Origin: an uncultured Chloroflexia bacterium
GTDB taxonomy: Bacteria; Chloroflexota; Limnocylindria; Limnocylindrales; CSP1-4
Direction: 5' to 3'
DNA: 64,000 bases
NCBI GenBank assembly: GCA_963813705.1
Contig: CAWFAH010000007.1
Coordinates: 32,336 to 96,335, forward strand
A model generated the notes under the pieces. The model did not search any database. It had not been told where the DNA came from and worked only from the letters and a program-made list of their open reading frames with translations. The position numbers were made by a program, and so were the translations under genes. This document shows positions 1-64,000 of this stretch, in pieces (positions within the stretch are counted from its first letter, which is position 1; every line of letters starts with the position of its first letter).

Positions 1-358
1 GCCAGGCCAGCTTCTGCACGGCGCCCCAGACGGACACGGCGGTCCGCAGGGCGTCCATCGGGTGGGCATCCCGCGGCAGCGTCCGGAGCGCCACGAGGAC
101 GGGCTCCGGGACCGGCGCCGGGTGGAACTCGACCCCGGGATGCCACTCCCCGGTCCACAGCAGGTCGGCGACCTCGGCGTACGTGCCCCGGGCGACGAGC
201 TGGCCGATCGGATAGCCGCGGTACAGGAGGCGCCCGTTCCGGCCGTCCACGAGGCCGATCGCGCTCTCGGCGCCGACGACGCCCTCCAGGCCGGGCGAGT
301 AGGGCCGCTCGTCGGGCGTTGCGGCCGGAGCGGCGACGGGGGCGGCGAGCTCAGTCAT
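1..358 (-). CDS. citrate synthase / 2-methylcitrate synthase family protein, N-terminal part (runs off window edge)
   Basis: Manual translation from ATG at 358 gives MTELAAP...YSPGLEGVVGAESAIGLVDGRNGRLLYRGYPI...HPMDALRTAVS, with the GLEGV, YRGY and HPM motifs of the family. Start overlaps the upstream stop. Not in the ORF track. Confidence 0.88.
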   Translation of the reverse strand, partial: MTELAAPVAAPAATPDERPYSPGLEGVVGAESAIGLVDGRNGRLLYRGYPIGQLVARGTYAEVADLLWTGEWHPGVEFHPAPVPEPVLVALRTLPRDAHPMDALRTAVSVWGAVQKLAW

Positions 359-1181
359 GGCCAAATGGTAAGTCGGACTCCGTGAAGGCGCGGACCTCGG
401 CGACGAAGCGCTCGGGATGGGTGTGGTGGGCGGCATGCTTCGCGCCCGGAATGATCGCCACGTTCCCGTTCGCCAGGCGGCGGTCGAGGGCCCACGTGCC
501 GTCGCTGAAGACCGGCGTGCTGTCGCCGCCGATGATCTGGAGGACCGGGATCCGGATGTCCGCGTAGCGCTCCGGTCCGGCGTCTTCGGCGGCCTCGGCC
601 CACATCTCCCGCACCACCGTCGGCGCGGCCGCGACGCGCGCCGGCCAGCTCGAGGCGAGGCGATACGCGGCCAGCTCGTCGGGGGTCATCCCGACGACGC
701 TGGCCAGGAAGAACGACAGGAGGCCTTCGCGATCGTCGGCCGCCGCCAGCGCCTCGAGCCGGTCCATCACCCCGGTACCGTGGAACGAGCGGCCGTCGGG
801 GGCCGGCGCGCCCTCGTACACGACGAGCCGGCGCAGATTCGGGCTGAGCCGCGCGGCCCCGAGGCTCACCCGGCCACCGTACGAGTGGCCGACGACGTCG
901 ACCGGGCCGCCCTCGGCCACGGCCAGCGCGTCGACGACCGCCGCGACGTCCTCGTATTCGCGGGCGATCGCGTACGGCGGCGTGTCGCCGCTCTCGCCGC
1001 GCCCGCGCCGGTCGATCGCGTAGAGCGTGTGGCCGGGGGCAAGGAGCGGAGCGACGGTCCGCCACGCCGTGTGGTCGGCGGTCGCGCCGTGGACGAGCAC
1101 CATCGGCGGACCGGTCCCCGAGCGGAACCAGGCGATCGCGGTGCCGTCGGGCGACACGGTCGTGCCGCGCGTCTCAGTCAC
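351..1181 (-). CDS. alpha/beta fold hydrolase
   Basis: C-terminal part of ORF 351..3485. GTG start after GGAGG. Motifs LVHG, DRRGRGES, GHSYGG nucleophile elbow and C-terminal His (AKHAAH). Confidence 0.9.
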   Translation of the reverse strand: MTETRGTTVSPDGTAIAWFRSGTGPPMVLVHGATADHTAWRTVAPLLAPGHTLYAIDRRGRGESGDTPPYAIAREYEDVAAVVDALAVAEGGPVDVVGHSYGGRVSLGAARLSPNLRRLVVYEGAPAPDGRSFHGTGVMDRLEALAAADDREGLLSFFLASVVGMTPDELAAYRLASSWPARVAAAPTVVREMWAEAAEDAGPERYADIRIPVLQIIGGDSTPVFSDGTWALDRRLANGNVAIIPGAKHAAHHTHPERFVAEVRAFTESDLPFGHD

Positions 1182-1318
1182 CGGAGAAGGAACCTCCGCC
1201 GTTCGTGATCGGTGCGCATCGCGGAACAGCCTAGGGGGTCTGTCGGCCGACCGTTCCGCCCGATGGCGGATGGTGGCTCGATCTCCTCGCCCGCCAGTCG
1301 GGCCCGCACCGGCCCGGC

Positions 1319-2263
1319 TCAGGGTTCGAAGGCCACCGCGAGGTATCCGACGGACCGGTCCGCCGGGCCCCCGACGTCGCGCGAGGTCGCCGCGGCGAGC
1401 CGGATCCCGCCGCCGGCGCCCATCGCGGCGAGCGCGGCGAGCCCGAGGACCGCCGGCTCGATCCCGCACATGCCGCAGGCGAGGCCGGGGACGCCGGCGT
1501 CGCGGAGCCCCGCCTCGATCCGGGCCAGACCAGCCGCGTCGAGGGCGGTGATCGACGGGAGCAGTGCCTCCGTCGCCGCGGCGCACTGGTCCGCCGGCGG
1601 GTAGTGGGCCATGTCCGAGCTGATCGCAAGGACGATGCGATCGCCGGCCCGCCGTCGCTCCGCCAGGAGCGCCCCGAGCCGCTGGCCGGCCCGGATGGCG
1701 CGGGATCCGGTCCCCGTGGCAACGGCCAGCGGGACGATCCGGGCCCCCGGTGCGACGAGCTGGACGAACGGCAGCTGGACCTCGATCGAGTGCTCGCCCG
1801 CGTGCGCCAGCCGGTCGACGACGTACGGCGGGCCCAGGTCGACGATCTCCCGGAGCAGGTCCACGTCGACGTCCACGTCGCCGAGCGGCGTGCGCCATGC
1901 CCCGGCCTCCCAGGCGCCGACCCCGTCGAGCCAGCCCGCGGCGTGGTTCGTGCCGAGGAGCACGATCGTTGCGGGTGGGCTGCCCGGCACCGTCCTCCCG
2001 GGCACGGGCGCCGTGCGATGTCGTGATCCGAGACGCCGCCAGGCGGCGGCGGCAACGAGTCCCGAGTAGCTCAACCCGGCATGTGGGACGAGGATCCCGA
2101 GAGGCATGGGGCCGGGCGGAGCGGCTCGATCCGGGCCCGTCGATTCGTCCAGGAGCCGCCCGACGAGCCAGGCGAGCTCGTCCCGCTCCGCCGGATAGAA
2201 GCTTCCGGCGACCGCCGGTCGCCGCACCGGCACCGGAGTCGCCGCCGGGCGCAGGCCCGCCAT
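1319..2263 (-). CDS. amrB: AmmeMemoRadiSam system protein B (MEMO1 family)
   Basis: RRPAVAGSFYP, PHAGLSYSG, EHSIEVQLPF, SSDMAHY, CGIEP and VGYLA motifs. Confidence 0.93.
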   Translation of the reverse strand: MAGLRPAATPVPVRRPAVAGSFYPAERDELAWLVGRLLDESTGPDRAAPPGPMPLGILVPHAGLSYSGLVAAAAWRRLGSRHRTAPVPGRTVPGSPPATIVLLGTNHAAGWLDGVGAWEAGAWRTPLGDVDVDVDLLREIVDLGPPYVVDRLAHAGEHSIEVQLPFVQLVAPGARIVPLAVATGTGSRAIRAGQRLGALLAERRRAGDRIVLAISSDMAHYPPADQCAAATEALLPSITALDAAGLARIEAGLRDAGVPGLACGMCGIEPAVLGLAALAAMGAGGGIRLAAATSRDVGGPADRSVGYLAVAFEP

Positions 2264-2275
2264 CCCGTCGCTCCC

Positions 2276-3367
2276 TCAACCACACCAGGCGCCGGGCGGC
2301 CGGGTCGAGGTTCGCCCGAGCCGGACTCCGGCCAGACGCCGTCCACAGGCCGGACAGCTGCCGTCCTCGGTGAGGTCGGCCCGGACCCGGTAGCCATGCC
2401 GCTCGATCAGTCGCCGCCCGCACCCGGCGCAGGTCGTGTGCTCGAGGCCGAGCTCCGGCGCATTCCCGACGTAGACATGGACCAATCCCGCCTCGCGCCC
2501 CAGGTCGGCCGCCCGGCGGAGCGTCTCGAGCGGCGTCGGCGGAGTGTCCGGCATCCGGTATGCCGGGAAGAAGCGGCTGACGTGCCACGGCGTCTCGACC
2601 CCGAGCTCCTGGACGATCCAGGCGGTCAGGGCCCGGAGCTCGGCCGGGTCGTCGTTGTGGCCCGGCACGATGAGGGTCGTCAGCTCGAGCCAGATGCCGG
2701 CTCGCCGCATCGCCACGATCGCCTCGAGGACGTGGGCGAGTCGTGCTCCGCACAGGCGCCGGTAGAACGTGTCGTCGAAGGCCTTGAGATCGACGTTCGC
2801 CGCGTCGAGCACGGGGGCGAGCAGCGCGATCGCCTCGGGGGTCGCATAGCCGTCGGTGATGAACAGGTTGAGCAGCCCGGCGTCGTGGGCAAGCCGCCCG
2901 GTGTCGAGGGCGTACTCGAGGAAGACCGTCGGCTCGACGTAGGTATAGGCGACCGCACCGGCGCGGTGGCGCAGGGCCGCCTCGACGACGCGTTCGGGCG
3001 GAAGGGGATGGGTCGGGAGCTCGAGGCCCAGCCGCGGCCCCTGGGCGATCTCCCAGTTCTGGCAGAACTGGCAGTGGAATGGGCAGCCGGCCGTCGCGAT
3101 CGAGTAGGCCACGGTGCCGGGTGCGACGTGGAAGAGGGGCTTCTTCTCGATCGGGTCGATCCCGATCGCGACCGCCGCGCCGTAGGCGTGGCAGATGAGG
3201 TGCCCGCCCTCGTTGCGGCGGACGCCGCAGATCCCGCTTCGTCCCGGCCGGACGAGGCAGCGGTGGGCGCACACGCCGCAGCGGACACTGCCGTCGGGCA
3301 GCTCGTCGGCGAGGATCGTCGGCACAACCCCGGCGGGCGGACGCGTGGATACGATCGGGGCGACCAT
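2276..3367 (-). CDS. amrS: AmmeMemoRadiSam system radical SAM enzyme
   Basis: CGVCAHRC...GICGVR, DPIEKKPLFH, radical SAM CPFHCQFCQNW, NVDLK and C-terminal CxxC pairs. GAGGAG RBS upstream. Confidence 0.93.
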   Translation of the reverse strand: MVAPIVSTRPPAGVVPTILADELPDGSVRCGVCAHRCLVRPGRSGICGVRRNEGGHLICHAYGAAVAIGIDPIEKKPLFHVAPGTVAYSIATAGCPFHCQFCQNWEIAQGPRLGLELPTHPLPPERVVEAALRHRAGAVAYTYVEPTVFLEYALDTGRLAHDAGLLNLFITDGYATPEAIALLAPVLDAANVDLKAFDDTFYRRLCGARLAHVLEAIVAMRRAGIWLELTTLIVPGHNDDPAELRALTAWIVQELGVETPWHVSRFFPAYRMPDTPPTPLETLRRAADLGREAGLVHVYVGNAPELGLEHTTCAGCGRRLIERHGYRVRADLTEDGSCPACGRRLAGVRLGRTSTRPPGAWCG

Positions 3368-3504
3368 CACCAGTCTCCTCGACCGAGTGTGGGCCGCCAC
3401 CGCTGGCGGACCCAGTGCCGGCCGGCCCCGATCGTGGGCCCGTTCCGCACTGTCCCGCGAGAGCGTCCGGGGCCACGATCCGCATGGTGCTCCAGGAGCC
3501 GGCG

Positions 3505-4167
3505 ATGCCAACTCGGTTCGCTCCACAGACCCGTTCGATGCCGCCGGCCGGCCCGTCTCCCGTCGCGCCGCCGCCGCAGCACGCCCCCGATCCGGTGACG
3601 ATCCCGTGCGCCGAGCAGGCCGCCCTCCAGCGGCTCGCCCGCGCCGCCCTGGCCGCCGCGACCGGGCTGACGTCGCCGCACGCACTCGGCGCGGCGCTCG
3701 CGTCCGCGGCCGCCTACGACACGCCGGCGGCCGTCTTCGTCACGCTGACCGAGGCGGGTGAGCTGCGTGGCTGCATGGGCAGCCTGGCCGCCGACCGGCC
3801 CATCGCCGAGGCGGTCGTCGACGCCGCCTGCGCGGCCGCTCAGGTGGACCCGCGCTTCCGCCCGCTCGCGGCGCGCGAGCTGCCCTGGGTGCTGATCGAG
3901 ATCTCGGTCCTCGGACCGCCGGTTCCGCTGCGCGCGCCGGCCGACCTTCGACCGGGGGTCGACGGGGTGATCGTCGAGCGCCGTTGGGCCCGCGCGCTCC
4001 TCCTGCCCGAGGTCGCCGAGCAATTCCACTGGGGTGGGCGCGAGATGGTCGAGGCGGCGTGCAGGAAAGCCGGCCTCCCGGCCTCCGCCTGGCGCGATCC
4101 GCAGACCCGGCTGTCCGTCTTCCGAACGGCCCACTTCGAAGGCCCGGCCGTCGAGGCCGCGGCGTAG
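3505..4167 (+). CDS. amrA: AmmeMemoRadiSam system protein A (AMMECR1 domain)
   Basis: FVTL...LRGCMG, DPRF, EISVL, LLPEV and CRKAGL motifs. Start chosen after AGGAG (alternative 3484). Confidence 0.9.
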   Translation: MPTRFAPQTRSMPPAGPSPVAPPPQHAPDPVTIPCAEQAALQRLARAALAAATGLTSPHALGAALASAAAYDTPAAVFVTLTEAGELRGCMGSLAADRPIAEAVVDAACAAAQVDPRFRPLAARELPWVLIEISVLGPPVPLRAPADLRPGVDGVIVERRWARALLLPEVAEQFHWGGREMVEAACRKAGLPASAWRDPQTRLSVFRTAHFEGPAVEAAA

Positions 4168-4197
4168 CCCGGGGCGCGGTTCAGGCGGATCGGGAGG

Positions 4198-5521
4198 TCA
4201 GGGAGCCGTCGCGTCGGTCGGACGCCAGCGGTAGCGGACGTCGGGCTGGTGCTCCTCGTTTCTGGCGCCCTCGTCGTCGAGGTCCACGACCCGGAAGCCG
4301 TGGCGCTCGTAGAACCGGCGAGCCCCCGCGTTCACCTGGAACGTGTACAGGTCGAGCCCGTGCGGGCGCCGCGTCCTGGCCAGCCGGACGAACCGGCTCC
4401 CGAGCCCCATGCCCGTCCGGTCCGGTCGGACGTACAGTTGGTCGAGCATGTCCGGCCCGAGGGCTCATGAACCCGGCGACCGAGCCGTCCGGGTCGACCG
4501 CCAGCCACGTCTCGGACCCGGGCAGCAGCTCGTCGCGGATCCAGCCCCGGACCTCGTCGTCGGTGTGGGCGCGGGGGAAGTCGTAGGTGGCGGCGAACGC
4601 GGCCAGCCAGACGTCGGCCACGGCCGCCGCGTCGGCGGCGCGCGCGGGACGGACGAGCACCCGGCCGGCGGTCGCGTTGCCCGATGCCGGGTCCAGGCCG
4701 GCCGCCGCTGCGGCGTCCAGGATCCAGGTCGCCGACGACCGGCGGGCGAGGACGCCGGGCAGGAGCGCAGGATCCCGCGGACCGTCCAGGATCCGGGCGA
4801 TCATCTCGGCCTTCCCGCTCCCGGTCGCCACGGCCAGGACCCGGACGGCGGCGCGCAGGATCGCCGGGTTGAGCGTGACCCGCTCGACGTGCGGCGCGAC
4901 GTGGACCGGCGCCGGGATCGGCAGCGCGATCCGGTCGCTCGTCAGGGCCGGGCTGCCCGGGAAGACCGACAGGAGATGGCCGTCGGGGCCGATCCCGACG
5001 AACACGAGGTCGAACGACGGCCAGCCATCGACCAGCGGCAGCGCCGCCACGACCTCCGCGGCCAGCGCCGCCGCGCACCAGTCGGCGCCGAGATCGGCCT
5101 CGATCGCCCGGTCGGTCGGGAACGGGTGGACGTTCGCCGCCGGGATCGGCAGCCCGCCCGGGCAGAGCAGGACCTCGTCGACGGGCGCCACGTTCGAGCG
5201 GGGATCGGAGCGCGGCACGAAGCGATCGTCGCCCCACCAGAGGTGGACGCGCGACCAGTCGACGCGCTCGCGGAGGTCCGCTGCCACCAGCCGTCGGTAC
5301 TTCGCCAGCGGCGTCGAGCCGCCGGTCAGCGCGAGGTCGGCGCGGCCGCGCCGCCGGATCGCCTCGTCGGACGCCTCGACAACCCGGACCGCGGACAGGT
5401 CGGCGACCGCCCTGGGATCGGCGGCGGCGATGATCTCGGGCTCCCCGGCCGCGTCGTCGTCGATCGCCGGGAGGACCGGCCGGCCGCCGCGCGGCCCGAG
5501 CTCCCCCGGGGCGTCGCTCAA
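4198..5521 (-). CDS. pgl: 6-phosphogluconolactonase with in-frame C-terminal GNAT acetyltransferase domain (one frameshift near 4462)
   Basis: LALTGGSTP, WGDDRFVP, GIGPDGH..SVFP and ERVTL motifs, then no stop before a GNAT (VRPARAADAAAV...LDQLYVRP...GMGLGS...NAGARRFYERHGF). Extra G in GGG at 4461-4463. Confidence 0.85.
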
Positions 5522-6726
5522 GCCGCCGCACCCGCGTCGTGCGGGGCGGCGACGATCCGGGCCGCCATGCGGATCGCCCCGTCGGCGACCGCGTCCCGAC
5601 CGGGCGACTCGATCGCCTCCGCGAGCAGGTCCATCTCGGTGCTGCGCGGCGCGTGGAACCGCCGGTCGAGGACCTCGACGCCGTCCTGCCAGGCGTGGAC
5701 GAGGACGGTCTCCGCCTCGGCGGTCACGTCGATCCGCAGCTCGGACCCGCGCCGCTCGGCCAGCAGCTCGACCCGCAGGGTCGTCCCGGACGGCATCCCG
5801 CTGAGGACGGGTCGCATGACCACGCTGACGTCGGTGTGGCCGTGGCGGAGCATGGCGGCGTAGCCGCGCCCGGCGAGCGGGGCCAGCGGCCTGTGGACGG
5901 CCATGCCCAGCCGCGACGCGATCCAGGCGGCGTGGTAGAGCGGCTTGACCATGTTCGCGCTGCCCGGCCGGCCGAGCTCGTCGTGCGTCCCATAGGTGAT
6001 CGCGATCCGCCGGATCGAGCGCAGGAACGGCAGGAACTCCGGCAGGTCGAACGTCGAGGCGATCGCTTCGCGCCAGCGCGACTGGCGGACGAGCGCGAAG
6101 TCGAACACGGCGACCTTCCCGCCCTCGACGAGCCGGGCCAGCTCGCGCAGCCGGGCGAGCCCGTCGCCGCTCCAGCTCGACCCGTCGATCACCAGCCGGT
6201 CGGCGTCCTCGAGCAGGTCGTTCGCCTGGGCCGAGCCGAGCGGTGGCTCGCCCGGCCACCAGACCGTGACCGGCAGGTCGTGGACGAGCAGCGGCTCGAC
6301 GATCGCCGCGATGTGCCGGCCGGTGTCGCCGCCCGCGGTGACGTAGATCGTCTCGGCGCAGGTCTCCGCCGCGTCCTCGCGGGGGAGCATGCAGTAGGCG
6401 GTGATCCGGGCGTCGAGCCAGCCGGGTCCGTCGGGGTCGGTCGGCGAGCAGATGAGGGTCCGCGACGGATGGCGGCCGGTGAGCTGCGACATGATCGCGG
6501 CGCAGTGCTCGCCGATCTCGGGCCGGCGGGCGACGACCACGAGGTTCATCACGCTCGTCCGGGCGGCGACGTGGCGACCCTCCTCGCCGTCGACGGTCGT
6601 CATCAGCCTCGGCGAGGCCCAGATCTTCGCCAGCTCGCGCTCGATCCCGTCGATCGTCGTCGCCCGCGACGTCCAGCGGAGCTGTGGCTCGTTCGGCCGG
6701 GGCTCGTCGGTCAGATCCGTCGCCAT
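5518..6726 (-). CDS. opcA: glucose-6-phosphate dehydrogenase assembly protein OpcA
   Basis: RTSVMNLVV, HPSRTL, LLVHDLPVTVWWPG and RLVIDGS motifs. Directly downstream of zwf. Confidence 0.9.
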   Translation of the reverse strand: MATDLTDEPRPNEPQLRWTSRATTIDGIERELAKIWASPRLMTTVDGEEGRHVAARTSVMNLVVVARRPEIGEHCAAIMSQLTGRHPSRTLICSPTDPDGPGWLDARITAYCMLPREDAAETCAETIYVTAGGDTGRHIAAIVEPLLVHDLPVTVWWPGEPPLGSAQANDLLEDADRLVIDGSSWSGDGLARLRELARLVEGGKVAVFDFALVRQSRWREAIASTFDLPEFLPFLRSIRRIAITYGTHDELGRPGSANMVKPLYHAAWIASRLGMAVHRPLAPLAGRGYAAMLRHGHTDVSVVMRPVLSGMPSGTTLRVELLAERRGSELRIDVTAEAETVLVHAWQDGVEVLDRRFHAPRSTEMDLLAEAIESPGRDAVADGAIRMAARIVAAPHDAGAAA

Positions 6727-8363
6727 CGTCGTCCCTCGCGGGCCAGCAGCGCGTCGGCCGCCGCAGGTCCCCACGAGCCGGCCTCGTAGTTCGGGAAGCT
6801 GGGCGCCGGCATGTCGATCCAGGCGTCGATGATCGGGTCGACGATGCTCCACGCCTCCTCGACCTCGTCCGCCCGGGTGAACAGCGACGCATCGCCGAGG
6901 AGGGCGTCGAGGATGAGCGTCTCGTAGGCGTCGGGCGAATCGACGTTGAACGCCGAGCCATAGGTGAAGTCCATGTTCACCGCCCGGACGTCGAGCCCGA
7001 GACCGGGTACCTTGGCCCCGAATCGGAGCAGGATCCCCTCATCGGGCTGGATCCGCAGCGCGAGCAGGTTCGGCTCCGGGTCGACCGAGCTGTCCTTGAA
7101 CAGCCGGTGGGGGACCGGGCGGAACTGGATCGCGATCTCGCTCGCCCGCTTCGGCAGCCGCTTGCCGGTGCGCACGAAGAACGGGACGCCGGCCCAGCGC
7201 CAGTCGTCGATCTCGAGCCGGGCGGCGACGAACGTCTCGGTCTCCGAGTCCGGGTTGACGCTCGGCTCCGCCCGGTAGCCGGCGACCGCCTGGGCGGCGA
7301 CCCAGCCCGGGCCGTACTGGCCGCGCACGACGTCGACCGCGACCTCGTCGGGCGCCAGCGGCGCGATGGCCCGGAGCACCTTGACCTTCTCGTCGCGCAG
7401 CGCGTCGGCCTCGAACGTCGCCGGCGGCTCCATGGCGACCAGCGAGAGCAGCTGCATGAGGTGGTTCTGGAGGACGTCCCGGCTCGCTCCGGTCTCCTCG
7501 TAGAACGCGCCGCGGGTCTCGACCCCGATCGACTCGGCCACGGTGATCTGGACGTGGTCGACGTAGCGGCGATTCCAGAGCGGCTCGAAGATCCCGTTGC
7601 CGAACCGGAAGACGAGCAGGTTGCGGACGGTCTCCTTGCCCAGGTAGTGGTCGATCCGGTAGACCTGCTTCTCGCGGAAGACCTTGAGCACCTCGCGGTT
7701 GAGCCGGATCGCCGAGTCGAGGTCGCGGCCGAACGGCTTCTCGATGACGATCCGGCGCCAGCCGGCGCCGTGGACCTCGTGGTCGAGGCCCGCCCGCCCG
7801 AGCTGCCCGATGACCTCCGCGAAGGCGGACGGCTGGGTCGCCAGGTAGTACAGCCGGTTGCCGCGGGTGCCGTGCTCGTGGTCCATCGTGTCCAGGCGCC
7901 TGGCGAGCCGGTCGAACGCGCCCGGGTCGGCGAAGTCGCCCTCGTGGTAGACGATCCGGGCGAGGAACTCCTTCTTCGGCGCCTCCTCGACCGGGACCCG
8001 CGAGTACAGCCCGAGGGAGGTCGCGATGTCGGCCCGGAAGGTCTCGTCGTCGTACGGCCGGCGACCGACGGCGACGAGCATGAACTCGTGGGGCAGCAGG
8101 TTCGTCCGCCACAGCTGGTAGAGCGCCGGGAAGACCTTCCGATGGGCCAGGTCGCCGGTCGCCCCGAACAGGACGAGGCAGGCCGGATCGGGGACGCGCT
8201 CGAGGCGCAGGCCATCGCGCAGCGGATTGTCGAGCTTCGGCGGCGTGACCTTGCGCTTGCCCGACCGGGCCAGGCGCAGCTCGCGGATCGTCCGCGGGGC
8301 GTCCCTGGCCGGCTTCGCGGCGGGCGCCGCCGTGCCCGGCTTCGGGTCGGCGGTCGTGGTCAC
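6711..8363 (-). CDS. zwf: glucose-6-phosphate 1-dehydrogenase
   Basis: GATGDLA, EKPFG, RIDHYLGKE, DVLQNH and RTGKRL motifs. Confidence 0.97.
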   Translation of the reverse strand: MTTTADPKPGTAAPAAKPARDAPRTIRELRLARSGKRKVTPPKLDNPLRDGLRLERVPDPACLVLFGATGDLAHRKVFPALYQLWRTNLLPHEFMLVAVGRRPYDDETFRADIATSLGLYSRVPVEEAPKKEFLARIVYHEGDFADPGAFDRLARRLDTMDHEHGTRGNRLYYLATQPSAFAEVIGQLGRAGLDHEVHGAGWRRIVIEKPFGRDLDSAIRLNREVLKVFREKQVYRIDHYLGKETVRNLLVFRFGNGIFEPLWNRRYVDHVQITVAESIGVETRGAFYEETGASRDVLQNHLMQLLSLVAMEPPATFEADALRDEKVKVLRAIAPLAPDEVAVDVVRGQYGPGWVAAQAVAGYRAEPSVNPDSETETFVAARLEIDDWRWAGVPFFVRTGKRLPKRASEIAIQFRPVPHRLFKDSSVDPEPNLLALRIQPDEGILLRFGAKVPGLGLDVRAVNMDFTYGSAFNVDSPDAYETLILDALLGDASLFTRADEVEEAWSIVDPIIDAWIDMPAPSFPNYEAGSWGPAAADALLAREGRRWRRI

Positions 8364-8368
8364 GGGGG

Positions 8369-9268
8369 CTACTCGGTCTTGACCGCGTGCCCGCCGAACT
8401 CGTTGCGGAGCGCGGCGAGGACCTTCGCGCCGTACGAGTCGTCCTGGCGCGACCGGAAGCGCGTCTGGAGCGACAGGGTGATGATCGGCGCCGGCACGTC
8501 GTGGTCGATCGCCTCCTGGACGGTCCAGCGACCCTCGCCCGAATCGGCCACCCAGCCCTGCAGGTGGTCGAGCTCCTGGCCGTTGGCGTCGAACGCCCGC
8601 TCCGCGAGCTCGAGCAGCCAGGAGCGGACCACGGAGCCGTGGTTCCAGAGCTTGGAGATCGCCGCGAGGTCGAGCGTGTAGTCGCTCGCGTGCATGATCT
8701 CGAAGCCCTCGGCGTAGGCCTGCATGAGCCCGTACTCGATCCCGTTGTGGACCATCTTCACGTAGTGCCCCGAACCGGGCCCGCCGACGTGGAGGTAGCC
8801 GTCCGCCGGCGCGAGCGAGCGGAAGACCGGCTCGAGCGGACCGACCGCCTCGGCCTCACCGCCGACCATCAGGCAGAAGCCGTTGGCCAGGCCCCAGATG
8901 CCACCCGATACGCCGGCGTCGACGTAGCGGATCCCCTTGGCCGCCAGGGCGGCGTGCCGGCGGACGTCGTCGTGGAAGTTCGTGTTGCCGCCGTCGACGA
9001 TCGTGTCGCCGGGCGCGAGGAGCGCCGTCAGCTCGTCGATCTGGGTCTCGGTGGCGTCGCCGGCGGGGACCATCACCCAGACCGCCCGCGGGGCCTCGAG
9101 CTTGGCGACGAGCTCCTCGAGGCTGAACGACGGGATCGCCCCCTCACCGGCGATCTCGCGGGTCTTCTCGGCCGTGCGGTTGAACGCGACGACCTCGTGG
9201 CCGTCGCGGATGAGCCGGCGGGCCATGTTCGATCCCATCCGGCCGAGACCGATGAACCCGATGCGCAT
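8369..9268 (-). CDS. gnd: decarboxylating 6-phosphogluconate dehydrogenase (short form)
   Basis: GLGRMG, DGGN, VSGG, KMVHNGIEY, DSGEGRW and FGGH motifs. Confidence 0.95.
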   Translation of the reverse strand: MRIGFIGLGRMGSNMARRLIRDGHEVVAFNRTAEKTREIAGEGAIPSFSLEELVAKLEAPRAVWVMVPAGDATETQIDELTALLAPGDTIVDGGNTNFHDDVRRHAALAAKGIRYVDAGVSGGIWGLANGFCLMVGGEAEAVGPLEPVFRSLAPADGYLHVGGPGSGHYVKMVHNGIEYGLMQAYAEGFEIMHASDYTLDLAAISKLWNHGSVVRSWLLELAERAFDANGQELDHLQGWVADSGEGRWTVQEAIDHDVPAPIITLSLQTRFRSRQDDSYGAKVLAALRNEFGGHAVKTE

Positions 9269-9272
9269 GACG

Positions 9273-11081
9273 TCAGGCCTCCTGCAGGGCGGCGCCCAGC
9301 GCCCGCTCGAGGGCGGCCAGGCCGGCATCGGGATCGGGACCGAGGTGGATCCGCAGGACCGGCAGCCCGTGCGCCTCGAGCGCGCCGAAGTCGCCGAGCG
9401 CCTGGGCGTCGATGAGCTGGCCGAAGGTGTAGGCCTTGCCCGGGATCGGCCGGTCGATCGGGTGGTCGGCGGTCAGCTGGAGGAACCAGCCGGTCGGCGG
9501 GCCGCCCTTGTGGAGCTGGCCGGTCGAGTGGAGGAAGCGCGGGCCGTAGCCGGCCGTCGTGGCCCGCTGCGTGGCGTCGCGGAGCGCGGCCCGGATCCGG
9601 GCCAGTGCCGCGTCGCGCGCCTCGGTCGGCGCGAGATAGACCTGCAGGCAGGCGTAGCCGTGCGGCTGGAGGGCTCGGAGGTGGGCCCGCAGGGCGTCGG
9701 CCACGGTCGGCGCGGGCGCCGTGCTCGCCGAGCCGATGACGGCGATTCCGTCACCGGCGGCGACGATCGGCACGCCCTCGGACGGCCGTCCGCCGTCGGA
9801 GGGCGCGCTCGCGTCCCACGGCCCGATCGACGGCCCGAGGTCGCCCCCGCGCCCGATCTCGTCGAGCGTCTCGCGCGTCCGCTCCTTGGCCTCCTCGACG
9901 TTCGGCTGGTCGAACGGGTCGATCCCGAGCACGATCCCGGCGATCGCCGTCGCCACCTCCCAGCGGACGAACTCGCCGGCGAGGTCGATCGGGTCGTCGA
10001 TCGCCAGCCGGGCGACCGGATGACCGGCCGCCTCGAGGGCGCCGAGCAGGGCATCCGCCGACGTGCCGTCCGACGCCGCCGCGGGACCCGGCGAACCGGC
10101 CAGCGTCAGGCGCACGAACATCCGGTCCTCGCCGTACGCCGCCAGCGGCCCGAGGGGCTCGAGGTCGACCGGGACGATCCCGACCCCGTGCTTGCCGGTG
10201 CTCTCGGCGATGAGCTGCTCGGCCCACGCCCCGAAGCCGGCGATCTCCGGGTCGGCGACCAGGGTGAGCTTGTCGCGCCCGGCGACGGCGTTCGATCCGA
10301 GGAACAGCCCGAGGCTCACGCCCGGGTTGGCTGCCGGGTCCTTGGCGTGGCACCGATCGAGCATCGAGCGGGCGCTGCCGAGGAACGGGTCGAGGTCGAG
10401 CCCGATCAGGCTGGCCGGGACGAGCCCGACGTACGTCAGCGCGGCATAGCGACCGCCGATGTCCGGCGGGTTGAGGAAGACCTCGCGGAAGTTGTCGTGG
10501 TGGGGGATCGCCGCGAGGCTCCGCTCCGGGTCGGTGATCGCCACCATGTAACCGCCCGGCGACACGCGGCGCATGTCGCGGGCCTCGAGCGCCGCCTCGA
10601 TCCGGGCCCACGCGTCGGCCTGGAAGGCGAGCGGCTCGGCCGTGGTACCCGACTTGGTGGCCACGATGAACAGGGTCTCGAGGGGGTAGGCGTCGTCGAC
10701 GATCGCGGCGACGGCCGCCGGGTCGGTCGAGTCGAGGACGCGGATCGACAGCCAGTCGCCGCCGTCGCCGAACGCCTTCTTGAGCACCTCCGGGGCGAGG
10801 CTGCTGCCGCCCATGCCGCCGACGATCGCGGTGGTGAAGCCGCCGTCGCGGATCGCCTCGCCGAACGCCTCGAGCGGGCCGATCTCGCCGTAGAAGTGGT
10901 TCGGCGCATCGAGCCAGCCGAGCCGCTCGGCGATCGCCGCCTGGACCTCCGGATCGGCTGACCACAGGCTGGCGTCGCGCTCGAACAGCCGCTCGACCCA
11001 GCGCTCTCCCCGCGCTCGGGCGACGAGCTCGGGCGGGGCGGACGGCAGCTGGGGCGCCTCGTCGGCGGTGGTGTCGGTCAC
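9273..11081 (-). CDS. pgi: glucose-6-phosphate isomerase (type otherwise seen as the C-terminal half of Tal-Pgi fusions)
   Basis: RLGWL, GMGGSSL, KSGTTAE, IGGRY, EQLIAESTGK, PFDQPNVE and GPRFLHSTGQLHKGG motifs. Confidence 0.9.
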   Translation of the reverse strand: MTDTTADEAPQLPSAPPELVARARGERWVERLFERDASLWSADPEVQAAIAERLGWLDAPNHFYGEIGPLEAFGEAIRDGGFTTAIVGGMGGSSLAPEVLKKAFGDGGDWLSIRVLDSTDPAAVAAIVDDAYPLETLFIVATKSGTTAEPLAFQADAWARIEAALEARDMRRVSPGGYMVAITDPERSLAAIPHHDNFREVFLNPPDIGGRYAALTYVGLVPASLIGLDLDPFLGSARSMLDRCHAKDPAANPGVSLGLFLGSNAVAGRDKLTLVADPEIAGFGAWAEQLIAESTGKHGVGIVPVDLEPLGPLAAYGEDRMFVRLTLAGSPGPAAASDGTSADALLGALEAAGHPVARLAIDDPIDLAGEFVRWEVATAIAGIVLGIDPFDQPNVEEAKERTRETLDEIGRGGDLGPSIGPWDASAPSDGGRPSEGVPIVAAGDGIAVIGSASTAPAPTVADALRAHLRALQPHGYACLQVYLAPTEARDAALARIRAALRDATQRATTAGYGPRFLHSTGQLHKGGPPTGWFLQLTADHPIDRPIPGKAYTFGQLIDAQALGDFGALEAHGLPVLRIHLGPDPDAGLAALERALGAALQEA

Positions 11082-11204
11082 GGGGTCCCTTCCTCCATAC
11101 GGCGCGATGGTATCCCGCCCGGATGAACGCGGTGTTCGAGCCCTCCACGCAGCTCGGCCTCGTCGGCCCCGATCGATGGCTCGTGGCAGGCAGTGACGGC
11201 AGGC

Positions 11205-11600
11205 CTACAGCGACCGAGAATGTCGATCGATCCAGTGCGCCAGTTCGACCTCCGTCAACTCTCCGGTCGCGAGGCCGACCACGATCGACAACGCCTGCTC
11301 GTTGGTCGCGGTCAACTCGATGCCGTTGCGGTCCAGGAAGGCGACCATGACGACCAGGGCCACCCGCTTGTTTCCATCGACATAGGGGTGACTGCGGACC
11401 AACCCGTAGGCGTAGGCCGCTGCCAGCTCGGAGCGGGACGCGTCGCCCTGGTACTGCCAGTGCTGCCGAGGGCGAGCCAGCGCAGACTCCAAGGCGCCTT
11501 CGTCGCGCAGGCCGTGAGCTCCACCGTGCTCCCGGATCTGTCGGAAGTGGGCTTCGTCGACGGCGAGTCGCCCGAGCCAGCGAGGCTCGGGCTTCATCAC
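11205..11600 (-). CDS. type II TA toxin, Doc (death-on-curing) family
   Basis: HGG..GLRDEGALESALARP and Doc/Fic motif HPYVDGNKR. Confidence 0.92.
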   Translation of the reverse strand: MMKPEPRWLGRLAVDEAHFRQIREHGGAHGLRDEGALESALARPRQHWQYQGDASRSELAAAYAYGLVRSHPYVDGNKRVALVVMVAFLDRNGIELTATNEQALSIVVGLATGELTEVELAHWIDRHSRSL

Positions 11601-11824
11601 CTGGCCAGCTCGCGCAGTGTCGCCCGGTATCTCTTCGCTGCCCGTCGCGTTGCGGCGAGGTCGGCGTCGAGCTCCTCGGTGTACGGAGTGAGAAGGATGC
11701 CCTGCTCGGTCTCGACGGCCAGTACCCGGTCACCAGCTGCCAGATCGAGCCGATCGACCATCTCCTTGGGGAGTGTGGTTCCGACGGATCCCCCGACGCG
11801 ACGAAGGGTGATGGGACGTGCCAT
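11597..11824 (-). CDS. AbrB/MazE-family antitoxin
   Basis: LRRVGGSVGTTLPKEMVDRLDLAAGDRV...GILLTP. 4-bp overlap with the toxin. Confidence 0.9.
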   Translation of the reverse strand: MARPITLRRVGGSVGTTLPKEMVDRLDLAAGDRVLAVETEQGILLTPYTEELDADLAATRRAAKRYRATLRELAR

Positions 11825-11833
11825 GGCGGCTTC

Positions 11834-11853
11834 AGGATAGCACACTTATGCTA
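11834..11853 (-). promoter_or_regulatory. TA promoter -10 (TATCCT) with overlapping inverted repeat TAGCA-N6-TGCTA, a likely autorepression operator
   Basis: AT-rich palindrome at 11838-11853 just upstream of the antitoxin start. Confidence 0.55.
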
Positions 11854-11914
11854 CAGATCTCCGGCTCGGGCCCCTCAACGACGGGTAAGGGCAGGCGCGA
11901 ACGGAAGGTACGTC

Positions 11915-12373
11915 CTACCCTTCGCCCGCCTCGAGGGCCAGGACCTTCTCCAACCGGCGCCGGTGACGTGGCTCGCCGGAGAAGCTCGCACGGAGGAAGG
12001 CCAGCGAGCACTCGACCGCCAGCTCGATGGCGATGACCCGCGAGCCGAGGGTCAGCACGTTCATGTCGTCGTGCTCGACGCCCTGGTGGGCGGAGTAGGT
12101 GTCGTGGCAGACGGCGGCCCGGACGCCGCGCAGCTTGTTGGCCGCGACCGACGCGCCCACGCCTGAGCCGCAGATGAGGATCCCGCGGTCGGCGTCGCCG
12201 GCCTGGATGGCCCGGCCGATCCGCTCGGCGAAGTCGGGGTAGTCGTCGTCGGGATCCGAGCCGTCGCCGCCGAGGTCGATGAGCTCATGCTCGATGCCGG
12301 CTTCCGCCAGACGGCCGATGAGCTCGTCCTTGAGCGCTGCTCCGGCGTGATCCGCGGCGAAGGCGACGCGCAT
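11915..12373 (-). CDS. rpiB: ribose 5-phosphate isomerase B
   Basis: [29 protein letters not shown] and RHRRR motifs. Confidence 0.95.
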
Positions 12374-12393
12374 CGGCTTCGTCCCGGTGCCGC

Positions 12394-14511
12394 TCAGCGA
12401 CCGGGCGCGGCGTCGCCGCCGTGGCCGATCTTCGGGCCGGCCAGTCGGAGCCCGGCGGGCTGGTGACCGTGGTCGACGGTCGGAATGCGACCGTGCAGCC
12501 CGTCGCGCACCACCCGCCGGCCGACCTCGGCGATGCGCTCCCGGGTGAAGCCGAAGTGCTCGAAGATCGTCGCGCCCGGAGCGCTCGCCCCGAAATGGTC
12601 GATCCCGACGATCGCGCCCTCGTCGCCGACAAACCGCTCCCAGCCGAGCGACACCCCGGCCTCGACGCTCACCCGCTTGCGCACGCGCGGCGGGAGGATC
12701 TCGTCCCGGTAGGCGGCCGGCTGGAGGTCGAACAGCTCCCAGCACGGCATCGACACGACGCGGGTGCGGATCCCCTCCGCGGCCAGCGCGTCCGAGGCCG
12801 CCGCGACGAGCGGCAGCTCCGAGCCGGTGGCGATGAGGATCAGGTCGATCGCCTCCGGTCCGCCGCTCGACTCGCGCACGACGTAGCCGCCCCGGGTGAC
12901 GCCGTCCCGTGCCCGCTCGGCGGTCTCGGGCAGGGTCGCCAGCTTCTGCCGCGTCAGCGCCAGGGCGACCGGGCCGTCGGGCCGGCTCACGGCGATCGCC
13001 CACGCCGCCGACGTCTCGTTCGCGTCGCCAGGCCGCATGAACCACAGGTTCGGGATCGCGCGGAGCGCAGCGTAGTGCTCGACCGGCTGGTGGGTCGGGC
13101 CGTCCTCGCCGAGCCCGACCGAGTCGTGCGTCCAGACGTAGATCACGTGGAGCCCGGCCAGCGCGGCGAGCCGGACCGATCCGCGCATGTAGTCGCTGAA
13201 GTTGAGGAACGTGCCCGCGTACGGGATGAACCCGCCGTGGTAGGCGATCCCGTTGGCGATCCCGCCCATCGCGTGCTCGCGGACGCCAAAGCGCAGGTTC
13301 CGACCCGGGTCGTCGGCGCTGAAGTCGCCGCCGCCCTTGACGTCGGTGAGGTTCGACTCGGACAGGTCGGCGGCGCCGCCGAACAGCTCGGGGACCGGCT
13401 CTGCCAGGGCCTGGATCGCCGCCTGGCTCGCCTGTCGGGTGGCGAAGTCCTCGCCCACGGCGTAGGTCGCGAGGCCGGCCGTCGCGCCGGGACGGAGGTC
13501 GGCATCGAGCCGGCGCTCGAGCTCGCGCGCCTCGGCCGGAAACGCCTGGCGGTAGCGCTCGAAACGTGCTTCCCACTCCTCGGCCCACGACTCGCCGCGC
13601 GGGATCGCTCGCGAGAACATCGCGGCCGCCTCGTCGGGAATGAAGAACGAGCGGTCCGGGTCCCAGCCGTAGGCCTCCTTGACGAGGCGGACCTCGTCCG
13701 CGCCGAGCGGCGAGCCGTGGGCCTTCTGCGAGTCCTGCTTGTTCGGCGACCCATAGCCGATGTGGGTCCGCACGGCGATGAGGCTCGGCCGGCCGTCCTC
13801 GAGCGCCGTCGAGACCGCCGCGTCGATCGCCTCGAGATCGTTGCCGTCGGCGACCCGGGCGGTGTGCCAGCCGTAGGCGTCGAAGCGGGCCGGGACGTCC
13901 TCGCTGAAGGCCATGGCCGTCGGCCCGTCGAGCTGGACGTGGTTGTCGTCGTAGAGCATGGTCAGCTTGCCGAGCCGGAGGTGCCCGGCCAGCGAGGCCG
14001 CCTCGGAGGCGATCCCTTCCTGGAGGTCGCCGTCGGAGCAGATCACGAACGTCCGGTGGTCGACGACCGTGTGCTCCGGCCGGTTGAACTCGGCGCCGAG
14101 CCGGCGCTCGGCGATGGCCATCCCGACGGCGTTCGCGACGCCCTGGCCGAGCGGTCCGGTCGTCGCCTCGACGCCCGGGGTCAGCCCGTACTCGGGATGG
14201 CCCGGCGTCCGCGAGCCCCACTGGCGGAACTGCTCGATGTCGGCCAGCGACAGGTCGTAGCCGGTCAGATGGAGGAGCGAGTAGAGCAGCATCGAGGCGT
14301 GCCCGGCGCTCAGCACGAACCGGTCGCGGTCGGGCCAGTCTGGTCGCGTCGGGGCGTGGCGCAGGTGGCGGGTCCACAGGACGTAGGCCATCGGCGCGGC
14401 ACCCATCGGCGCCCCCGGGTGCCCGGAGTTCGCCTTCTGGACCGCATCGATGGAGAGGGTCCTGATCGTGTCGATCGCGAGCTGGTCGAGCCGGTCCGTG
14501 GCGATCGTCAT
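12394..14511 (-). CDS. tkt: transketolase
   Basis: [24 protein letters not shown] motif DGDLQEG, GVREHAM and [14 protein letters not shown]. Confidence 0.97.
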
Positions 14512-14555
14512 CCCTCTCTCGCGCTCCTTCCCGGTCGGCTCGCTTGCGGGCGGTC

Positions 14556-14577
14556 ATTGTAGCCCGGTCGCTATCCT
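14556..14577. promoter_or_regulatory. back-to-back -10 hexamers (TACAAT on - for tkt; TATCCT on + for leaderless pfkB)
   Basis: attgta at 14556-14561 and tatcct at 14572-14577, the latter 6 nt before GTG 14584. Confidence 0.55.
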
Positions 14578-14583
14578 CGTCCG

Positions 14584-15686
14584 GTGCCGAGCTTCTCGCG
14601 GATCACCAGCGTCCGGCCCCACCGGCCACAGGTCCGCGCGCGCCACCGGCCGGGCGCGGCGGGCCGGCCGAAGGTCGTCGTGCTCGGCGACCTGGTCCTC
14701 GACGTCGCGCTCGCCCCGGGCCGTCCGCTCGCGGCCGGGACCGACGTGCCGGGCCGCGTGTCGCTCCACCAGGGCGGCTCGGCCGCGAACACCGCGCGCT
14801 GGCTGGCGCGGCTCGACGTCCCGACCACGCTCGTCGGCTCCGTCGGACGCGACGCCGCCGGCCGGGCCCTCGTTGAGGCCCTCCGGGCCGATCACGTCAC
14901 GACTCGCGTCCTCCGGGTCGGCGGCGCCCGGACCGGCCGGATCGGCGTCCTCGTCGGTCCGGGCGGCGAGCGCTCGTTCGTCGCCGACCGCGGGGCGGCG
15001 GACGCGCTCTGCGCCGGACGGACCTCCGGAGCTCCTGGTTCGCGGGCGCCGAGCTGCTCCACCTGCCGGCCTACTCGCTGCTGGGCGAGCCGCTCGGGAC
15101 GGCCGGTCGCGCCGCGGTTCGACTGGCGCGGGCCGCCGGGGCGCGAGTCAGCCTCGACCTGGCGTCGATTGGTCCACTGCTCGCGGACGGTCGCGGCGCG
15201 GCCGAGGCGCTCGTCCGCGAGGTCGCTCCGGACCTGCTGCTCGCGACGGCGGCCGAGCTCCACGGCCTGCTCGGCGCCGGCGGCCGGACGGACGCGCGGG
15301 CCGTCGGGCTGGCGCCGATCGTCGTGATCAAGCGCGGCGCGGCCGGCGTCACGGTGCTCGTTCGCGACGACCCGGGTCCGGCTGAGCGCGGTGCGCCGCG
15401 CGCGGCGGGTGGCGCGGCCGGGGCCGCGGGTATCACGGCGCGCGCGGCTGTCACGGCGCCCGCGGCGGGCGTCGCGATCCGGTTCGACGTCGCGACCCGG
15501 CCGATCGTCGCGGCCGATACCACCGGCGCCGGCGACGCCTTCGACGCGGGGTTCATCGCGGAGTGGCTCGCCTCGGCCCGTGCGGGTCGGTCGGCGATCG
15601 TCGGGCTGCGCCGGGCGGCGGTGGCGGGCAACCGGACCGCCGCCCGCCAGGTCGCCGTCCCGCGCCGGGAGCTCCAGCTGGGCTGA
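14584..15686 (+). CDS. PfkB-family carbohydrate/nucleoside kinase, probable pseudouridine kinase (frameshift near 15010-15020)
   Basis: [17 protein letters not shown] and C-terminal DTTGAGDAF. The two halves join on removing two extra bases. Upstream of psuG. Confidence 0.85.
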
Positions 15687-15700
15687 ACCGGGCCCCGCGC

Positions 15701-15860
15701 GCGGGCACCCGGCCGCGGGCGCGGGCAACCGCTCGGCGCCGGGCGCGGGCACCCGGCCGCGGGCGCGGGCGATATGGCGCGTGCTGGAGCGAGCCGCCCC
15801 GAGCCGCCCCGAGCCGCCCCGAGCCGTCCCAGCCGCCCCGAGCCCCTGAGCCGCCCCGAT
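15701..15860. repeat. GC-rich direct repeat (gcgggcacccggccgcgggcgcgggc x2) and 10-bp tandem repeat (gagccgcccc)n
   Basis: Direct repeat at about 15701 and 15745. Three exact plus several degenerate 10-mers from 15791. Confidence 0.7.
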
Positions 15861-15875
15861 CCGCCCACCGATCTG

Positions 15876-16080
15876 TGCATCGGGCGCACGTTCGGTGACG
15901 CCACGGAGCCGCGACGGTCCGTTTGTTGCACCGGGCGCAAGAAGCCAGGCGAGCTTGCGGCCCATGAACACATCCGCACGATCCGGGCCGCCACGAGCCT
16001 GGTGTTTTCACCCGGCGCATGCTTGGTGGCGCCACGCCGTTGCGACGGCCCGTTTCTTGCTCCGGGTGCAAGGTTCCAGC
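15876..16080. repeat. degenerate direct repeat (~131-bp period) carrying TTGC-N7-GCAA-type palindromes, REP-like
   Basis: ggtgacgccacg...gcgacggtccgtttgttgcaccgggcgcaag at 15894 versus ggtggcgccacg...gcgacggcccgtttcttgctccgggtgcaag at 16025. Confidence 0.6.
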
Positions 16081-16251
16081 CGGATCCGTCCCCCTGTCGA
16101 GCCGGACGTAGCGATGTGTGCGTGCGACGCAAACGGGCCCGTCAACCGGCCGGCTCGCGCACGGGACGCGAGTCCATCGATCGGTGCGGCTTCGCCAGTG
16201 GCCTCCGGCCGGTCGATCGGCCGGCGGCGCGGCTGCGCTACCCTCGCGGGG

Positions 16252-17214
16252 ATGTCGATCGCCGATCGCCTGGAGATCCACGAGGAGGTCGCCGCCGCGC
16301 TGGCCACCGGCCGGCCGGTGGTTGCCCTCGAATCGACGCTGATCAGCCACGGGCTGCCGTATCCGGACAACGTCGCGGTGGCGCGCGCGTCCGAGGCGGC
16401 CGTCCGGGCGTCCGGCGCGATCCCGGCGACGGTCGCGATCCGCGACGGACGGCTCCGGGTCGGGCTCGCCGACGCCGAGCTCGAGGCGCTCGCGACCGCG
16501 CCGGCCGGGTCGGTCCTCAAGGCTGCCCGGCCGAGTCTCGCCGCGGCGCTCGAGCGCTCCGGGTGGGCCGCGACCACCGTGTCGGCCACGATGATCGCCG
16601 CCGCGGCGGCGGGGATCGCGGTGTTCGCGACCGGCGGGATCGGCGGGGTGCATCGCGGGGCGCTGTCGTCGATCCCCGGCAACGGCCCGGCGGCCGAGTC
16701 GGTCCCTGGGACGCTCGACATCTCGTCCGACCTCGAGGAGCTGGCCAGGACGCCGGTCGCGGTCGTGTGCGCCGGGCCGAAGGCGATCCTCGACCTGCCG
16801 CTCACCCTCGAGTACCTCGAGACCCGCGGTGTCCCCGTGGTCGCGCTCGGCCAGGATGAGGTGCCCGGGTTCTACGCCCGGACGAGCGGGGTCCCGGCGC
16901 CGCTGTCGGTCCCCGACGAGCGCGCCGCGGCGGCGTTGGTCGCCACGCATCTCGGTCTCGGGCTCGGATCGGGGATCCTCGTCTGCGTGCCGGTCCCGGT
17001 CGAGGCCGCCCTGGCCCCGGAGGCCGCCCGTCGCGCGGTGGACCTTGCGGTCGCGGAGGCGTCGAGCGCCGGCATCCATGGCCCGGCGCTGACGCCGTGG
17101 CTGCTCGCCCGGATCGCCGAGCTGACCGAGGGCGCGAGCCTCAGGGCGAACGTCGCGCTGATCGAGAACGACGCCCGCGTCGCCGGCCGGCTCGCGGTCG
17201 CGCTGGCGGGCTGA
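16252..17214 (+). CDS. psuG: pseudouridine-5'-phosphate glycosidase
   Basis: VVALESTLISHGLPYP, ATTVSATM, FATGGIGGVHRG, DISSDL, KAILDL..TLEYLET and LTPWLL motifs. Confidence 0.95.
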   Translation: MSIADRLEIHEEVAAALATGRPVVALESTLISHGLPYPDNVAVARASEAAVRASGAIPATVAIRDGRLRVGLADAELEALATAPAGSVLKAARPSLAAALERSGWAATTVSATMIAAAAAGIAVFATGGIGGVHRGALSSIPGNGPAAESVPGTLDISSDLEELARTPVAVVCAGPKAILDLPLTLEYLETRGVPVVALGQDEVPGFYARTSGVPAPLSVPDERAAAALVATHLGLGLGSGILVCVPVPVEAALAPEAARRAVDLAVAEASSAGIHGPALTPWLLARIAELTEGASLRANVALIENDARVAGRLAVALAG

Positions 17215-17416
17215 CCGCCGTACCGTCTCGCGCCAGATCCGCGGCGGCTCGCGTGTCGCCAGTCGGTTGGTCACTGAACACCCGGTGTTCCTACCAGCGG
17301 TTGGCGGACCCCTTCGCCGGGCGAGCGTCGGGATTCCACGCTCGGGGAGCGGTCGACGGGGCGGCTTAGGCTCCGGGTTGTACGCCTGGTGTGCAGGCGC
17401 GGGCGTGTCGGCAGCG

Positions 17417-17584
17417 ACAGCCCCTCGTTTGAACACCCCGTGTTCATCCGTCGTGGCCGCAGTGCGCCGGCCATCCACAGCCCCTCGTTTGAACGCCGGG
17501 TGTTCACGCGTCGTGGCCGCAGTGCGCCGGCCATCCACGGGACGCCGGAGCATCGCAGCGCGCCGGCCATCCACGGGACGCCGG
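17417..17584. repeat. 60-bp tandem repeat (x2) with TGAACAC-N3-GTGTTCA palindrome, followed by a ~31-bp duplicated tail
   Basis: Near-identical units at 17417 and 17477. cgcag(t/c)gcgccggccatccacgggacgccgg at 17518 and 17554. Third palindrome copy at 17275. Confidence 0.8.
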
Positions 17585-17776
17585 CCGGCTCGCGGTCGCC
17601 CTGGCCGGCCATGACGCCGCGCCGCCCAGTCAACGCGACGCCGGGCCGTCAACGGGGGCGTCGGAACCGCCGGCGCGTGTTCGATGGGCATCTGCCAAAC
17701 GGCAGACCGCAGGCTTCCCTCGCGGGGTCCTCGGTGGTAGACTCACCAGCCCGCATCGAACCGTCGCCGGAGCACC

Positions 17777-18892
17777 ATGTCCGCCCAGATCCTTGCGCCG
17801 GCCATCGACGCCCGTGGCATCCGCCGCGTCTATGCCGCCAAGCCCGAGCCCGTCACCGCGCTCGCCGGCGTGGACCTGGAGGTCCAGCCGGGCGAGCTGT
17901 TCGGGCTGCTCGGGCCGAATGGAGCGGGCAAGACCACCCTGATCAAGATCCTCACGACGCTCCTCCTGCCGAGCGCCGGGACGGCCAGGGTGTTCGGCTT
18001 CGACATCGAGACCGAGACGAAGAAGATCCGGCGGATCATGAACATGGTCGCCGGCGGTGAGCAGTCGGGCTACGGCATCCTGACCGTCCGCGAGCAGCTC
18101 TGGATGTTCAGCCAGTTCTACGGCCTGGGCGCGCGCGAGGGCTGGGCCCGCGTCGACGAGCTCATCGAGGCGGTCGGTCTCGCCGAGCAGCGTGGCCAGC
18201 GCGTGAGCGGCCTGTCGACCGGCCAGCGCCAGAAGATGAACTTCGCACGCGGGCTGCTCAACGACCCGTGGATCCTGTTCCTCGACGAGCCGACGCTCGG
18301 GCTCGACGTGTCCGCCGCCCGGGCCGTCCGCGAGCTCGTGACCGGCTGGCAGGCGTCCGTGCCGGGCCGGACGGTCCTCCTGACCACGCACTACATGGCC
18401 GAGGCCGACGAGATGTGCGAGCGGATCGCGATCGTCGACCGTGGCCGCGTCCTCGCGATCGGGACGCCGGCCGAGCTCAAGCAGCGCGTCCAGCGCGAGT
18501 CGATCTTCCGGATCGAGCTCGACCGGCTCGCCGGCGGCCCCGGCGCGCTGGCCCGCTTGCCGGGCGTGGTGAGCGCCACGGTGGCCACGGCCGGCAACGG
18601 GCATGCGACCGGGGCGGCCCCGCGCCAGACCGTCGAGGTCAGCCTCGTCCTCGTCGACGACGCGGCGCTCGGTGGCGTCGTCGGCGCGCTCGGGGGGCTC
18701 GGCTCGCGGATCCTCGCCCTGCGCAAGTCGGAGCCGACGCTCGAGGAGGTGTTCGTCGAGCTCGTCGGGCGCGGCTTCGACGACGCCGACGAGTCCGCCC
18801 GCAGGAACGGGACCGGGCGCCGGTCCGAGGGTCCAGACCGGCCCGCCACGGCACATGAGCCCGGGGAGCCCGAGCCCGAGGAGGTCGGATGA
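17777..18892 (+). CDS. ABC-2 type exporter ATP-binding protein
   Basis: GPNGAGKT, LSTGQRQK, LFLDEPT and TTH motifs. Confidence 0.93.
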   Translation: MSAQILAPAIDARGIRRVYAAKPEPVTALAGVDLEVQPGELFGLLGPNGAGKTTLIKILTTLLLPSAGTARVFGFDIETETKKIRRIMNMVAGGEQSGYGILTVREQLWMFSQFYGLGAREGWARVDELIEAVGLAEQRGQRVSGLSTGQRQKMNFARGLLNDPWILFLDEPTLGLDVSAARAVRELVTGWQASVPGRTVLLTTHYMAEADEMCERIAIVDRGRVLAIGTPAELKQRVQRESIFRIELDRLAGGPGALARLPGVVSATVATAGNGHATGAAPRQTVEVSLVLVDDAALGGVVGALGGLGSRILALRKSEPTLEEVFVELVGRGFDDADESARRNGTGRRSEGPDRPATAHEPGEPEPEEVG

Positions 18893-19773
18893 CGACCCGC
18901 GCATTCGTCGGACGCCCGTCCGCCGGTCCACGCGAGGCCGCCGACTGGAGCCGCCGCCGGATCCTGGCCAACGACCTGCACAGCGTCGTCGGGCGGGCGT
19001 TCCCGCGCGTCCGCGGGATGGTCCGCGAGCCGTCCTGGCTGTTCTTCGAGATCCTCCTGCCGTTCCTGACGACGTGCTCGTTCGTGTTCGTCTACCGGGC
19101 GCTCCAGGCGCCGCAGCAGTACATCGGGTTCGTCGTCCTCGGCGGGGCGATGACCGCGTTCTGGCTCAACGTCGTGTGGATGATGGCCGCCCAGCTGTAC
19201 TGGGAGAAGGACCAGGGCAACCTCGAGCTCTACTTCGCCGCGCCGATGGACGTGATGAGCGTGCTGTTCGGGATGGCCATCGGCGGGCTGGTGATGAGCG
19301 CCACGCGGGCGGCGGTCGTCCTCGTCGTCGCCTCGCTCGTCTTCCACGTCCAGTTCTCGGTCGACCAGTGGGGCCTGCTGCTGCTCGTGTTCTTCCTCAC
19401 CCTGGCGGCGCTGTACGGGCTGGGGATGGTCCTCGCAAGCCTGTTCCTGATGTGGGGCCGCGAGGCCTGGCACATGACCCAGCTCATGGTCGAGCCGGTC
19501 TACTTCGTGTCCGGGCTCAACTTCCCGATCGTCGCGCTCGGCCGGATCGGCGCGCTCGCCCTGGCCACGATCCCCCTGGCCACGGGCCTCGACGCGATGC
19601 GCCAGCTCGCCTTCGCCGGGAGCAGCGGAACGCCGGCGATCCTGCCGCCCGAGGCCGAGGCGGCGATCCTCGTGCTGATGACCGTGTTCTTCACCCTGCT
19701 CGCCCGGTTCATGCTCCGCACGCTCGAGACCCGGGCGCGGCGCGAGGGCCGGCTCACGGTGCGCTGGCGATGA
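18889..19773 (+). CDS. ABC-2 type permease
   Basis: Multiple TM segments, EKDQGNLE and SGLNFP motifs. ATGA overlap with the ATPase. Confidence 0.88.
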   Translation: MTTRAFVGRPSAGPREAADWSRRRILANDLHSVVGRAFPRVRGMVREPSWLFFEILLPFLTTCSFVFVYRALQAPQQYIGFVVLGGAMTAFWLNVVWMMAAQLYWEKDQGNLELYFAAPMDVMSVLFGMAIGGLVMSATRAAVVLVVASLVFHVQFSVDQWGLLLLVFFLTLAALYGLGMVLASLFLMWGREAWHMTQLMVEPVYFVSGLNFPIVALGRIGALALATIPLATGLDAMRQLAFAGSSGTPAILPPEAEAAILVLMTVFFTLLARFMLRTLETRARREGRLTVRWR

Positions 19774-20720
19774 CCGCGCCCGCCGTCGTCCTCGACGAGG
19801 CCTCCCGGCGCCTGTTCGACCCGCGCCGGACGCGCGGTCGCGGCACGGCCGACCTCGTGCGCAGCTTCCGCACCGCCGCCGCGCTCGGCTGGAAGATGGA
19901 GGCCAACTGGACCGACCCGGTCCTGTTCTTCATCTATTCGGTGGCCAAGCCCGTCAGCTCCGCCCTGATCCTCGTGGCGATGCTCGAGGTGATCGCCGGG
20001 GCGTCCGGCCACGAGTACCGCGGCTTCGTCGTCGTCGGCAGCGCGCTGTGGTCGTTCGTGATCTCGGGCATCGCCGGCCTGGCCTGGTCGGTGCTCGACG
20101 ATCGCGAGCGCTACCGGATGCTCAAGTACGTCTACGTCAGCCCGAGCGACTTCCTGGTCGTGCTCCTGGGGCGGGGGACCGCCCGGATCGCGGTCGGCGC
20201 GATGGGCGCGGCGATCACGCTCGCCATCGGCGTCCTCCTGCTCGGCGTCGCGTTCGACCCGGCCGCGGCGAACTGGCCGCTGTTCGCCGTGGTCATGGCC
20301 GCCGGGCTCGAGTCGATCGTCGTCGTCGGGGTGATCCTCGCGGCGATCTGCCTGCAGACCCGGCAGGAGGCGTGGTCGTACCCGGAGGCCGTCGCCGGCG
20401 CCCTGTTCCTCGTCTCGGGCGCCGTCTTCCCGCTGTCGGTGCTGCCGCTGGCGATCCAGGCGATCGGGCTGCTCAACCCGCTGACCTGGTGGCTCGAGGG
20501 CGTCCGGCTGGCCCTCTTCCCGACCGGCACGAGCGCCATCGGCGGCGCCGGATCGCTGTTCACGGACCTCACCGGACAGGCCCGGCCGGACGGTCCGACG
20601 ATCGTCCTCGCCTTGCTCGTGACCGGGGCCGTCGTTACACTCGGGGCGGCCGTGGCGTTCCAGTGGAGCGAGCGGCGAGCCAAGGATCGCGGGCTCATCG
20701 ACCAGACGACGGGCTCCTGA
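19770..20720 (+). CDS. ABC-2 type permease (second)
   Basis: C-terminal part of ORF 18603..20720 from MTAPAVV. TM-rich, with SGAVFPLSVLP...NPLTW. Confidence 0.88.
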   Translation: MTAPAVVLDEASRRLFDPRRTRGRGTADLVRSFRTAAALGWKMEANWTDPVLFFIYSVAKPVSSALILVAMLEVIAGASGHEYRGFVVVGSALWSFVISGIAGLAWSVLDDRERYRMLKYVYVSPSDFLVVLLGRGTARIAVGAMGAAITLAIGVLLLGVAFDPAAANWPLFAVVMAAGLESIVVVGVILAAICLQTRQEAWSYPEAVAGALFLVSGAVFPLSVLPLAIQAIGLLNPLTWWLEGVRLALFPTGTSAIGGAGSLFTDLTGQARPDGPTIVLALLVTGAVVTLGAAVAFQWSERRAKDRGLIDQTTGS

Positions 20721-20766
20721 GCGGCGCTCGTCGGACTCACCCGGGCGTCCAGAGGGAGGACCGTTC

Positions 20767-21297
20767 GTGCGGATCTACGAGGGCTCGCCGCGCCAGGACT
20801 TCGAGGAGGTGTTCCGCTCGATCGGGGCGTTCCTCGACCAGCGGGCGATGAAGGAGGTCCTTCTCGCCGAGGCGCCCGACGGGTTCATCGTCCAGGGTCT
20901 CGTGTCGTCCGAGGTCGATGCCGGGACGTGGTCCGAGGCGATCGGCACCCAGACGAAGGAGACGCTGACCTTCCTCGACGACGACATCGCCCGGTTCATG
21001 GAAGAAGCGGTGTCCCGGCGCAACAAGGCGGCCGCCGACGACTGGTCGAAGGCGGGCTACTATGAACGGGCCTTCCGGGTCCTCGGCCGGTACATGGACG
21101 AGCAGAAGCCACGGGACACGTTCTTCTTCGAGCAGGACGGCGCGTTCGTGGTGCGGCTCCTGATGCCGAGTCCCACCGGCAGCCGGCACGTCCTGGCCGA
21201 ATTCACGCGAGAGGACATCGACGCCATGATCGCCCAGGGTCCGGCCCTGCGCGACACGGAGCACGGACCGAACAAGGCCAAGCCAGCCGGCGCCTAG
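20767..21297 (+). CDS. hypothetical protein with two internal repeats
   Basis: GGAGGA RBS and typical codon usage. FEEVFRSIGAFLD / YERAFRVLGRYMD duplication. Confidence 0.8.
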   Translation: MRIYEGSPRQDFEEVFRSIGAFLDQRAMKEVLLAEAPDGFIVQGLVSSEVDAGTWSEAIGTQTKETLTFLDDDIARFMEEAVSRRNKAAADDWSKAGYYERAFRVLGRYMDEQKPRDTFFFEQDGAFVVRLLMPSPTGSRHVLAEFTREDIDAMIAQGPALRDTEHGPNKAKPAGA

Positions 21298-21345
21298 ACC
21301 GTCGCGCGGGGACGCGCGATCACGCAGGAAAGGACGTGAAACGCC

Positions 21346-21492
21346 ATGAAGACCGTCATCGTCGCCCTCGGGATCACCCTTGGAGCGCTGATCGTCATCC
21401 CGCTCCTCGTCCTGGCCGGGCTGTTCATCTGGCTCAAGGTCACCGAGGGCGATGACGAGGACGTCCTGGAGCTCGACCAGGAAGGCGTCTGA
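21346..21492 (+). CDS. 48-aa single-pass membrane protein with acidic tail
   Basis: Manual translation MKTVIVALGITLGALIVIPLLVLAGLFIWLKVTEGDDEDVLELDQEGV*. AAAGGA RBS and GC3-rich codons. Absent from the ORF track. Confidence 0.75.
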   Translation: MKTVIVALGITLGALIVIPLLVLAGLFIWLKVTEGDDEDVLELDQEGV

Positions 21493-21936
21493 TCCACCGG
21501 CGGCCGGACGGCCGCCCAATGATCGACCCGCATCCGACGCCCGTCGCGCTCGTCGCGCCGGGCGTCGCCCTGTCCGGCGCGGGCCGCGGCGGGCCGGGCC
21601 GCGGTCGGCCGGGCCGCGGTCGGGATCGGCGGCCGGGCGCCGGGCCTTGGTCGGCCGGGCCGCGGCGGCTCGGGGGCGGTTCCGCGCCGAGGCGCCGAAG
21701 AGGCGGCCGGGCGTGGGCCCACGTTGAAGCCGCTCGAAATATCGACCGGAGCAGTATCCGACCCGCTTCAGGCCGATCCCGCGGCGGCCCACTGCCCGTA
21801 CGGCCCTCGACCGCCCCGCGATCGTGCTCGAGCCGGCGTGACGCGGCGCGTCGAGTGCTGGATCAGCCCGCCATGACGTCCGCGAGTGCCGGGAAGCGCG
21901 CCTCCTACTGCTGGTGGCGATATTGAGGACGGCTCG

Positions 21937-22896
21937 ATGACGACGGGCGACCGATCGCCAGCACGTTCGGCCGCGCCGTCCCCGGCCGACGCGCCAGGCG
22001 CCGCGCCGTCGTCGACGCGCCGGCTCCGGCCGCCGTCGAGCCCGGAACCGCGCCGTCCCCACGACGAGGCGGGCTCCGCCACCGCGCCGTCCCCGCTCGA
22101 CGCGCCCGGTGCCGCGCCGCCCGTGGAGCCGCTCGCGCCGGGTGCCGCGCCGCTGGCGATCCTCGTCGACTACGACGGGACGATCGCGCTGACCGACGTC
22201 TCCGACACCGTCATGGCCGAGCACACGAACGCGGCCTGGGAGGCGATGGCCGCGCGGTACGACCGGGGCGAGATCGGCTCGCGCGGACTGATGGAATACG
22301 AGATGAGCCTGATCCGCGCCGACGGATCCGACCTCCTGGCGACCGCGGCGCGCCAGCCGCACGACTCGGGGTTCGTGCCGTTCGTCCGGCGGGCGCAGGC
22401 GGCCGGCGTCCCCGTCGAGGTCGTGAGCGACGGGTTCGGCTTCTTCATCGCCCCGGCGCTCGAGCGGCTCGGGCTGCCGGAGCTGGCGGTCATCACGGCC
22501 CGTACGACATTCGCGAACCGCCGCGCGACGATCGACTTCCCGAACGGCAACCCGAGCTGCCTCGTGTGCGGCACGTGCAAGCGCGATCGCGTGCTCGCCC
22601 AGCAGGCGGCCGGCCGGGCGGTGGTGTTCATCGGCGACGGGGAGAGCGATCGCTATGCCGCCGGCTACGCCGACGTCGTGTTCGCCAAGCGTGGCCTCGT
22701 CCCGATCTGCGTCGCCAACGGCTGGCCGTTCCTGCGCTGGACCGAGTTCGCCGAGATCCACGCCTGGCTCGACGAGGTGCTGACCGCCTGGCGTCGCGAC
22801 CCGGCGACGCCGCTCATGCCGCGGCCGGTGGGCAAGCCGTTCTTCTGCGGCGCCGAGGTCTGGGGGCCCGGCCGGAGCGATCCACCCGCCGACTGA
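21937..22896 (+). CDS. HAD-IB family phosphatase (MtnX-like)
   Basis: DYDGTI, VVSDGF, CGTCK, FIGDGESD and FAK motifs. Start uncertain because of a Pro/Ala-rich N-terminus. Confidence 0.87.
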   Translation: MTTGDRSPARSAAPSPADAPGAAPSSTRRLRPPSSPEPRRPHDEAGSATAPSPLDAPGAAPPVEPLAPGAAPLAILVDYDGTIALTDVSDTVMAEHTNAAWEAMAARYDRGEIGSRGLMEYEMSLIRADGSDLLATAARQPHDSGFVPFVRRAQAAGVPVEVVSDGFGFFIAPALERLGLPELAVITARTTFANRRATIDFPNGNPSCLVCGTCKRDRVLAQQAAGRAVVFIGDGESDRYAAGYADVVFAKRGLVPICVANGWPFLRWTEFAEIHAWLDEVLTAWRRDPATPLMPRPVGKPFFCGAEVWGPGRSDPPAD

Positions 22897-23022
22897 CCTC
22901 TGCCGCCCGGCGAGCCTCGGGCGCGCGAGCCGCGAGCGCGAGCCTCGGGCGCCGGAGCGTGTCGCCGACGCCTCGCCGGCCCGGACGCGGTCAGCGGAGG
23001 GCGCGACCCCGGGCTCAGAGGC

Positions 23023-23391
23023 TCAGCCGGGCTCCTCGTCACTGTCGGAATCGGCCTTCCAGCCGACGTGCTTGCGGAGCCAGCCGACCGAGCTCAGGTG
23101 GTAGGTGGCCGGCTCGTCGAAGTCGGGCAGGGCGGTGACGGCCGCCCGGTCGATCGCGAGGTCGATCCCGCCGCTCGCCAGGCTGGCGACGTCGGCGGCG
23201 GCGACCATCACGTCGCGCTTCGTCCCGTCAAGACGAACGCGCAGCCCGTGGAAGATGTCCTCCGAATCCGAGCCGAGCACCTCGCGGACCGTCCCGACCC
23301 GGGTGCCTTCCGAGGCCGTGACCGGGGTCCCGTAGACGACCGTCCGCCACGAGATGGGCGTGGACGCCGCTGCCGTTCCCTGCTCGACCAT
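23023..23391 (-). CDS. PRC-barrel-like hypothetical protein
   Basis: GTPVTASEGTRVGTVREV...DIFHGL pattern. GGAG RBS and TAGACT -10 upstream. Confidence 0.7.
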   Translation of the reverse strand: MVEQGTAAASTPISWRTVVYGTPVTASEGTRVGTVREVLGSDSEDIFHGLRVRLDGTKRDVMVAAADVASLASGGIDLAIDRAAVTALPDFDEPATYHLSSVGWLRKHVGWKADSDSDEEPG

Positions 23392-23455
23392 TGCTCGCTC
23401 CGTTCCTGTGGGGCTCGAATCACCGGTTCACGGCAAGTCTAGCCGGGTCGCCCGG

Positions 23456-23822
23456 GTCGCCCGGGTTGCCCCGGGGCGACCCTCGCCGAGATCGGTGGCA
23501 ACCCGGCGGCCAAGCAACAACGCCGTCTAGCAGTCCCCGTAGTCCGGGGCGGGATGGGACCGGCGTGCCCTGCCTGGCGAGCTCGGGAATCGGCGCTCCT
23601 GTCACCGCTCATCGTGACGACGACTGAATGACTGCGTCCGCGGTCCGACTGGGCCACAAGATGCTGGCTCGCACCACGACGGCTGCTGGATGGCGAATCG
23701 GAGGCAGGAACTGCCGCTCGACGAGGAACGGACGACCGCTATCGCGGGGACGGAGACGGCCTCTCGCGCCTGGCGCGGGGCTGGTTCCGCCACGCCCTCA
23801 GCGTCGCCCGGGTTGCCCCGGG
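23456..23822. repeat. perfect 20-bp direct repeat (gtcgcccgggttgccccggg) flanking 327 bp
   Basis: Copies at 23456-23475 and 23803-23822. Confidence 0.7.
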
Positions 23823-23838
23823 ACCGGCATTCCGATAG

Positions 23839-25605
<1,767 letters not shown>

Positions 25606-25646
25606 TCGGGGCCGCGGGGGCGCGGGCCGGCTCCGCTGAGCCAATC

Positions 25647-28600
25647 TCAATCGTTTCCGGCCAGCGTCTCCAGAACGCGTTCGGCGCCCCTCGCCCCCGG
25701 CCGCGAGCCTTTCCGAACGTACAGCTCGCGCGCTGCACCTGCGGAGTCACGGGCGGGCCCTCGGTCGCCCGCCGCGCGTTCGACCTCTGCCAAGTCGAGC
25801 AGGGCGTCGGCTGTCAGCGCGAGGTAGTCGCTCGTGCGGGCGATCGCGACGGCCTCGCGACCGAGCGCAAGGGCCTCGTCGTGCCGGCCAGTCGCAGACG
25901 CCAGGCGCGACTCGACCGACCGCCAAAGGGACTGAGTGAGGAAGTCGTCCTGGGCGGCCAGGGATCGGCCGAGCGCATTCAAGACCCGAGCGTCGTCGTG
26001 CCGACCCAGCTCGACCAGGACCTTCGCGAGCAACACATCGACCGTTGAGCGGAAGCCGGTCTCGTTCATGGCCTCGAGCAGGGCATCCGCCGCGCGCAGA
26101 TCCCGCTCGGCCCCAGGGAGGTCATCCACCGTCAGCCGGCTGTAGCCCATGAGCTGGAGACCGCCCCCCTGCCAGAGGCCGTTGCCCAGCTCGGCAAGCT
26201 GTGCGGCGCCGTCGCGGAACTCGCGAATGCCCCGTTCGATGTCGTCATCGGCAACCCGGCTTGCCCCCAAGCCAAGGAGCGTCATCGCGGTAACACCCGG
26301 GTGCCCGGCGACCATCGACAACATTGCCTCTCCACGGTCGATCGACTCGCGGACCGTGCGCGGGCCGAAGGCATCGAAGATCGATAGCCACGTCGCTGGC
26401 TCGAGCCAGAGCGAGGAGCCCGACTGTCTTCCCACCTCGATGGCATTCGCCAGCAGGTCGGTGGCGGTGGCGGCCTGCCCGCGGGCGAAGAGGACGAACC
26501 CGCGCGTTCTGAGGGCCTTGATCCAATGCCGTTCATCGCCCGCGTGCGCGAACGTCTCGACCAGCTCGGCCAATCCGGCGTCGATGGATTCGAAGGGCAT
26601 CGTCGGATCCGTGTTGATGACAATCGCGAGCCGCTCGAACCGGACGCGCGCAGCCACGAGCGGATCGGCGAGCGCTTCGGACGGGAGCTCGTCCAGAAGG
26701 TGCCGAACCTCTTCCCACTGGCCGGCGGCCACCAGCGCATCGGCGAGCTCGAGAGTCAGAGCCGTCGTGTCCGCCGGCGATCCAACGCGCGCGAGGACCA
26801 GTGCCGAGCGCAGGAGATCGCTCGCCGCGCCGGTATCCTCGCGGGCGGCGGCACGCCGTGCTGCGGCCCCGAGGTGCGCAGCCGCGCGGGCCGCCAAGAC
26901 GCGGCCGTGATCGTCCTTGACGCCGAGGTCCTCGGCGTAGCGATACGCCTGCTCCAGGTGGTAGCCGACGATTTCCTCGTATTCGACCAGCCGGTCAGCC
27001 GCCACTTCGGTCAGCCAGTCGGCGAATTGCTCGTGGAGCCTGGCCCGGTCGCCCTTCGACAGCGCCTCATAGGCGGCATCACGGATCAGGAGGTGGCGAA
27101 ACCGGTACGTCTCCTGACCGTCGGCGCCGGGCCGCTCGGGCCTGACGAGCTCCTTCCGGACAAGGCTTCCCAGCTGATCGCCAATCCCGCTTCGCTCGGC
27201 CTCGGGTGAGAGAGCGGCGACCGCCCCCGCCTCGAAGACGCGACCGACGATCGAGGCGCGTCCTGCGACCGCCCGCTCCGGTGACGGAAGGCGGTCGAGT
27301 CGGGCGGCGAGCAAGGCCTGGATCGTCGGTGGGACGGCACCGACGGTGAGCTCGGGTTCGGTGCGCCCGTCAGCTCCCGATACGAGCCGCTCGTCCGCGA
27401 GCATGCGGGCGTATTCCTCGACGAACAGGGGGTTCCCTTCGGCGGCCTCCACGATCCTCCGGCGGACCGGCTCTGCAAGCTCATCTCCCAGGAGCCGCAC
27501 GGCCAAGGCCTCCGCGTCTGCCGTTGGCAGGGCCTCGAGCAGCTGCGTCGTTGCGTTGAGCTTGCCGCCCGCCCAGCCGGGACGGATCTCGAGGAGGTCC
27601 GGTCGGGCGAGGCAGAGCACGAGGATCGGGGCGTCGCGGCTGAGATCGACGACATGCTCGATCAGGTCGAGCAGCGGCGCCCCGGCCCATTGCACATCGT
27701 CGAGGACGAGGATCACCGGTGCGGATGCGGCCAGCGACTCGAGCAGGGACCGGGCCGCCCACGTCAGCTCATCCGTCGGCGCCTCACCCTCCTCGAGCCC
27801 GACGAGCTCGCCGATCCGCTCCTCGAGGACGGTCCCGCCGTTGAGCCCACGCACCAGCTCGCGCAGTCGTTGGCGAGCCCCTTCCAGGCTGTCGGCATCG
27901 GTGATCCCGGCAGCCTGCTTCACCGCGTCCGCGATCGCCCAATAGGTAAGACCCTCGCCGTAGGGAAGGCACTGCCCGCGCAGGACGATGCAGTCGGAGT
28001 CCGTCACGGTCGTCGAGTCGAGGAACGCGCGGACCAGCCGGCTCTTCCCGACACCTGGCACGCCCAGGAGCGTGAACAGATGGCAGCGTCGCTCGGCGAT
28101 CACATCGTCGAGTACCCGCCCAAGGAGGGATAGCTCGCGCTCCCGTCCGACGATCGGCAGATCGAGTCGCTGAGCTCTCAGTCGGGCCGCGGGTTCGACC
28201 GAGTGCAGTCGATACGCAATGACCGGTTCGCCACGACCACGAAGCGCCAGGGGGCCAAGCGGCTCGACCACAACGGCCGTCCGCGTGAGGCGGTAGGTCG
28301 ACTCGCCGATCCACACCTCGCCTGGTCGCGCATTCTGCTGGAGCCGAGCGGCGACGTTGACGGCATCGCCGGTCGCCAGGGTCTCGCCGGAGGTCCCGTC
28401 GCCAACGACGACGGGCCCGGTGTTGACGCCCGTCCGGATCGCCAGCTCGATCCCGCCTTCGCCTCTGAGCTCCGTCGCCAGGTCGTTGACGCGGTCCATC
28501 AGCTGGGCTGCGGCGCGGACCGCGCGGAGCGCATCGTCTTCGTGGACGGTCGGGACGCCGAAGACGGCCATGACCGCGTCGCCGATGTACTTCTCGACCG

Positions 28601-28844
28601 TCCCGCCATGGGCTTCGATGACCTCCCGGGCCACCGAGAAGAACCGGGTCATCAGGGTCCGGACGGTCTCCGGGTCGGACCGCTCGCCGATTGACGTGGA
28701 ACCGGTGACGTCGGAAAACAGGACGGTGACCGTCTTGCGGACCGGTGAGGCGACGGTGTCCGATCCATCGAGGCGGGCGCCACACGTGTCGCAGAAGCGT
28801 GCCCCGGCCCGGCTCTCGGCTCCGCACGAGCGACATACCGCCAT
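25647..28844 (-). CDS. zinc-ribbon / class III adenylate-guanylate cyclase / AAA (STAND) ATPase / TPR-like protein
   Basis: CRSCG..FCDTCG, FSDVTGST, KYIGDAV, GDAVNVAARLQ, Walker A GVPGVGKS, Walker B LVLDDVQWA, GNPLFVEE, FRHLLIRD and a helical C-terminus. Confidence 0.92.
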   Translation of the reverse strand: MAVCRSCGAESRAGARFCDTCGARLDGSDTVASPVRKTVTVLFSDVTGSTSIGERSDPETVRTLMTRFFSVAREVIEAHGGTVEKYIGDAVMAVFGVPTVHEDDALRAVRAAAQLMDRVNDLATELRGEGGIELAIRTGVNTGPVVVGDGTSGETLATGDAVNVAARLQQNARPGEVWIGESTYRLTRTAVVVEPLGPLALRGRGEPVIAYRLHSVEPAARLRAQRLDLPIVGRERELSLLGRVLDDVIAERRCHLFTLLGVPGVGKSRLVRAFLDSTTVTDSDCIVLRGQCLPYGEGLTYWAIADAVKQAAGITDADSLEGARQRLRELVRGLNGGTVLEERIGELVGLEEGEAPTDELTWAARSLLESLAASAPVILVLDDVQWAGAPLLDLIEHVVDLSRDAPILVLCLARPDLLEIRPGWAGGKLNATTQLLEALPTADAEALAVRLLGDELAEPVRRRIVEAAEGNPLFVEEYARMLADERLVSGADGRTEPELTVGAVPPTIQALLAARLDRLPSPERAVAGRASIVGRVFEAGAVAALSPEAERSGIGDQLGSLVRKELVRPERPGADGQETYRFRHLLIRDAAYEALSKGDRARLHEQFADWLTEVAADRLVEYEEIVGYHLEQAYRYAEDLGVKDDHGRVLAARAAAHLGAAARRAAAREDTGAASDLLRSALVLARVGSPADTTALTLELADALVAAGQWEEVRHLLDELPSEALADPLVAARVRFERLAIVINTDPTMPFESIDAGLAELVETFAHAGDERHWIKALRTRGFVLFARGQAATATDLLANAIEVGRQSGSSLWLEPATWLSIFDAFGPRTVRESIDRGEAMLSMVAGHPGVTAMTLLGLGASRVADDDIERGIREFRDGAAQLAELGNGLWQGGGLQLMGYSRLTVDDLPGAERDLRAADALLEAMNETGFRSTVDVLLAKVLVELGRHDDARVLNALGRSLAAQDDFLTQSLWRSVESRLASATGRHDEALALGREAVAIARTSDYLALTADALLDLAEVERAAGDRGPARDSAGAARELYVRKGSRPGARGAERVLETLAGND

Positions 28845-28851
28845 GGGCCGC

Positions 28852-28878
28852 AGTCTATCGCCCGGTTCCGGCTAGAAT
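28852..28878. promoter_or_regulatory. divergent -10 hexamers (TAGACT on - for leaderless cyclase; TAGAAT on + for fsa)
   Basis: agtcta at 28852-28857, 7 nt from ATG 28844. tagaat at 28873-28878. Confidence 0.55.
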
Positions 28879-28925
28879 CGCGCCCCGACCCGCCCGCCGA
28901 CGCGGACCGACGACTGGAGCGCCCC

Positions 28926-29588
28926 ATGAAGATCTTCCTCGACACCGCCGAGATCGAAGAGATCCGGACCGCCGCCCGCTGGGGCATCCTCGACGGGGTG
29001 ACCACGAACCCGACCCTCTACTCGAAGGTCGGCGGGTCGTACGACGAGATCCTCGCCGAGGTCTGCCGGATCACCTCCGGGCCGGTCTCCGCCGAGGTCA
29101 TCGCCGACGACGTCGACGGGATGCTCGAGGAGGGTCGCCACTTCGCCAAGATCGCCCCGAACATCGTGGTCAAGGTGGCGATGAGCGAGAACGGGCTCGA
29201 GGCGATCAGCCGGCTGGCCGACGAGGGCATCCGGACGAACTGCACCCTGATCTTCACGGCCAACCAGGGCCTCCTCGCGGCGAAGGCCGGGGCCTCGCTC
29301 ATCTCGCCGTTCGTGGGCCGGCTCGACGACATCAACCAGGACGGGATGATCGTGATCCGCGAGCTGGCCGAGATCTTCGCCATTCACGAGATCGAGGCCG
29401 AGATCCTGTCGGCCTCGATCCGCAACCCGCTCCACGTGACCCAGTCGGCCCTCGCCGGGGCCCACATCGCGACGATCCCGTTCAAGGTCCTCCAGCAGAT
29501 GGTCCACCACCCGCTGACCGACAAGGGGATCGTCCAGTTCAAGGCCGACTGGGAGAAGGCGCGCGAGGCGGCGGCCGCGAAGAGCTGA
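28926..29588 (+). CDS. fsa: transaldolase / fructose-6-phosphate aldolase (TalC/Fsa type)
   Basis: FLDTA, GVTTNP, GPVSAEV, NIVVK, SPFVGRLDD, ASIR and HPLTDKG motifs. Confidence 0.95.
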   Translation: MKIFLDTAEIEEIRTAARWGILDGVTTNPTLYSKVGGSYDEILAEVCRITSGPVSAEVIADDVDGMLEEGRHFAKIAPNIVVKVAMSENGLEAISRLADEGIRTNCTLIFTANQGLLAAKAGASLISPFVGRLDDINQDGMIVIRELAEIFAIHEIEAEILSASIRNPLHVTQSALAGAHIATIPFKVLQQMVHHPLTDKGIVQFKADWEKAREAAAAKS

Positions 29589-29591
29589 CGC

Positions 29592-30534
29592 TCAGTAGCC
29601 GACGGAGGCGAGGTAGGCGCCCCTCGGTTGCTCGTACAGCCCGATCGTCATCATGTTCATGACGAAGAACACGCGCAGCCCATGGGCGAGGCACCAGCGG
29701 AACAGCTCGGCGTTGCCGAGCGGGACGACGATCCCCGGCCGGTCCACGTGGCTCGCCGCGCCGATGAGCGCCGCGAGGTCGTCGTTCGTCTCCGCGACGG
29801 AGTGGTTGAAGTAGCCGATCCCGGTGGTGTAGCCGGTGATCCGGCCGAGTCGCTCGACGACCCGCCCCTTGCCCCGGGCGATCGCGTGGTCCACCTCGGC
29901 GGCGCGGTCGTGGCCGTGGACTCTGCCGGCACAGGGCGTTGCAGGCCGCGGCGTCCTCCGCGGTGGCGTGACGGACGTCGTAGCCGGGCAGCGCCAGCCG
30001 GAGCGGCTCGCCGTACATCGCGGCGAACGTCTCGCGGACGTCGAAGCCGAGCTTCGCGTAGAGGCTCAGCGACCGGTTGTGATAGCTGATCTGGAGCAGG
30101 CGGACGCCGGCCGCGTGCCGTTCGGCCGCCCGCTCGAGCATCGCCTCCATGAGCGCCCGGCCGACCCGCCGGTCCTGCGCCGCCGGATCGACGCTGACCG
30201 GGCCGATCGCGTGGATGGTCGACCGCTCGTCGAGGAAGCTGCTCCCCACGATCTGCCCGTCGCGTTCGGCCACGACCCCGAAGAAGCCGTGGTTCGTGAC
30301 GAGGCCGCGCATGCAGCCCGTGGCCACCGCGACGGTCGGGAAGTCCGGCGGAAAGCCGTGCTCCGCGGCAAGCGTCGCGAACGCCTCGTACAGGATCCGA
30401 CCGCAGGCCGGGACGTCGGCGGGGACCGCCTCGCGGAGGACGATCGAGCGATCGGCCCCGGCCCCGGCCGCCGGCTCGTTCGCCGCCGGCCCGGTCGACG
30501 CCGGCGGCGACGGGGCGAGGACGGTCGCCCTCAC
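29592..30534 (-). CDS. GNAT acetyltransferase, two-domain (frameshift near 29920)
   Basis: LREAVPAD, VDPAAQDRRVGRALM and LYAKLGF. C-terminal half is ORF 29592..29894. Confidence 0.82.
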
Positions 30535-32733
30535 CCCTTGACCTCGGCCGGCGACCCGTTCCCGGCCGCGACGCCGGCCAGCGCGAGCATCTGGCGGGCG
30601 CTGTAGCTCGGGCCCTCGTCGCGCGTCAGCTGGCCGAGGACGTCCATCGGCAGCTCGTCGAGGATCGCGTGGTTCGGGTTGAAGAGCAGGTGCTCGTCGA
30701 CGGCAAGGCCGAAGGCCGAGCCCTCCTTGACCGCCGCGAAGAGGTTACGCGGGCGGACCGCGTCACCGGCGTTGACGACGGGGATGCCGGCGGCTCGCAG
30801 ATCCGTGAACAGCCCCGTCTCCGAGCGGATGTGGCAGGTGACGACGTCGTCCGCCTCGATCGTGCGGAGGTTGAACCCGCTGTCCTGGATCACGACCTCG
30901 CCGTCGCGGATCTCGTGGACCGTGCTGCTCGTCACGATCGTGACCGGGAACTTGTAGGGCTTGCTGTCGAGGACCTCGGCGTCGCCCTGGGCGAACCGCT
31001 TGAGCTCGACGTAGCGGTGGATCACCTCGAGCTCCGAGCCGAACTCGCGCTGCTCGGTGACGATCGTGACCTGCTTGCCGATGCTGGCCAGGAAGGCCGC
31101 CGTGTCGGCCGCGGCGTAGCCGTCGCCCCACAGCAGCACCCGCGCCCCGAGCTTGCGCATGCGCCGACCACCGGGGTGGCACTCGCAGGCGACCTTGGGG
31201 CAGGCCATCGACTCCTCGAACGGGACGACCCGATCGGCGTCGCCGGCGACCTCGGGGACGTACGATGATCGCGCCCGTCGCGTTGAGGACGACGTCGAAC
31301 GCGCGCAGCTCCTCGACCGTCGGCCCGTGGTTCAGCCGGACGTCGACGTGGAGGTCGACGAGCTGATCCCGGATCCAGTCCAGGTACCAGCGCATCTTCT
31401 CCTTGCCCGGCACCAGGCAGACGTACTTCAGCGCCCCGCCGAGCTCGCCGGCCTTCTCGAACAGGGTGACCAGGTGGCCCCGCTCCGTCGCGATCCGGGC
31501 CGCCTCCATCCCGGCCGGCCCGCCGCCGACCACGGCGACCCGGACCGGTGTCGCCGTCCGGGTCATCCGGTCGTAGGCCGGGTTGCCGCAGGCGGCGTTG
31601 ATGGAGCAGGCGATCTCCTTCTTGGCCATGAGCGATTCCTGCCAGCAGCCGCCGAGGCACGAGATGCAGCGGCGGATCTGGCGGACCCGTCCGTACTGCG
31701 CCTTGACCGGCCAGTACGGATCGGCGAGGAGCTGGCGGGCGAGCCCGACGAGGTCGGTCTTGCCCTCGGCCAGGATCTGCTCGCAGTAGTCGGGATCGCG
31801 CAACGAGTGGCTGGTGATGACCGGGATCCGGACGACCTGCTTGACCGCCTCGGCGGCGTAGGTGGCCCAGCCCTGGGGATATTGCATCGGGTCGAACCCG
31901 GCGCCCGGGCTCTCCTGCATGCCCATCGACAGGTCGACCGCGGCGCAGCCGGCCCGCTCGAGCACGCGGGCGATCTCGATCCCCTCCTCGAGCCCGCGAC
32001 CGCCCTCGCACCACTCGTCGAACGAGTAGCGGACGAGGAGCGGGAAGCTCCGGCCGCACTTCTTCTGGATGGAATCGACCACGGCGAGCGGGAAGCGCAT
32101 CCGGTTCTCGAAGCTGCCACCGAAGCGGTCGGTGCGCATGTTGAGGAACGGGCTCATGAACTCGGACAGCAGGTAGCCGTGCGCCGCGTGGAGCTCGACG
32201 GCGTCGAAACCGGCCTGCTTGACCCGCCAGGCCGCCTCGCTGAACAGGTCGACGAGCTCGAGGATCTCGGCGATCGACGCCTCGCGGATCTCCTTGCCCT
32301 TCTCCTCGGCGTTCTCGTAGACGATCTCGTGACCGGCCGACCACGGCAGCTTGAGGACGCGGTCCGTCGCGCCCAGCGTGTTGTAGCGGGGGATCGCGCA
32401 CTGCCGTCCGGGATGCTGGAGCTGGACGGCGCAGGCCGCACCGTAGCGGTGCATGCTCTCGGCCAGGCGGGCCAGGCCGGGGATGTAGTTGTCCCCGTCG
32501 GCGACCAGGCAGGTCACGGTCGGCCGGCCGGTCGCCATGTCGGGCGTCGTGGCCCCGACGATGATGAAGCCGGAGCCGCCCCGGGCGATCTCGCCGTGGT
32601 GGTGGAGATCGCGCTCGCTGACCTCACCGTCGGCGTGCGACGAGCTGATGTCCGTGGGGACGTGGACGATCCGGTTCGGCAGGGTCAGGTTCCCCAGCTG
32701 GATCGGGCTGAAGAGGTTCGGGTACGGCGTCAT
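30531..32733 (-). CDS. NADH:flavin oxidoreductase (OYE-like TIM barrel + 4Fe-4S + FAD domain; frameshift near 31268)
   Basis: LFSPIQLG, ELHAAHGYLLSEF, NMRTDRFGGSFENR, CISCLGGC...CSIN and GGGPAGMEAA motifs. Confidence 0.9.
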
Positions 32734-32926
32734 GACGCTCTCCGATGGCTGGCCGCGAAGGAGGCGGATTCCCATCGGATCGTCCGGCTCGACGGCGCCC
32801 GCCGAAAGGGCCACATGGCTCGCCGGGGCCGGTCCGCGAGGCTCCCGGCGCGTCGCACGGTTGCCGGTACGCGGCCGGCCAGGGTCGCGTTCCGGCGGTT
32901 TCGCCGCGACGGAGTCGTGTACCATA

Positions 32927-32939
32927 ATCGATGATCGAT
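32927..32939. promoter_or_regulatory. palindromic operator ATCGAT-G-ATCGAT, candidate GntR site
   Basis: Perfect palindrome directly after TACCAT in the divergent intergenic region. Near-identical site at 46330. Confidence 0.6.
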
Positions 32940-32993
32940 GACCTTGCGAGATTGGTGATTCGCGGACCAGCAGAGACCGTGGAGGACCAGCGC

Positions 32994-34778
32994 GTGGCGG
33001 CGACGGAGGAGATCCTCGGCCAGTTCCTGGGTGACGAGACGTTCCCGGTGCACTGGGACTCCGAGGTCGAGAAGGACTTCTTCTGGGTCTACGACGACTT
33101 GCACATCCCGCACCCGGTCAGCCCGATGTTCTTCGACATCGGCGGCTGGTGGCTCAGCTGCGACCACATGTTCCGGCGGTTCGGGACCCCGTTCGCCGTC
33201 GACTGGTTGGCCAAGAACGTCAACGGCTACGTCTACACAACGGCCATCCCGGCCGATCCCGACCTCCGGATCGAGGGGACCGAGTACAGCTCGCGCTACG
33301 GCGCCCGGGTCCCGCGCGACGCGACGTTCGCCGCGACGATGGGCGCGTACCTGGACGTCGTCCTGCCGGTCTACGGTCGCGACTTCGCCGACTGGTGGAA
33401 GGACCGCCTGCGGCCCGAGATGGAGCGCAACTTCGCGTTCCTCGAGGCCCGCCTCGACGCGGCCAATGGGATGGACCTCGCGGACCTGGCCTGTCTCCTC
33501 GAGGACGCGATCGACATCCACGACCGGCACTGGAAGATCCACTGGATGCTCAACTTCGCCCAGCTGTCGGCGACGCTCAACCTGCGGGCGGTCATGGAGA
33601 AGACCCGCGGCGGGGTCGACGAGCAGCTGCTCGGCCGGCTGCAGAACTCGGCCTCGGACCGCAACTGGGACTCGATCGAGGCGCTGTGGCGGATGAAGAA
33701 CGAGGTCCGCGACGACCCCGAGCTGCGCTCCGCCTTCGCCTCGGGCGACACCGCCGAGATCGCCCGCTCGCTCCGGGCCACCGATCGGGGCCGGCGGTTC
33801 ATCGCCGAGCGGGTCGAGCCGTACCAGCGCGAGTTCGGCTGGCACGCCGTGTGGAGCCACGAGTTCATCTTCCCGACCGTGCGCGAGCAGATGGAACCCG
33901 TCCTCGAGCTCGTCAACGGCTACCTCACCACCGACTACGACTACCCGAGCGCCATCGAGGCGATGCGCCGCGACATCGCGGCCGCCTCGCAGGAGATCCT
34001 CGACGGGCTGACCGGTGAGGCGCTGGATGAGATGCGCGCGGCGAACGCGGTCAACCTGCGGATGGCGCCGCTCACGCCCGATCACCACTTCTACATCGAC
34101 CAGGGCGCGAACGCCCACCTGCGACTCGTCCTGCTGGCGGTCGGCCGGAAGCTGGTCGAGGCCGGCCGGCTCGACAGGCCCGACGACGTGATGTTCCTGC
34201 GCTACAACGAGCTGCGCAGCCTCATCGGCAAGGCCGACGCCATCGCGGCGCACGAGATCGTGGCCGCCCGCCGCCGGGAGCGCGACGCGGCCGAACGCCT
34301 CCATCCGCGCGACTGGGTCGGGACCGTCACGCCGTCGCAGCTGGCGTTCCCGTACCTCGTCAACTGGGGCTACCCGGACCGCTTCCACCAGCAGCAGTCC
34401 GACGATCAGCGGCTGATCACCGGGCTCGGCGCCTCGCCGGGCGTCATCGAGGGCATCGCCCGGGTCGTCCGCACGGTCGACGAGTTCGACGAGGTCCGCG
34501 ACGGCGACATCCTCGTCTGCCAGATGACCAACCCGGCCTGGGTCGTGCTGTTCACGAAGATCGCCGGGCTCGTCACCGATACCGGCGGCACGACCTCGCA
34601 TCCGGCCGTGCTCGCCCGCGAGTTCGGCATCCCGGCGGTCATCGGCACCTCGGTGGCGACGGCGCGGATCATGACCGGCGACCGGCTCCGCCTCGACGGG
34701 ACCGCCGGCCAGGTCGAGGTCCTCGAGCGCGCCACGCCCGGCTCGGCCGCCAAGCCGACCGCCGCGATCGGGCGCTGA
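32994..34778 (+). CDS. PEP-utilizing enzyme family protein (substrate-binding central domain + phospho-His mobile domain, no ATP-grasp)
   Basis: C-terminal GLGASPG..EG.ARV, GDILVC..T.P.W and DTGGTTSHPAVLAREFGIPAV. GTG start after GGAGG. Confidence 0.88.
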   Translation: MAATEEILGQFLGDETFPVHWDSEVEKDFFWVYDDLHIPHPVSPMFFDIGGWWLSCDHMFRRFGTPFAVDWLAKNVNGYVYTTAIPADPDLRIEGTEYSSRYGARVPRDATFAATMGAYLDVVLPVYGRDFADWWKDRLRPEMERNFAFLEARLDAANGMDLADLACLLEDAIDIHDRHWKIHWMLNFAQLSATLNLRAVMEKTRGGVDEQLLGRLQNSASDRNWDSIEALWRMKNEVRDDPELRSAFASGDTAEIARSLRATDRGRRFIAERVEPYQREFGWHAVWSHEFIFPTVREQMEPVLELVNGYLTTDYDYPSAIEAMRRDIAAASQEILDGLTGEALDEMRAANAVNLRMAPLTPDHHFYIDQGANAHLRLVLLAVGRKLVEAGRLDRPDDVMFLRYNELRSLIGKADAIAAHEIVAARRRERDAAERLHPRDWVGTVTPSQLAFPYLVNWGYPDRFHQQQSDDQRLITGLGASPGVIEGIARVVRTVDEFDEVRDGDILVCQMTNPAWVVLFTKIAGLVTDTGGTTSHPAVLAREFGIPAVIGTSVATARIMTGDRLRLDGTAGQVEVLERATPGSAAKPTAAIGR

Positions 34779-34786
34779 GGGACCCG

Positions 34787-35491
34787 ATGGCCATCGCCGG
34801 CGGGCTGTCCCGCAGCGTCCTGGCCGACCAGGTCAAGGACCGGATCCTGGAGGGCATCCTGAACGGCCACTACCCGCCGGACTCGCGGATCGTGGAAACC
34901 CAGGTGGCCCGCGAGCTCGGCACGAGCCAGGCGCCGGTGCGCGAGGCGCTGCGAGGGCTCGAGGCGCTCGGGGTCGTCGAGATCGCCCCGTTCCGCGGCG
35001 CGCGTGTCCGCCGCCCATCGCGGCGCGAGATCCTCGAGGCCTACGCGGTCCGCTCCACGCTCGAGGCGCTCGCGACCCGGCTCGCCGTCCCGCGGCTGAC
35101 CGACGCCGATCTGCGCCAGCTGCGCGGCCACCTCGACGCGATGCAGGCCGCCGCCCGCCGCGACGACGGCCGCGGCGTGGCCGAGGCCGACGCGCAGTTC
35201 CATGCCCGAATCGTCGAGCTGGCCGACAACGGCACCCTCCTCCGCGTCTGGCGGTCGCTCGAGCCGTTCTCCCGGACGTACCTCACGCTGGTCGTCCCGG
35301 GCGCCGACCCGCAGTGGTCGGCCGACCTGCACGCGCCGATCCTGGCCGCCCTCGAGCGACGGGATCCCCAGGCCGTGGTCGAGGCGCTCCAGCGGCACTT
35401 CGACGAGGTGAGCGAGAACATGGCGCGACGCTGGCCCGACGACGAGCCACCCGAGGCCGTCGGCCTGCCGCGGACCCGGCGACGCGCATGA
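34787..35491 (+). CDS. GntR-family (FadR/FCD) transcriptional regulator
   Basis: ETQVARELGTSQAPVREALRGLE wHTH and FH...ADN FCD domain. Confidence 0.93.
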   Translation: MAIAGGLSRSVLADQVKDRILEGILNGHYPPDSRIVETQVARELGTSQAPVREALRGLEALGVVEIAPFRGARVRRPSRREILEAYAVRSTLEALATRLAVPRLTDADLRQLRGHLDAMQAAARRDDGRGVAEADAQFHARIVELADNGTLLRVWRSLEPFSRTYLTLVVPGADPQWSADLHAPILAALERRDPQAVVEALQRHFDEVSENMARRWPDDEPPEAVGLPRTRRRA

Positions 35492-36375
35492 ACGGCACGC
35501 TCCAGCGATCCGAGGAGCTGTCGGCCGGCCCGGCGCGGCTCCGCATCGACGTCCACGGCTCGACCCCGGTCGAGCAGGTCCTCGAGGACATGAACTTCCT
35601 CAACTACCGGCTGGCCGACGTCCGGGTCTCGCCCGAGGTCAGCCTGCCCGAGCCAGACATCGTCTGGGACCAGGACGCCGCCAAGGACATCGCCTACGAC
35701 GGCCGGCGGATGGCGTTCTCCGGGCCGTGGCCGGCCGGGCCGATCCAGAAGGTCGTCGTGACGATGCTCGCGCTGCGCATGGAGGCGCTCGGGCTCCACC
35801 CGTTCCACGCCTCGGCCGTCCGCTACCGCGACCGGACCGTGCTCTTCCTCGGCGGCGAGTCGAACCACGGCAAGACGATGGGCCAGGTCGAGGCCTGCCG
35901 CCGGGGCGCGCTGCTCGTGTCGACGGAGACCACGGTCATCGACGAGCACGGTGTCGCGGTCGTCGGCTCGAAGGAGCCGTTCATCAAGAAGCGGACCGAG
36001 GGCACCGAGCGCGCCGACAAGGCGGCGCCGGACCGCGGGGTGGAGAAGTTCTTTGGGTCGATGCCGACCTGGAAGGTCCTTACCGATCCGAGCCCCATCG
36101 ACGTCGTCGTCGTCCCCGCGATCGACGGCAACTTCGACCCGTCGTGCGTCGAGATGATCCCGTTCGAGCGCCAGTTCCAGACCTTCCATTCGGTCCAGAA
36201 CTATTTCCTGCTCAACGAGCTGCTGGCGCCCGGCTTCGCGATGCCCGTCGTCGACACGCCGGCGCTGCGCGCGGCCCGCGCGGACTTCGTCCGGCGGTTC
36301 GCCGAGCGGCCCTACTTCTTCGTCCGGGCGGCCACCCCGCAGGTGCTCCTGGACGAGGTCGACCAGGTGCTGTAG
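35488..36375 (+). CDS. hypothetical P-loop protein, HPr kinase-like
   Basis: FHASAV...TVLFLGGESNHGKT resembles the HprK-related H-A-x-A-V...GxxxxGKT signature. ATGA overlap with gntR. Confidence 0.7.
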   Translation: MNGTLQRSEELSAGPARLRIDVHGSTPVEQVLEDMNFLNYRLADVRVSPEVSLPEPDIVWDQDAAKDIAYDGRRMAFSGPWPAGPIQKVVVTMLALRMEALGLHPFHASAVRYRDRTVLFLGGESNHGKTMGQVEACRRGALLVSTETTVIDEHGVAVVGSKEPFIKKRTEGTERADKAAPDRGVEKFFGSMPTWKVLTDPSPIDVVVVPAIDGNFDPSCVEMIPFERQFQTFHSVQNYFLLNELLAPGFAMPVVDTPALRAARADFVRRFAERPYFFVRAATPQVLLDEVDQVL

Positions 36376-36380
36376 GCCCG

Positions 36381-37241
36381 ATGCGCCCCTTCGACTACGA
36401 GCGGCCGGCCCACCTCGAGGACGCGCTCGCGCTGCTCGCCGAGCACGGCCCGGAGGCGCGCCTCCTCGCCGGCGGGACCGACCTGATCATCCGCCTGCGT
36501 GACGGGACGATCCAGCCGCGCCTCGTCGTCGACGTCAAAGGCATCGCCGAGCTCGACGGCGAGATCCGGGAGCGGGACGGATACCTCGAGATCGGCGCGA
36601 CGACGGTGATGACCGACATCGCCGCCGACGAGCGGATCCGGAGCGACCACCAGGCCCTCGCCGAAGCCGCGGCGGTCGTGGGTGCGGTCCAGATCCGGAA
36701 CCGGGCGACGCTCGCGGGCAACATCTGCAACGCCTCGCCGGCCGCGGACACGGTCCCGGCGCTGCTCGTCGACGATGCCCGGGTCGTCGCCACGGGTCCA
36801 GGCGGCCACCGGCGGATCCCGATCGACGCGTTCTTCGTGCGCTCCGGGGTCACCACGCTGGCCGCCGACGAGCTCGTCACGGCGATCGAGCTGCCGCGGC
36901 CGGCGACGCCGCGCGGGACGGTCCACGTCCGGCGGACCCGCCGGCGCGGTCACGATCTCGCCGCGGTCACCCTGGCCTGCGCGGTCGCGCCGGACGGGGT
37001 CACCCGGATCGCCTACGGCAGCCTCGGTCCGCGGCCGCTCCTCGTCGTCGACGCGTCCGGGCTGTTGGCCGATCCCTCGGCGAGCGACGACGCCAAGCGG
37101 GAACGCCTGGCCGCGCTGTTCGTCGACGCCAGCCCGTCGCCGACGTCGATGCGCTCGGGACCCGAGTATCGACTCGCGATGCTCCACGTCCTTGGGCTGC
37201 GCGCTGTGCACGCGGCCATCGAGCGCCTGGCGGCGGCCTGA
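36381..37241 (+). CDS. xanthine dehydrogenase family FAD-binding subunit
   Basis: FDYERP, AGGTDL and QIRNRATLAGNICNASPAAD motifs. Confidence 0.93.
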   Translation: MRPFDYERPAHLEDALALLAEHGPEARLLAGGTDLIIRLRDGTIQPRLVVDVKGIAELDGEIRERDGYLEIGATTVMTDIAADERIRSDHQALAEAAAVVGAVQIRNRATLAGNICNASPAADTVPALLVDDARVVATGPGGHRRIPIDAFFVRSGVTTLAADELVTAIELPRPATPRGTVHVRRTRRRGHDLAAVTLACAVAPDGVTRIAYGSLGPRPLLVVDASGLLADPSASDDAKRERLAALFVDASPSPTSMRSGPEYRLAMLHVLGLRAVHAAIERLAAA

Positions 37242-37243
37242 CG

Positions 37244-37714
37244 ATGGGTCAGCGGATTCAGCTGCTGGTCAACGGCCGCGAGCGGTCCGTGGAGGTCGAG
37301 GCGCACCACACCCTGCTCGAGGTCCTGCGCGACGACCTGGGGCTCACCGGGACCAAGGAATGCTGCCTGGTCGGGGAGTGTGGCGCCTGCACGGTCCTGC
37401 TCGACGGCCGGAGCGTGGACTCGTGCCTCGTGCTGGCGATCGAGGCCGACGGCGCGGCGGTGACGACGGTGGAGGGCCTCGCCTCGCCCGACGGCGCGCT
37501 CGATCCGCTCCAGCAGGCGTTCCTGGACCATGGGGCGGCGCAGTGCGGGTTCTGCATCCCCGGCCAGCTGGTCTCGGCGCGGGCGCTGCTCGCCGCCACG
37601 CCGCGGCCCAGCCGCGCCGAGGTCGAGGAGGGCCTGGCCGGCAACCTTTGCCGGTGCGCCGGCTACGAGCAGATCATCGAGGCGGTCCTCGACGCCGCGG
37701 AGGCCGCACCGTGA
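37244..37714 (+). CDS. xanthine dehydrogenase family (2Fe-2S) subunit
   Basis: GTKECCLVGECGACTV, QCGFCIPG and GNLCRC motifs. Confidence 0.95.
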   Translation: MGQRIQLLVNGRERSVEVEAHHTLLEVLRDDLGLTGTKECCLVGECGACTVLLDGRSVDSCLVLAIEADGAAVTTVEGLASPDGALDPLQQAFLDHGAAQCGFCIPGQLVSARALLAATPRPSRAEVEEGLAGNLCRCAGYEQIIEAVLDAAEAAP

Positions 37715-39984
37715 TCGGCGCCTCGCCCGCGCGGGTCGGTGGACGGGACCGCGTCACCGGCCAGCAAGCCTATGTCGCCGACATCCATCTCGAGGGCGAG
37801 CTCCACGTCAAGCTCGTGACCGTCGAGCACGCTCGGGCACGGATCGATGCGATCGACGCGAGCGCCGCCCTCGCCGTCCCGGGCGTCCGGGCGGTGCTGA
37901 CCGCGCCGGACCTGCCACGGCCGATGCCCCGCTTCGGGCCGCAGTTCAGCGACCGCCCGGTGATCGCCGTGGGCGAGGTCCATTACCACGGCGAACCGGT
38001 CGCGGCCGTCGCGGCGGAGACGCTCGACGCGGCCGAGGCTGCCGCCCGGCTGGTCCGGGTCGCCTGCGAACCCCTCCCGGCGGTCGCCTCGATCGAGGCG
38101 GCCCTGGCCCCGGATGCGCCGCTCGTGCAGGATCCCGCCCTGCGCCCCGGCGATCCGCTCGCGCTGACCAACGTCCTGCGCGAGCACCGCTACGGCTGGG
38201 GCGACGTGGACGCCGCCGAGGTCGGGGCGGACGTCGTCGTCGAAGGCCGCTACGCCTTCCCGATGGTCACCCAGTTCGCCATCGAACCGCACGCGTTCCT
38301 GGCCGCGCCGGACGGTGACGGCATCGCCGTCTGGAGCTCGATCCAGCATCCGTACTGGCTCCAGCGGGTCGTCGCCGGGGTGCTCGGGATGCCGCTCGCG
38401 AGGGTCCGCGTCTACGCCCCCGATCCGGGCGGCGCCTTCGGGGGCAAGCAGCACGCCAAGTACGAGCCACTGGTGGCCTTCCTCGCGCTCCGCACCGGGC
38501 GTCCCGTCCGGCTCGTGCTGTCGCTCGAGGAGACGTTCCAGGCCGTCCGCCGCGGCGCATCGAGCGTCCATGTCCGAACCGGCTTCCGCTCCGACGGGAC
38601 GATCGTGTTCCGCGACACCCGCGCGGACTACCTGATCGGCGCCTATGCCGATATCGCCGACCGGACGGTCGGCAAGGGCAGCTTCAGCTCGAACGGACCC
38701 TACAGCGTGCCCGCCGTGCGGATCTTCGCTCGCAGCATCCTGTCGCACACGGTCCCCTCGACGGCATTCCGCGGGTTCGGCAATCCCCAGCAGATCTGGG
38801 CGGTCGAATCGAACATGAACGAGGCCGCGCAGGTCCTCGGCATCGATCCCCTGGAGCTCCGGCTGCGGAACCTGGCCCGGCCCGGCGACGCGTTCATCCC
38901 CGGCGACACGCCGGCGGACGGCGACTGGCGCGTGGCGCTGGAGCGGGCGGCCGAGCTCATCGGGTGGGGGACACCGCCGCCGTCCGGTCGTGGCCGCGGC
39001 GTCGCGGTCGGGCTCAAGTCCGGCCCGACGACCGGTCTCTCCCACGCCACCGTGCGGCTCCTGGCGGACGGCAGCGCGGTCCTCTACTCGGGCACGTCCG
39101 ACATGGGCCAGGGGGCGCGGACGATCTTCGCCCAGATCGTCGCCGAAGAGCTCGGCGTGCCGATCGACGCGATCACGGTGGTGATGGGCGACACGGCCGT
39201 CGTGCCGTACGACCAGCAGACCTCGGCCAGTCGCTCGACCGTCATCATGGGCCGCGCCATCCAGGGCGCCTGCCGCGACATCCAGGCGAAGATCCGGGAG
39301 ATGGCCGCGCGTCTTGAGTCGGTCGACGAGGACGAGGTGGCCGTCGCGCACGGCGAGGTCCGGATCGGTGATCGGGTCCTCCCGCTGCGCGATGTCCTCA
39401 TCCGCGGGCTCGGCCGGCTCGGCGGCGAGGTCATCGGGCTCGGGGAAGGGCGCAAGGAGGCGGACCCCGAGCATCCGCTCGGTGGCACGGCGGCGTTCTT
39501 CGAGTTCAACGCGACGGCCGTCGAGGTCGAGGTCGACCGCGAGACGGGCGACATCACGGTCACCCGCCATGTCACGGTGTCGGACGTCGGCAAGGCGCTC
39601 AACCCGACCCAGGTGCGTGGCCAGGACGAGGGCGCCGCGATCATGGGCCTCGGCCACACCCTGATGGAGCACTACATTCTCGACGAGACCGGCCGGATCC
39701 GGAACCTCGGGGCGATCGACTACCGGATCCCGACGAGCATGGACCTGCCCCTGGAGATGGTCAGCGACATCGTCGAGAACGGGGACGGGCCGGGCCCGTA
39801 CGGCGCGAAGGGGATGAGCGAGGGTGCCCTGCTGCCGGTCGCGCCCGCCGTAGCCGCGGCCGTCCGCGACGCCACCGGCGTCGTCATCCGCGACCTGCCG
39901 CTTACCCCGGAGCGGGTCTGGCGTGCGCTTCGCGACCAGGCGGCGCGACCGGAGCCGGGACCGGCCGAGCCGGTCGTCCGATGA
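37711..39984 (+). CDS. xanthine dehydrogenase family molybdopterin-binding subunit
   Basis: GGAFGGK, AFRGFGNPQ, SDMGQG, SASRST, DVGKALNP and GAKGMSE motifs. Confidence 0.94.
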   Translation: MIGASPARVGGRDRVTGQQAYVADIHLEGELHVKLVTVEHARARIDAIDASAALAVPGVRAVLTAPDLPRPMPRFGPQFSDRPVIAVGEVHYHGEPVAAVAAETLDAAEAAARLVRVACEPLPAVASIEAALAPDAPLVQDPALRPGDPLALTNVLREHRYGWGDVDAAEVGADVVVEGRYAFPMVTQFAIEPHAFLAAPDGDGIAVWSSIQHPYWLQRVVAGVLGMPLARVRVYAPDPGGAFGGKQHAKYEPLVAFLALRTGRPVRLVLSLEETFQAVRRGASSVHVRTGFRSDGTIVFRDTRADYLIGAYADIADRTVGKGSFSSNGPYSVPAVRIFARSILSHTVPSTAFRGFGNPQQIWAVESNMNEAAQVLGIDPLELRLRNLARPGDAFIPGDTPADGDWRVALERAAELIGWGTPPPSGRGRGVAVGLKSGPTTGLSHATVRLLADGSAVLYSGTSDMGQGARTIFAQIVAEELGVPIDAITVVMGDTAVVPYDQQTSASRSTVIMGRAIQGACRDIQAKIREMAARLESVDEDEVAVAHGEVRIGDRVLPLRDVLIRGLGRLGGEVIGLGEGRKEADPEHPLGGTAAFFEFNATAVEVEVDRETGDITVTRHVTVSDVGKALNPTQVRGQDEGAAIMGLGHTLMEHYILDETGRIRNLGAIDYRIPTSMDLPLEMVSDIVENGDGPGPYGAKGMSEGALLPVAPAVAAAVRDATGVVIRDLPLTPERVWRALRDQAARPEPGPAEPVVR

Positions 39985-42122
39985 CCTACACGTACGCCCT
40001 CGACGCCCCGCACTCGACGACGCTCGCCGAGGCGAAGGCGCTCGTCGGCGGCAAGGCCGCCAACCTCGGGGTCATGGCCCGCGAGCTCGGCCTGCCGGTC
40101 CCGCCGGGCTTCGTCATCACCACCGCGGCGTGCCGGACCTTCCTGGCGGAGGGCTGGCCGGCCGGTCTCGACGACGAGCTGCCCGAGCGGATGGCCGCGA
40201 TCGAGGCGGTCGTCGACCGACGCTTTGGCGACCCGTCCGACCCGCTGCTCGTGAGCGTCCGCTCGGGTGCGCCGGTGTCGATGCCCGGGATGATGGACAC
40301 GATCCTCGACCTCGGCCTGAACGACGCCACGACCGCCGGCCTCGCCCGGGCGTCGGGCGACCAGGCGTTCGCCCGCGCGTGTCGCGAGCGGTTCGAGGCG
40401 AGCTTCCGCTCGATCGTCGGCGCCCCCGACGTCCCGGCCGACCCGTGGGACCAGCTCCGCCTGGCGATCGAAGCCGTGTTCCGCTCGTGGAACAGCGACC
40501 GCGCCCGGACCTATCGCCGCAAGGAGGGCATCCCCGATGACCTCGGGACCGCCGTGACCGTCCAGGCGATGGTCTTCGGCAACCGCGGCCCGACCTCGGC
40601 CACCGGCGTGCTGTTCACCCGGAACCCGGCAACGGGCGCGCCATCGCTGTACGGCGACGTCCTGTTCGACGCCCAGGGCGAGGACGTGGTCGCCGGCACC
40701 CACCGCACCGAGCCGATTGCCGTCCTCGACGACCGCCTGCCGGCTGCCGCGGCCGACCTGCGCGAGTACGCCGACCGCCTCGAGCGGCTTTTCGCCGACA
40801 TGTGCGACATCGAGTTCACGATCGAGGACGGCCGGCTCTGGATGCTCCAGGTCCGGGTTGGCAAGCGGAGCCCGCAGGCCGCGCTGCGGATCGCGGTCGA
40901 CATGGCCGACGATCCGGCGTTCCCCCTGTCGCGCGCGGAGGCGGTGGAGCGAGTGCGGCCGTTGCTCGCTCAGCCACCGACGGTGGCCAGCCTCCACGCA
41001 TCCGCCGCCCCACCGCTGGCCCGCGGGCTGCCGGCGTCGCCGGGGATCGCGAGCGGCCCGATCGCCACGGACCCCGAGGCGGCCCAGGCCGCCGCCGAGA
41101 CCGGACCGGCGGCCATCCTCGTCCGGGCCGAGACGTCGCCCGACGACGTCCACGGGATGGCCCGCGCGGCCGGGATCCTGACCTCCCGCGGCGGCCTCGC
41201 CAGTCACGCCGCGGTCGTCGCCCGCGGCTGGGCCATCCCGGCCGTGGTCGGGGCGGGCGAGGTCGACGTGCGCGACGGCCGGGTGGTCATCGGCGAGCGG
41301 ACGCTGAAGGCCGGGGACGTCATCACGATCGACGGGACGACCGGCGAGGTGTTCGAGGGGACCGTGGCGGGGGCGACAGAGGTCGTGCCGGAGGCCGCCA
41401 CGCTGCTGGCCTGGGCTCGCGAGCTGGGCATCGCCATCACGGCGGAGCCGATCGCGGGCGCACCCGCTGCCCCCGCACAGCCGGCTCCCGCATCGGCGGC
41501 CCGCGAGGTCACCCCGGACCGCTGCCTCCGGGCGATCGCGATCAAGGGCTTCGCACCGCTCCAGGGCCTCGCCGACGCGGTCCTGTCGACGCCGGCGAAG
41601 GTCGAACCGATCGTCGAACGGCTCGTCGCGGACGGCCTGGTCACCACCGTCGCCGGGGCGTACAAGCTGACCGACGCCGGGACGACGAGGTCAGCCGCGC
41701 TCGTCGCCGAGGAGCGCTCCAGCTGGGGGACCGACGCCGCCGACGCCGCCCTCGACGGTTTCCTCGACCTCGACCGTCGGATGAAGGACACCGTGACCGC
41801 CTGGCAGCTCCGCGACATCGAGGCCCAGGTCGTCAACGACCACGCCGACGCCGCCTACGACGCGGCCGTGCTCGACCGACTCGCCGGCCTGCACGCCGAC
41901 GCGACCGCCTGGCTCGGGCCGCTCGAGGCCGGTTGCCCGCGGCTGGCGGACTTCGGCGCTCGCCTCGGCCGGGCGCTCGAGGCGGCGCTCGCGGGCGACG
42001 GGCGGTACGTCGCGTCACCCCGGGTCGACAGCTACCACGGGATCTGGTTCGAGCTCCACGAGGACCTGATCCAGCTGGCCGGCCGCAGCCGGGCGGACGA
42101 GGTCGCCGCCGGGCGCGCGTAG
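39981..42122 (+). CDS. pyruvate phosphate dikinase-like protein (ATP-grasp + phospho-His) fused to a C-terminal wHTH/Rv1126c-like domain
   Basis: GGKAANL, PVPPGF, SVRSGAPVSMPGMMDT, VQAMVFGN, AQGEDVVAG, DIEFTIE and GGLASHAAVVAR. No TIM barrel. Tail has WQLR...NDH.D..YD and DSYHGIWFELHEDLI. Confidence 0.88.
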   Translation: MTYTYALDAPHSTTLAEAKALVGGKAANLGVMARELGLPVPPGFVITTAACRTFLAEGWPAGLDDELPERMAAIEAVVDRRFGDPSDPLLVSVRSGAPVSMPGMMDTILDLGLNDATTAGLARASGDQAFARACRERFEASFRSIVGAPDVPADPWDQLRLAIEAVFRSWNSDRARTYRRKEGIPDDLGTAVTVQAMVFGNRGPTSATGVLFTRNPATGAPSLYGDVLFDAQGEDVVAGTHRTEPIAVLDDRLPAAAADLREYADRLERLFADMCDIEFTIEDGRLWMLQVRVGKRSPQAALRIAVDMADDPAFPLSRAEAVERVRPLLAQPPTVASLHASAAPPLARGLPASPGIASGPIATDPEAAQAAAETGPAAILVRAETSPDDVHGMARAAGILTSRGGLASHAAVVARGWAIPAVVGAGEVDVRDGRVVIGERTLKAGDVITIDGTTGEVFEGTVAGATEVVPEAATLLAWARELGIAITAEPIAGAPAAPAQPAPASAAREVTPDRCLRAIAIKGFAPLQGLADAVLSTPAKVEPIVERLVADGLVTTVAGAYKLTDAGTTRSAALVAEERSSWGTDAADAALDGFLDLDRRMKDTVTAWQLRDIEAQVVNDHADAAYDAAVLDRLAGLHADATAWLGPLEAGCPRLADFGARLGRALEAALAGDGRYVASPRVDSYHGIWFELHEDLIQLAGRSRADEVAAGRA

Positions 42123-42176
42123 CCCAATCTAGGCGAGATCACGCTCCCGGACCCTCCGATTTCGTACCCTGACCGC

Positions 42177-42521
42177 ATGGCGTATCCGAGCCGAGAGCAG
42201 CTGGAAGTATGCCGCCGGGTGGGTGCTCTACCTGATGTCCCACTGCCGGACCAAGTGGTCGGTCTGGGGCCTATCGGCGCTCTGCCCGTCAACGGCCTTC
42301 GCCATCCGCCCGACGGACAATCCTGCGGGTGGTATCTCTGGACCGGCGTGGAGATCGACCAATCGGATGATTCGTTCTTCCGCCCGATCCATGTGTCGCA
42401 CTTGGGCGACCACGACCCCGACGTGTTGCCGTATCTCGCCCTTCCCGCGGGCTGGAGGTTCCAGATCGGCCCCGGCCATGAGGACATCTGGTTCGACAGC
42501 GGGCTACTCGCAGCCGAGTGA
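42177..42521 (+). CDS. Imm33-like immunity domain protein
   Basis: NGLRHP...GWYLWTG...FFRPIHVSHL...YLALPAGWRF pattern (recalled family, not searched). Leaderless TACCCT. Confidence 0.7.
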   Translation: MAYPSREQLEVCRRVGALPDVPLPDQVVGLGPIGALPVNGLRHPPDGQSCGWYLWTGVEIDQSDDSFFRPIHVSHLGDHDPDVLPYLALPAGWRFQIGPGHEDIWFDSGLLAAE

Positions 42522-42565
42522 CGTTCCCGCACGCTGGCGGACCGCGAGGTTGCTACGCTGGAACC

Positions 42566-42913
42566 GTGACCTGGACCGACGATGACGGCGTGATGGCGGA
42601 ACTCCGGAGCTGGCTCGTCGAGCAGGGCTTCGTCGTACTGTCGGACCTCTACGACGCCGACCATTTTGGCAACCAGCTTGTCGAACTGGCTCGTCCCATC
42701 GCCGTCCGGCTCATCCGCGATCGCGGTCAGTGGGGGATCGAAATTGCCGGTCAAGATGGTGTCTGGTCGCCGCTGCTCGCCTCGGTCGACGCGACGCCTG
42801 GTAGGCGAGCCGAGGTTCTGTCCGCCGCCGATCAGAGCGAGGCCCTACGGGCTCTCCTGCCACAGATGGAGCGACGAGCCTCCGGTGACGCGGAGCAAGA
42901 CGCGCCCGAGTGA
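42566..42913 (+). CDS. hypothetical protein
   Basis: ORF 42518..42913. GTG 6 nt after TACGCT. Contains FGNQLV...RLIRDRGQW. Confidence 0.6.
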   Translation: MTWTDDDGVMAELRSWLVEQGFVVLSDLYDADHFGNQLVELARPIAVRLIRDRGQWGIEIAGQDGVWSPLLASVDATPGRRAEVLSAADQSEALRALLPQMERRASGDAEQDAPE

Positions 42914-42960
42914 CATTGGCACACTCCACGGACCGGCCTTTGCTGTAGCCTCGATCGGAT

Positions 42961-43329
42961 ATGTCGCGACTTGGGTCTCCTGGAGATGGCTTCGCGCCGC
43001 TCGACGTGGGGTCAGTCGGTATTCTGACGGCACTTGTCTCGGAGCCGTTTCCGGGCAGAGACGAGATCGCCCTGCAACTCGCGGTCGCCCGCAGTCGACG
43101 AATCGACGACCACGGATGTCTGGCGCTCTCAGCTCGTGATGCGCCGCGGGCGGCTGTCCTTCGGCGGATCCCGATCGAGGCCGAGGCCGACGACCTCGAC
43201 GGCATGACCATCCACATCCTGCTCCACGTGGTCGACGGCTACATCGACGAACTGGAGCTGTACCGGGAAGACGGGCGAGCATTCCTCGCGCCGGTCAGGA
43301 GCGAGGCCATCCGCATCGTGGCGTTCTGA
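42961..43329 (+). CDS. hypothetical protein (DUF6984-like)
   Basis: FPGRDE..QL...EAEADDLDG..IHILLHVVDGYIDELELYREDG pattern (recalled family, not searched). Confidence 0.65.
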   Translation: MSRLGSPGDGFAPLDVGSVGILTALVSEPFPGRDEIALQLAVARSRRIDDHGCLALSARDAPRAAVLRRIPIEAEADDLDGMTIHILLHVVDGYIDELELYREDGRAFLAPVRSEAIRIVAF

Positions 43330-43572
43330 CCAACACCCGGTCAGGTGACAGGCACTCGCTCTGGCGTCATTGACGCACGCCATTCGAGGCTGGCGTGACC
43401 TCGCCGTCACTTGACTACCAACGGCACTTGGCAGGACCCGGGGTCGCCGCGATGCTCGGTGAGGCCGCGGGGACGATGCGCAAGGCCATGGTTTGCCACC
43501 CCGGACAGCTCCAGGCTACGTGCGAGACGCTGGATGCATGTGGCAGGTCGGCAGGCCCCAGAGACGCGAGGG

Positions 43573-44328
43573 ATGAAGATGAATTCGAACCGAAGGATCG
43601 CCGTCGTCGCGGGAGTGCTGTTCATCATCGCGACCGTTGCAGACCTGATCTCGCGCGTCGTGTTCGTGCAACCAATTCTGAGCGAGCCGGTTGACTTCAC
43701 CAAGATCTCGGCGAACGAAAACCAGGTCCTCCTGGGAGCGATCTTTCTGTTCATCGGGGCTGCTGCGGCTGCTGGCATTGCCATTGCGCTGTACCCGGTA
43801 TTGAGGAAACACAACGAAGGTCTGGCCCTTGGATCGGTCGCCTTCAGGCTCATCGAGGGAGCGCTCTATATCGGCATCGTTGTCTGCCTGCTGCTGCTGG
43901 TGACCTTGAGCCAGGAATCGGCGAACGCAGGAGCTGCGGCTTCATCGGCCTACGTGGTCCCTGCTGCGCTGTTGATGGCAGCCCGTGATTCGTTGGGCGA
44001 AGTGGCGGTGCTGGCCTTTGGCCTCGGAGCGCTCATGTACTACTGGGTGTTCTATCAATCGCGACTCGTCCCTCGATGGCTGTCGGTCTGGGGTCTTGTC
44101 GCCATCGCGTCGCTCATGGTGTCCGGCATCCTCGTCATCCTCGGTCTTGCCGAGCCGATGTCGACGACCCAGGTCGTCCTGGCTCTTCCCATCTTCCTGC
44201 AGGAGATGGTCCTGGCCGTCTGGCTGATCGCCAAGGGCTTCAACCCATCGGCCATCGCTCCCGAGTCTGCCGGTGACACCTCCGGGTGGCGGGCCACTGC
44301 GAGCACTGCGTCGGGGTCAGCAGCGTAG
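43573..44328 (+). CDS. DUF4386-like multi-pass membrane protein
   Basis: RIAVVAGVLFIIAT, LYPVLRK, FRLIE, SRLVPRWLSVWG and EMVLAVWLIAKGF motifs. Confidence 0.85.
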   Translation: MKMNSNRRIAVVAGVLFIIATVADLISRVVFVQPILSEPVDFTKISANENQVLLGAIFLFIGAAAAAGIAIALYPVLRKHNEGLALGSVAFRLIEGALYIGIVVCLLLLVTLSQESANAGAAASSAYVVPAALLMAARDSLGEVAVLAFGLGALMYYWVFYQSRLVPRWLSVWGLVAIASLMVSGILVILGLAEPMSTTQVVLALPIFLQEMVLAVWLIAKGFNPSAIAPESAGDTSGWRATASTASGSAA

Positions 44329-44340
44329 AAGGCGACACCT

Positions 44341-44378
44341 GCGGGAGGGTCAGCGTCGCAAGGCGCTGACCTTCTCGC
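44341..44378 (+). terminator. long stem-loop (GCAA tetraloop) downstream of the DUF4386 gene
   Basis: GCGGGAGGGTCAGCGTC-GCAA-GGCGCTGACCTTCTCGC, 17-bp stem with GU pairs, no U-tract. Confidence 0.55.
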
Positions 44379-44552
44379 TAGCGCGCGGATCGACGGATGC
44401 CCCCGGCTCAGCGGGTACCACGGACTCAAGGCCATTTCCAGGACGTCATCGCCGCCTCCCCCTGCCGGTCGGGTCGACTCAATCACTGGGTTCACTGAAC
44501 GCATGCCGTTCGGAGTGGCGGGCCCGGGATGGCTCAGGTCGTTCCCGGTCGG

Positions 44553-45435
44553 TCAGCGGCCCTTCGCATACCCAACGGCTGTGAGCTTGTCCCAGAGCGA
44601 GCCGGCGTTGTTGTTCTGGATGTGATCCATCATGTAGCCCTGCCCGACGTCGACCGGGCCGAACGCGTCGTCGAAGCGGACCCGGGCGATCGTCTCGTCG
44701 CGCGTCCAGCCATTCGCCACCGCGTCCGCGACGGCCGCCTTCCACTGGAGCAGGACGGATCGCTGCGTGTCGACGTAGGCGAGCGTCTGGACGGGGCCGT
44801 GACCGGGGACCAGGTGGTCGACGTCCGGCAATGCGCGGATCCGCTCGAGCGCCTCGAGCCACTGGTCGACGTTCGAGGTCATGAGCCAGGTCTGGCACTC
44901 GGAGAAGATCGTGTCGCCGGTGAAGACGGCCCGCTCCTCCGGCACGTGCACCGCGAGCTGGCCAGGCGTGTGGCCGGGCGTGTGGAGCAGGTGGAACGTG
45001 TGGTCGCCGACGCGCAGGGTCAGGTCGCCGGTGAAGACGACCGTTCCGCGCGGCAGCGCAGCGTAGTACGTCGTCGCGATCGGGCAGGAGCGCCGCACCG
45101 TCGGGGTCGTCGGTGGGGATGGCCTCGAGCGCATAGGCGAACGGGTCGAGGGCGGCGTTGGGGTCCATGAAGATGTCCCACAGCGCCTGGTGGTTGACGA
45201 TCTCGCCGGCGCCGCGGAACCAGTGGTTGCCGAAGATGTGGTCGACGTGGTTCTCGGTGTTGATGAGGTAGCGGATCGGGCCGTGCGACTCGGCCTCCTG
45301 GCGCATCGCGACGGCGCGCGTCGGGAGCTGCGGCGTGTCGATGACCACGACGCCGTCGGACGTCGTCACGAAGCTCGGGTTGCAGCCGCGCAGCTTCGTG
45401 TTGGTGAAGACGTTGGGGGTGACCTGCTCCATCAT
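44553..45435 (-). CDS. MBL-fold metallo-hydrolase (cyclase-like; frameshift near 45070)
   Basis: VIDTP, variant motif TENHVDHIFGN, HTPGHT, FTGD and VPGHG. Confidence 0.87.
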
Positions 45436-45465
45436 CGAGGTCGCTCGGATGTCACGGGGCCTCCC

Positions 45466-46251
45466 TTACTGCGTCGCGGTGAGGCCGCCGTCGATGCCCA
45501 GCACCTGGCCGGTCACGAACGAGGCGGCGTCGGAGCACAGGAAGATCGCCGGGCCGACGAGGTCGCGGGTCTCGCCGACGCGCCCAAGCGGGATCCGGCC
45601 GACGATGCCGGCCTTGAAGTCGGGGTCCGCCAGCAGGCTCGCCACCTGCGGCGTGTCGACGAAGGTCGGCATGATCGCGTTGACCCGGATCCCGTGCTTC
45701 GCCCACTCGGTGGCCCACTGGCGGGTGAGCGAGCTGATCGCCCCCTTCGCCGCGACGTAGGCCGCATAGCCGGCAGCGATCCCCAGGTTGGCGCGCACCG
45801 ACGAGATGTTGAGCACGGCGCCGCCATGGCCCGCGGCGATCATCGCCCGGACCGCCGCCTGGGTCGGCAGGACCGTGCTGCGCACGTTCAGCTCCATGAT
45901 CCAGTCCCAGTCGGAGCGCGGGTACTCCTCGGCGGGGTGGAGCGCCTTCCCGGCGCCGCCGCCGACGGCGTTGACGACGATGTCGACGCGGCCGAAGCGG
46001 GCCACGGTCGCCTCGACCATCCGCGCGCAGTCCGCCTCGCTGGTCGCGTCAGCGGCGATCGCCAGGCCCTCCGAGCCGGCTGCCCGCACGCGCTCGACCG
46101 TGGCCTCGCAGCTCTCGGCGGTGCGGCCGGCTACGGCAATTCGCGCACCGGCCCCGGCGAGCGCCTCCGCGAGCGCCGCTCCGATGGCGCCGCCGCCGCC
46201 CACGACGAGGGCGACCCGTCCTTCCAGGCCGAAGATGTCGAGCTGACCCAT
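45466..46251 (-). CDS. short-chain dehydrogenase/reductase
   Basis: GGGGAIG, NISS, YVAAKG and IRVNAI motifs. Confidence 0.92.
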   Translation of the reverse strand: MGQLDIFGLEGRVALVVGGGGAIGAALAEALAGAGARIAVAGRTAESCEATVERVRAAGSEGLAIAADATSEADCARMVEATVARFGRVDIVVNAVGGGAGKALHPAEEYPRSDWDWIMELNVRSTVLPTQAAVRAMIAAGHGGAVLNISSVRANLGIAAGYAAYVAAKGAISSLTRQWATEWAKHGIRVNAIMPTFVDTPQVASLLADPDFKAGIVGRIPLGRVGETRDLVGPAIFLCSDAASFVTGQVLGIDGGLTATQ

Positions 46252-46329
46252 CGTCCTCCTCGCGGGGTGGCTGTGACGCCTTCGTGCGGCCGAACGTGAG
46301 CACCGCGGCCAGGTTCCGCCCGCCGTTTG

Positions 46330-46370
46330 ATCGATTATCGAGAATACGCCAGCGAGACGCTCGGCGTCAA
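46330..46370 (-). promoter_or_regulatory. sigma70-type promoter TTGACG-N18-TATTCT with overlapping ATCGATTATCGAG operator
   Basis: cgtcaa at 46365-46370, agaata at 46341-46346. Operator at 46330-46342 matches the 32927 site. Confidence 0.65.
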
Positions 46371-46596
46371 CGCGGCGAGGCTCAGCGCCTGGATCGACTC
46401 TGGCTGTGAATCACTGCAGCGCGTGGTGACGGTCGGCCCGGGCTGACGGCGATTCTTCGCCATCTACCAATCGGGGTGGTGGTAGGCGCCTCCCGCGATC
46501 GCAATCAGGCCCGGACCGGGCCACGCCGAGCGTGGTCGGGGCCGGTTGCCTGGCGGCACCGGCCGGATCCTGCGCGCAGGACCACCGGGGTTGGTA

Positions 46597-46682
46597 GGCG
46601 GCAACGTGACGGGGCGGCAACGTGACGGGGCGGCAACGTGACGGGGCGGCAACGCGACGGGGCGGCAACGCGACGGGGCGGC
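46597..46682. repeat. 16-bp tandem repeat ggcggcaacg(t/c)gacgg x5
   Basis: Three T-variant then two C-variant units, intergenic. Confidence 0.9.
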
Positions 46683-46718
46683 GACCTGATCGCCGCCGAC
46701 GGCGCCCCGGGCCCGGGA

Positions 46719-47109
46719 CTAGGTGCCCTCGAGGCCCTTCCGGATCATCCCGAGCGACGCGTCCGGTCCCTTGTAGCCGATGAGGTACTCGAGGCGGATC
46801 GGCGCGAACGCCTCGTAGAAGACGACGTCCTCGTCGGACAGCTGACGGAAGGCGTGGACGCAGTCCGACGGGATGACCAGGAGCGAGCCGGGACCCGACC
46901 TCGGCCTCCTCCTCGCCGACCTTCGCCCACAGCCGGCCCTGCTCGACGAGCATCAGCTGCTCGGCCGGGTGGAAGTGGTCGGGGATGACGACCCCGCCGC
47001 GGTAGACGATCCGGGTGAGCATCGTCTTCTCGCCCGACACGGTCTGGCGGAAGACGCCCGGCACGTACTCGATCGTCGGGAACTCGTCCCAGGTCGTGAT
47101 CTGGCCCAT
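46719..47109 (-). CDS. cupin domain protein (frameshift near 46895)
   Basis: HFHPAEQ...G motif 1. After removing one G, GPGSLLVIPSDCVHAF motif 2, ending at TAG 46719. Confidence 0.85.
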
Positions 47110-47131
47110 CGGGTCTCCCTGCTCTGGCGGC

Positions 47132-48144
47132 TCAGCGCGGCTCGGCGGACCTGGCGTCGAGGCCGCGCAGCACCTTCTCGGGGGTGATGGGCAGCTCGTC
47201 GATCCGGACGCCGGTCGCGTGGTAGATGGCGTTGGCGATCGCCGGGATCGGCGAGTTGGCGGTCATCTCGCCGATGCCCTTGACGCCGTACGGGCCGTTG
47301 GACGACGGCACCTCGAGGACGACCGACTCGACCTCGGGCATCTCGAGCGGGCCGGGCATGAGGTACTCGCTGAAGTCCTTGGGGCTGTGGTCGGGCGCCG
47401 GGTAGTAGGGCGCCGTCGTCTCGTACAGCGCGTGGGACATGCCCATCCACGCCCCGCCGGCGATCTGGCCCTGGACGAGGGCCGGGTTGACCTGCCGCCC
47501 GACCTCGTAGGCGCTCCGGATGCTGAGGACGGTGACCTCGCCGGTCTCGGTGTCGACCTCGACCTCGGCGACGGTGCAGGCGTGCGCCTCGGTCGAGTCG
47601 GGATCCATCGCCCCGGTCTCGGGATCGACCTCGCTCTTGGGCTTCATGAAGCTGCCCCGGCCGGCGATCGTGCGGCCGTACTGGAACTGGGCTCGCGAGG
47701 CGATGTCGGCGATCCGGAGCGAGCGACCGGGGCTGCCGCGGACGACGATGCTGCCCTGGCCGTCGAGCTCGAGGTCGTCGACCGCCGCCTCGAGGTCTTC
47801 GGCCGCAACCTCGAGCAGCGACTGCGCGCGCCTCGGTGGCCGCGGCGATCACCGCGTTGCCCACCCGGTGGGTGGCCCGGCTGGCGAAGGTCCCCATGTC
47901 GTGCGGGCCCGGTGTCCGTGTCGGCGGTGTCGACGACGATCTCCTCGAACGGGACGCCCATCGTCTCGGCGGCGATCTGGCCGATGACCGTCCGCAGGCC
48001 CTGGCCCAGGTCCGTCGCCGAGAGCGTGACGACGAACGAGCCGCTCGTCGTGGCATGGATCAGCGCCTGCGACGGGTCGCCGCCGAGGTTCATCCCGGTC
48101 GGGTAGTTGACGGCGGCGATCCCGGTCCCGCGCAGCCTGGCCAT
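47132..48144 (-). CDS. molybdopterin-binding subunit, C-terminal 'medium' half (frameshifts near 47820 and 47905)
   Basis: MARLRGTGIA..NYPTG, DLGQG, GTFASR, EVEVDTETGEV and GVKGIGE motifs. Confidence 0.82.
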
Positions 48145-48146
48145 CG

Positions 48147-49492
48147 CTAGCCGCCGTCCGTTCCGCGCGTCGCGCGGCGCCGAGGTCATCGCCTGCAGCT
48201 CGGGGGCCAGCTCGTGGCCGACGAGCGCCGCGGCCGCCTGCATCGTCTCGATCAGCGTCGCGTCCTCGACCAGCTTCCGGTGCGGCTTCAGGTCGCCGTT
48301 CCGGTAGGCGTTGCGGAAGCGGAGCGTCCACGGGTCGAGCCCGACCGTCTCGGCGATCTTGTCCATCTGGACCTCGAGCGCGAACGAGGCCATCGTGATC
48401 CCGAACCCGCGCATGGCGCTCGTGGGCTGGCGGTTCGTGTAGACGCAGTAGGCGTCGATCGACACGTTCGGGATGGCGTACGGTCCGGCGGCGTTGGCGG
48501 CGTGCTTCGTCAGCGCGTACGGCGTCTGGCGGCTGTACGCGCCCGAGTCGGCGTAGCTCGTGACCTTGCGGGCGACGATCCGGCCGTCGGCCATCACCCC
48601 GTCCTTCAGGTAGATGCGCCAGGCGCTGCGCGTCGACGACACCTGCATCTCCTCGGACCGGCTGTACACGAAGCGGACCGGCCGGTTCGTCTTCATCGCG
48701 GCCAGCGCGGCGATCGGCTCGACGATGACGTCGACCTTGCCGCCGAACCCGCCGCCGACGGTGCCGCCCACGAAGTGGAGCCGGTTGCCGGGGACCTGCA
48801 GGATGATCGAGGTGTTGTCGAGGCTGAAGTAGAGCGCCTGGGTGTTCGTGTAGACGGTGGTCCGGCCGTTGGCCTCGGGCACGGCGATGCAGCCGGTCGT
48901 CTCGGTCGGGGCATGCTCGATCGGGCTCGTGTTGTAGACGCCCTCGACGATGTGGTCGGCCGCCCGGAACGCCGGCCTCGACGTCGCCCAGCCGAACCCG
49001 CCGGCAGGGGTGACCCTCGTACATGAACGTGTTGTTGCCCCAGTGGGTCACGATCGGGGCGCCGGGCTTGAGCGCCTCCTCGACGTCGAAGACCGCGGGC
49101 AGCTCCTCGAGGTCGAGCCGGACCCGCGAGACGGCCTCCAGGGCGGCCTCCTCGGTCTCGGCGAGGATGGCCGCGATCGCCTCGCCCTTGAACCGGACGC
49201 GCTCCTCGGCCAGCACGAACTCCTCTTCCGGCTCGACGCCGATGAGCCCCAGGATCGTGTACTTGTTGTGCGGCACGTCGCGCGCGGTCAGGGCGCGGAC
49301 GAAGCCCGGCACCCGCTCGGCATCGGACAGGTCGATGGTCCGGATCCGGGCGTGGTGGAGCGGGCTGCGGACCATCTTGAGATGGAGCATGCCGGGGAAG
49401 ACGCGGTCGCCCGTGAACTGCGTCCGGCCAGTCACGTGGCCGATCCCGTCGCTCCGGCGGACGGACCGGCCGACGACGTTGAGCGCCTTCAT
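48147..49492 (-). CDS. molybdopterin-binding subunit, N-terminal 'large' half (frameshift near 48970)
   Basis: VGRSVRRSDG..HVTG, RSPLHHARI, GGGFGGK, GPYAIPNV and AMRGFG. Reads in frame into the next half in this sequence, so the end is uncertain. Confidence 0.8.
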
Positions 49493-50016
49493 CGGGCGGG
49501 ATCCGCGGTATCCGGCGCGGCGGTCGCCGGCGCGGGCTCCGGGGCGGACCCGAGCGCGGCCGCGGCGGCCGCGATCGCCTCGACGATCGGCCGGTAGCCG
49601 GTGCAGCGGCAGATGTTCCCGGACAAGGCCCGGGCGATCTCGTCGGCGGTCGGGGCCGGGTTCGCGTCGAGCAGGGCCTTCGCGACCATGACCATGCCCG
49701 GCGTGCAGTAGCCGCACTGGAACGCGCCACCGTCGAGGAACGCCTGCTGGATCGGGTGAAGCCCCTCGATCGGGGTCAGCGCCTCGAGCGTGGTGACGTG
49801 CCGGCCGGCCACGTCCTCGACCGGCAGGAGGCAGGACAGCATCGGCCGGCCGTCGACGAGGACGGTGCAGCTGCCGCAGCCGCCCTGCCGGCAGCCCTCC
49901 TTCGTGGCGCTCGCTCCGAGCTGGGTGCGGAGCACCGCCTGCAGGGTCGTCATGGGCCGGACCATGACTTCGACCTCGCGCTCGCCGAGCGTGAACGTGA
50001 CGATCGTCGACGTCAT
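49489..50016 (-). CDS. (2Fe-2S) subunit of Mo hydroxylase
   Basis: KEGCRQGGCGSCTV, QCGYCTPG and GNICRC motifs. Confidence 0.93.
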   Translation of the reverse strand: MTSTIVTFTLGEREVEVMVRPMTTLQAVLRTQLGASATKEGCRQGGCGSCTVLVDGRPMLSCLLPVEDVAGRHVTTLEALTPIEGLHPIQQAFLDGGAFQCGYCTPGMVMVAKALLDANPAPTADEIARALSGNICRCTGYRPIVEAIAAAAAALGSAPEPAPATAAPDTADPAR

Positions 50017-50887
50017 CGCCGGCGGTCTCCGGGCCGGCCATCGCCGGGCCGGCCCGCCGCGGCCAGCTGCTCGAGGATGCGGCCGACGAACAGGCGCGTC
50101 ATCCGGCGGCGATACCACTCGCTGGCGATCGCGTCGGTCGCCGGCTCGGACTCGTCCGCGGCGAGGGCGGCCGCGGCGGCGACCGTCTCGGCGTCGAGGC
50201 TCGTCCCGACGAGGAGGCTGCTCGGCGTCGCGGGCGCGGATGGGATGCGGTCCGACGGCACCCGAGCGCGATGCGCGCGTCGGCGACCCGGTCCCCGTCC
50301 CACGCGACGCGGGCGGCGACGGTCACCACGGCCGGCGTGTTGGCGTGCTTGCGCCCGAACTTGACGAAGGCGGTCGCGTCCGGCCGGATCGGAACGCCGA
50401 TCTCGACGAGCAGCTCGTCCTCGGCCAGCCGGTTCGTGAGGAAGCCCGTGAAGAAATCGGCGAGCGGCATCGTCCGCTCGCCCTCGGGACCGGCGAGGGT
50501 CACCTCGGCGTCCAGGGCGAGCAGCGCGACGGCGACGTCGCCGCCGGGCGGTGGGGTGAACAGGTTGCCGCCGACCGTTCCCATGTTCCGGACCGACCAG
50601 CTGGCCGTGCTCGCCGCCGCGTCGCGGAGCAGCGGGACGGCGTCCTGGCCGGCGAGCTGGGTGAGGGTCGCGGTGGCCCCGATCCGGAGCGCGCCGTCCC
50701 GCCGCTCGAGGCCGTCCAGGCCGGCCCGGCGCAGGCCCATCACCACCTCCGGCAGCGAGATGCCGTCGTTGATCAGCGGCATCGCGACGGTGCCGCCGGC
50801 GACCACGAGCAGCTCCGAACCATGGCGGGTGAGCAGGTCGAGCGCCTCGGCCTTCGAGCGCGGCAGGAAGTAGCTCGCGACGGTCAC
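50013..50887 (-). CDS. FAD-binding subunit of Mo hydroxylase (frameshift near 50262)
   Basis: YFLP, AGGT, VRNMGTVGGN, ARIALG and DAIASEWYRR motifs. Confidence 0.88.
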
Positions 50888-51402
50888 CGCGAGGTCCCCG
50901 GCGTTCCAGGTGCGGTGGCGGGCGTTCCCGGGGTCGCGGCGGGACGGCCGACTGCCTCGCCAGGTGGCTCCGCGCGCAGTCGCGCGTCGAGGTTGCCGAG
51001 GCCCTGGCCGATCAGCGTCCCGGCGAGACCCTCGGCGAAGCGGCTGTCGAGCCGCGCGAGTGGGCCGCCGAGCTCCGCCTGGCCGTCGTACTCGACGGTC
51101 GTCCCGCCATCCGCCTCGGCGAGTCGGAAGGTCGCCCAGCCACGGATCGACCCGGGCCGCCCGACCACCTCGCCCAGGAGCCGACCGGCCGCCGGTGGCT
51201 CGGTGTCGACGAGTCGGACCGTCGTCCGGAAGCTCCCGGCGATGCCCGGCAGGCGGAGGGCGATCTCGCCGTGGTACTCGTCGCCGACCTGTTCGATCGA
51301 CCGGCAGCCGGGGATGACAGCGAGGAGGGATCCCGGATCGCAGATTGCCGCGAAGACCCGGTCGCGCGGCGCCTCGAGCGTGCGACTGCCGTGGATCCTC
51401 AT
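50884..51402 (-). CDS. coxG: CoxG / SRPBCC family protein
   Basis: APRDRVF..ICDP..L..VIPGC and GGPLARL motifs. First gene of the Mo hydroxylase operon. Confidence 0.85.
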   Translation of the reverse strand: MRIHGSRTLEAPRDRVFAAICDPGSLLAVIPGCRSIEQVGDEYHGEIALRLPGIAGSFRTTVRLVDTEPPAAGRLLGEVVGRPGSIRGWATFRLAEADGGTTVEYDGQAELGGPLARLDSRFAEGLAGTLIGQGLGNLDARLRAEPPGEAVGRPAATPGTPATAPGTPGTSR

Positions 51403-51423
51403 CGGGGTCGGCTCACCCGACCC

Positions 51424-51455
51424 ATGGTAGTCGTGGTCAACTTGATCGACCTACC
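51424..51455. promoter_or_regulatory. divergent promoter region with imperfect inverted repeat
   Basis: ggtagtcg-tggtcaa-c-ttgat-cgacctacc, with TACCAT -10 on the - strand. Confidence 0.4.
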
Positions 51456-51481
51456 CACCCTGCAGCCTCCCGAGGTCGACC

Positions 51482-51769
51482 ATGATCGAGCGGCACATCA
51501 CGTTCAATGTCCATCCCGAGGCGACCGCCGCGTTCGAGCGGTTCTTCGCCGATACGTACCGGGCGGCGATGACCGAATCGCCCGGCTTCGTGCGCGCGGA
51601 GCTCCTCCGCGAGGCGGACAGCCCGACGCGCTACCAGATGGTCCTCCGCTTCGCCGACGCGGACAGCGCGGCCGGCTGGCGCACGTCGGCGGTGCACCAG
51701 GCCCTCCAGCCCGAGCTGATCACGCTGTACACGACGAACGAGATCGCGACCTACGAGGTGATCGGCTGA
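51482..51769 (+). CDS. antibiotic biosynthesis monooxygenase (ABM) family protein
   Basis: Dimeric alpha/beta barrel pattern PGFVRAELL...W..S..HQ. Confidence 0.82.
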   Translation: MIERHITFNVHPEATAAFERFFADTYRAAMTESPGFVRAELLREADSPTRYQMVLRFADADSAAGWRTSAVHQALQPELITLYTTNEIATYEVIG

Positions 51770-51905
51770 CCGTCGGGACGGGTCAGCCCGCACGGCCGGG
51801 TGTCGCGGCGGCTCGCGGCGGCGCCGGGGCGCCGTGGTGCCGGTCGCGCGGCGCGAATAAGATGGGTCCCGTCCGCCGGCCTCGCGCGCACGATCCGGAG
51901 GCGTC

Positions 51906-52859
51906 ATGACCCTCAACCTCAACGGCCTGATCCCGGCGACCGTCCTGCCGATGCACGCCGACGGCGGCATCGACGAGGCGGCGCTGCGGTCCTACATCGG
52001 CTGGATCGCCGGCCAGGGACCCGTGGCGCTGGCCATCAACGTCGACACCGGCGAGGGTCCCCACCTCAGCCACGACGAGAAGGTGCGCGTCCTGCACGTC
52101 GTCCGCGAGACGACCGACCTGCCGATTGTCGCGGGCCTCGCCGGGCCGTCCACCGACGCCGCCGTCCGCCAGGCGCGCGACTTCAAGGCGGCCGGCGCCG
52201 ACGCGCTGCTCGTCTTCCCGATCCCGGCCTACCTGAGCGAGCCGCTCGATCCGCGGGTCCCGGTGCTCTACCACCAGGCCATCGCCGAGGTCGGGCTGCC
52301 GCTGATCCTGTTCCAGCTGCAGCCCGCGCTCGCCGGGCTGAACTTCGCGCCCGACACGCTGCGGGCGATGGCCTCGGTCGAGGGCGTCGTGGCGATCAAG
52401 GAGGCGTCGTTCGACGCCCGGCGCTTCGTCGACACCGCCCGGCTGATCGCGGAGCTGCCCCGGCCGATCACCCTGCTGACCGGCAACGACAACTTCATCC
52501 TCGAGTCGTTCATGCTCGGTGCGACGGGCGCCCTGATCGGCTTCGGGGCGGTCATGACCCGCGAGCAGGTCGCCATGATCGACGCCTGGAACGCCGGCCG
52601 GATCGACGAGGCGCGCGCGCTCGGGACCCGCGTCCAGCGGCTGGCCGACGCCGTGTTCGCCGAGCCCGTGGGCGACTATCGGGTACGGCTCAAGGAGTGC
52701 CTGCGCATCCTCGGCGTCATCGAGGCGGCCCACGTCCGCCGTCCGCTCCTCCCGCTCGACGACGCCGAGCGGGAACGGCTCGCGGGCGTGCTGGCCGAGG
52801 TCGGGCTGCTGCCGGGTGGCGCGCCGGCCGCGCGGCCGGTCGGGGCGGCGGCGGGCTAG
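51906..52859 (+). CDS. dihydrodipicolinate synthase (DapA-like) family aldolase/dehydratase
   Basis: GLIPA..LP, DTGEG, AGADALL, Schiff-base AIKEAS and LLTGND motifs. Confidence 0.88.
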   Translation: MTLNLNGLIPATVLPMHADGGIDEAALRSYIGWIAGQGPVALAINVDTGEGPHLSHDEKVRVLHVVRETTDLPIVAGLAGPSTDAAVRQARDFKAAGADALLVFPIPAYLSEPLDPRVPVLYHQAIAEVGLPLILFQLQPALAGLNFAPDTLRAMASVEGVVAIKEASFDARRFVDTARLIAELPRPITLLTGNDNFILESFMLGATGALIGFGAVMTREQVAMIDAWNAGRIDEARALGTRVQRLADAVFAEPVGDYRVRLKECLRILGVIEAAHVRRPLLPLDDAERERLAGVLAEVGLLPGGAPAARPVGAAAG

Positions 52860-52894
52860 GGTCGGCCAGTCGCGGCAGACGAGGAGGAGTCCGT

Positions 52895-54508
52895 TTGGCG
52901 AGCCAACCTGCAGACGTCCTGATCGTCGGCGCCGGCGCGTCGGGCGGCGTCGTCGCGCGTCGGCTGGCCGAAGCCGGGTTCTCGGTCGTCTGCCTGGAGC
53001 AGGGCGACTGGCACGACCGGAGCGAGTACCGCGGCGCCGAGCTCGACTGGGAGCTCACGATGCGCAAGCAGTGGTCGACGAGCCCGAACGTTCGCGAGCT
53101 CCCGGAGGACTACCCGATCGACGAGGCCGACGCCGAGGTCTCGCCGCTGATGTTCTCGGCCGTCGGCGGCTCGATGCTGATCTTCGCGGGCGCCTGGCCG
53201 CGGATGCTGCCGTCGGACTTCCGCGTCCGCTCGCTCGATGGCGTGGCCGACGACTGGCCGCTGACCTACGACGAGCTGCTGCCGTACTACGAGCGGAGCG
53301 ACCGGCAGTTCGGCGTCTCGGGGATGGGCGGCGACCCGGCCTATCCGGCCGGCGGCGAGGACCCGCCGCTGCCGCCGCTGCCGATCGGGGCCGGTGGGCT
53401 GAAGGTCGCCCGCGCCCATACCCGGCTCGGCTGGCACTGGTGGCCGGAGCCGAACTCGATCCTGTCCGTCGCGTACGACGGGCGCCACCCGTGCGTCCAG
53501 CGCGGCACCTGCCAGCAGGGCTGCGGCGAGGGTGCCAAGGCGTCGACCGACCTGACCCACTGGCCGAAGGCGATCGCCGCCGGGGCGCGCCTCGTGACAG
53601 GAGCCCGGGTGCGGCGCCTCGAGACGAATGCCGCCGGGCTGGTGACCGGCGCCACCTGGGTCGACCGCGACGGCGGCGAACACTTCGAGGCGGCCCAGGT
53701 CGTCGTCCTCGCGGCGAACGCGATCGGCACGCCGCGGCTGCTCCTGCTGTCCGCTTCCGGCGCGCAGCCGGACGGGCTGGCGAACTCATCCGGCCTCGTC
53801 GGCCGGCGCCTGATGATGCACCCCTTCGCCAACGTCGGCGGGCTGTTCGACGAGGACCTCGAGAGCTGGCAGGGCCAGTTCGGCTGCTCGATCGAGTCGT
53901 TCGAGTTCTACGAGACCGACGAGAAGCGCGGCTTCGTCCGCGGCGCCAAGTGGGGGCTCGCGCCCACCTTCGGGCCGATCAACGCCGCCCTGCCGACCCG
54001 GGCCGGCGCGAAGACCTGGGGCCCCGACCACCACCTCCACGTCCGTGCGCATCTCGGCCGCGGGGCGAACTGGGGCCTGTTCGGCGAGGACCTGCCGGAC
54101 GAGGCGAACCAGGTGACGCTGTCCGGGTCGCTCACCGACTCGTCGGGGATCGCCGCGCCCGAGATCCACTACCAGGTCTCGGACAACTCGCGCCGGCTGC
54201 TCGACTTCCACATCGAGAAGGCGTCCGAGTCGCTGCGCGAGGCCGGCGCGTACACGGTCGAGGTCGACCGGCTGATGCGCTACTCGGGCTGGCACCTGCT
54301 CGGCACGGCCCGGATGGGCGACGATCCCGCGACCTCGGTCCTCGACCGCTGGAACCGGACCCACGACGTCCCCAACCTGTACGTCGTCGACGGCAGCTGC
54401 TTCGTGACCTCGGCCGGGGTGAACCCGACCTCGTCGATCTGCGCGCTCGCCCTGCGTGCGGCGGACCACATGGTCGAGACCCGGTTGGATCAGCAGGTGC
54501 CCGTGTGA
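52895..54508 (+). CDS. GMC-family oxidoreductase
   Basis: IVGAGASG, VGGS, TPRLLLLS, HLLGTARMG, NLYVVDGS and NPT motifs. TTG start after GAGGAGG. Confidence 0.92.
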   Translation: MASQPADVLIVGAGASGGVVARRLAEAGFSVVCLEQGDWHDRSEYRGAELDWELTMRKQWSTSPNVRELPEDYPIDEADAEVSPLMFSAVGGSMLIFAGAWPRMLPSDFRVRSLDGVADDWPLTYDELLPYYERSDRQFGVSGMGGDPAYPAGGEDPPLPPLPIGAGGLKVARAHTRLGWHWWPEPNSILSVAYDGRHPCVQRGTCQQGCGEGAKASTDLTHWPKAIAAGARLVTGARVRRLETNAAGLVTGATWVDRDGGEHFEAAQVVVLAANAIGTPRLLLLSASGAQPDGLANSSGLVGRRLMMHPFANVGGLFDEDLESWQGQFGCSIESFEFYETDEKRGFVRGAKWGLAPTFGPINAALPTRAGAKTWGPDHHLHVRAHLGRGANWGLFGEDLPDEANQVTLSGSLTDSSGIAAPEIHYQVSDNSRRLLDFHIEKASESLREAGAYTVEVDRLMRYSGWHLLGTARMGDDPATSVLDRWNRTHDVPNLYVVDGSCFVTSAGVNPTSSICALALRAADHMVETRLDQQVPV

Positions 54509-54975
54509 CGGCGTCCGGGACCCCGGCCGATCCGCTGGCGACGATCGACGACGGCCGTCGGGCGATCTTCGCCGCCGTGGCCGACCACCTCATCCCCGCG
54601 GCGCACGGGATGCCGTCGGCGGGCGCCGTCGTCGGCGAGGCGCGTCTCCGGTTCGTGCTCGACGCCCGGCCCGACCTGGCCGAGCCGCTGGCTGCCGCGC
54701 TGCGACCGGAGCTCGGGGACGACCCCGCCGCCCGCCTGGCGACCCTCGAGCGCGACGAGCCGGCGAACCACGCGGCGCTGCTGCTCGCCGTGGTCGGCGG
54801 CTACTACACCGACGCGGACGTCCGCGACCGGCTCGGCTACCCGGGCCAGGTGGCGAAGCAGCTCTATTCCTGGCAGTACCCCGCCTACCTCGCCGAGGGC
54901 CTCACCGACCAGGTGCTCGCCCGCGGCCCGATCTGGCGCGACCCGGCCACCGGCCGCCGGGCCGAGCCGCGCTGA
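54505..54975 (+). CDS. gluconate 2-dehydrogenase subunit 3-like protein
   Basis: ADHLIP....PSA and GGYYT...LGYPG motifs. GTGA overlap with the GMC gene. Confidence 0.78.
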   Translation: MTASGTPADPLATIDDGRRAIFAAVADHLIPAAHGMPSAGAVVGEARLRFVLDARPDLAEPLAAALRPELGDDPAARLATLERDEPANHAALLLAVVGGYYTDADVRDRLGYPGQVAKQLYSWQYPAYLAEGLTDQVLARGPIWRDPATGRRAEPR

Positions 54976-55007
54976 CCCCGCCGCCAAGCCCAGCAGGAGA
55001 CACCCCG

Positions 55008-56465
55008 ATGGTCGCACCCGCCTCGACGACATGGCTGGACCCCTTCCTCGCGGATTGGCGGCCGGGCTCGGGCGAATCGCTCGACGACCGTGAGCCGGCG
55101 ACCGGCATCCACCTCCTGACGATCCCGGGGTCGACGCCGGGGGACGTCGCGCGGGCGGCCGCCGCGGCCGCCGCGGCGCAGCCGGCCTGGGCGGAGACGA
55201 GCTACCAGGAGCGGGCGCGGATCCTGCGCCGGGCGGCGGAGATCTACGACGCGCACCGCGATGAGTTCGGCAGCTGGACGATGCGCGAGACGGGCGCCTC
55301 GCACAGCAAGATGCACCACGAGCAGAACTTCGCCTACCAGGAGCTGCTGAACGCGGCGACCATGCCGTCGCAGCCGTACGGCTCGCTCATGCCGACCGCG
55401 CAGAAGGGCCGCCTGTCGATGGTCCGTCGCGTCCCGGTCGGCGTCGTCGGCGCGATCACCCCGTGGAACTCGCCGACCGTGCTCGGGATGCGCGTGGTCG
55501 CCCCGGCGCTCGCGCTCGGCAACGCCGTCGTCCTCAAGCCGGACCCGCAGACGCCGGTCGCCGGCGGGGCGATCTTCGCCGCGGTGTTCGCCGAGGCCGG
55601 CCTGCCCGAGGGCCTCCTCCAGGTCGTCGTCGGCGGCGCCGACGCGGGCGAGGCGATCGTCACCGACCCGGCGGTCGCGCTCGTGTCGTTCACGGGGTCG
55701 ACGGCCGCGGGGCGGCGGGTCGGCCAGCTCGCCGGCGGGCTGCTCAAGAAGGTGTCGCTCGAGCTGGGCGGGAACAACGCGTTCGTCGTGCTCGACGACG
55801 CGGACCTCGACGCCGCCGCCGCCGCGGGCGCCTTCGCCTCGTTCCAGTTCATGGGCCAGGTCTGCTTCGCGGCCGGCCGCCACATCGTCCATCGCAGCGT
55901 CGCCCGGGACTACGTCGACGCGCTGACCGAGAAGGCGCGCCGGCTCCGGCTCGGCGATCCGTACCGCGAGGACGTCCAGCTCGGTCCGATCGTCAACGAG
56001 AAGCAGCTCGCGCGGGTCGACGGGATCGTGCGCCGATCCGTCGAGGGCGGCGCCCGGCTGGCCGAGGGCGGCACGCACGAGGGCCTGTTCTACCGCCCGA
56101 CGGTGCTCGCCGACGTGACGACCGACCTGCCGGCCTGGACCGACGAGATCTTCGGGCCGGTCGCCCCGGTCATCACCTTCGACACGGACGACGAAGCGAT
56201 CGCGCTGGCGAACGCGAGCGAGTACGGCCTCGTCGCCTCCGTGTACAGCCGCTCGATCTCGCACGGGCTCGCCATCGCGAACCGGATCCGGGCCGGCATG
56301 GTCCACGTCAACGACGGGACGCTCAACGACGAGGCGATTATCCCGTTCGGCGGGATGGGCGCCTCGGGCAACGGCAGCCGGTTCGGCGGGGAGGCCAACT
56401 TCGACACGTTCACGGAGTGGCAGTGGGTGACCGTCCGGGACGAGCCGCCGTCGTTCCCGTTCTGA
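55008..56465 (+). CDS. aldehyde dehydrogenase (benzaldehyde dehydrogenase-like)
   Basis: ITPWN, VLKP, FTGST, LELGG, GQVC, EIFGP and PFGG motifs. Confidence 0.93.
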   Translation: MVAPASTTWLDPFLADWRPGSGESLDDREPATGIHLLTIPGSTPGDVARAAAAAAAAQPAWAETSYQERARILRRAAEIYDAHRDEFGSWTMRETGASHSKMHHEQNFAYQELLNAATMPSQPYGSLMPTAQKGRLSMVRRVPVGVVGAITPWNSPTVLGMRVVAPALALGNAVVLKPDPQTPVAGGAIFAAVFAEAGLPEGLLQVVVGGADAGEAIVTDPAVALVSFTGSTAAGRRVGQLAGGLLKKVSLELGGNNAFVVLDDADLDAAAAAGAFASFQFMGQVCFAAGRHIVHRSVARDYVDALTEKARRLRLGDPYREDVQLGPIVNEKQLARVDGIVRRSVEGGARLAEGGTHEGLFYRPTVLADVTTDLPAWTDEIFGPVAPVITFDTDDEAIALANASEYGLVASVYSRSISHGLAIANRIRAGMVHVNDGTLNDEAIIPFGGMGASGNGSRFGGEANFDTFTEWQWVTVRDEPPSFPF

Positions 56466-57220
56466 TGGGCGATGCGCTCGCCGGCCGGGTCGTGCTGGTC
56501 ACCGGGAGCAGCCGCGGCATCGGCGCCGAGGTCGCGGTCAAGGCCGCCGCGGAGGGTGCCGTCGTGGCGGTCCACTACCGCACGTCGGCCGAGGGCGCCG
56601 AGCGGACGCTGGCCCGGGCGCGGGACGCCGGCGCCGAGGCGGACGGGTTCGCCGCCGACCTCGCCGACGGCGACCAGGCCGAGGACCTGGTCCGGCGGGT
56701 CATCGAGCGCTTCGGCCGGCTCGACGGCCTGGTCAACAACGCCGGGCGGACGCTCGTCGGGCCGTTCCTCGACGTCCAGCCCAGCGAGTGGGACGAAGTC
56801 ATCCGGACCGACCTGACGGCGGCCTTCCACACCTGCCGCGCGGCGCTGCCCGGGATGGTCGAGCGCGGCAGCGGCACGATCGTCAACGTCGCCTCGCGAC
56901 TCGGCCAGATGGGCGTCGCCGAGACCGCCGCCTACAGCGCCGCGAAGGCCGGGCTCATCGGCCTGACCCGGGCGCTCGCCCGCGAGTTCGGGCCGCGCGG
57001 GATCCGGGTCAACGCGGTGGCACCGGCGGTGACGGTGACCGAGATGACCGCCGATCTCGTCGACAGCGAGGAGGGCCGGCGCCGGCTGCGCGACATGCCG
57101 CTCGGGCGGTTCGGCCGCGCCGACGAGGTCGCCGACGCGGTGATCTTCCTGCTGTCCGACGCCTCCAGCCTGTTCCTCGGCCAGACGCTCAACCCGAACG
57201 CCGGGGGCTACATGCCGTGA
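56465..57220 (+). CDS. short-chain dehydrogenase/reductase (FabG-like)
   Basis: TGSSRGIG, NNAG and YSAAKAG motifs. Confidence 0.92.
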   Translation: MGDALAGRVVLVTGSSRGIGAEVAVKAAAEGAVVAVHYRTSAEGAERTLARARDAGAEADGFAADLADGDQAEDLVRRVIERFGRLDGLVNNAGRTLVGPFLDVQPSEWDEVIRTDLTAAFHTCRAALPGMVERGSGTIVNVASRLGQMGVAETAAYSAAKAGLIGLTRALAREFGPRGIRVNAVAPAVTVTEMTADLVDSEEGRRRLRDMPLGRFGRADEVADAVIFLLSDASSLFLGQTLNPNAGGYMP

Positions 57221-58772
57221 CGAAGGTGATCGACGTCCGCGCGGCGGTCGACCTCGTGCGCGACGGCAGCACGGTGGCGATCGGCGGCTCCGGCGCCGGC
57301 CACGCGCTGCCGCAGCGGTTCATCGACGAGCTGGCGACGGTGTTCGCCGCGCACGGCCGGCCGCGCGACCTGACCACGGTCCGGATCGTCGGCATCGGCG
57401 ACTTCGCCGACCGCGGCTTCTCGCAGCTCGGGCTGCCCGGGCTCATGCGCCGCACGATCGGGAGCAACATCGGCAATGAGCCGCGGCTCGGGGCGCTCGT
57501 CGAGGCGAACGAGATGGAGTCGTACTCGTTCCCGCAGGGCGTCCTGTCGCAGCTCATGCGCGAGATCGCGGCCGGCCGGCCCGGGCTCGTCACCGCGGTC
57601 GGCCTGGGGACCTACGTCGATCCGCGCCAGACGGGCGGCAAGCAGAACGCGGCCACGACCGAGGACCTCGTCGAGCTCGTCACGCTGCGCGGCCGTGAGT
57701 GGCTGCTCTACCACGCGTTCCCGATCGACGTCGCCGTCATCCGCGGCACGACCGCCGACGAGGACGGCAACCTGACGATGGAGGGCGAGGCGGTCCAGGG
57801 CGAGATGCTGGCGATGGCGATGGCCGCCCGCAACAGCGGTGGGATCGTGATCGCCCAGGTGCGCCAGCTGGCGACCCGCGGCAGCCTGCGGATGCGCGAC
57901 GTCCGGGTGCCCGGGGCGCTGGTCGACTACGTCTACGTCGATCCGGACCAGTGGCAGACCTACATCACCCGTGATTCGCCGTACTACGCCGGCGCCTTGC
58001 GCAAGCCGCCGGTCCCCGAGCCGCCGCTGCCGCTCGACGTGCGCAAGGTGATCGCCCGCCGCTCGCTCCTCGAGTTCCCGCCCGGCGCGATCTGCAACCT
58101 CGGGTTCGGGATCAGCCAGCTCATCGGGCGGGTGGCCTGGGAGGAGGGGATCAGCGACCGGCTGGTGCTGACCGTCGAGCAGGGCATCTTCGGTGGAGTC
58201 CCGGTCGCGGGGAACGAGGGCGGCGCCGGGTTCAATTACCAGGCGATGATCGACCAGCCGTACATGTTCGACTTCTACGACGGCGGCGGGCTCGACGTGG
58301 CGAGCCTGTCGTTCGCCGAGGTCGACGCCGAGGGGAACGTCAACGTGCATGCCTTCGAGGGCCGGGTCCGCGGCCCGGGCGGGTTCCCGAACATCAGCGC
58401 CCGGACGCCGCGGATCAACTTCGTGGGCACGCTCACGGCGCAGGGGCTGAAGCTCGAGATCGACGACGGCGTGCGCATCGTGACCGAGGGCAGCCTGGCC
58501 AAGTTCGTGCCCCGCGTGCGCGAGGTCTCGTTCAACGGTCACCTGGCCCGCGAGCGCGGCCAGCAGGTGCGCTACATCACCGAGCGGGCGGTGTTCGCCC
58601 TCGACGACGACGGGCTCGTGCTGATCGAGGTCGCGCCGGGCATCGACGTCGAGCGCGACGTGCTCGCCCGGATGGGCTTCCGGCCGCGGGTGGCGGAGGA
58701 CCTTCGGACGATGGATCGCCGGCTCTACGCGACCGGGCCGATGGGCCTGGCCGCGGACTTCGGGAGCGCCGG

Positions 58773-58776
<4 letters not shown>
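57217..58776 (+). CDS. acyl-CoA:acetate CoA transferase (fused alpha/beta, YdiF-like)
   Basis: PQGVLSQL.REIAAGRPG, GLGTYVDPR, NLGFG, catalytic VEQG, FDFYDGGGLD and YITERAVF motifs. Confidence 0.92.
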
Positions 58777-59550
<774 letters not shown>

Positions 59551-59581
59551 GGGCGTGCTGCATGCGGAGGGGTGATCGCAG

Positions 59582-60625
59582 ATGACCGACGTGGGCCGGT
59601 TCGGCGTCTTCCTGCCGTCCTATGTCTGGGAGGGCGACGGGCCGGAGCGAGCGCGCGGGATCAAGGCCTTCGCCCGACGCGTAGAGGAGCTCGGCTTCGA
59701 TTCGCTGTTCATCACCGACCACCTGCTGGCGGCGAAACGCTTCTACAGCGTCAACTGGCTCGAGCCGCTCACCACGCTCGCCGTGGCGGCCGGGGCGACC
59801 GAGCGGGTCCGGCTCGGGACCTCGATCCTGATCATGCCGCTGCGCAATCCGGTCATCCTGGCCAAGGAGCTGGCGACGCTCCAGTTCCTGTCCGACAACC
59901 GGGTCATCCTCGGCGCCGGCGTGGGCTGGAACGACGTGGAGTACGAGGCGGTGGGCGTCCACAAGTCGGAGCGCGGCAAGCGTACCGACGAGATGCTCGA
60001 CATCATGATGCCGCTGCTCGAGGGCGAGACCGTGAGCTACCACGGCACGTACTACGACGTCGACGACGTGTTCATCGAGCCGCGCACGACGCAGCGGCCG
60101 CTGCTCTGGATCGGCGGCGGATCGCAGCTCGCGGACCCCAAGTCGCCGGACGTGCCGCGGTTCGTCGGATCGGTCAAGGCGCGGACGGTGAAGGCCGACG
60201 GCTGGATCCCGCGGCCGACCTGCCCGCCGCCGGACATCGCCCGCGACTGGCAGGAGCTCCAGGCCGCCTTCCGCGCGGCCGGCCGGGACCCGGCCGACTG
60301 CCTGGTCGCGCACGAGAACTTCCTGCACCTGGTCCTGACCGACGACCCGGTCAAGGCGCGCGAGGAGCAGCACCGCGCGTTCCTCAAGGTCATGAGCAGC
60401 GAGCGCGGCGCGGACTACCTCGAGACGGTCTACCTGTTCGGGACGCCCGACGAGATCGTCGCCTCGCTCCAGGCGCGGGTGGACGCCGGCGTCGAGTACT
60501 TCTTCCTGCACACGATGACCCCCGACCCCGACCAGCTCCAGCTGTGGGTCGACGAGATCATCCCGAACGTGACGTTCCCGGCCACCGCCGGGCCCGTCCG
60601 CCGACCGCCGACTCCCTGGCGGTGA
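59582..60625 (+). CDS. LLM-class flavin/F420-dependent oxidoreductase
   Basis: GFDSLFITDH, TERVRLGT, RNPVILAKELAT and GAGVGW...EYEA motifs. Confidence 0.9.
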   Translation: MTDVGRFGVFLPSYVWEGDGPERARGIKAFARRVEELGFDSLFITDHLLAAKRFYSVNWLEPLTTLAVAAGATERVRLGTSILIMPLRNPVILAKELATLQFLSDNRVILGAGVGWNDVEYEAVGVHKSERGKRTDEMLDIMMPLLEGETVSYHGTYYDVDDVFIEPRTTQRPLLWIGGGSQLADPKSPDVPRFVGSVKARTVKADGWIPRPTCPPPDIARDWQELQAAFRAAGRDPADCLVAHENFLHLVLTDDPVKAREEQHRAFLKVMSSERGADYLETVYLFGTPDEIVASLQARVDAGVEYFFLHTMTPDPDQLQLWVDEIIPNVTFPATAGPVRRPPTPWR

Positions 60626-61479
60626 CCCGCCGCGTCGGCCTGATCGGCAGGCCACTGAAGCGGCGCCACTCGGTGGTCATGCACGACGCGGCGTTCGACG
60701 CTGCCGGGATCGACGCGCGCTACGTCCTCCTCGAGCTCGAGCCCGAGGCGGTCGAACCCGCCGTCCGCGAGGCACGCGGACCGGACTGGCTCGGCCTCGG
60801 CGTCACCGCTCCCTACAAGCGTGTCGTCGCGGACCTCGTCGACGCGGTCGAGGCCGATGCGGCGACGATCGGTGCCGTCAACAACGTCGTGCGGACCGAC
60901 GACGGCCGCCTCGTCGGGATCAACACCGACGCGCCGGGCTTCCGGGCCGGGGTCGAGCTCGCCATGGGCCGGTCGCTGGCGGGTGCCCACGTCGTCGTTG
61001 CCGGAGCCGGTGGCGCCGCCCACGCGGTCGTGTTCGCCTGTCTGCAGGCCGGGGCCGCCCGGGTGACAGTCGGCAACCGGACGCCGGCGTCGGCGCTCGC
61101 CCTCGTCGAGCGGTTCGGCGGCCTGGGACGGGGATCCCGCACGGCGGTGGCGCTGTCCGACTCCGCGTTCGAGCAGGCCCTCCGGTCCGCCGATCTCGCC
61201 GTGAACGCGACGACGGTCGGCATGCTCGACCCCGGCACGACCATCGCCGTCGAGGCGCTCCCGGCCGCGGCAACCGTCTTCGACCTGGTCTACGTCCCGT
61301 CCGAGACCCCGCTCGTCCGGGCCGCCCGGGCGCGCGGGCTGCGCGCGGCGAACGGATCCGAGATGCTCATCCAGCAGGCGGCGATCGCCTTCGAGCGCTG
61401 GACGGGCGTGGCTGGCATGGCCGACGTCATGCGCGCCGCGGTCGCGCCGCTGTTGGCCGACCCCGCGGCGTCCGCCTGA
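60622..61479 (+). CDS. aroE: shikimate dehydrogenase family protein
   Basis: GLIGRP, VTAPYK, GAVNN, NTD, GAGGAA, NAT and DLVY.P.ET motifs. May be a paralog acting on another substrate. Confidence 0.85.
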   Translation: MTRRVGLIGRPLKRRHSVVMHDAAFDAAGIDARYVLLELEPEAVEPAVREARGPDWLGLGVTAPYKRVVADLVDAVEADAATIGAVNNVVRTDDGRLVGINTDAPGFRAGVELAMGRSLAGAHVVVAGAGGAAHAVVFACLQAGAARVTVGNRTPASALALVERFGGLGRGSRTAVALSDSAFEQALRSADLAVNATTVGMLDPGTTIAVEALPAAATVFDLVYVPSETPLVRAARARGLRAANGSEMLIQQAAIAFERWTGVAGMADVMRAAVAPLLADPAASA

Positions 61480-61482
61480 CCG

Positions 61483-62328
61483 ATGCGGCTCGCCACGCTC
61501 GCCGGCGACCCACCCGACGTCGTCCTCGTGCGCGGTCCGCGCGTGATCTCGCTGGGGCCGGCGTCCGCCCCGTTCCACACCCTGCGCGAGATCGCCGCCG
61601 CCGGCGCGGACGGTCGTCGCAGCGTCGAGGCTTGGGCAGACGCCCAGCCGGCCGGGGCCTGGAGCCCGCTCGATCGCGTGTCGCTCGGTCCGGCCGTGCC
61701 CGATCCGGGTGCCATCTACACGATCGGTCTCAACTACCGCGGGCCGGACGACGCGCGAGCGACGAGATCCCGCGGCCGCTCGTCTACGGCAAGGCTCGAA
61801 GCTCGGTCGGCGGCGACGGCGCGACCCTGCGCTGGGACCGTTCGCTGACGGCGAACGTCGACGCCGAGGTCGAGCTCGGCGTCGTCATCGGCGCGCCGGC
61901 CTGGAACGTCACGCCCGAGGCCGCGCTGGATCACGTCTTCGGCTACACCATCGTCAACGACGTCTCGTCGCGGGATCCGTGGCTCGACGGCGACCAATGG
62001 CTGCTCGGGAAGTCGATGCCAGGCTTCTGCCCGGTCGGTCCGTGGGTGGTCAGCGCCGACGAGCTCGATCCGTCCGATGTCCGGCTCGGCTGCACGATCG
62101 GCGGGCTGGCCATCCAGGATGGCCGAACCTCGGCGATGCGCTTCTCGATCGCCGAGGTGATCGCCTTCCTGAGCCGCCACGTGCGGCTGGAGAGCGGGGA
62201 CCTCATCGCGACCGGGAACGCCGGCGCGGCTCGACGGGCCGCCGGGACCGGACCGCCACCTCGAGGCCGGCGACGAGGTCACGGCCTGGATCGAGGGGAT
62301 CGGGGAGCTCAGGACGATCATCGCCTGA
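61483..62328 (+). CDS. fumarylacetoacetate hydrolase family protein (frameshifts near 61758 and 62220)
   Basis: IGLNY, DAEVELGVVIG, GYTIVNDVS.RD, GKS..FCPVGP and GDLIATG motifs. Confidence 0.87.
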
Positions 62329-62351
62329 CCTGGACGAAGGAGGACGCTGCG

Positions 62352-63141
62352 ATGAAGCCGCCGACCGTGTTCCTCGGCGAGATGACCGAACCCCGAGGTC
62401 GAGGCGTTCCTGCGCGACCACCGGACGGTGATCGTGCCGACGGGATCGACCGAGCAGCACGGTCCCCACGCGCCGCTCCTGACCGACGTCCTCGTCCCGC
62501 AGGAGGTGGCCCGCCGGGTCGCCCCGGTCGTCGGCGCCCTCGTGGCGCCGCCGATCAACTACGGGCTGTCGTATCCGCACGCCGGGTTCACCGGGGTCGT
62601 CCACCTGCGGATCCCGACGTTCATGGCGCTCGTCGAGGACCTCTGCCTGTCGCTGGCGACGGTGGGGTTCCGGCGGATCGTCTTCCTCAACGGCCACTAC
62701 GACAACACCTACGCGATCGCCTACGCCTGCGCGATGGCGGCCGACCGCATGCCGGCCGGCGCGCGCGCCTTCCCGATCAACTACTGGGACGGGATGACGG
62801 CGGACCAGGCGGCCGAGTTCTTCGACCCGTCGAACGGGCTCCACGCGAACCGCGGCGAGACGTCGGCCGTGCTGGCGATCGACCCGGCGCTCGTCGACAT
62901 GGAGCGGGCCAACGTCGAGTTCCCGCCGTTCCCGGAGGTGACCAGCCCCGCGCCGGTGCACACCGCGTTCTTCTTCTCGGCGCCGGGCTCGGTCCACCGG
63001 GCGACGCGGTCGGGGACGTGGGGCGACGCGCGCGAGGCGACGGCCGAGTTCGGCCGGCGCTACCTCGACGTCGTGGTCGAGTCGACGATCCGGATGCTCG
63101 ACGACATCGAGCGGACGTTCGAGGCGATGCCGGACCGCTAG
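62352..63141 (+). CDS. creatininase family cyclic amidohydrolase (frameshift near 62388)
   Basis: GSTEQHGPHAPLLTD, NGHYDN and HANRGETS motifs. Confidence 0.9.
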
Positions 63142-63413
63142 CGACTCGGGCCGGTCGGGCCTGATCCCGATCGCGAGGGGCGCCGTCCATACGTGTCGGC
63201 TGTCAACGACGTCCTCGCGCAGATGGGGTGGTCCCCGCGATAGCCTGATCGCCGCATCACGCCTGACCGCCGCGCCCGCACCGACCGATGCGGCGACTCG
63301 CATCACCGGAGCAGGGAGACCCGGCGTGATGGGTCGAGCGCCGAGGCGGCACGGCGAAGGCACGACGAAGGCGCAGCGAGGCGGAACCGCGAGGCTGCGG
63401 AGCCGCGGGACCG

Positions 63414-64000
63414 TCAGCCGTCCGCCTCGAACCAGGTCCCGGCGCGCATCGCTCGGCGGACGCGGAGGCGCGGGTCGAGCTCGACGAGGTCGGCCCGCTG
63501 GCCGGCCGCGATCCGGCCGCGGTCCGTGACGCCGAGGAGGGCGAGCGGGTTGCGTCCGGCGGCCGCGACGGCGGCCGGCAGCGGCACGCCCGCGGCGACC
63601 AGGTTGCGGACCGCGTCGTCGAGCGCGATGACCGACCCGGCCAGGGTCGACGTCCCGGCGAGCGTCGCCCGCCCTCCGGCCACCTCGACCTCGAGGCCGC
63701 CGATCCGGCCCCGGCCGTCGCCCGTTCCGGCGAGCGCGATTCCGTCGCTGACGAGCAGCAGCCGGTCGGCCGGCTTCAGCCGCCGGATGAGCGGCCACAG
63801 CGCCGGGTGGACGTGGATGCCGTCGGCGATGAGCTCGACGTACGCGTCGTCGTCGAGCAGGGCTGCAAGCGCGACCCCCGGGTCGCGGTGATCGAGACCG
63901 GTCATCGCGTTGAACAGGTGGGTCGTCGAGGTAGCTCCCGCCGCGAACCCGGCGCGGGCCTCCTCGAGCGTCGCGGCCGAGTGGCCGATGCAGACCGCCA
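63414..64000 (-). CDS. nagA: N-acetylglucosamine-6-phosphate deacetylase, C-terminal part (start outside window)
   Basis: GHSAAT, THLFNAM, IADGIHVHP, LAGS, NP..LLG and G.RADLV motifs. Confidence 0.92.
   Translation of the reverse strand, partial: AVCIGHSAATLEEARAGFAAGATSTTHLFNAMTGLDHRDPGVALAALLDDDAYVELIADGIHVHPALWPLIRRLKPADRLLLVSDGIALAGTGDGRGRIGGLEVEVAGGRATLAGTSTLAGSVIALDDAVRNLVAAGVPLPAAVAAAGRNPLALLGVTDRGRIAAGQRADLVELDPRLRVRRAMRAGTWFEADG

Follow-up and report, generated by a model that had tools for sequence, protein, structure and literature searches.

Do the two proteins at the ends of this group of genes, each of which resembles only part of a dikinase, belong to one pathway with the molybdenum (Mo) enzyme of the XDH family encoded between them, and if so, what would that pathway act upon? 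The question is raised by the genome of an uncultured soil Chloroflexota (Limnocylindria), of which a stretch of 64,000 nucleotides (hereafter the window) was analysed. The seven genes occupy positions 32994-42122, all co-oriented on the + strand; the features referred to throughout the text are as follows.

32994..34778, +: P1, PpsA/HpeH-type PEP-utilizing protein, 594 aa (Pfam PEP-utilizers only)
34787..35491, +: GntR/FCD transcription regulator, 234 aa (Pfam GntR and FCD)
35488..36375, +: P-loop protein (HprKl), 295 aa, predicted miniature PEPCK/HprK-superfamily fold (AlphaFold2 model, structure matches)
36381..37241, +: XDH-family FAD subunit, 286 aa (Pfam FAD_binding_5 and CO_deh_flav_C)
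37244..37714, +: XDH-family 2x[2Fe-2S] subunit, 156 aa (Pfam Fer2 and Fer2_2)
37711..39984, +: XDH-family molybdopterin (Mo) subunit, 757 aa (Pfam Ald_Xan_dh_C, MoCoBD_1 and MoCoBD_2)
39981..42122, +: short PPDK, whole gene
39981..41411, +: N-terminal part of the short PPDK, PPDK-type ATP-grasp and phospho-His swivel (Pfam PPDK_N and PEP-utilizers)
41412..42122, +: C-terminal extension of the short PPDK, MarR-like winged helix and four-helix bundle (structure model)
44479..45435, -: convergent metallo-beta-lactamase-fold (MBL) hydrolase, outside 32994-42122 (Pfam Lactamase_B)

A conserved, probably catabolic operon

The tight spacing noticed in an earlier, sequence-only reading of this DNA is borne out by the gene calls: the intergenic gaps are, in order, 8, -4, 5, 2, -4 and -4 nt, and the codon-position GC profile backs the reading frame of each of the seven genes. 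P1 starts with GTG, preceded by GGAGGA, and this start is common to the orthologues in the alignment.

The gene order P1-(GntR)-P-loop-FAD-FeS-Mo recurs in 6/6 fetched relatives, and synteny is also kept in 5 further loci. In a class sample of 121 genomes, searched for P1, the P-loop gene and the C-terminal domain of the short PPDK, these were found in 24, 22 and 22 genomes respectively; all three are present in 20 genomes and none in 97, while neither the P-loop gene nor the C-terminal domain ever occurs without P1. Because the order recurs in relatives and the genes co-occur across the class genomes, the arrangement is more than chance adjacency. Recurrence of the P1, short PPDK, P-loop and XDH genes, which had been proposed as a check, is also found in 51 long genome loci (18 kb or more) that were anchored on the C-terminal domain of the short PPDK: P1 is present in 46 of them, the FAD and FeS subunits in 48 each, the Mo subunit in 47, the P-loop gene in 38 and a GntR/FCD gene in 32 (two loci, L049 and L050, have no GntR between P1 and the P-loop gene). 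We conclude that the operon is real, that it is probably catabolic, and that soil Limnocylindria and their relatives have conserved it.

In 45/51 long loci the short PPDK has an MBL homologue nearby. Its counterpart in the window appears frameshifted, with Lactamase_B spread over two frames and one base missing at 45069-45071 in the short-read contigs. Cyclase and Zn-ADH genes, present in 12/51 loci, are absent from the window. The divergent OYE, for which a part in the pathway had been suggested, is near the cluster in only 1/51 long loci; the gene is not conserved, and such a part is not supported.

The protein components

Domain maps (Pfam, NCBIfam) agree with the earlier description of the first and last proteins as incomplete dikinases. 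P1 consists of a large substrate-binding region followed by a C-terminal phospho-His swivel domain (PEP-utilizers, residues 523-593 of the 615-aa ORF), and its Pfam map contains no PPDK_N or ATP-grasp. No NCBIfam model is matched above its cut-off; at lower scores P1 aligns with the PRK08296 models almost from end to end, and with RedH, PigC and Rph in their C-terminal halves. Among PDB sequences, 5fbs_A is the best match (E 6e-30). The swivel motif GG.[TV]SHPAVL is found across the P1 orthologues and its His, the putative catalytic His536 (codon 34599-34601), is kept in all of them.

The Pfam map of the short PPDK contains no PEP-utilizers_C, that is, no PEP/pyruvate domain. The protein scores below the cut-off of TIGR01828 (516, cut-off 843) and above that of NF004531 (518.9 bits, cut-off 456), the NCBIfam model that names the Rv1127c-type (VadK) short PPDKs and is also matched by a short PPDK of Diaphorobacter. 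The motif GG[LMF]ASHAAVVARGW occurs in 79/79 orthologue hits, and the putative catalytic His409 corresponds to codon 41205-41207. That the two incomplete proteins belong together, as was proposed, is upheld by their distribution, with the short PPDK C-domain in 22/24 P1-bearing class genomes and P1 in 46/51 long loci, and by the retention of both catalytic His. The sole other PPDK_N gene in the same genome, which is 83% complete, is a long PPDK_N plus PEP-utilizers frame on contig C8 that we take to be an ordinary PPDK; apart from it the genome shows no other ATP-grasp partner. The presence of a phospho-His domain in both P1 and the short PPDK was counted against regarding them as a split dikinase.

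Beyond the swivel, an Ala/Pro linker leads into a MarR-like winged helix (residues ~509-582) and a bundle of four helices (residues ~580-701); the motifs NDH.D and DSYH..WFELHED are invariant. In the model of this extension (pLDDT 86.7) the MarR-like part matches MarR-family chains with Z 10-12 and rmsd 1.2-2.0 Å over ~72 residues, and the four-helix part matches generic helical bundles only; a Foldseek search with the extension returned nothing at E<=0.001. The same domain is encoded as a separate gene of ~200 aa adjoining short PPDKs in Diaphorobacter, Mycobacterium branderi and Streptomyces atratus plasmids, with whose small genes the fused domain was compared. What is new here is a short PPDK above the VadK-model cut-off that is fused to a MarR-like and four-helix domain found elsewhere as a separate gene.

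The P-loop protein has no match in Pfam or NCBIfam. Its AlphaFold2 model (pLDDT 90) is that of a miniature PEP carboxykinase: the whole length corresponds to residues ~91-452 of ATP-PEPCK (Z 12.3 over 247 residues), while residues 102-295 match the catalytic domain of HprK/P (Z 10.7). The label "HPr-kinase-like" thus remains apt for the P-loop and fold, and for the protein as a whole yields to a nearer likeness to ATP-PEPCK. An hhalign comparison with the PEPCK of the same genome gives a local match (E 0.001, probability 21%) in which the P-loop, the preceding His and the G..G..QK motif line up, and 34 columns are invariant in the alignment of 24 sequences. The protein nevertheless differs from PEPCK in size (295 aa versus ~530), in an identity of only 12-18% and in the replacement of the acidic pair after the P-loop, and it stands outside the oxaloacetate or HPr context of PEPCK and HprK/P. 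Since the gene is missing in 13/51 long loci and was not found in 2/24 P1-bearing class genomes, it is not essential. The predicted mini-PEPCK fold is new, as is the position of distant HprKl homologues beside dikinase parts and XDH-family or tungsten/molybdenum AOR-family enzymes: in 44 distant loci, the recognised genes that share the strand of the P-loop gene and lie no more than 300 nt from it encode ATP-grasp proteins in 13 cases, P1 in 10 and cupins in 10, with gene orders such as grasp-HprKl-P1.

The FAD, 2Fe-2S and Mo subunits have the Pfam domains expected of the XDH family, as had been read from the sequence, and share the three-subunit composition of XDH-family enzymes including 4-hydroxybenzoyl-CoA reductase (1rm6). 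The Mo subunit is under every NCBIfam equivalog cut-off; its best model is the alpha subunit of that reductase (445, cut-off 994), which is also its nearest solved sequence (1rm6_A, 316 bits), ahead of CODH, XDH and quinoline oxidoreductase at ~230 bits. Matches to glyceraldehyde dehydrogenase models are also obtained with the XDH subunits (alpha subunit, 341 bits). The FAD subunit contains only two Cys and therefore, unlike that of 4-hydroxybenzoyl-CoA reductase, has no 4Fe-4S insert. We take the host lineage to be aerobic.

Proposed chemistry and competing explanations

The observations described above establish which domains and folds the proteins have, that the genes are conserved and co-occur, and that the catalytic residues are invariant; every chemical step of the pathway and the class of its substrate are inferred. 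With a probability of roughly 0.5, the operon links a split dikinase, ATP-dependent and acting on small molecules, to a molybdenum oxidoreductase of the XDH family. The beta-phosphate of ATP would be transferred to His409 of the short PPDK, a step shown for the homologue VadK, and would pass to P1, either via His536 or directly at the substrate pocket. P1 would then phosphorylate a small substrate, probably a hydroxy-(hetero)aromatic compound, on a hydroxyl or enol oxygen, and the Mo enzyme would oxidise or possibly dehydroxylate the phosphorylated product. The phosphate could later be taken off either by the MBL hydrolase, a conserved neighbour, or by the PEPCK/HprK-like P-loop protein, which would belong to the dikinase as an accessory third component and not to the Mo enzyme. 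The operon would be under GntR/FCD control, and would follow the gene logic of the 3hpd cluster for 3-hydroxypyridine, with a different substrate.

In related clusters, for example in Thermomicrobium roseum, an ATP-grasp-only PpsB/HpeI-type protein stands in place of the short PPDK (14/28 long metagenome loci), which implies that the short PPDK occupies the place of the donor. The pterin enzyme varies as well: of 28 long loci, 16 have AFOR and 8 an XDH-type enzyme, and in anaerobes the AOR-family partner comes with ferredoxin-like subunits. The neighbours in these clusters include a split transketolase, a transaldolase-like protein, aldehyde dehydrogenase, an IolM-like Zn-ADH, an IolO-like TIM barrel and IPMS/citramalate-synthase-like, GAPDH-like, PGK and RuBisCO-like proteins; UPF0261, the phenol kinase family MarK, also recurs beside them. 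AOR-family enzymes usually act on aldehydes, and in view of the AOR swap and of the sugar/aldehyde-type neighbours, a substrate of sugar or aldehyde type fits equally with an aromatic one.

An exchange between two unrelated enzyme families, whose common textbook reaction is aldehyde oxidation, suggests that the substrate could instead be a carbonyl compound derived from a sugar or cyclitol. P1 and the ATP-grasp donor would turn it into a phosphoenol, in the way that PEP synthase converts pyruvate, the mini-PEPCK would use this phosphoenol, for instance in a (de)carboxylation with ADP/ATP, and the pterin enzyme would oxidise an aldehyde to the acid. The matches to glyceraldehyde dehydrogenase, the transketolase, transaldolase-like, Iol-like, GAPDH-like, PGK and RuBisCO-like neighbours and the PEPCK-type motifs kept in the P-loop protein are all consistent with this explanation, which we regard as unlikely but deserving of some weight. 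Against it, the nearest solved relative of the Mo subunit is an aromatic dehydroxylase, the UPF0261 neighbours belong to a family of phenol kinases, and the PEPCK likeness is one of fold and of a weak local profile match; moreover, the characterised split dikinases of the PpsAB/CreHI/HpeHI subfamily all act on phenols (PMC12167813), and the sole genetically tested Mo-plus-dikinase system uses a hydroxypyridine (bioRxiv 10.1101/2020.01.08.898148). An improbable alternative is a regulatory one, in which no intermediate is phosphorylated: the short PPDK would be a histidine kinase like VadK, would sense ATP or a ligand by means of its MarR-like domain, and would switch the Mo enzyme or P1 on or off by binding or protein phosphorylation. 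The match to NF004531 shared with the Diaphorobacter protein, the likeness of the fused winged helix to ligand-sensing MarR domains, the reported regulation of methylcitrate-cycle enzymes by interaction with VadK (PMC13400623) and the finding, in the 3hpd study, that cells showed no phosphorylated intermediate would suit such a sensor. It is harder to reconcile with the large RPH/RedH-type substrate-binding region of P1, since in every studied member this region binds the small molecule to be phosphorylated (PMC12167813), with the replacement of the short PPDK by an ATP-grasp-only protein incapable of autophosphorylation, or with translational coupling to catabolic enzyme genes, a trait seen more typically in components of a pathway.

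The remaining explanation, that the pathway runs reductively, phosphate being a leaving group and the Mo enzyme converting aryl-O-P to aryl-H and phosphate, seems to us very improbable. The sequence and model matches of the Mo subunit to 4-hydroxybenzoyl-CoA reductase and the pairing with AOR-family enzymes and ferredoxin-like subunits in anaerobes point in this direction, and Thauera has phenylphosphate synthase and 4-hydroxybenzoyl-CoA reductase in one pathway. However, the FAD subunit lacks the Cys-rich 4Fe-4S insert through which electrons of low potential are supplied, the NCBIfam scores are far under the cut-offs, no CoA ligase is among the recognised genes of the Limnocylindria loci, and the 3hpd enzyme is described as a hydroxylase.

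Comparison with known systems

Taken as a whole, the sequence-only reading is partly supported. The novelty implied by its statement that it knew no described pathway with this combination is, by its own rule, refuted in part: in the 3hpd cluster of Ensifer adhaerens HP1, a Mo hydroxylase is combined with a "PEP-utilizing protein" (orf10) and a "pyruvate-phosphate dikinase" (orf9), both of which are essential for the HpdA-dependent conversion of 3-hydroxypyridine and are neighbours of hpdA in most of 21 genera (bioRxiv 10.1101/2020.01.08.898148). The pairing of Mo enzyme and dikinase is thus known genetically from 3-hydroxypyridine breakdown, where the Mo enzyme acts as a hydroxylase. The sole product detected was 2,5-dihydroxypyridine, an observation counted against the split-dikinase reading. 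Compared by description, both systems have XDH-family Mo enzyme genes adjoining PPDK-like and PEP-utilizing genes, with a GntR nearby. HpdA, however, includes a separate SRPBCC protein as its fourth subunit and is accompanied by maleamate-pathway genes, both absent from our cluster, whereas the PEPCK/HprK-like P-loop gene, the fused MarR-like/four-helix domain and the MBL neighbour are features of the operon described here.

The analogy with the split phenylphosphate synthase fits a published two-component subfamily, PpsAB/CreHI/HpeHI, in which phenols are phosphorylated by a His swivel (PMC12167813). As in PpsAB(C), CreHI and HpeHI/AcvAB, a separate protein bears the ATP-grasp, and P1 is built like HpeH and PpsA: it lacks an ATP-grasp and has a substrate-binding region and, in its C-terminal part, a swivel His that follows a Ser. 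The donor differs, being here of PPDK type with its own swivel His and an extra domain, whereas HpeI and PpsB are described as ATP-grasp only and of PEPS/RPH type; so does the downstream enzyme, Mo hydroxylase-type in this operon and a carboxylase or P450 in those systems.

VadK (Rv1127c) of Mycobacterium tuberculosis is, like the short PPDK, a truncated PPDK with ATP-grasp and catalytic His and no pyruvate domain. Its His422 is autophosphorylated with ATP/Mg, its small operon partner Rv1126c co-purifies with it, and the role proposed for it, that of an enzyme-binding regulatory kinase (PMC13400623) and not of a donor to a small-molecule kinase, was likewise counted against the split-dikinase reading. 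The small partner is a separate protein in the case of VadK, whereas a partner-like domain is fused in the short PPDK; the short PPDK, moreover, adjoins both a PpsA-type acceptor and a Mo enzyme, and VadK is described as a regulator that lacks an acceptor of this kind.

Composition of the operon and its spread among genomes

Features of the window
30763–32814, − strand: gene of an OYE/FadH-type flavoenzyme (OYE), divergent from the operon
32847–32918: part of the intergenic region between the OYE gene and the first gene of the operon
32994–42122, + strand: seven-gene operon (P1, a PpsA/HpeH-type PEP-utilizing protein; a regulator; a P-loop protein; FAD, 2Fe-2S and Mo subunits; a short PPDK)
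42123–44552: 2.4-kb stretch between the short PPDK gene and the convergent gene of a metallo-beta-lactamase-fold hydrolase (MBL)
47132–51402, − strand: second XDH/CODH-like cluster

The genes of the operon are separated by 8, −4, 5, 2, −4 and −4 nt, and each of the seven frames is backed by its codon-position G+C profile, in a window whose overall G+C is approximately 72% and whose proteins have homologues named, for instance, Candidatus Limnocylindrales. The arrangement put forward in the sequence-only reading is borne out by this spacing and by the Pfam and NCBIfam domain results, which therefore confirm the first observation and identify the second gene as a GntR/FCD regulator. The order P1-GntR-P-loop-FAD-FeS-Mo is kept in all six of the relatives that were fetched. 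Among 121 genomes of the class, P1 is present in 24, the P-loop gene in 22 and the C-terminal domain of the short PPDK in 22; all three occur together in 20 genomes and none of them in 97, and every genome with the P-loop gene or the C-terminal domain also has P1. In two of the P1 genomes the PPDK domain is missing, and both are assemblies of 190 contigs; two others lack the P-loop gene but keep P1 together with the XDH subunits and the short PPDK.

A scan of one genome per species recovered at least 587 stretches encoding the C-terminal domain, mostly from Chloroflexota, with some records from Acidimicrobiia, Dormibacterota and Methylomirabilota. Neighbourhoods were counted in the best 80 of these stretches, 51 of which are at least 18 kb long. 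Within reach of the domain in these 51 long loci are P1 (46 loci), the FAD (48), FeS (48) and Mo (47) subunits, the P-loop gene (38), the MBL hydrolase (45), GntR (32), a cyclase (12), a Zn-dependent alcohol dehydrogenase (Zn-ADH; 12) and OYE (1). The co-occurrence of PEP-utilizing protein, short PPDK, P-loop protein and XDH-type subunits that was to be expected of a genuine system is thus found in these loci, and that of the first three also in the genomes of the class; the role tentatively suggested for OYE is not supported, with a single occurrence in 51. Two subtypes of XDH-type cluster can be recognized among loci L097, L101, L104, L107, L115, L119–L121, L130 and their relatives. In one, Val stands two residues before the catalytic His of P1 and the gene of the Mo subunit is separated from that of the short PPDK by those of the cyclase and the Zn-ADH. 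The window belongs to the other, which has Thr at that position and no cyclase or Zn-ADH.

A scan of 32600–42700 returned no promoter-like and one terminator-like site, not above the level of shuffled sequences. At 32847–32918 70 bases are replaced by 39 other letters in contigs from two soil runs (X2 and X3), a variant of the likely promoter region. The OYE gene changes frame near 31250, its C-terminal part going on in the frame of 30531–31208; at 31268 one contig from a further soil run (X1) is without one base, and the X2 contig spanning the site has one gap. The MBL gene is also frameshifted in the window, and short-read soil contigs are without one base at 45069–45071. Since the short-read contigs are without one base at both sites, the OYE and MBL frameshifts are probably indel errors of the assembly and not broken genes. 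The stretch 42123–44552 has a G+C of 0.65 and no clear coding signal; within it, 42930–43380 (containing a DUF6984 ORF at 43006–43329) is 97% identical to the closest relative (L052), compared with only 88% for the flanking genes. Rfam gave no match at E≤0.01 over 42000–44700.

The P-loop protein and its distant relatives

The P-loop protein (295 aa) has no Pfam or NCBIfam match at E≤0.01. The best 120 of its 2840 matches are all at least 80% identical to it, and among them there is neither a Pfam domain nor a functional name; a library clustered at 50% identity contains no more than 183 representatives that match it (E≤0.001). Strong matches are present in 8 of 301 genomes of the phylum, its own included, and tblastn against 72,556 plasmid records gave no match. 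The predicted structure (pLDDT 90) resembles over its full length the ATP-dependent PEP carboxykinase (PEPCK) 1xkv_A (Z 12.3, rmsd 4.8 Å, 247 residues), and the modelled residues 102–295 resemble the catalytic domain of HPr kinase/phosphorylase 2qmh_A (Z 10.7, rmsd 3.7 Å, 122 residues). Of the earlier label ‘HprK-like’, therefore, the likeness in fold stands and membership in the Hpr_kinase_C sequence family does not. We rejected assignment to the HPr kinase/phosphorylases, as there is no sequence-family match at E≤0.01 and the likeness is in fold only, and also to the ATP-dependent PEPCKs, as there is no PEPCK_ATP match in Pfam and the protein has 295 aa versus approximately 530. Profile comparison with the PEPCK of the same genome gives a weak local match (E 0.001, probability 21%), which aligns the P-loop, the His preceding it and a G..G..QK motif. 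Thirty-four columns are invariant in 24 sequences of the P-loop protein.

We also considered, and rejected for lack of correlation, that the protein regulates P1 in the manner of PSRP/PDRP by way of the Thr found two positions ahead of the P1 His: of the 42 loci with Thr there, 29 have the P-loop gene, as do 11 of the 13 with Val. The residue two before the His of the short PPDK is Ala in 79 of 79 matches. The family profile shows no relation to the unnamed proteins beside the dikinase genes of Diaphorobacter and Mycobacterium branderi (E 0.33 and 0.6, respectively).

A metagenome scan with four distant homologues, 36–44% identical to the window protein, returned 44 loci with G+C from 0.33 to 0.68. 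Of these, 28 are at least 8 kb long; 16 of the 28 have an AOR-family W/Mo enzyme (AFOR) nearby and 8 have an XDH-type Mo subunit, never both, so that one or the other is found in 24 of 28. A dikinase part (P1, ATP-grasp or short PPDK) is nearby in 21 of the long loci. When all 44 loci are taken together, the recognised genes on the same strand as the P-loop gene and no more than 300 nt from it are ATP-grasp (13), P1 (10) and cupin (10); gene orders include grasp-HprKl-P1, P1-HprKl-cupin-AFOR and grasp-HprKl-FAD-FeS-Mo (HprKl being the P-loop gene). From these neighbours we conclude that the P-loop protein belongs with the dikinase and, since either AFOR or XDH stands beside its distant homologues, that the system operates with one or the other of two pterin enzymes that are unrelated. 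In a quick tree of 84 homologues a split with aLRT support of 98 separates 17 sequences, of which 14 have AFOR and 3 have no recognised enzyme of either kind, from the other 67 (52 with XDH, 2 with AFOR, 13 with neither); the enzyme labels need 10 changes on this tree, versus a mean of 29 when shuffled.

Several of the AFOR-type clusters have further genes of interest. A PCNA_N match on the − strand of metagenome locus L159 (11993–12772) suggests that some of the carriers are archaea. The cluster of locus L164 has three PEP-hydrolase-like genes, a RuBisCO-like protein and a full-length PPDK, and that of L171 has GAPDH-like and phosphoglycerate kinase genes. A literature search for clusters joining a PEP-utilizing enzyme, aldehyde ferredoxin oxidoreductase, the cyclase family and a cupin found none.

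The proposed two-part dikinase and the molybdenum enzyme

P1 (594 aa) has the make-up of PpsA and HpeH: no ATP-grasp domain, an RPH-like substrate-binding region and a C-terminal swivel with Ser-His. Its only Pfam match is a C-terminal PEP-utilizers domain; below the cut-off it aligns to RedH 459–879, Rph 568–864 and the C-terminal half of PigC, and to the ‘hypothetical’ PRK08296 models. The motif GG.[TV]SHPAVL recurs across orthologues, with SH in every one and the His kept in all. The last protein of the operon (713 aa) consists in Pfam of PPDK_N and PEP-utilizers without PEP-utilizers_C, and has the motif GG[LMF]ASHAAVVARGW in 79 of 79 orthologue matches. The domain maps thus agree with the earlier view that neither protein is a complete PPDK. 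For the short PPDK a canonical pyruvate, phosphate dikinase was rejected on the missing PEP-utilizers_C and on a TIGR01828 score of 516 against a cut-off of 843. It does pass NF004531 (PRK05878, ‘pyruvate, phosphate dikinase’; 518.9 bits, cut-off 456), residues 16–466 aligning to positions 20–463 of the 534 in the model, of which we take Rv1127c (VadK, a short PPDK of M. tuberculosis) to be a member. The genome itself (3.17 Mb in 11 contigs, 83% complete) has three PEP-utilizers domains in all. Apart from the short PPDK it shows only one gene with PPDK_N, an open frame of 948 aa on a different contig, which is taken to be the ordinary PPDK.

In a related cluster on a plasmid of Thermomicrobium roseum DSM 5159 (49% identity for P1, 39% for Mo, 53% for FeS) the ATP-grasp is contributed by a 323-aa PEPS/RPH-type protein that has no His domain, and the same type of partner is found in 14 of the 28 long metagenome loci; the short PPDK therefore occupies the place of the ATP-grasp donor of a two-component dikinase.

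In the model of residues 478–713 of the short PPDK (pLDDT 86.7) a disordered linker leads into a MarR-like winged helix, which is followed by a four-helix bundle. The predicted winged helix, which has no Pfam match, superimposes on MarR-family chains with Z 10–12 and rmsd 1.2–2.0 Å over about 72 residues; the modelled bundle resembles generic bundles only, and Foldseek with the model of the whole domain returned nothing at E≤0.001. On plasmids of Diaphorobacter, M. branderi and Streptomyces atratus the same domain (35–41% identity) is encoded on its own, by a gene of about 200 aa immediately next to a short PPDK of 506–548 aa, with a P1-like gene also adjacent in the first two; in Rhodococcus sp. 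LW-XY12 it is at the end of an ‘AMP-binding protein’. The best 120 matches in a search for stand-alone copies are almost exclusively pieces at least 60% identical to the fused form, most of them named PPDK, and the domain profile shows no relation to a 205-aa hypothetical protein of T. roseum (E 0.35).

The three subunits of the Mo enzyme belong to the XDH/CODH family, with FAD_binding_5, two [2Fe-2S] domains, and Ald_Xan_dh_C plus two MoCo-binding domains, all above the gathering scores (E 1e-25 to 4e-69). Specific equivalogs were rejected, as the scores are below the NCBIfam curated cut-offs both for 4-hydroxybenzoyl-CoA reductase (4hydrxCoA_A, 445 versus 994.6) and for XDH (XdhA, 439.8 versus 780; XdhB, 168 versus 310; XdhC, 188 versus 217). 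The FAD subunit of 4-hydroxybenzoyl-CoA reductase has a Cys-rich insert for a [4Fe-4S] cluster; the window protein, with 286 aa and two Cys only, is without this insert, matches TIGR03195 in two stretches (125 bits, cut-off 404.6), and was not assigned to that enzyme. The nearest solved relative of the Mo subunit is nevertheless this reductase, a dehydroxylase (316 bits versus approximately 230 for the next best). A database protein of 1235 aa (P0300) combines both MoCo-binding domains with the PPDK_N and PEP-utilizers domains, and is either a true fusion of Mo subunit and short PPDK or a frameshift across their 4-nt overlap. The second XDH/CODH-like cluster of the window consists of CoxG (SRPBCC), an FAD subunit, a 2Fe-2S subunit and a Mo subunit split over two ORFs (47132–47647 and 47644–48882), perhaps by another indel.

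Interpretation and comparison with known systems

These results can be read as a small-molecule dikinase that would feed the Mo enzyme, a reading that we favour at a probability of about 0.5. Whether the substrate is aromatic, as the sequence-only reading supposed, is challenged by the exchange of XDH for AOR, which points to aldehydes, and by neighbours that include transketolase, transaldolase-like, aldehyde dehydrogenase, IolM-like, IolO-like and citramalate-synthase-like proteins; set down with these points is the Mo subunit's closeness to the dehydroxylase, although the FAD subunit is without the iron-sulfur insert of that enzyme. The pairing of a Mo hydroxylase with a PEP-utilizing and a PPDK-like protein is no peculiarity of a single plasmid: the fused short-PPDK domain is encoded in at least 587 stretches, and the pairing is retained where the pterin enzyme has been swapped for an unrelated family. 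To the pairing the cluster adds two parts, the PEPCK/HprK-like P-loop protein, which is highly conserved and bears no family name, and the MarR-like/four-helix domain, fused to short PPDKs or encoded beside them. Were phosphorylation to serve Mo/W enzymes as an activating handle, this would be a principle new to the degradation of aromatics or heterocycles in soils.

A more ambitious reading, which we regard as unlikely, is that the P-loop protein represents a new enzyme family, that of miniature PEP carboxykinases, and supplies the third component of a widespread system of activation by phosphate cycling. In it the dikinase would spend ATP to place a phosphate on an enol or (hetero)aryl oxygen; the ring or carbonyl, unreactive otherwise, would thereby become open to a pterin enzyme, of the XDH family in aerobes and of the W/Mo AOR family in anaerobes and perhaps archaea; and the miniature PEPCK would recover the phosphate as ATP, or process the pyrophospho-His intermediate. 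If this were true, it would also point to phosphate donation to PpsA-type acceptors as the original function of VadK-type short PPDKs.

The closest precedent is the 3-hydroxypyridine cluster (3hpd) of Ensifer adhaerens HP1, the only literature found to join 3-hydroxypyridine, PEP-utilizing/dikinase genes and molybdenum being a preprint of 2020. According to that text (bioRxiv 10.1101/2020.01.08.898148), HpdA1-4 alone do not convert 3-hydroxypyridine and do so when orf9 (PPDK) and orf10 (PEP-utilizing) are added, with no other product detected; mutants in orf9 or orf10 do not grow, and in most of 21 genera both lie next to hpdA. The need of this Mo hydroxylase for the two proteins has been known since 2020 genetically, not mechanistically. 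The window cluster differs from 3hpd, which has a hydroxylase with a separate SRPBCC subunit and adjoining maleamate-pathway genes: among the Pfam-annotated ORFs at 16–59 kb there are none of these except CoxG (50884–51402), which is part of the second XDH-like cluster.

The two-component dikinase subfamily and its His-swivel mechanism have been defined in a 2025 JBC paper (PMC12167813). VadK, according to a 2026 study (PMC13400623), autophosphorylates with ATP/Mg at His422, is parted from its small operon partner Rv1126c only by a 2 M NaCl wash, and is given a proposed regulatory role; autophosphorylation of the catalytic His is demonstrated there for the M. tuberculosis protein only. Next to these clusters UPF0261, which is the MarK family of phenol kinases, is found repeatedly, accompanied by a PEP-hydrolase-like gene. 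Our data thus link three literatures that, in their available parts, do not cite one another's systems: the two-component phenol dikinases, the 3hpd cluster and the truncated PPDK VadK.
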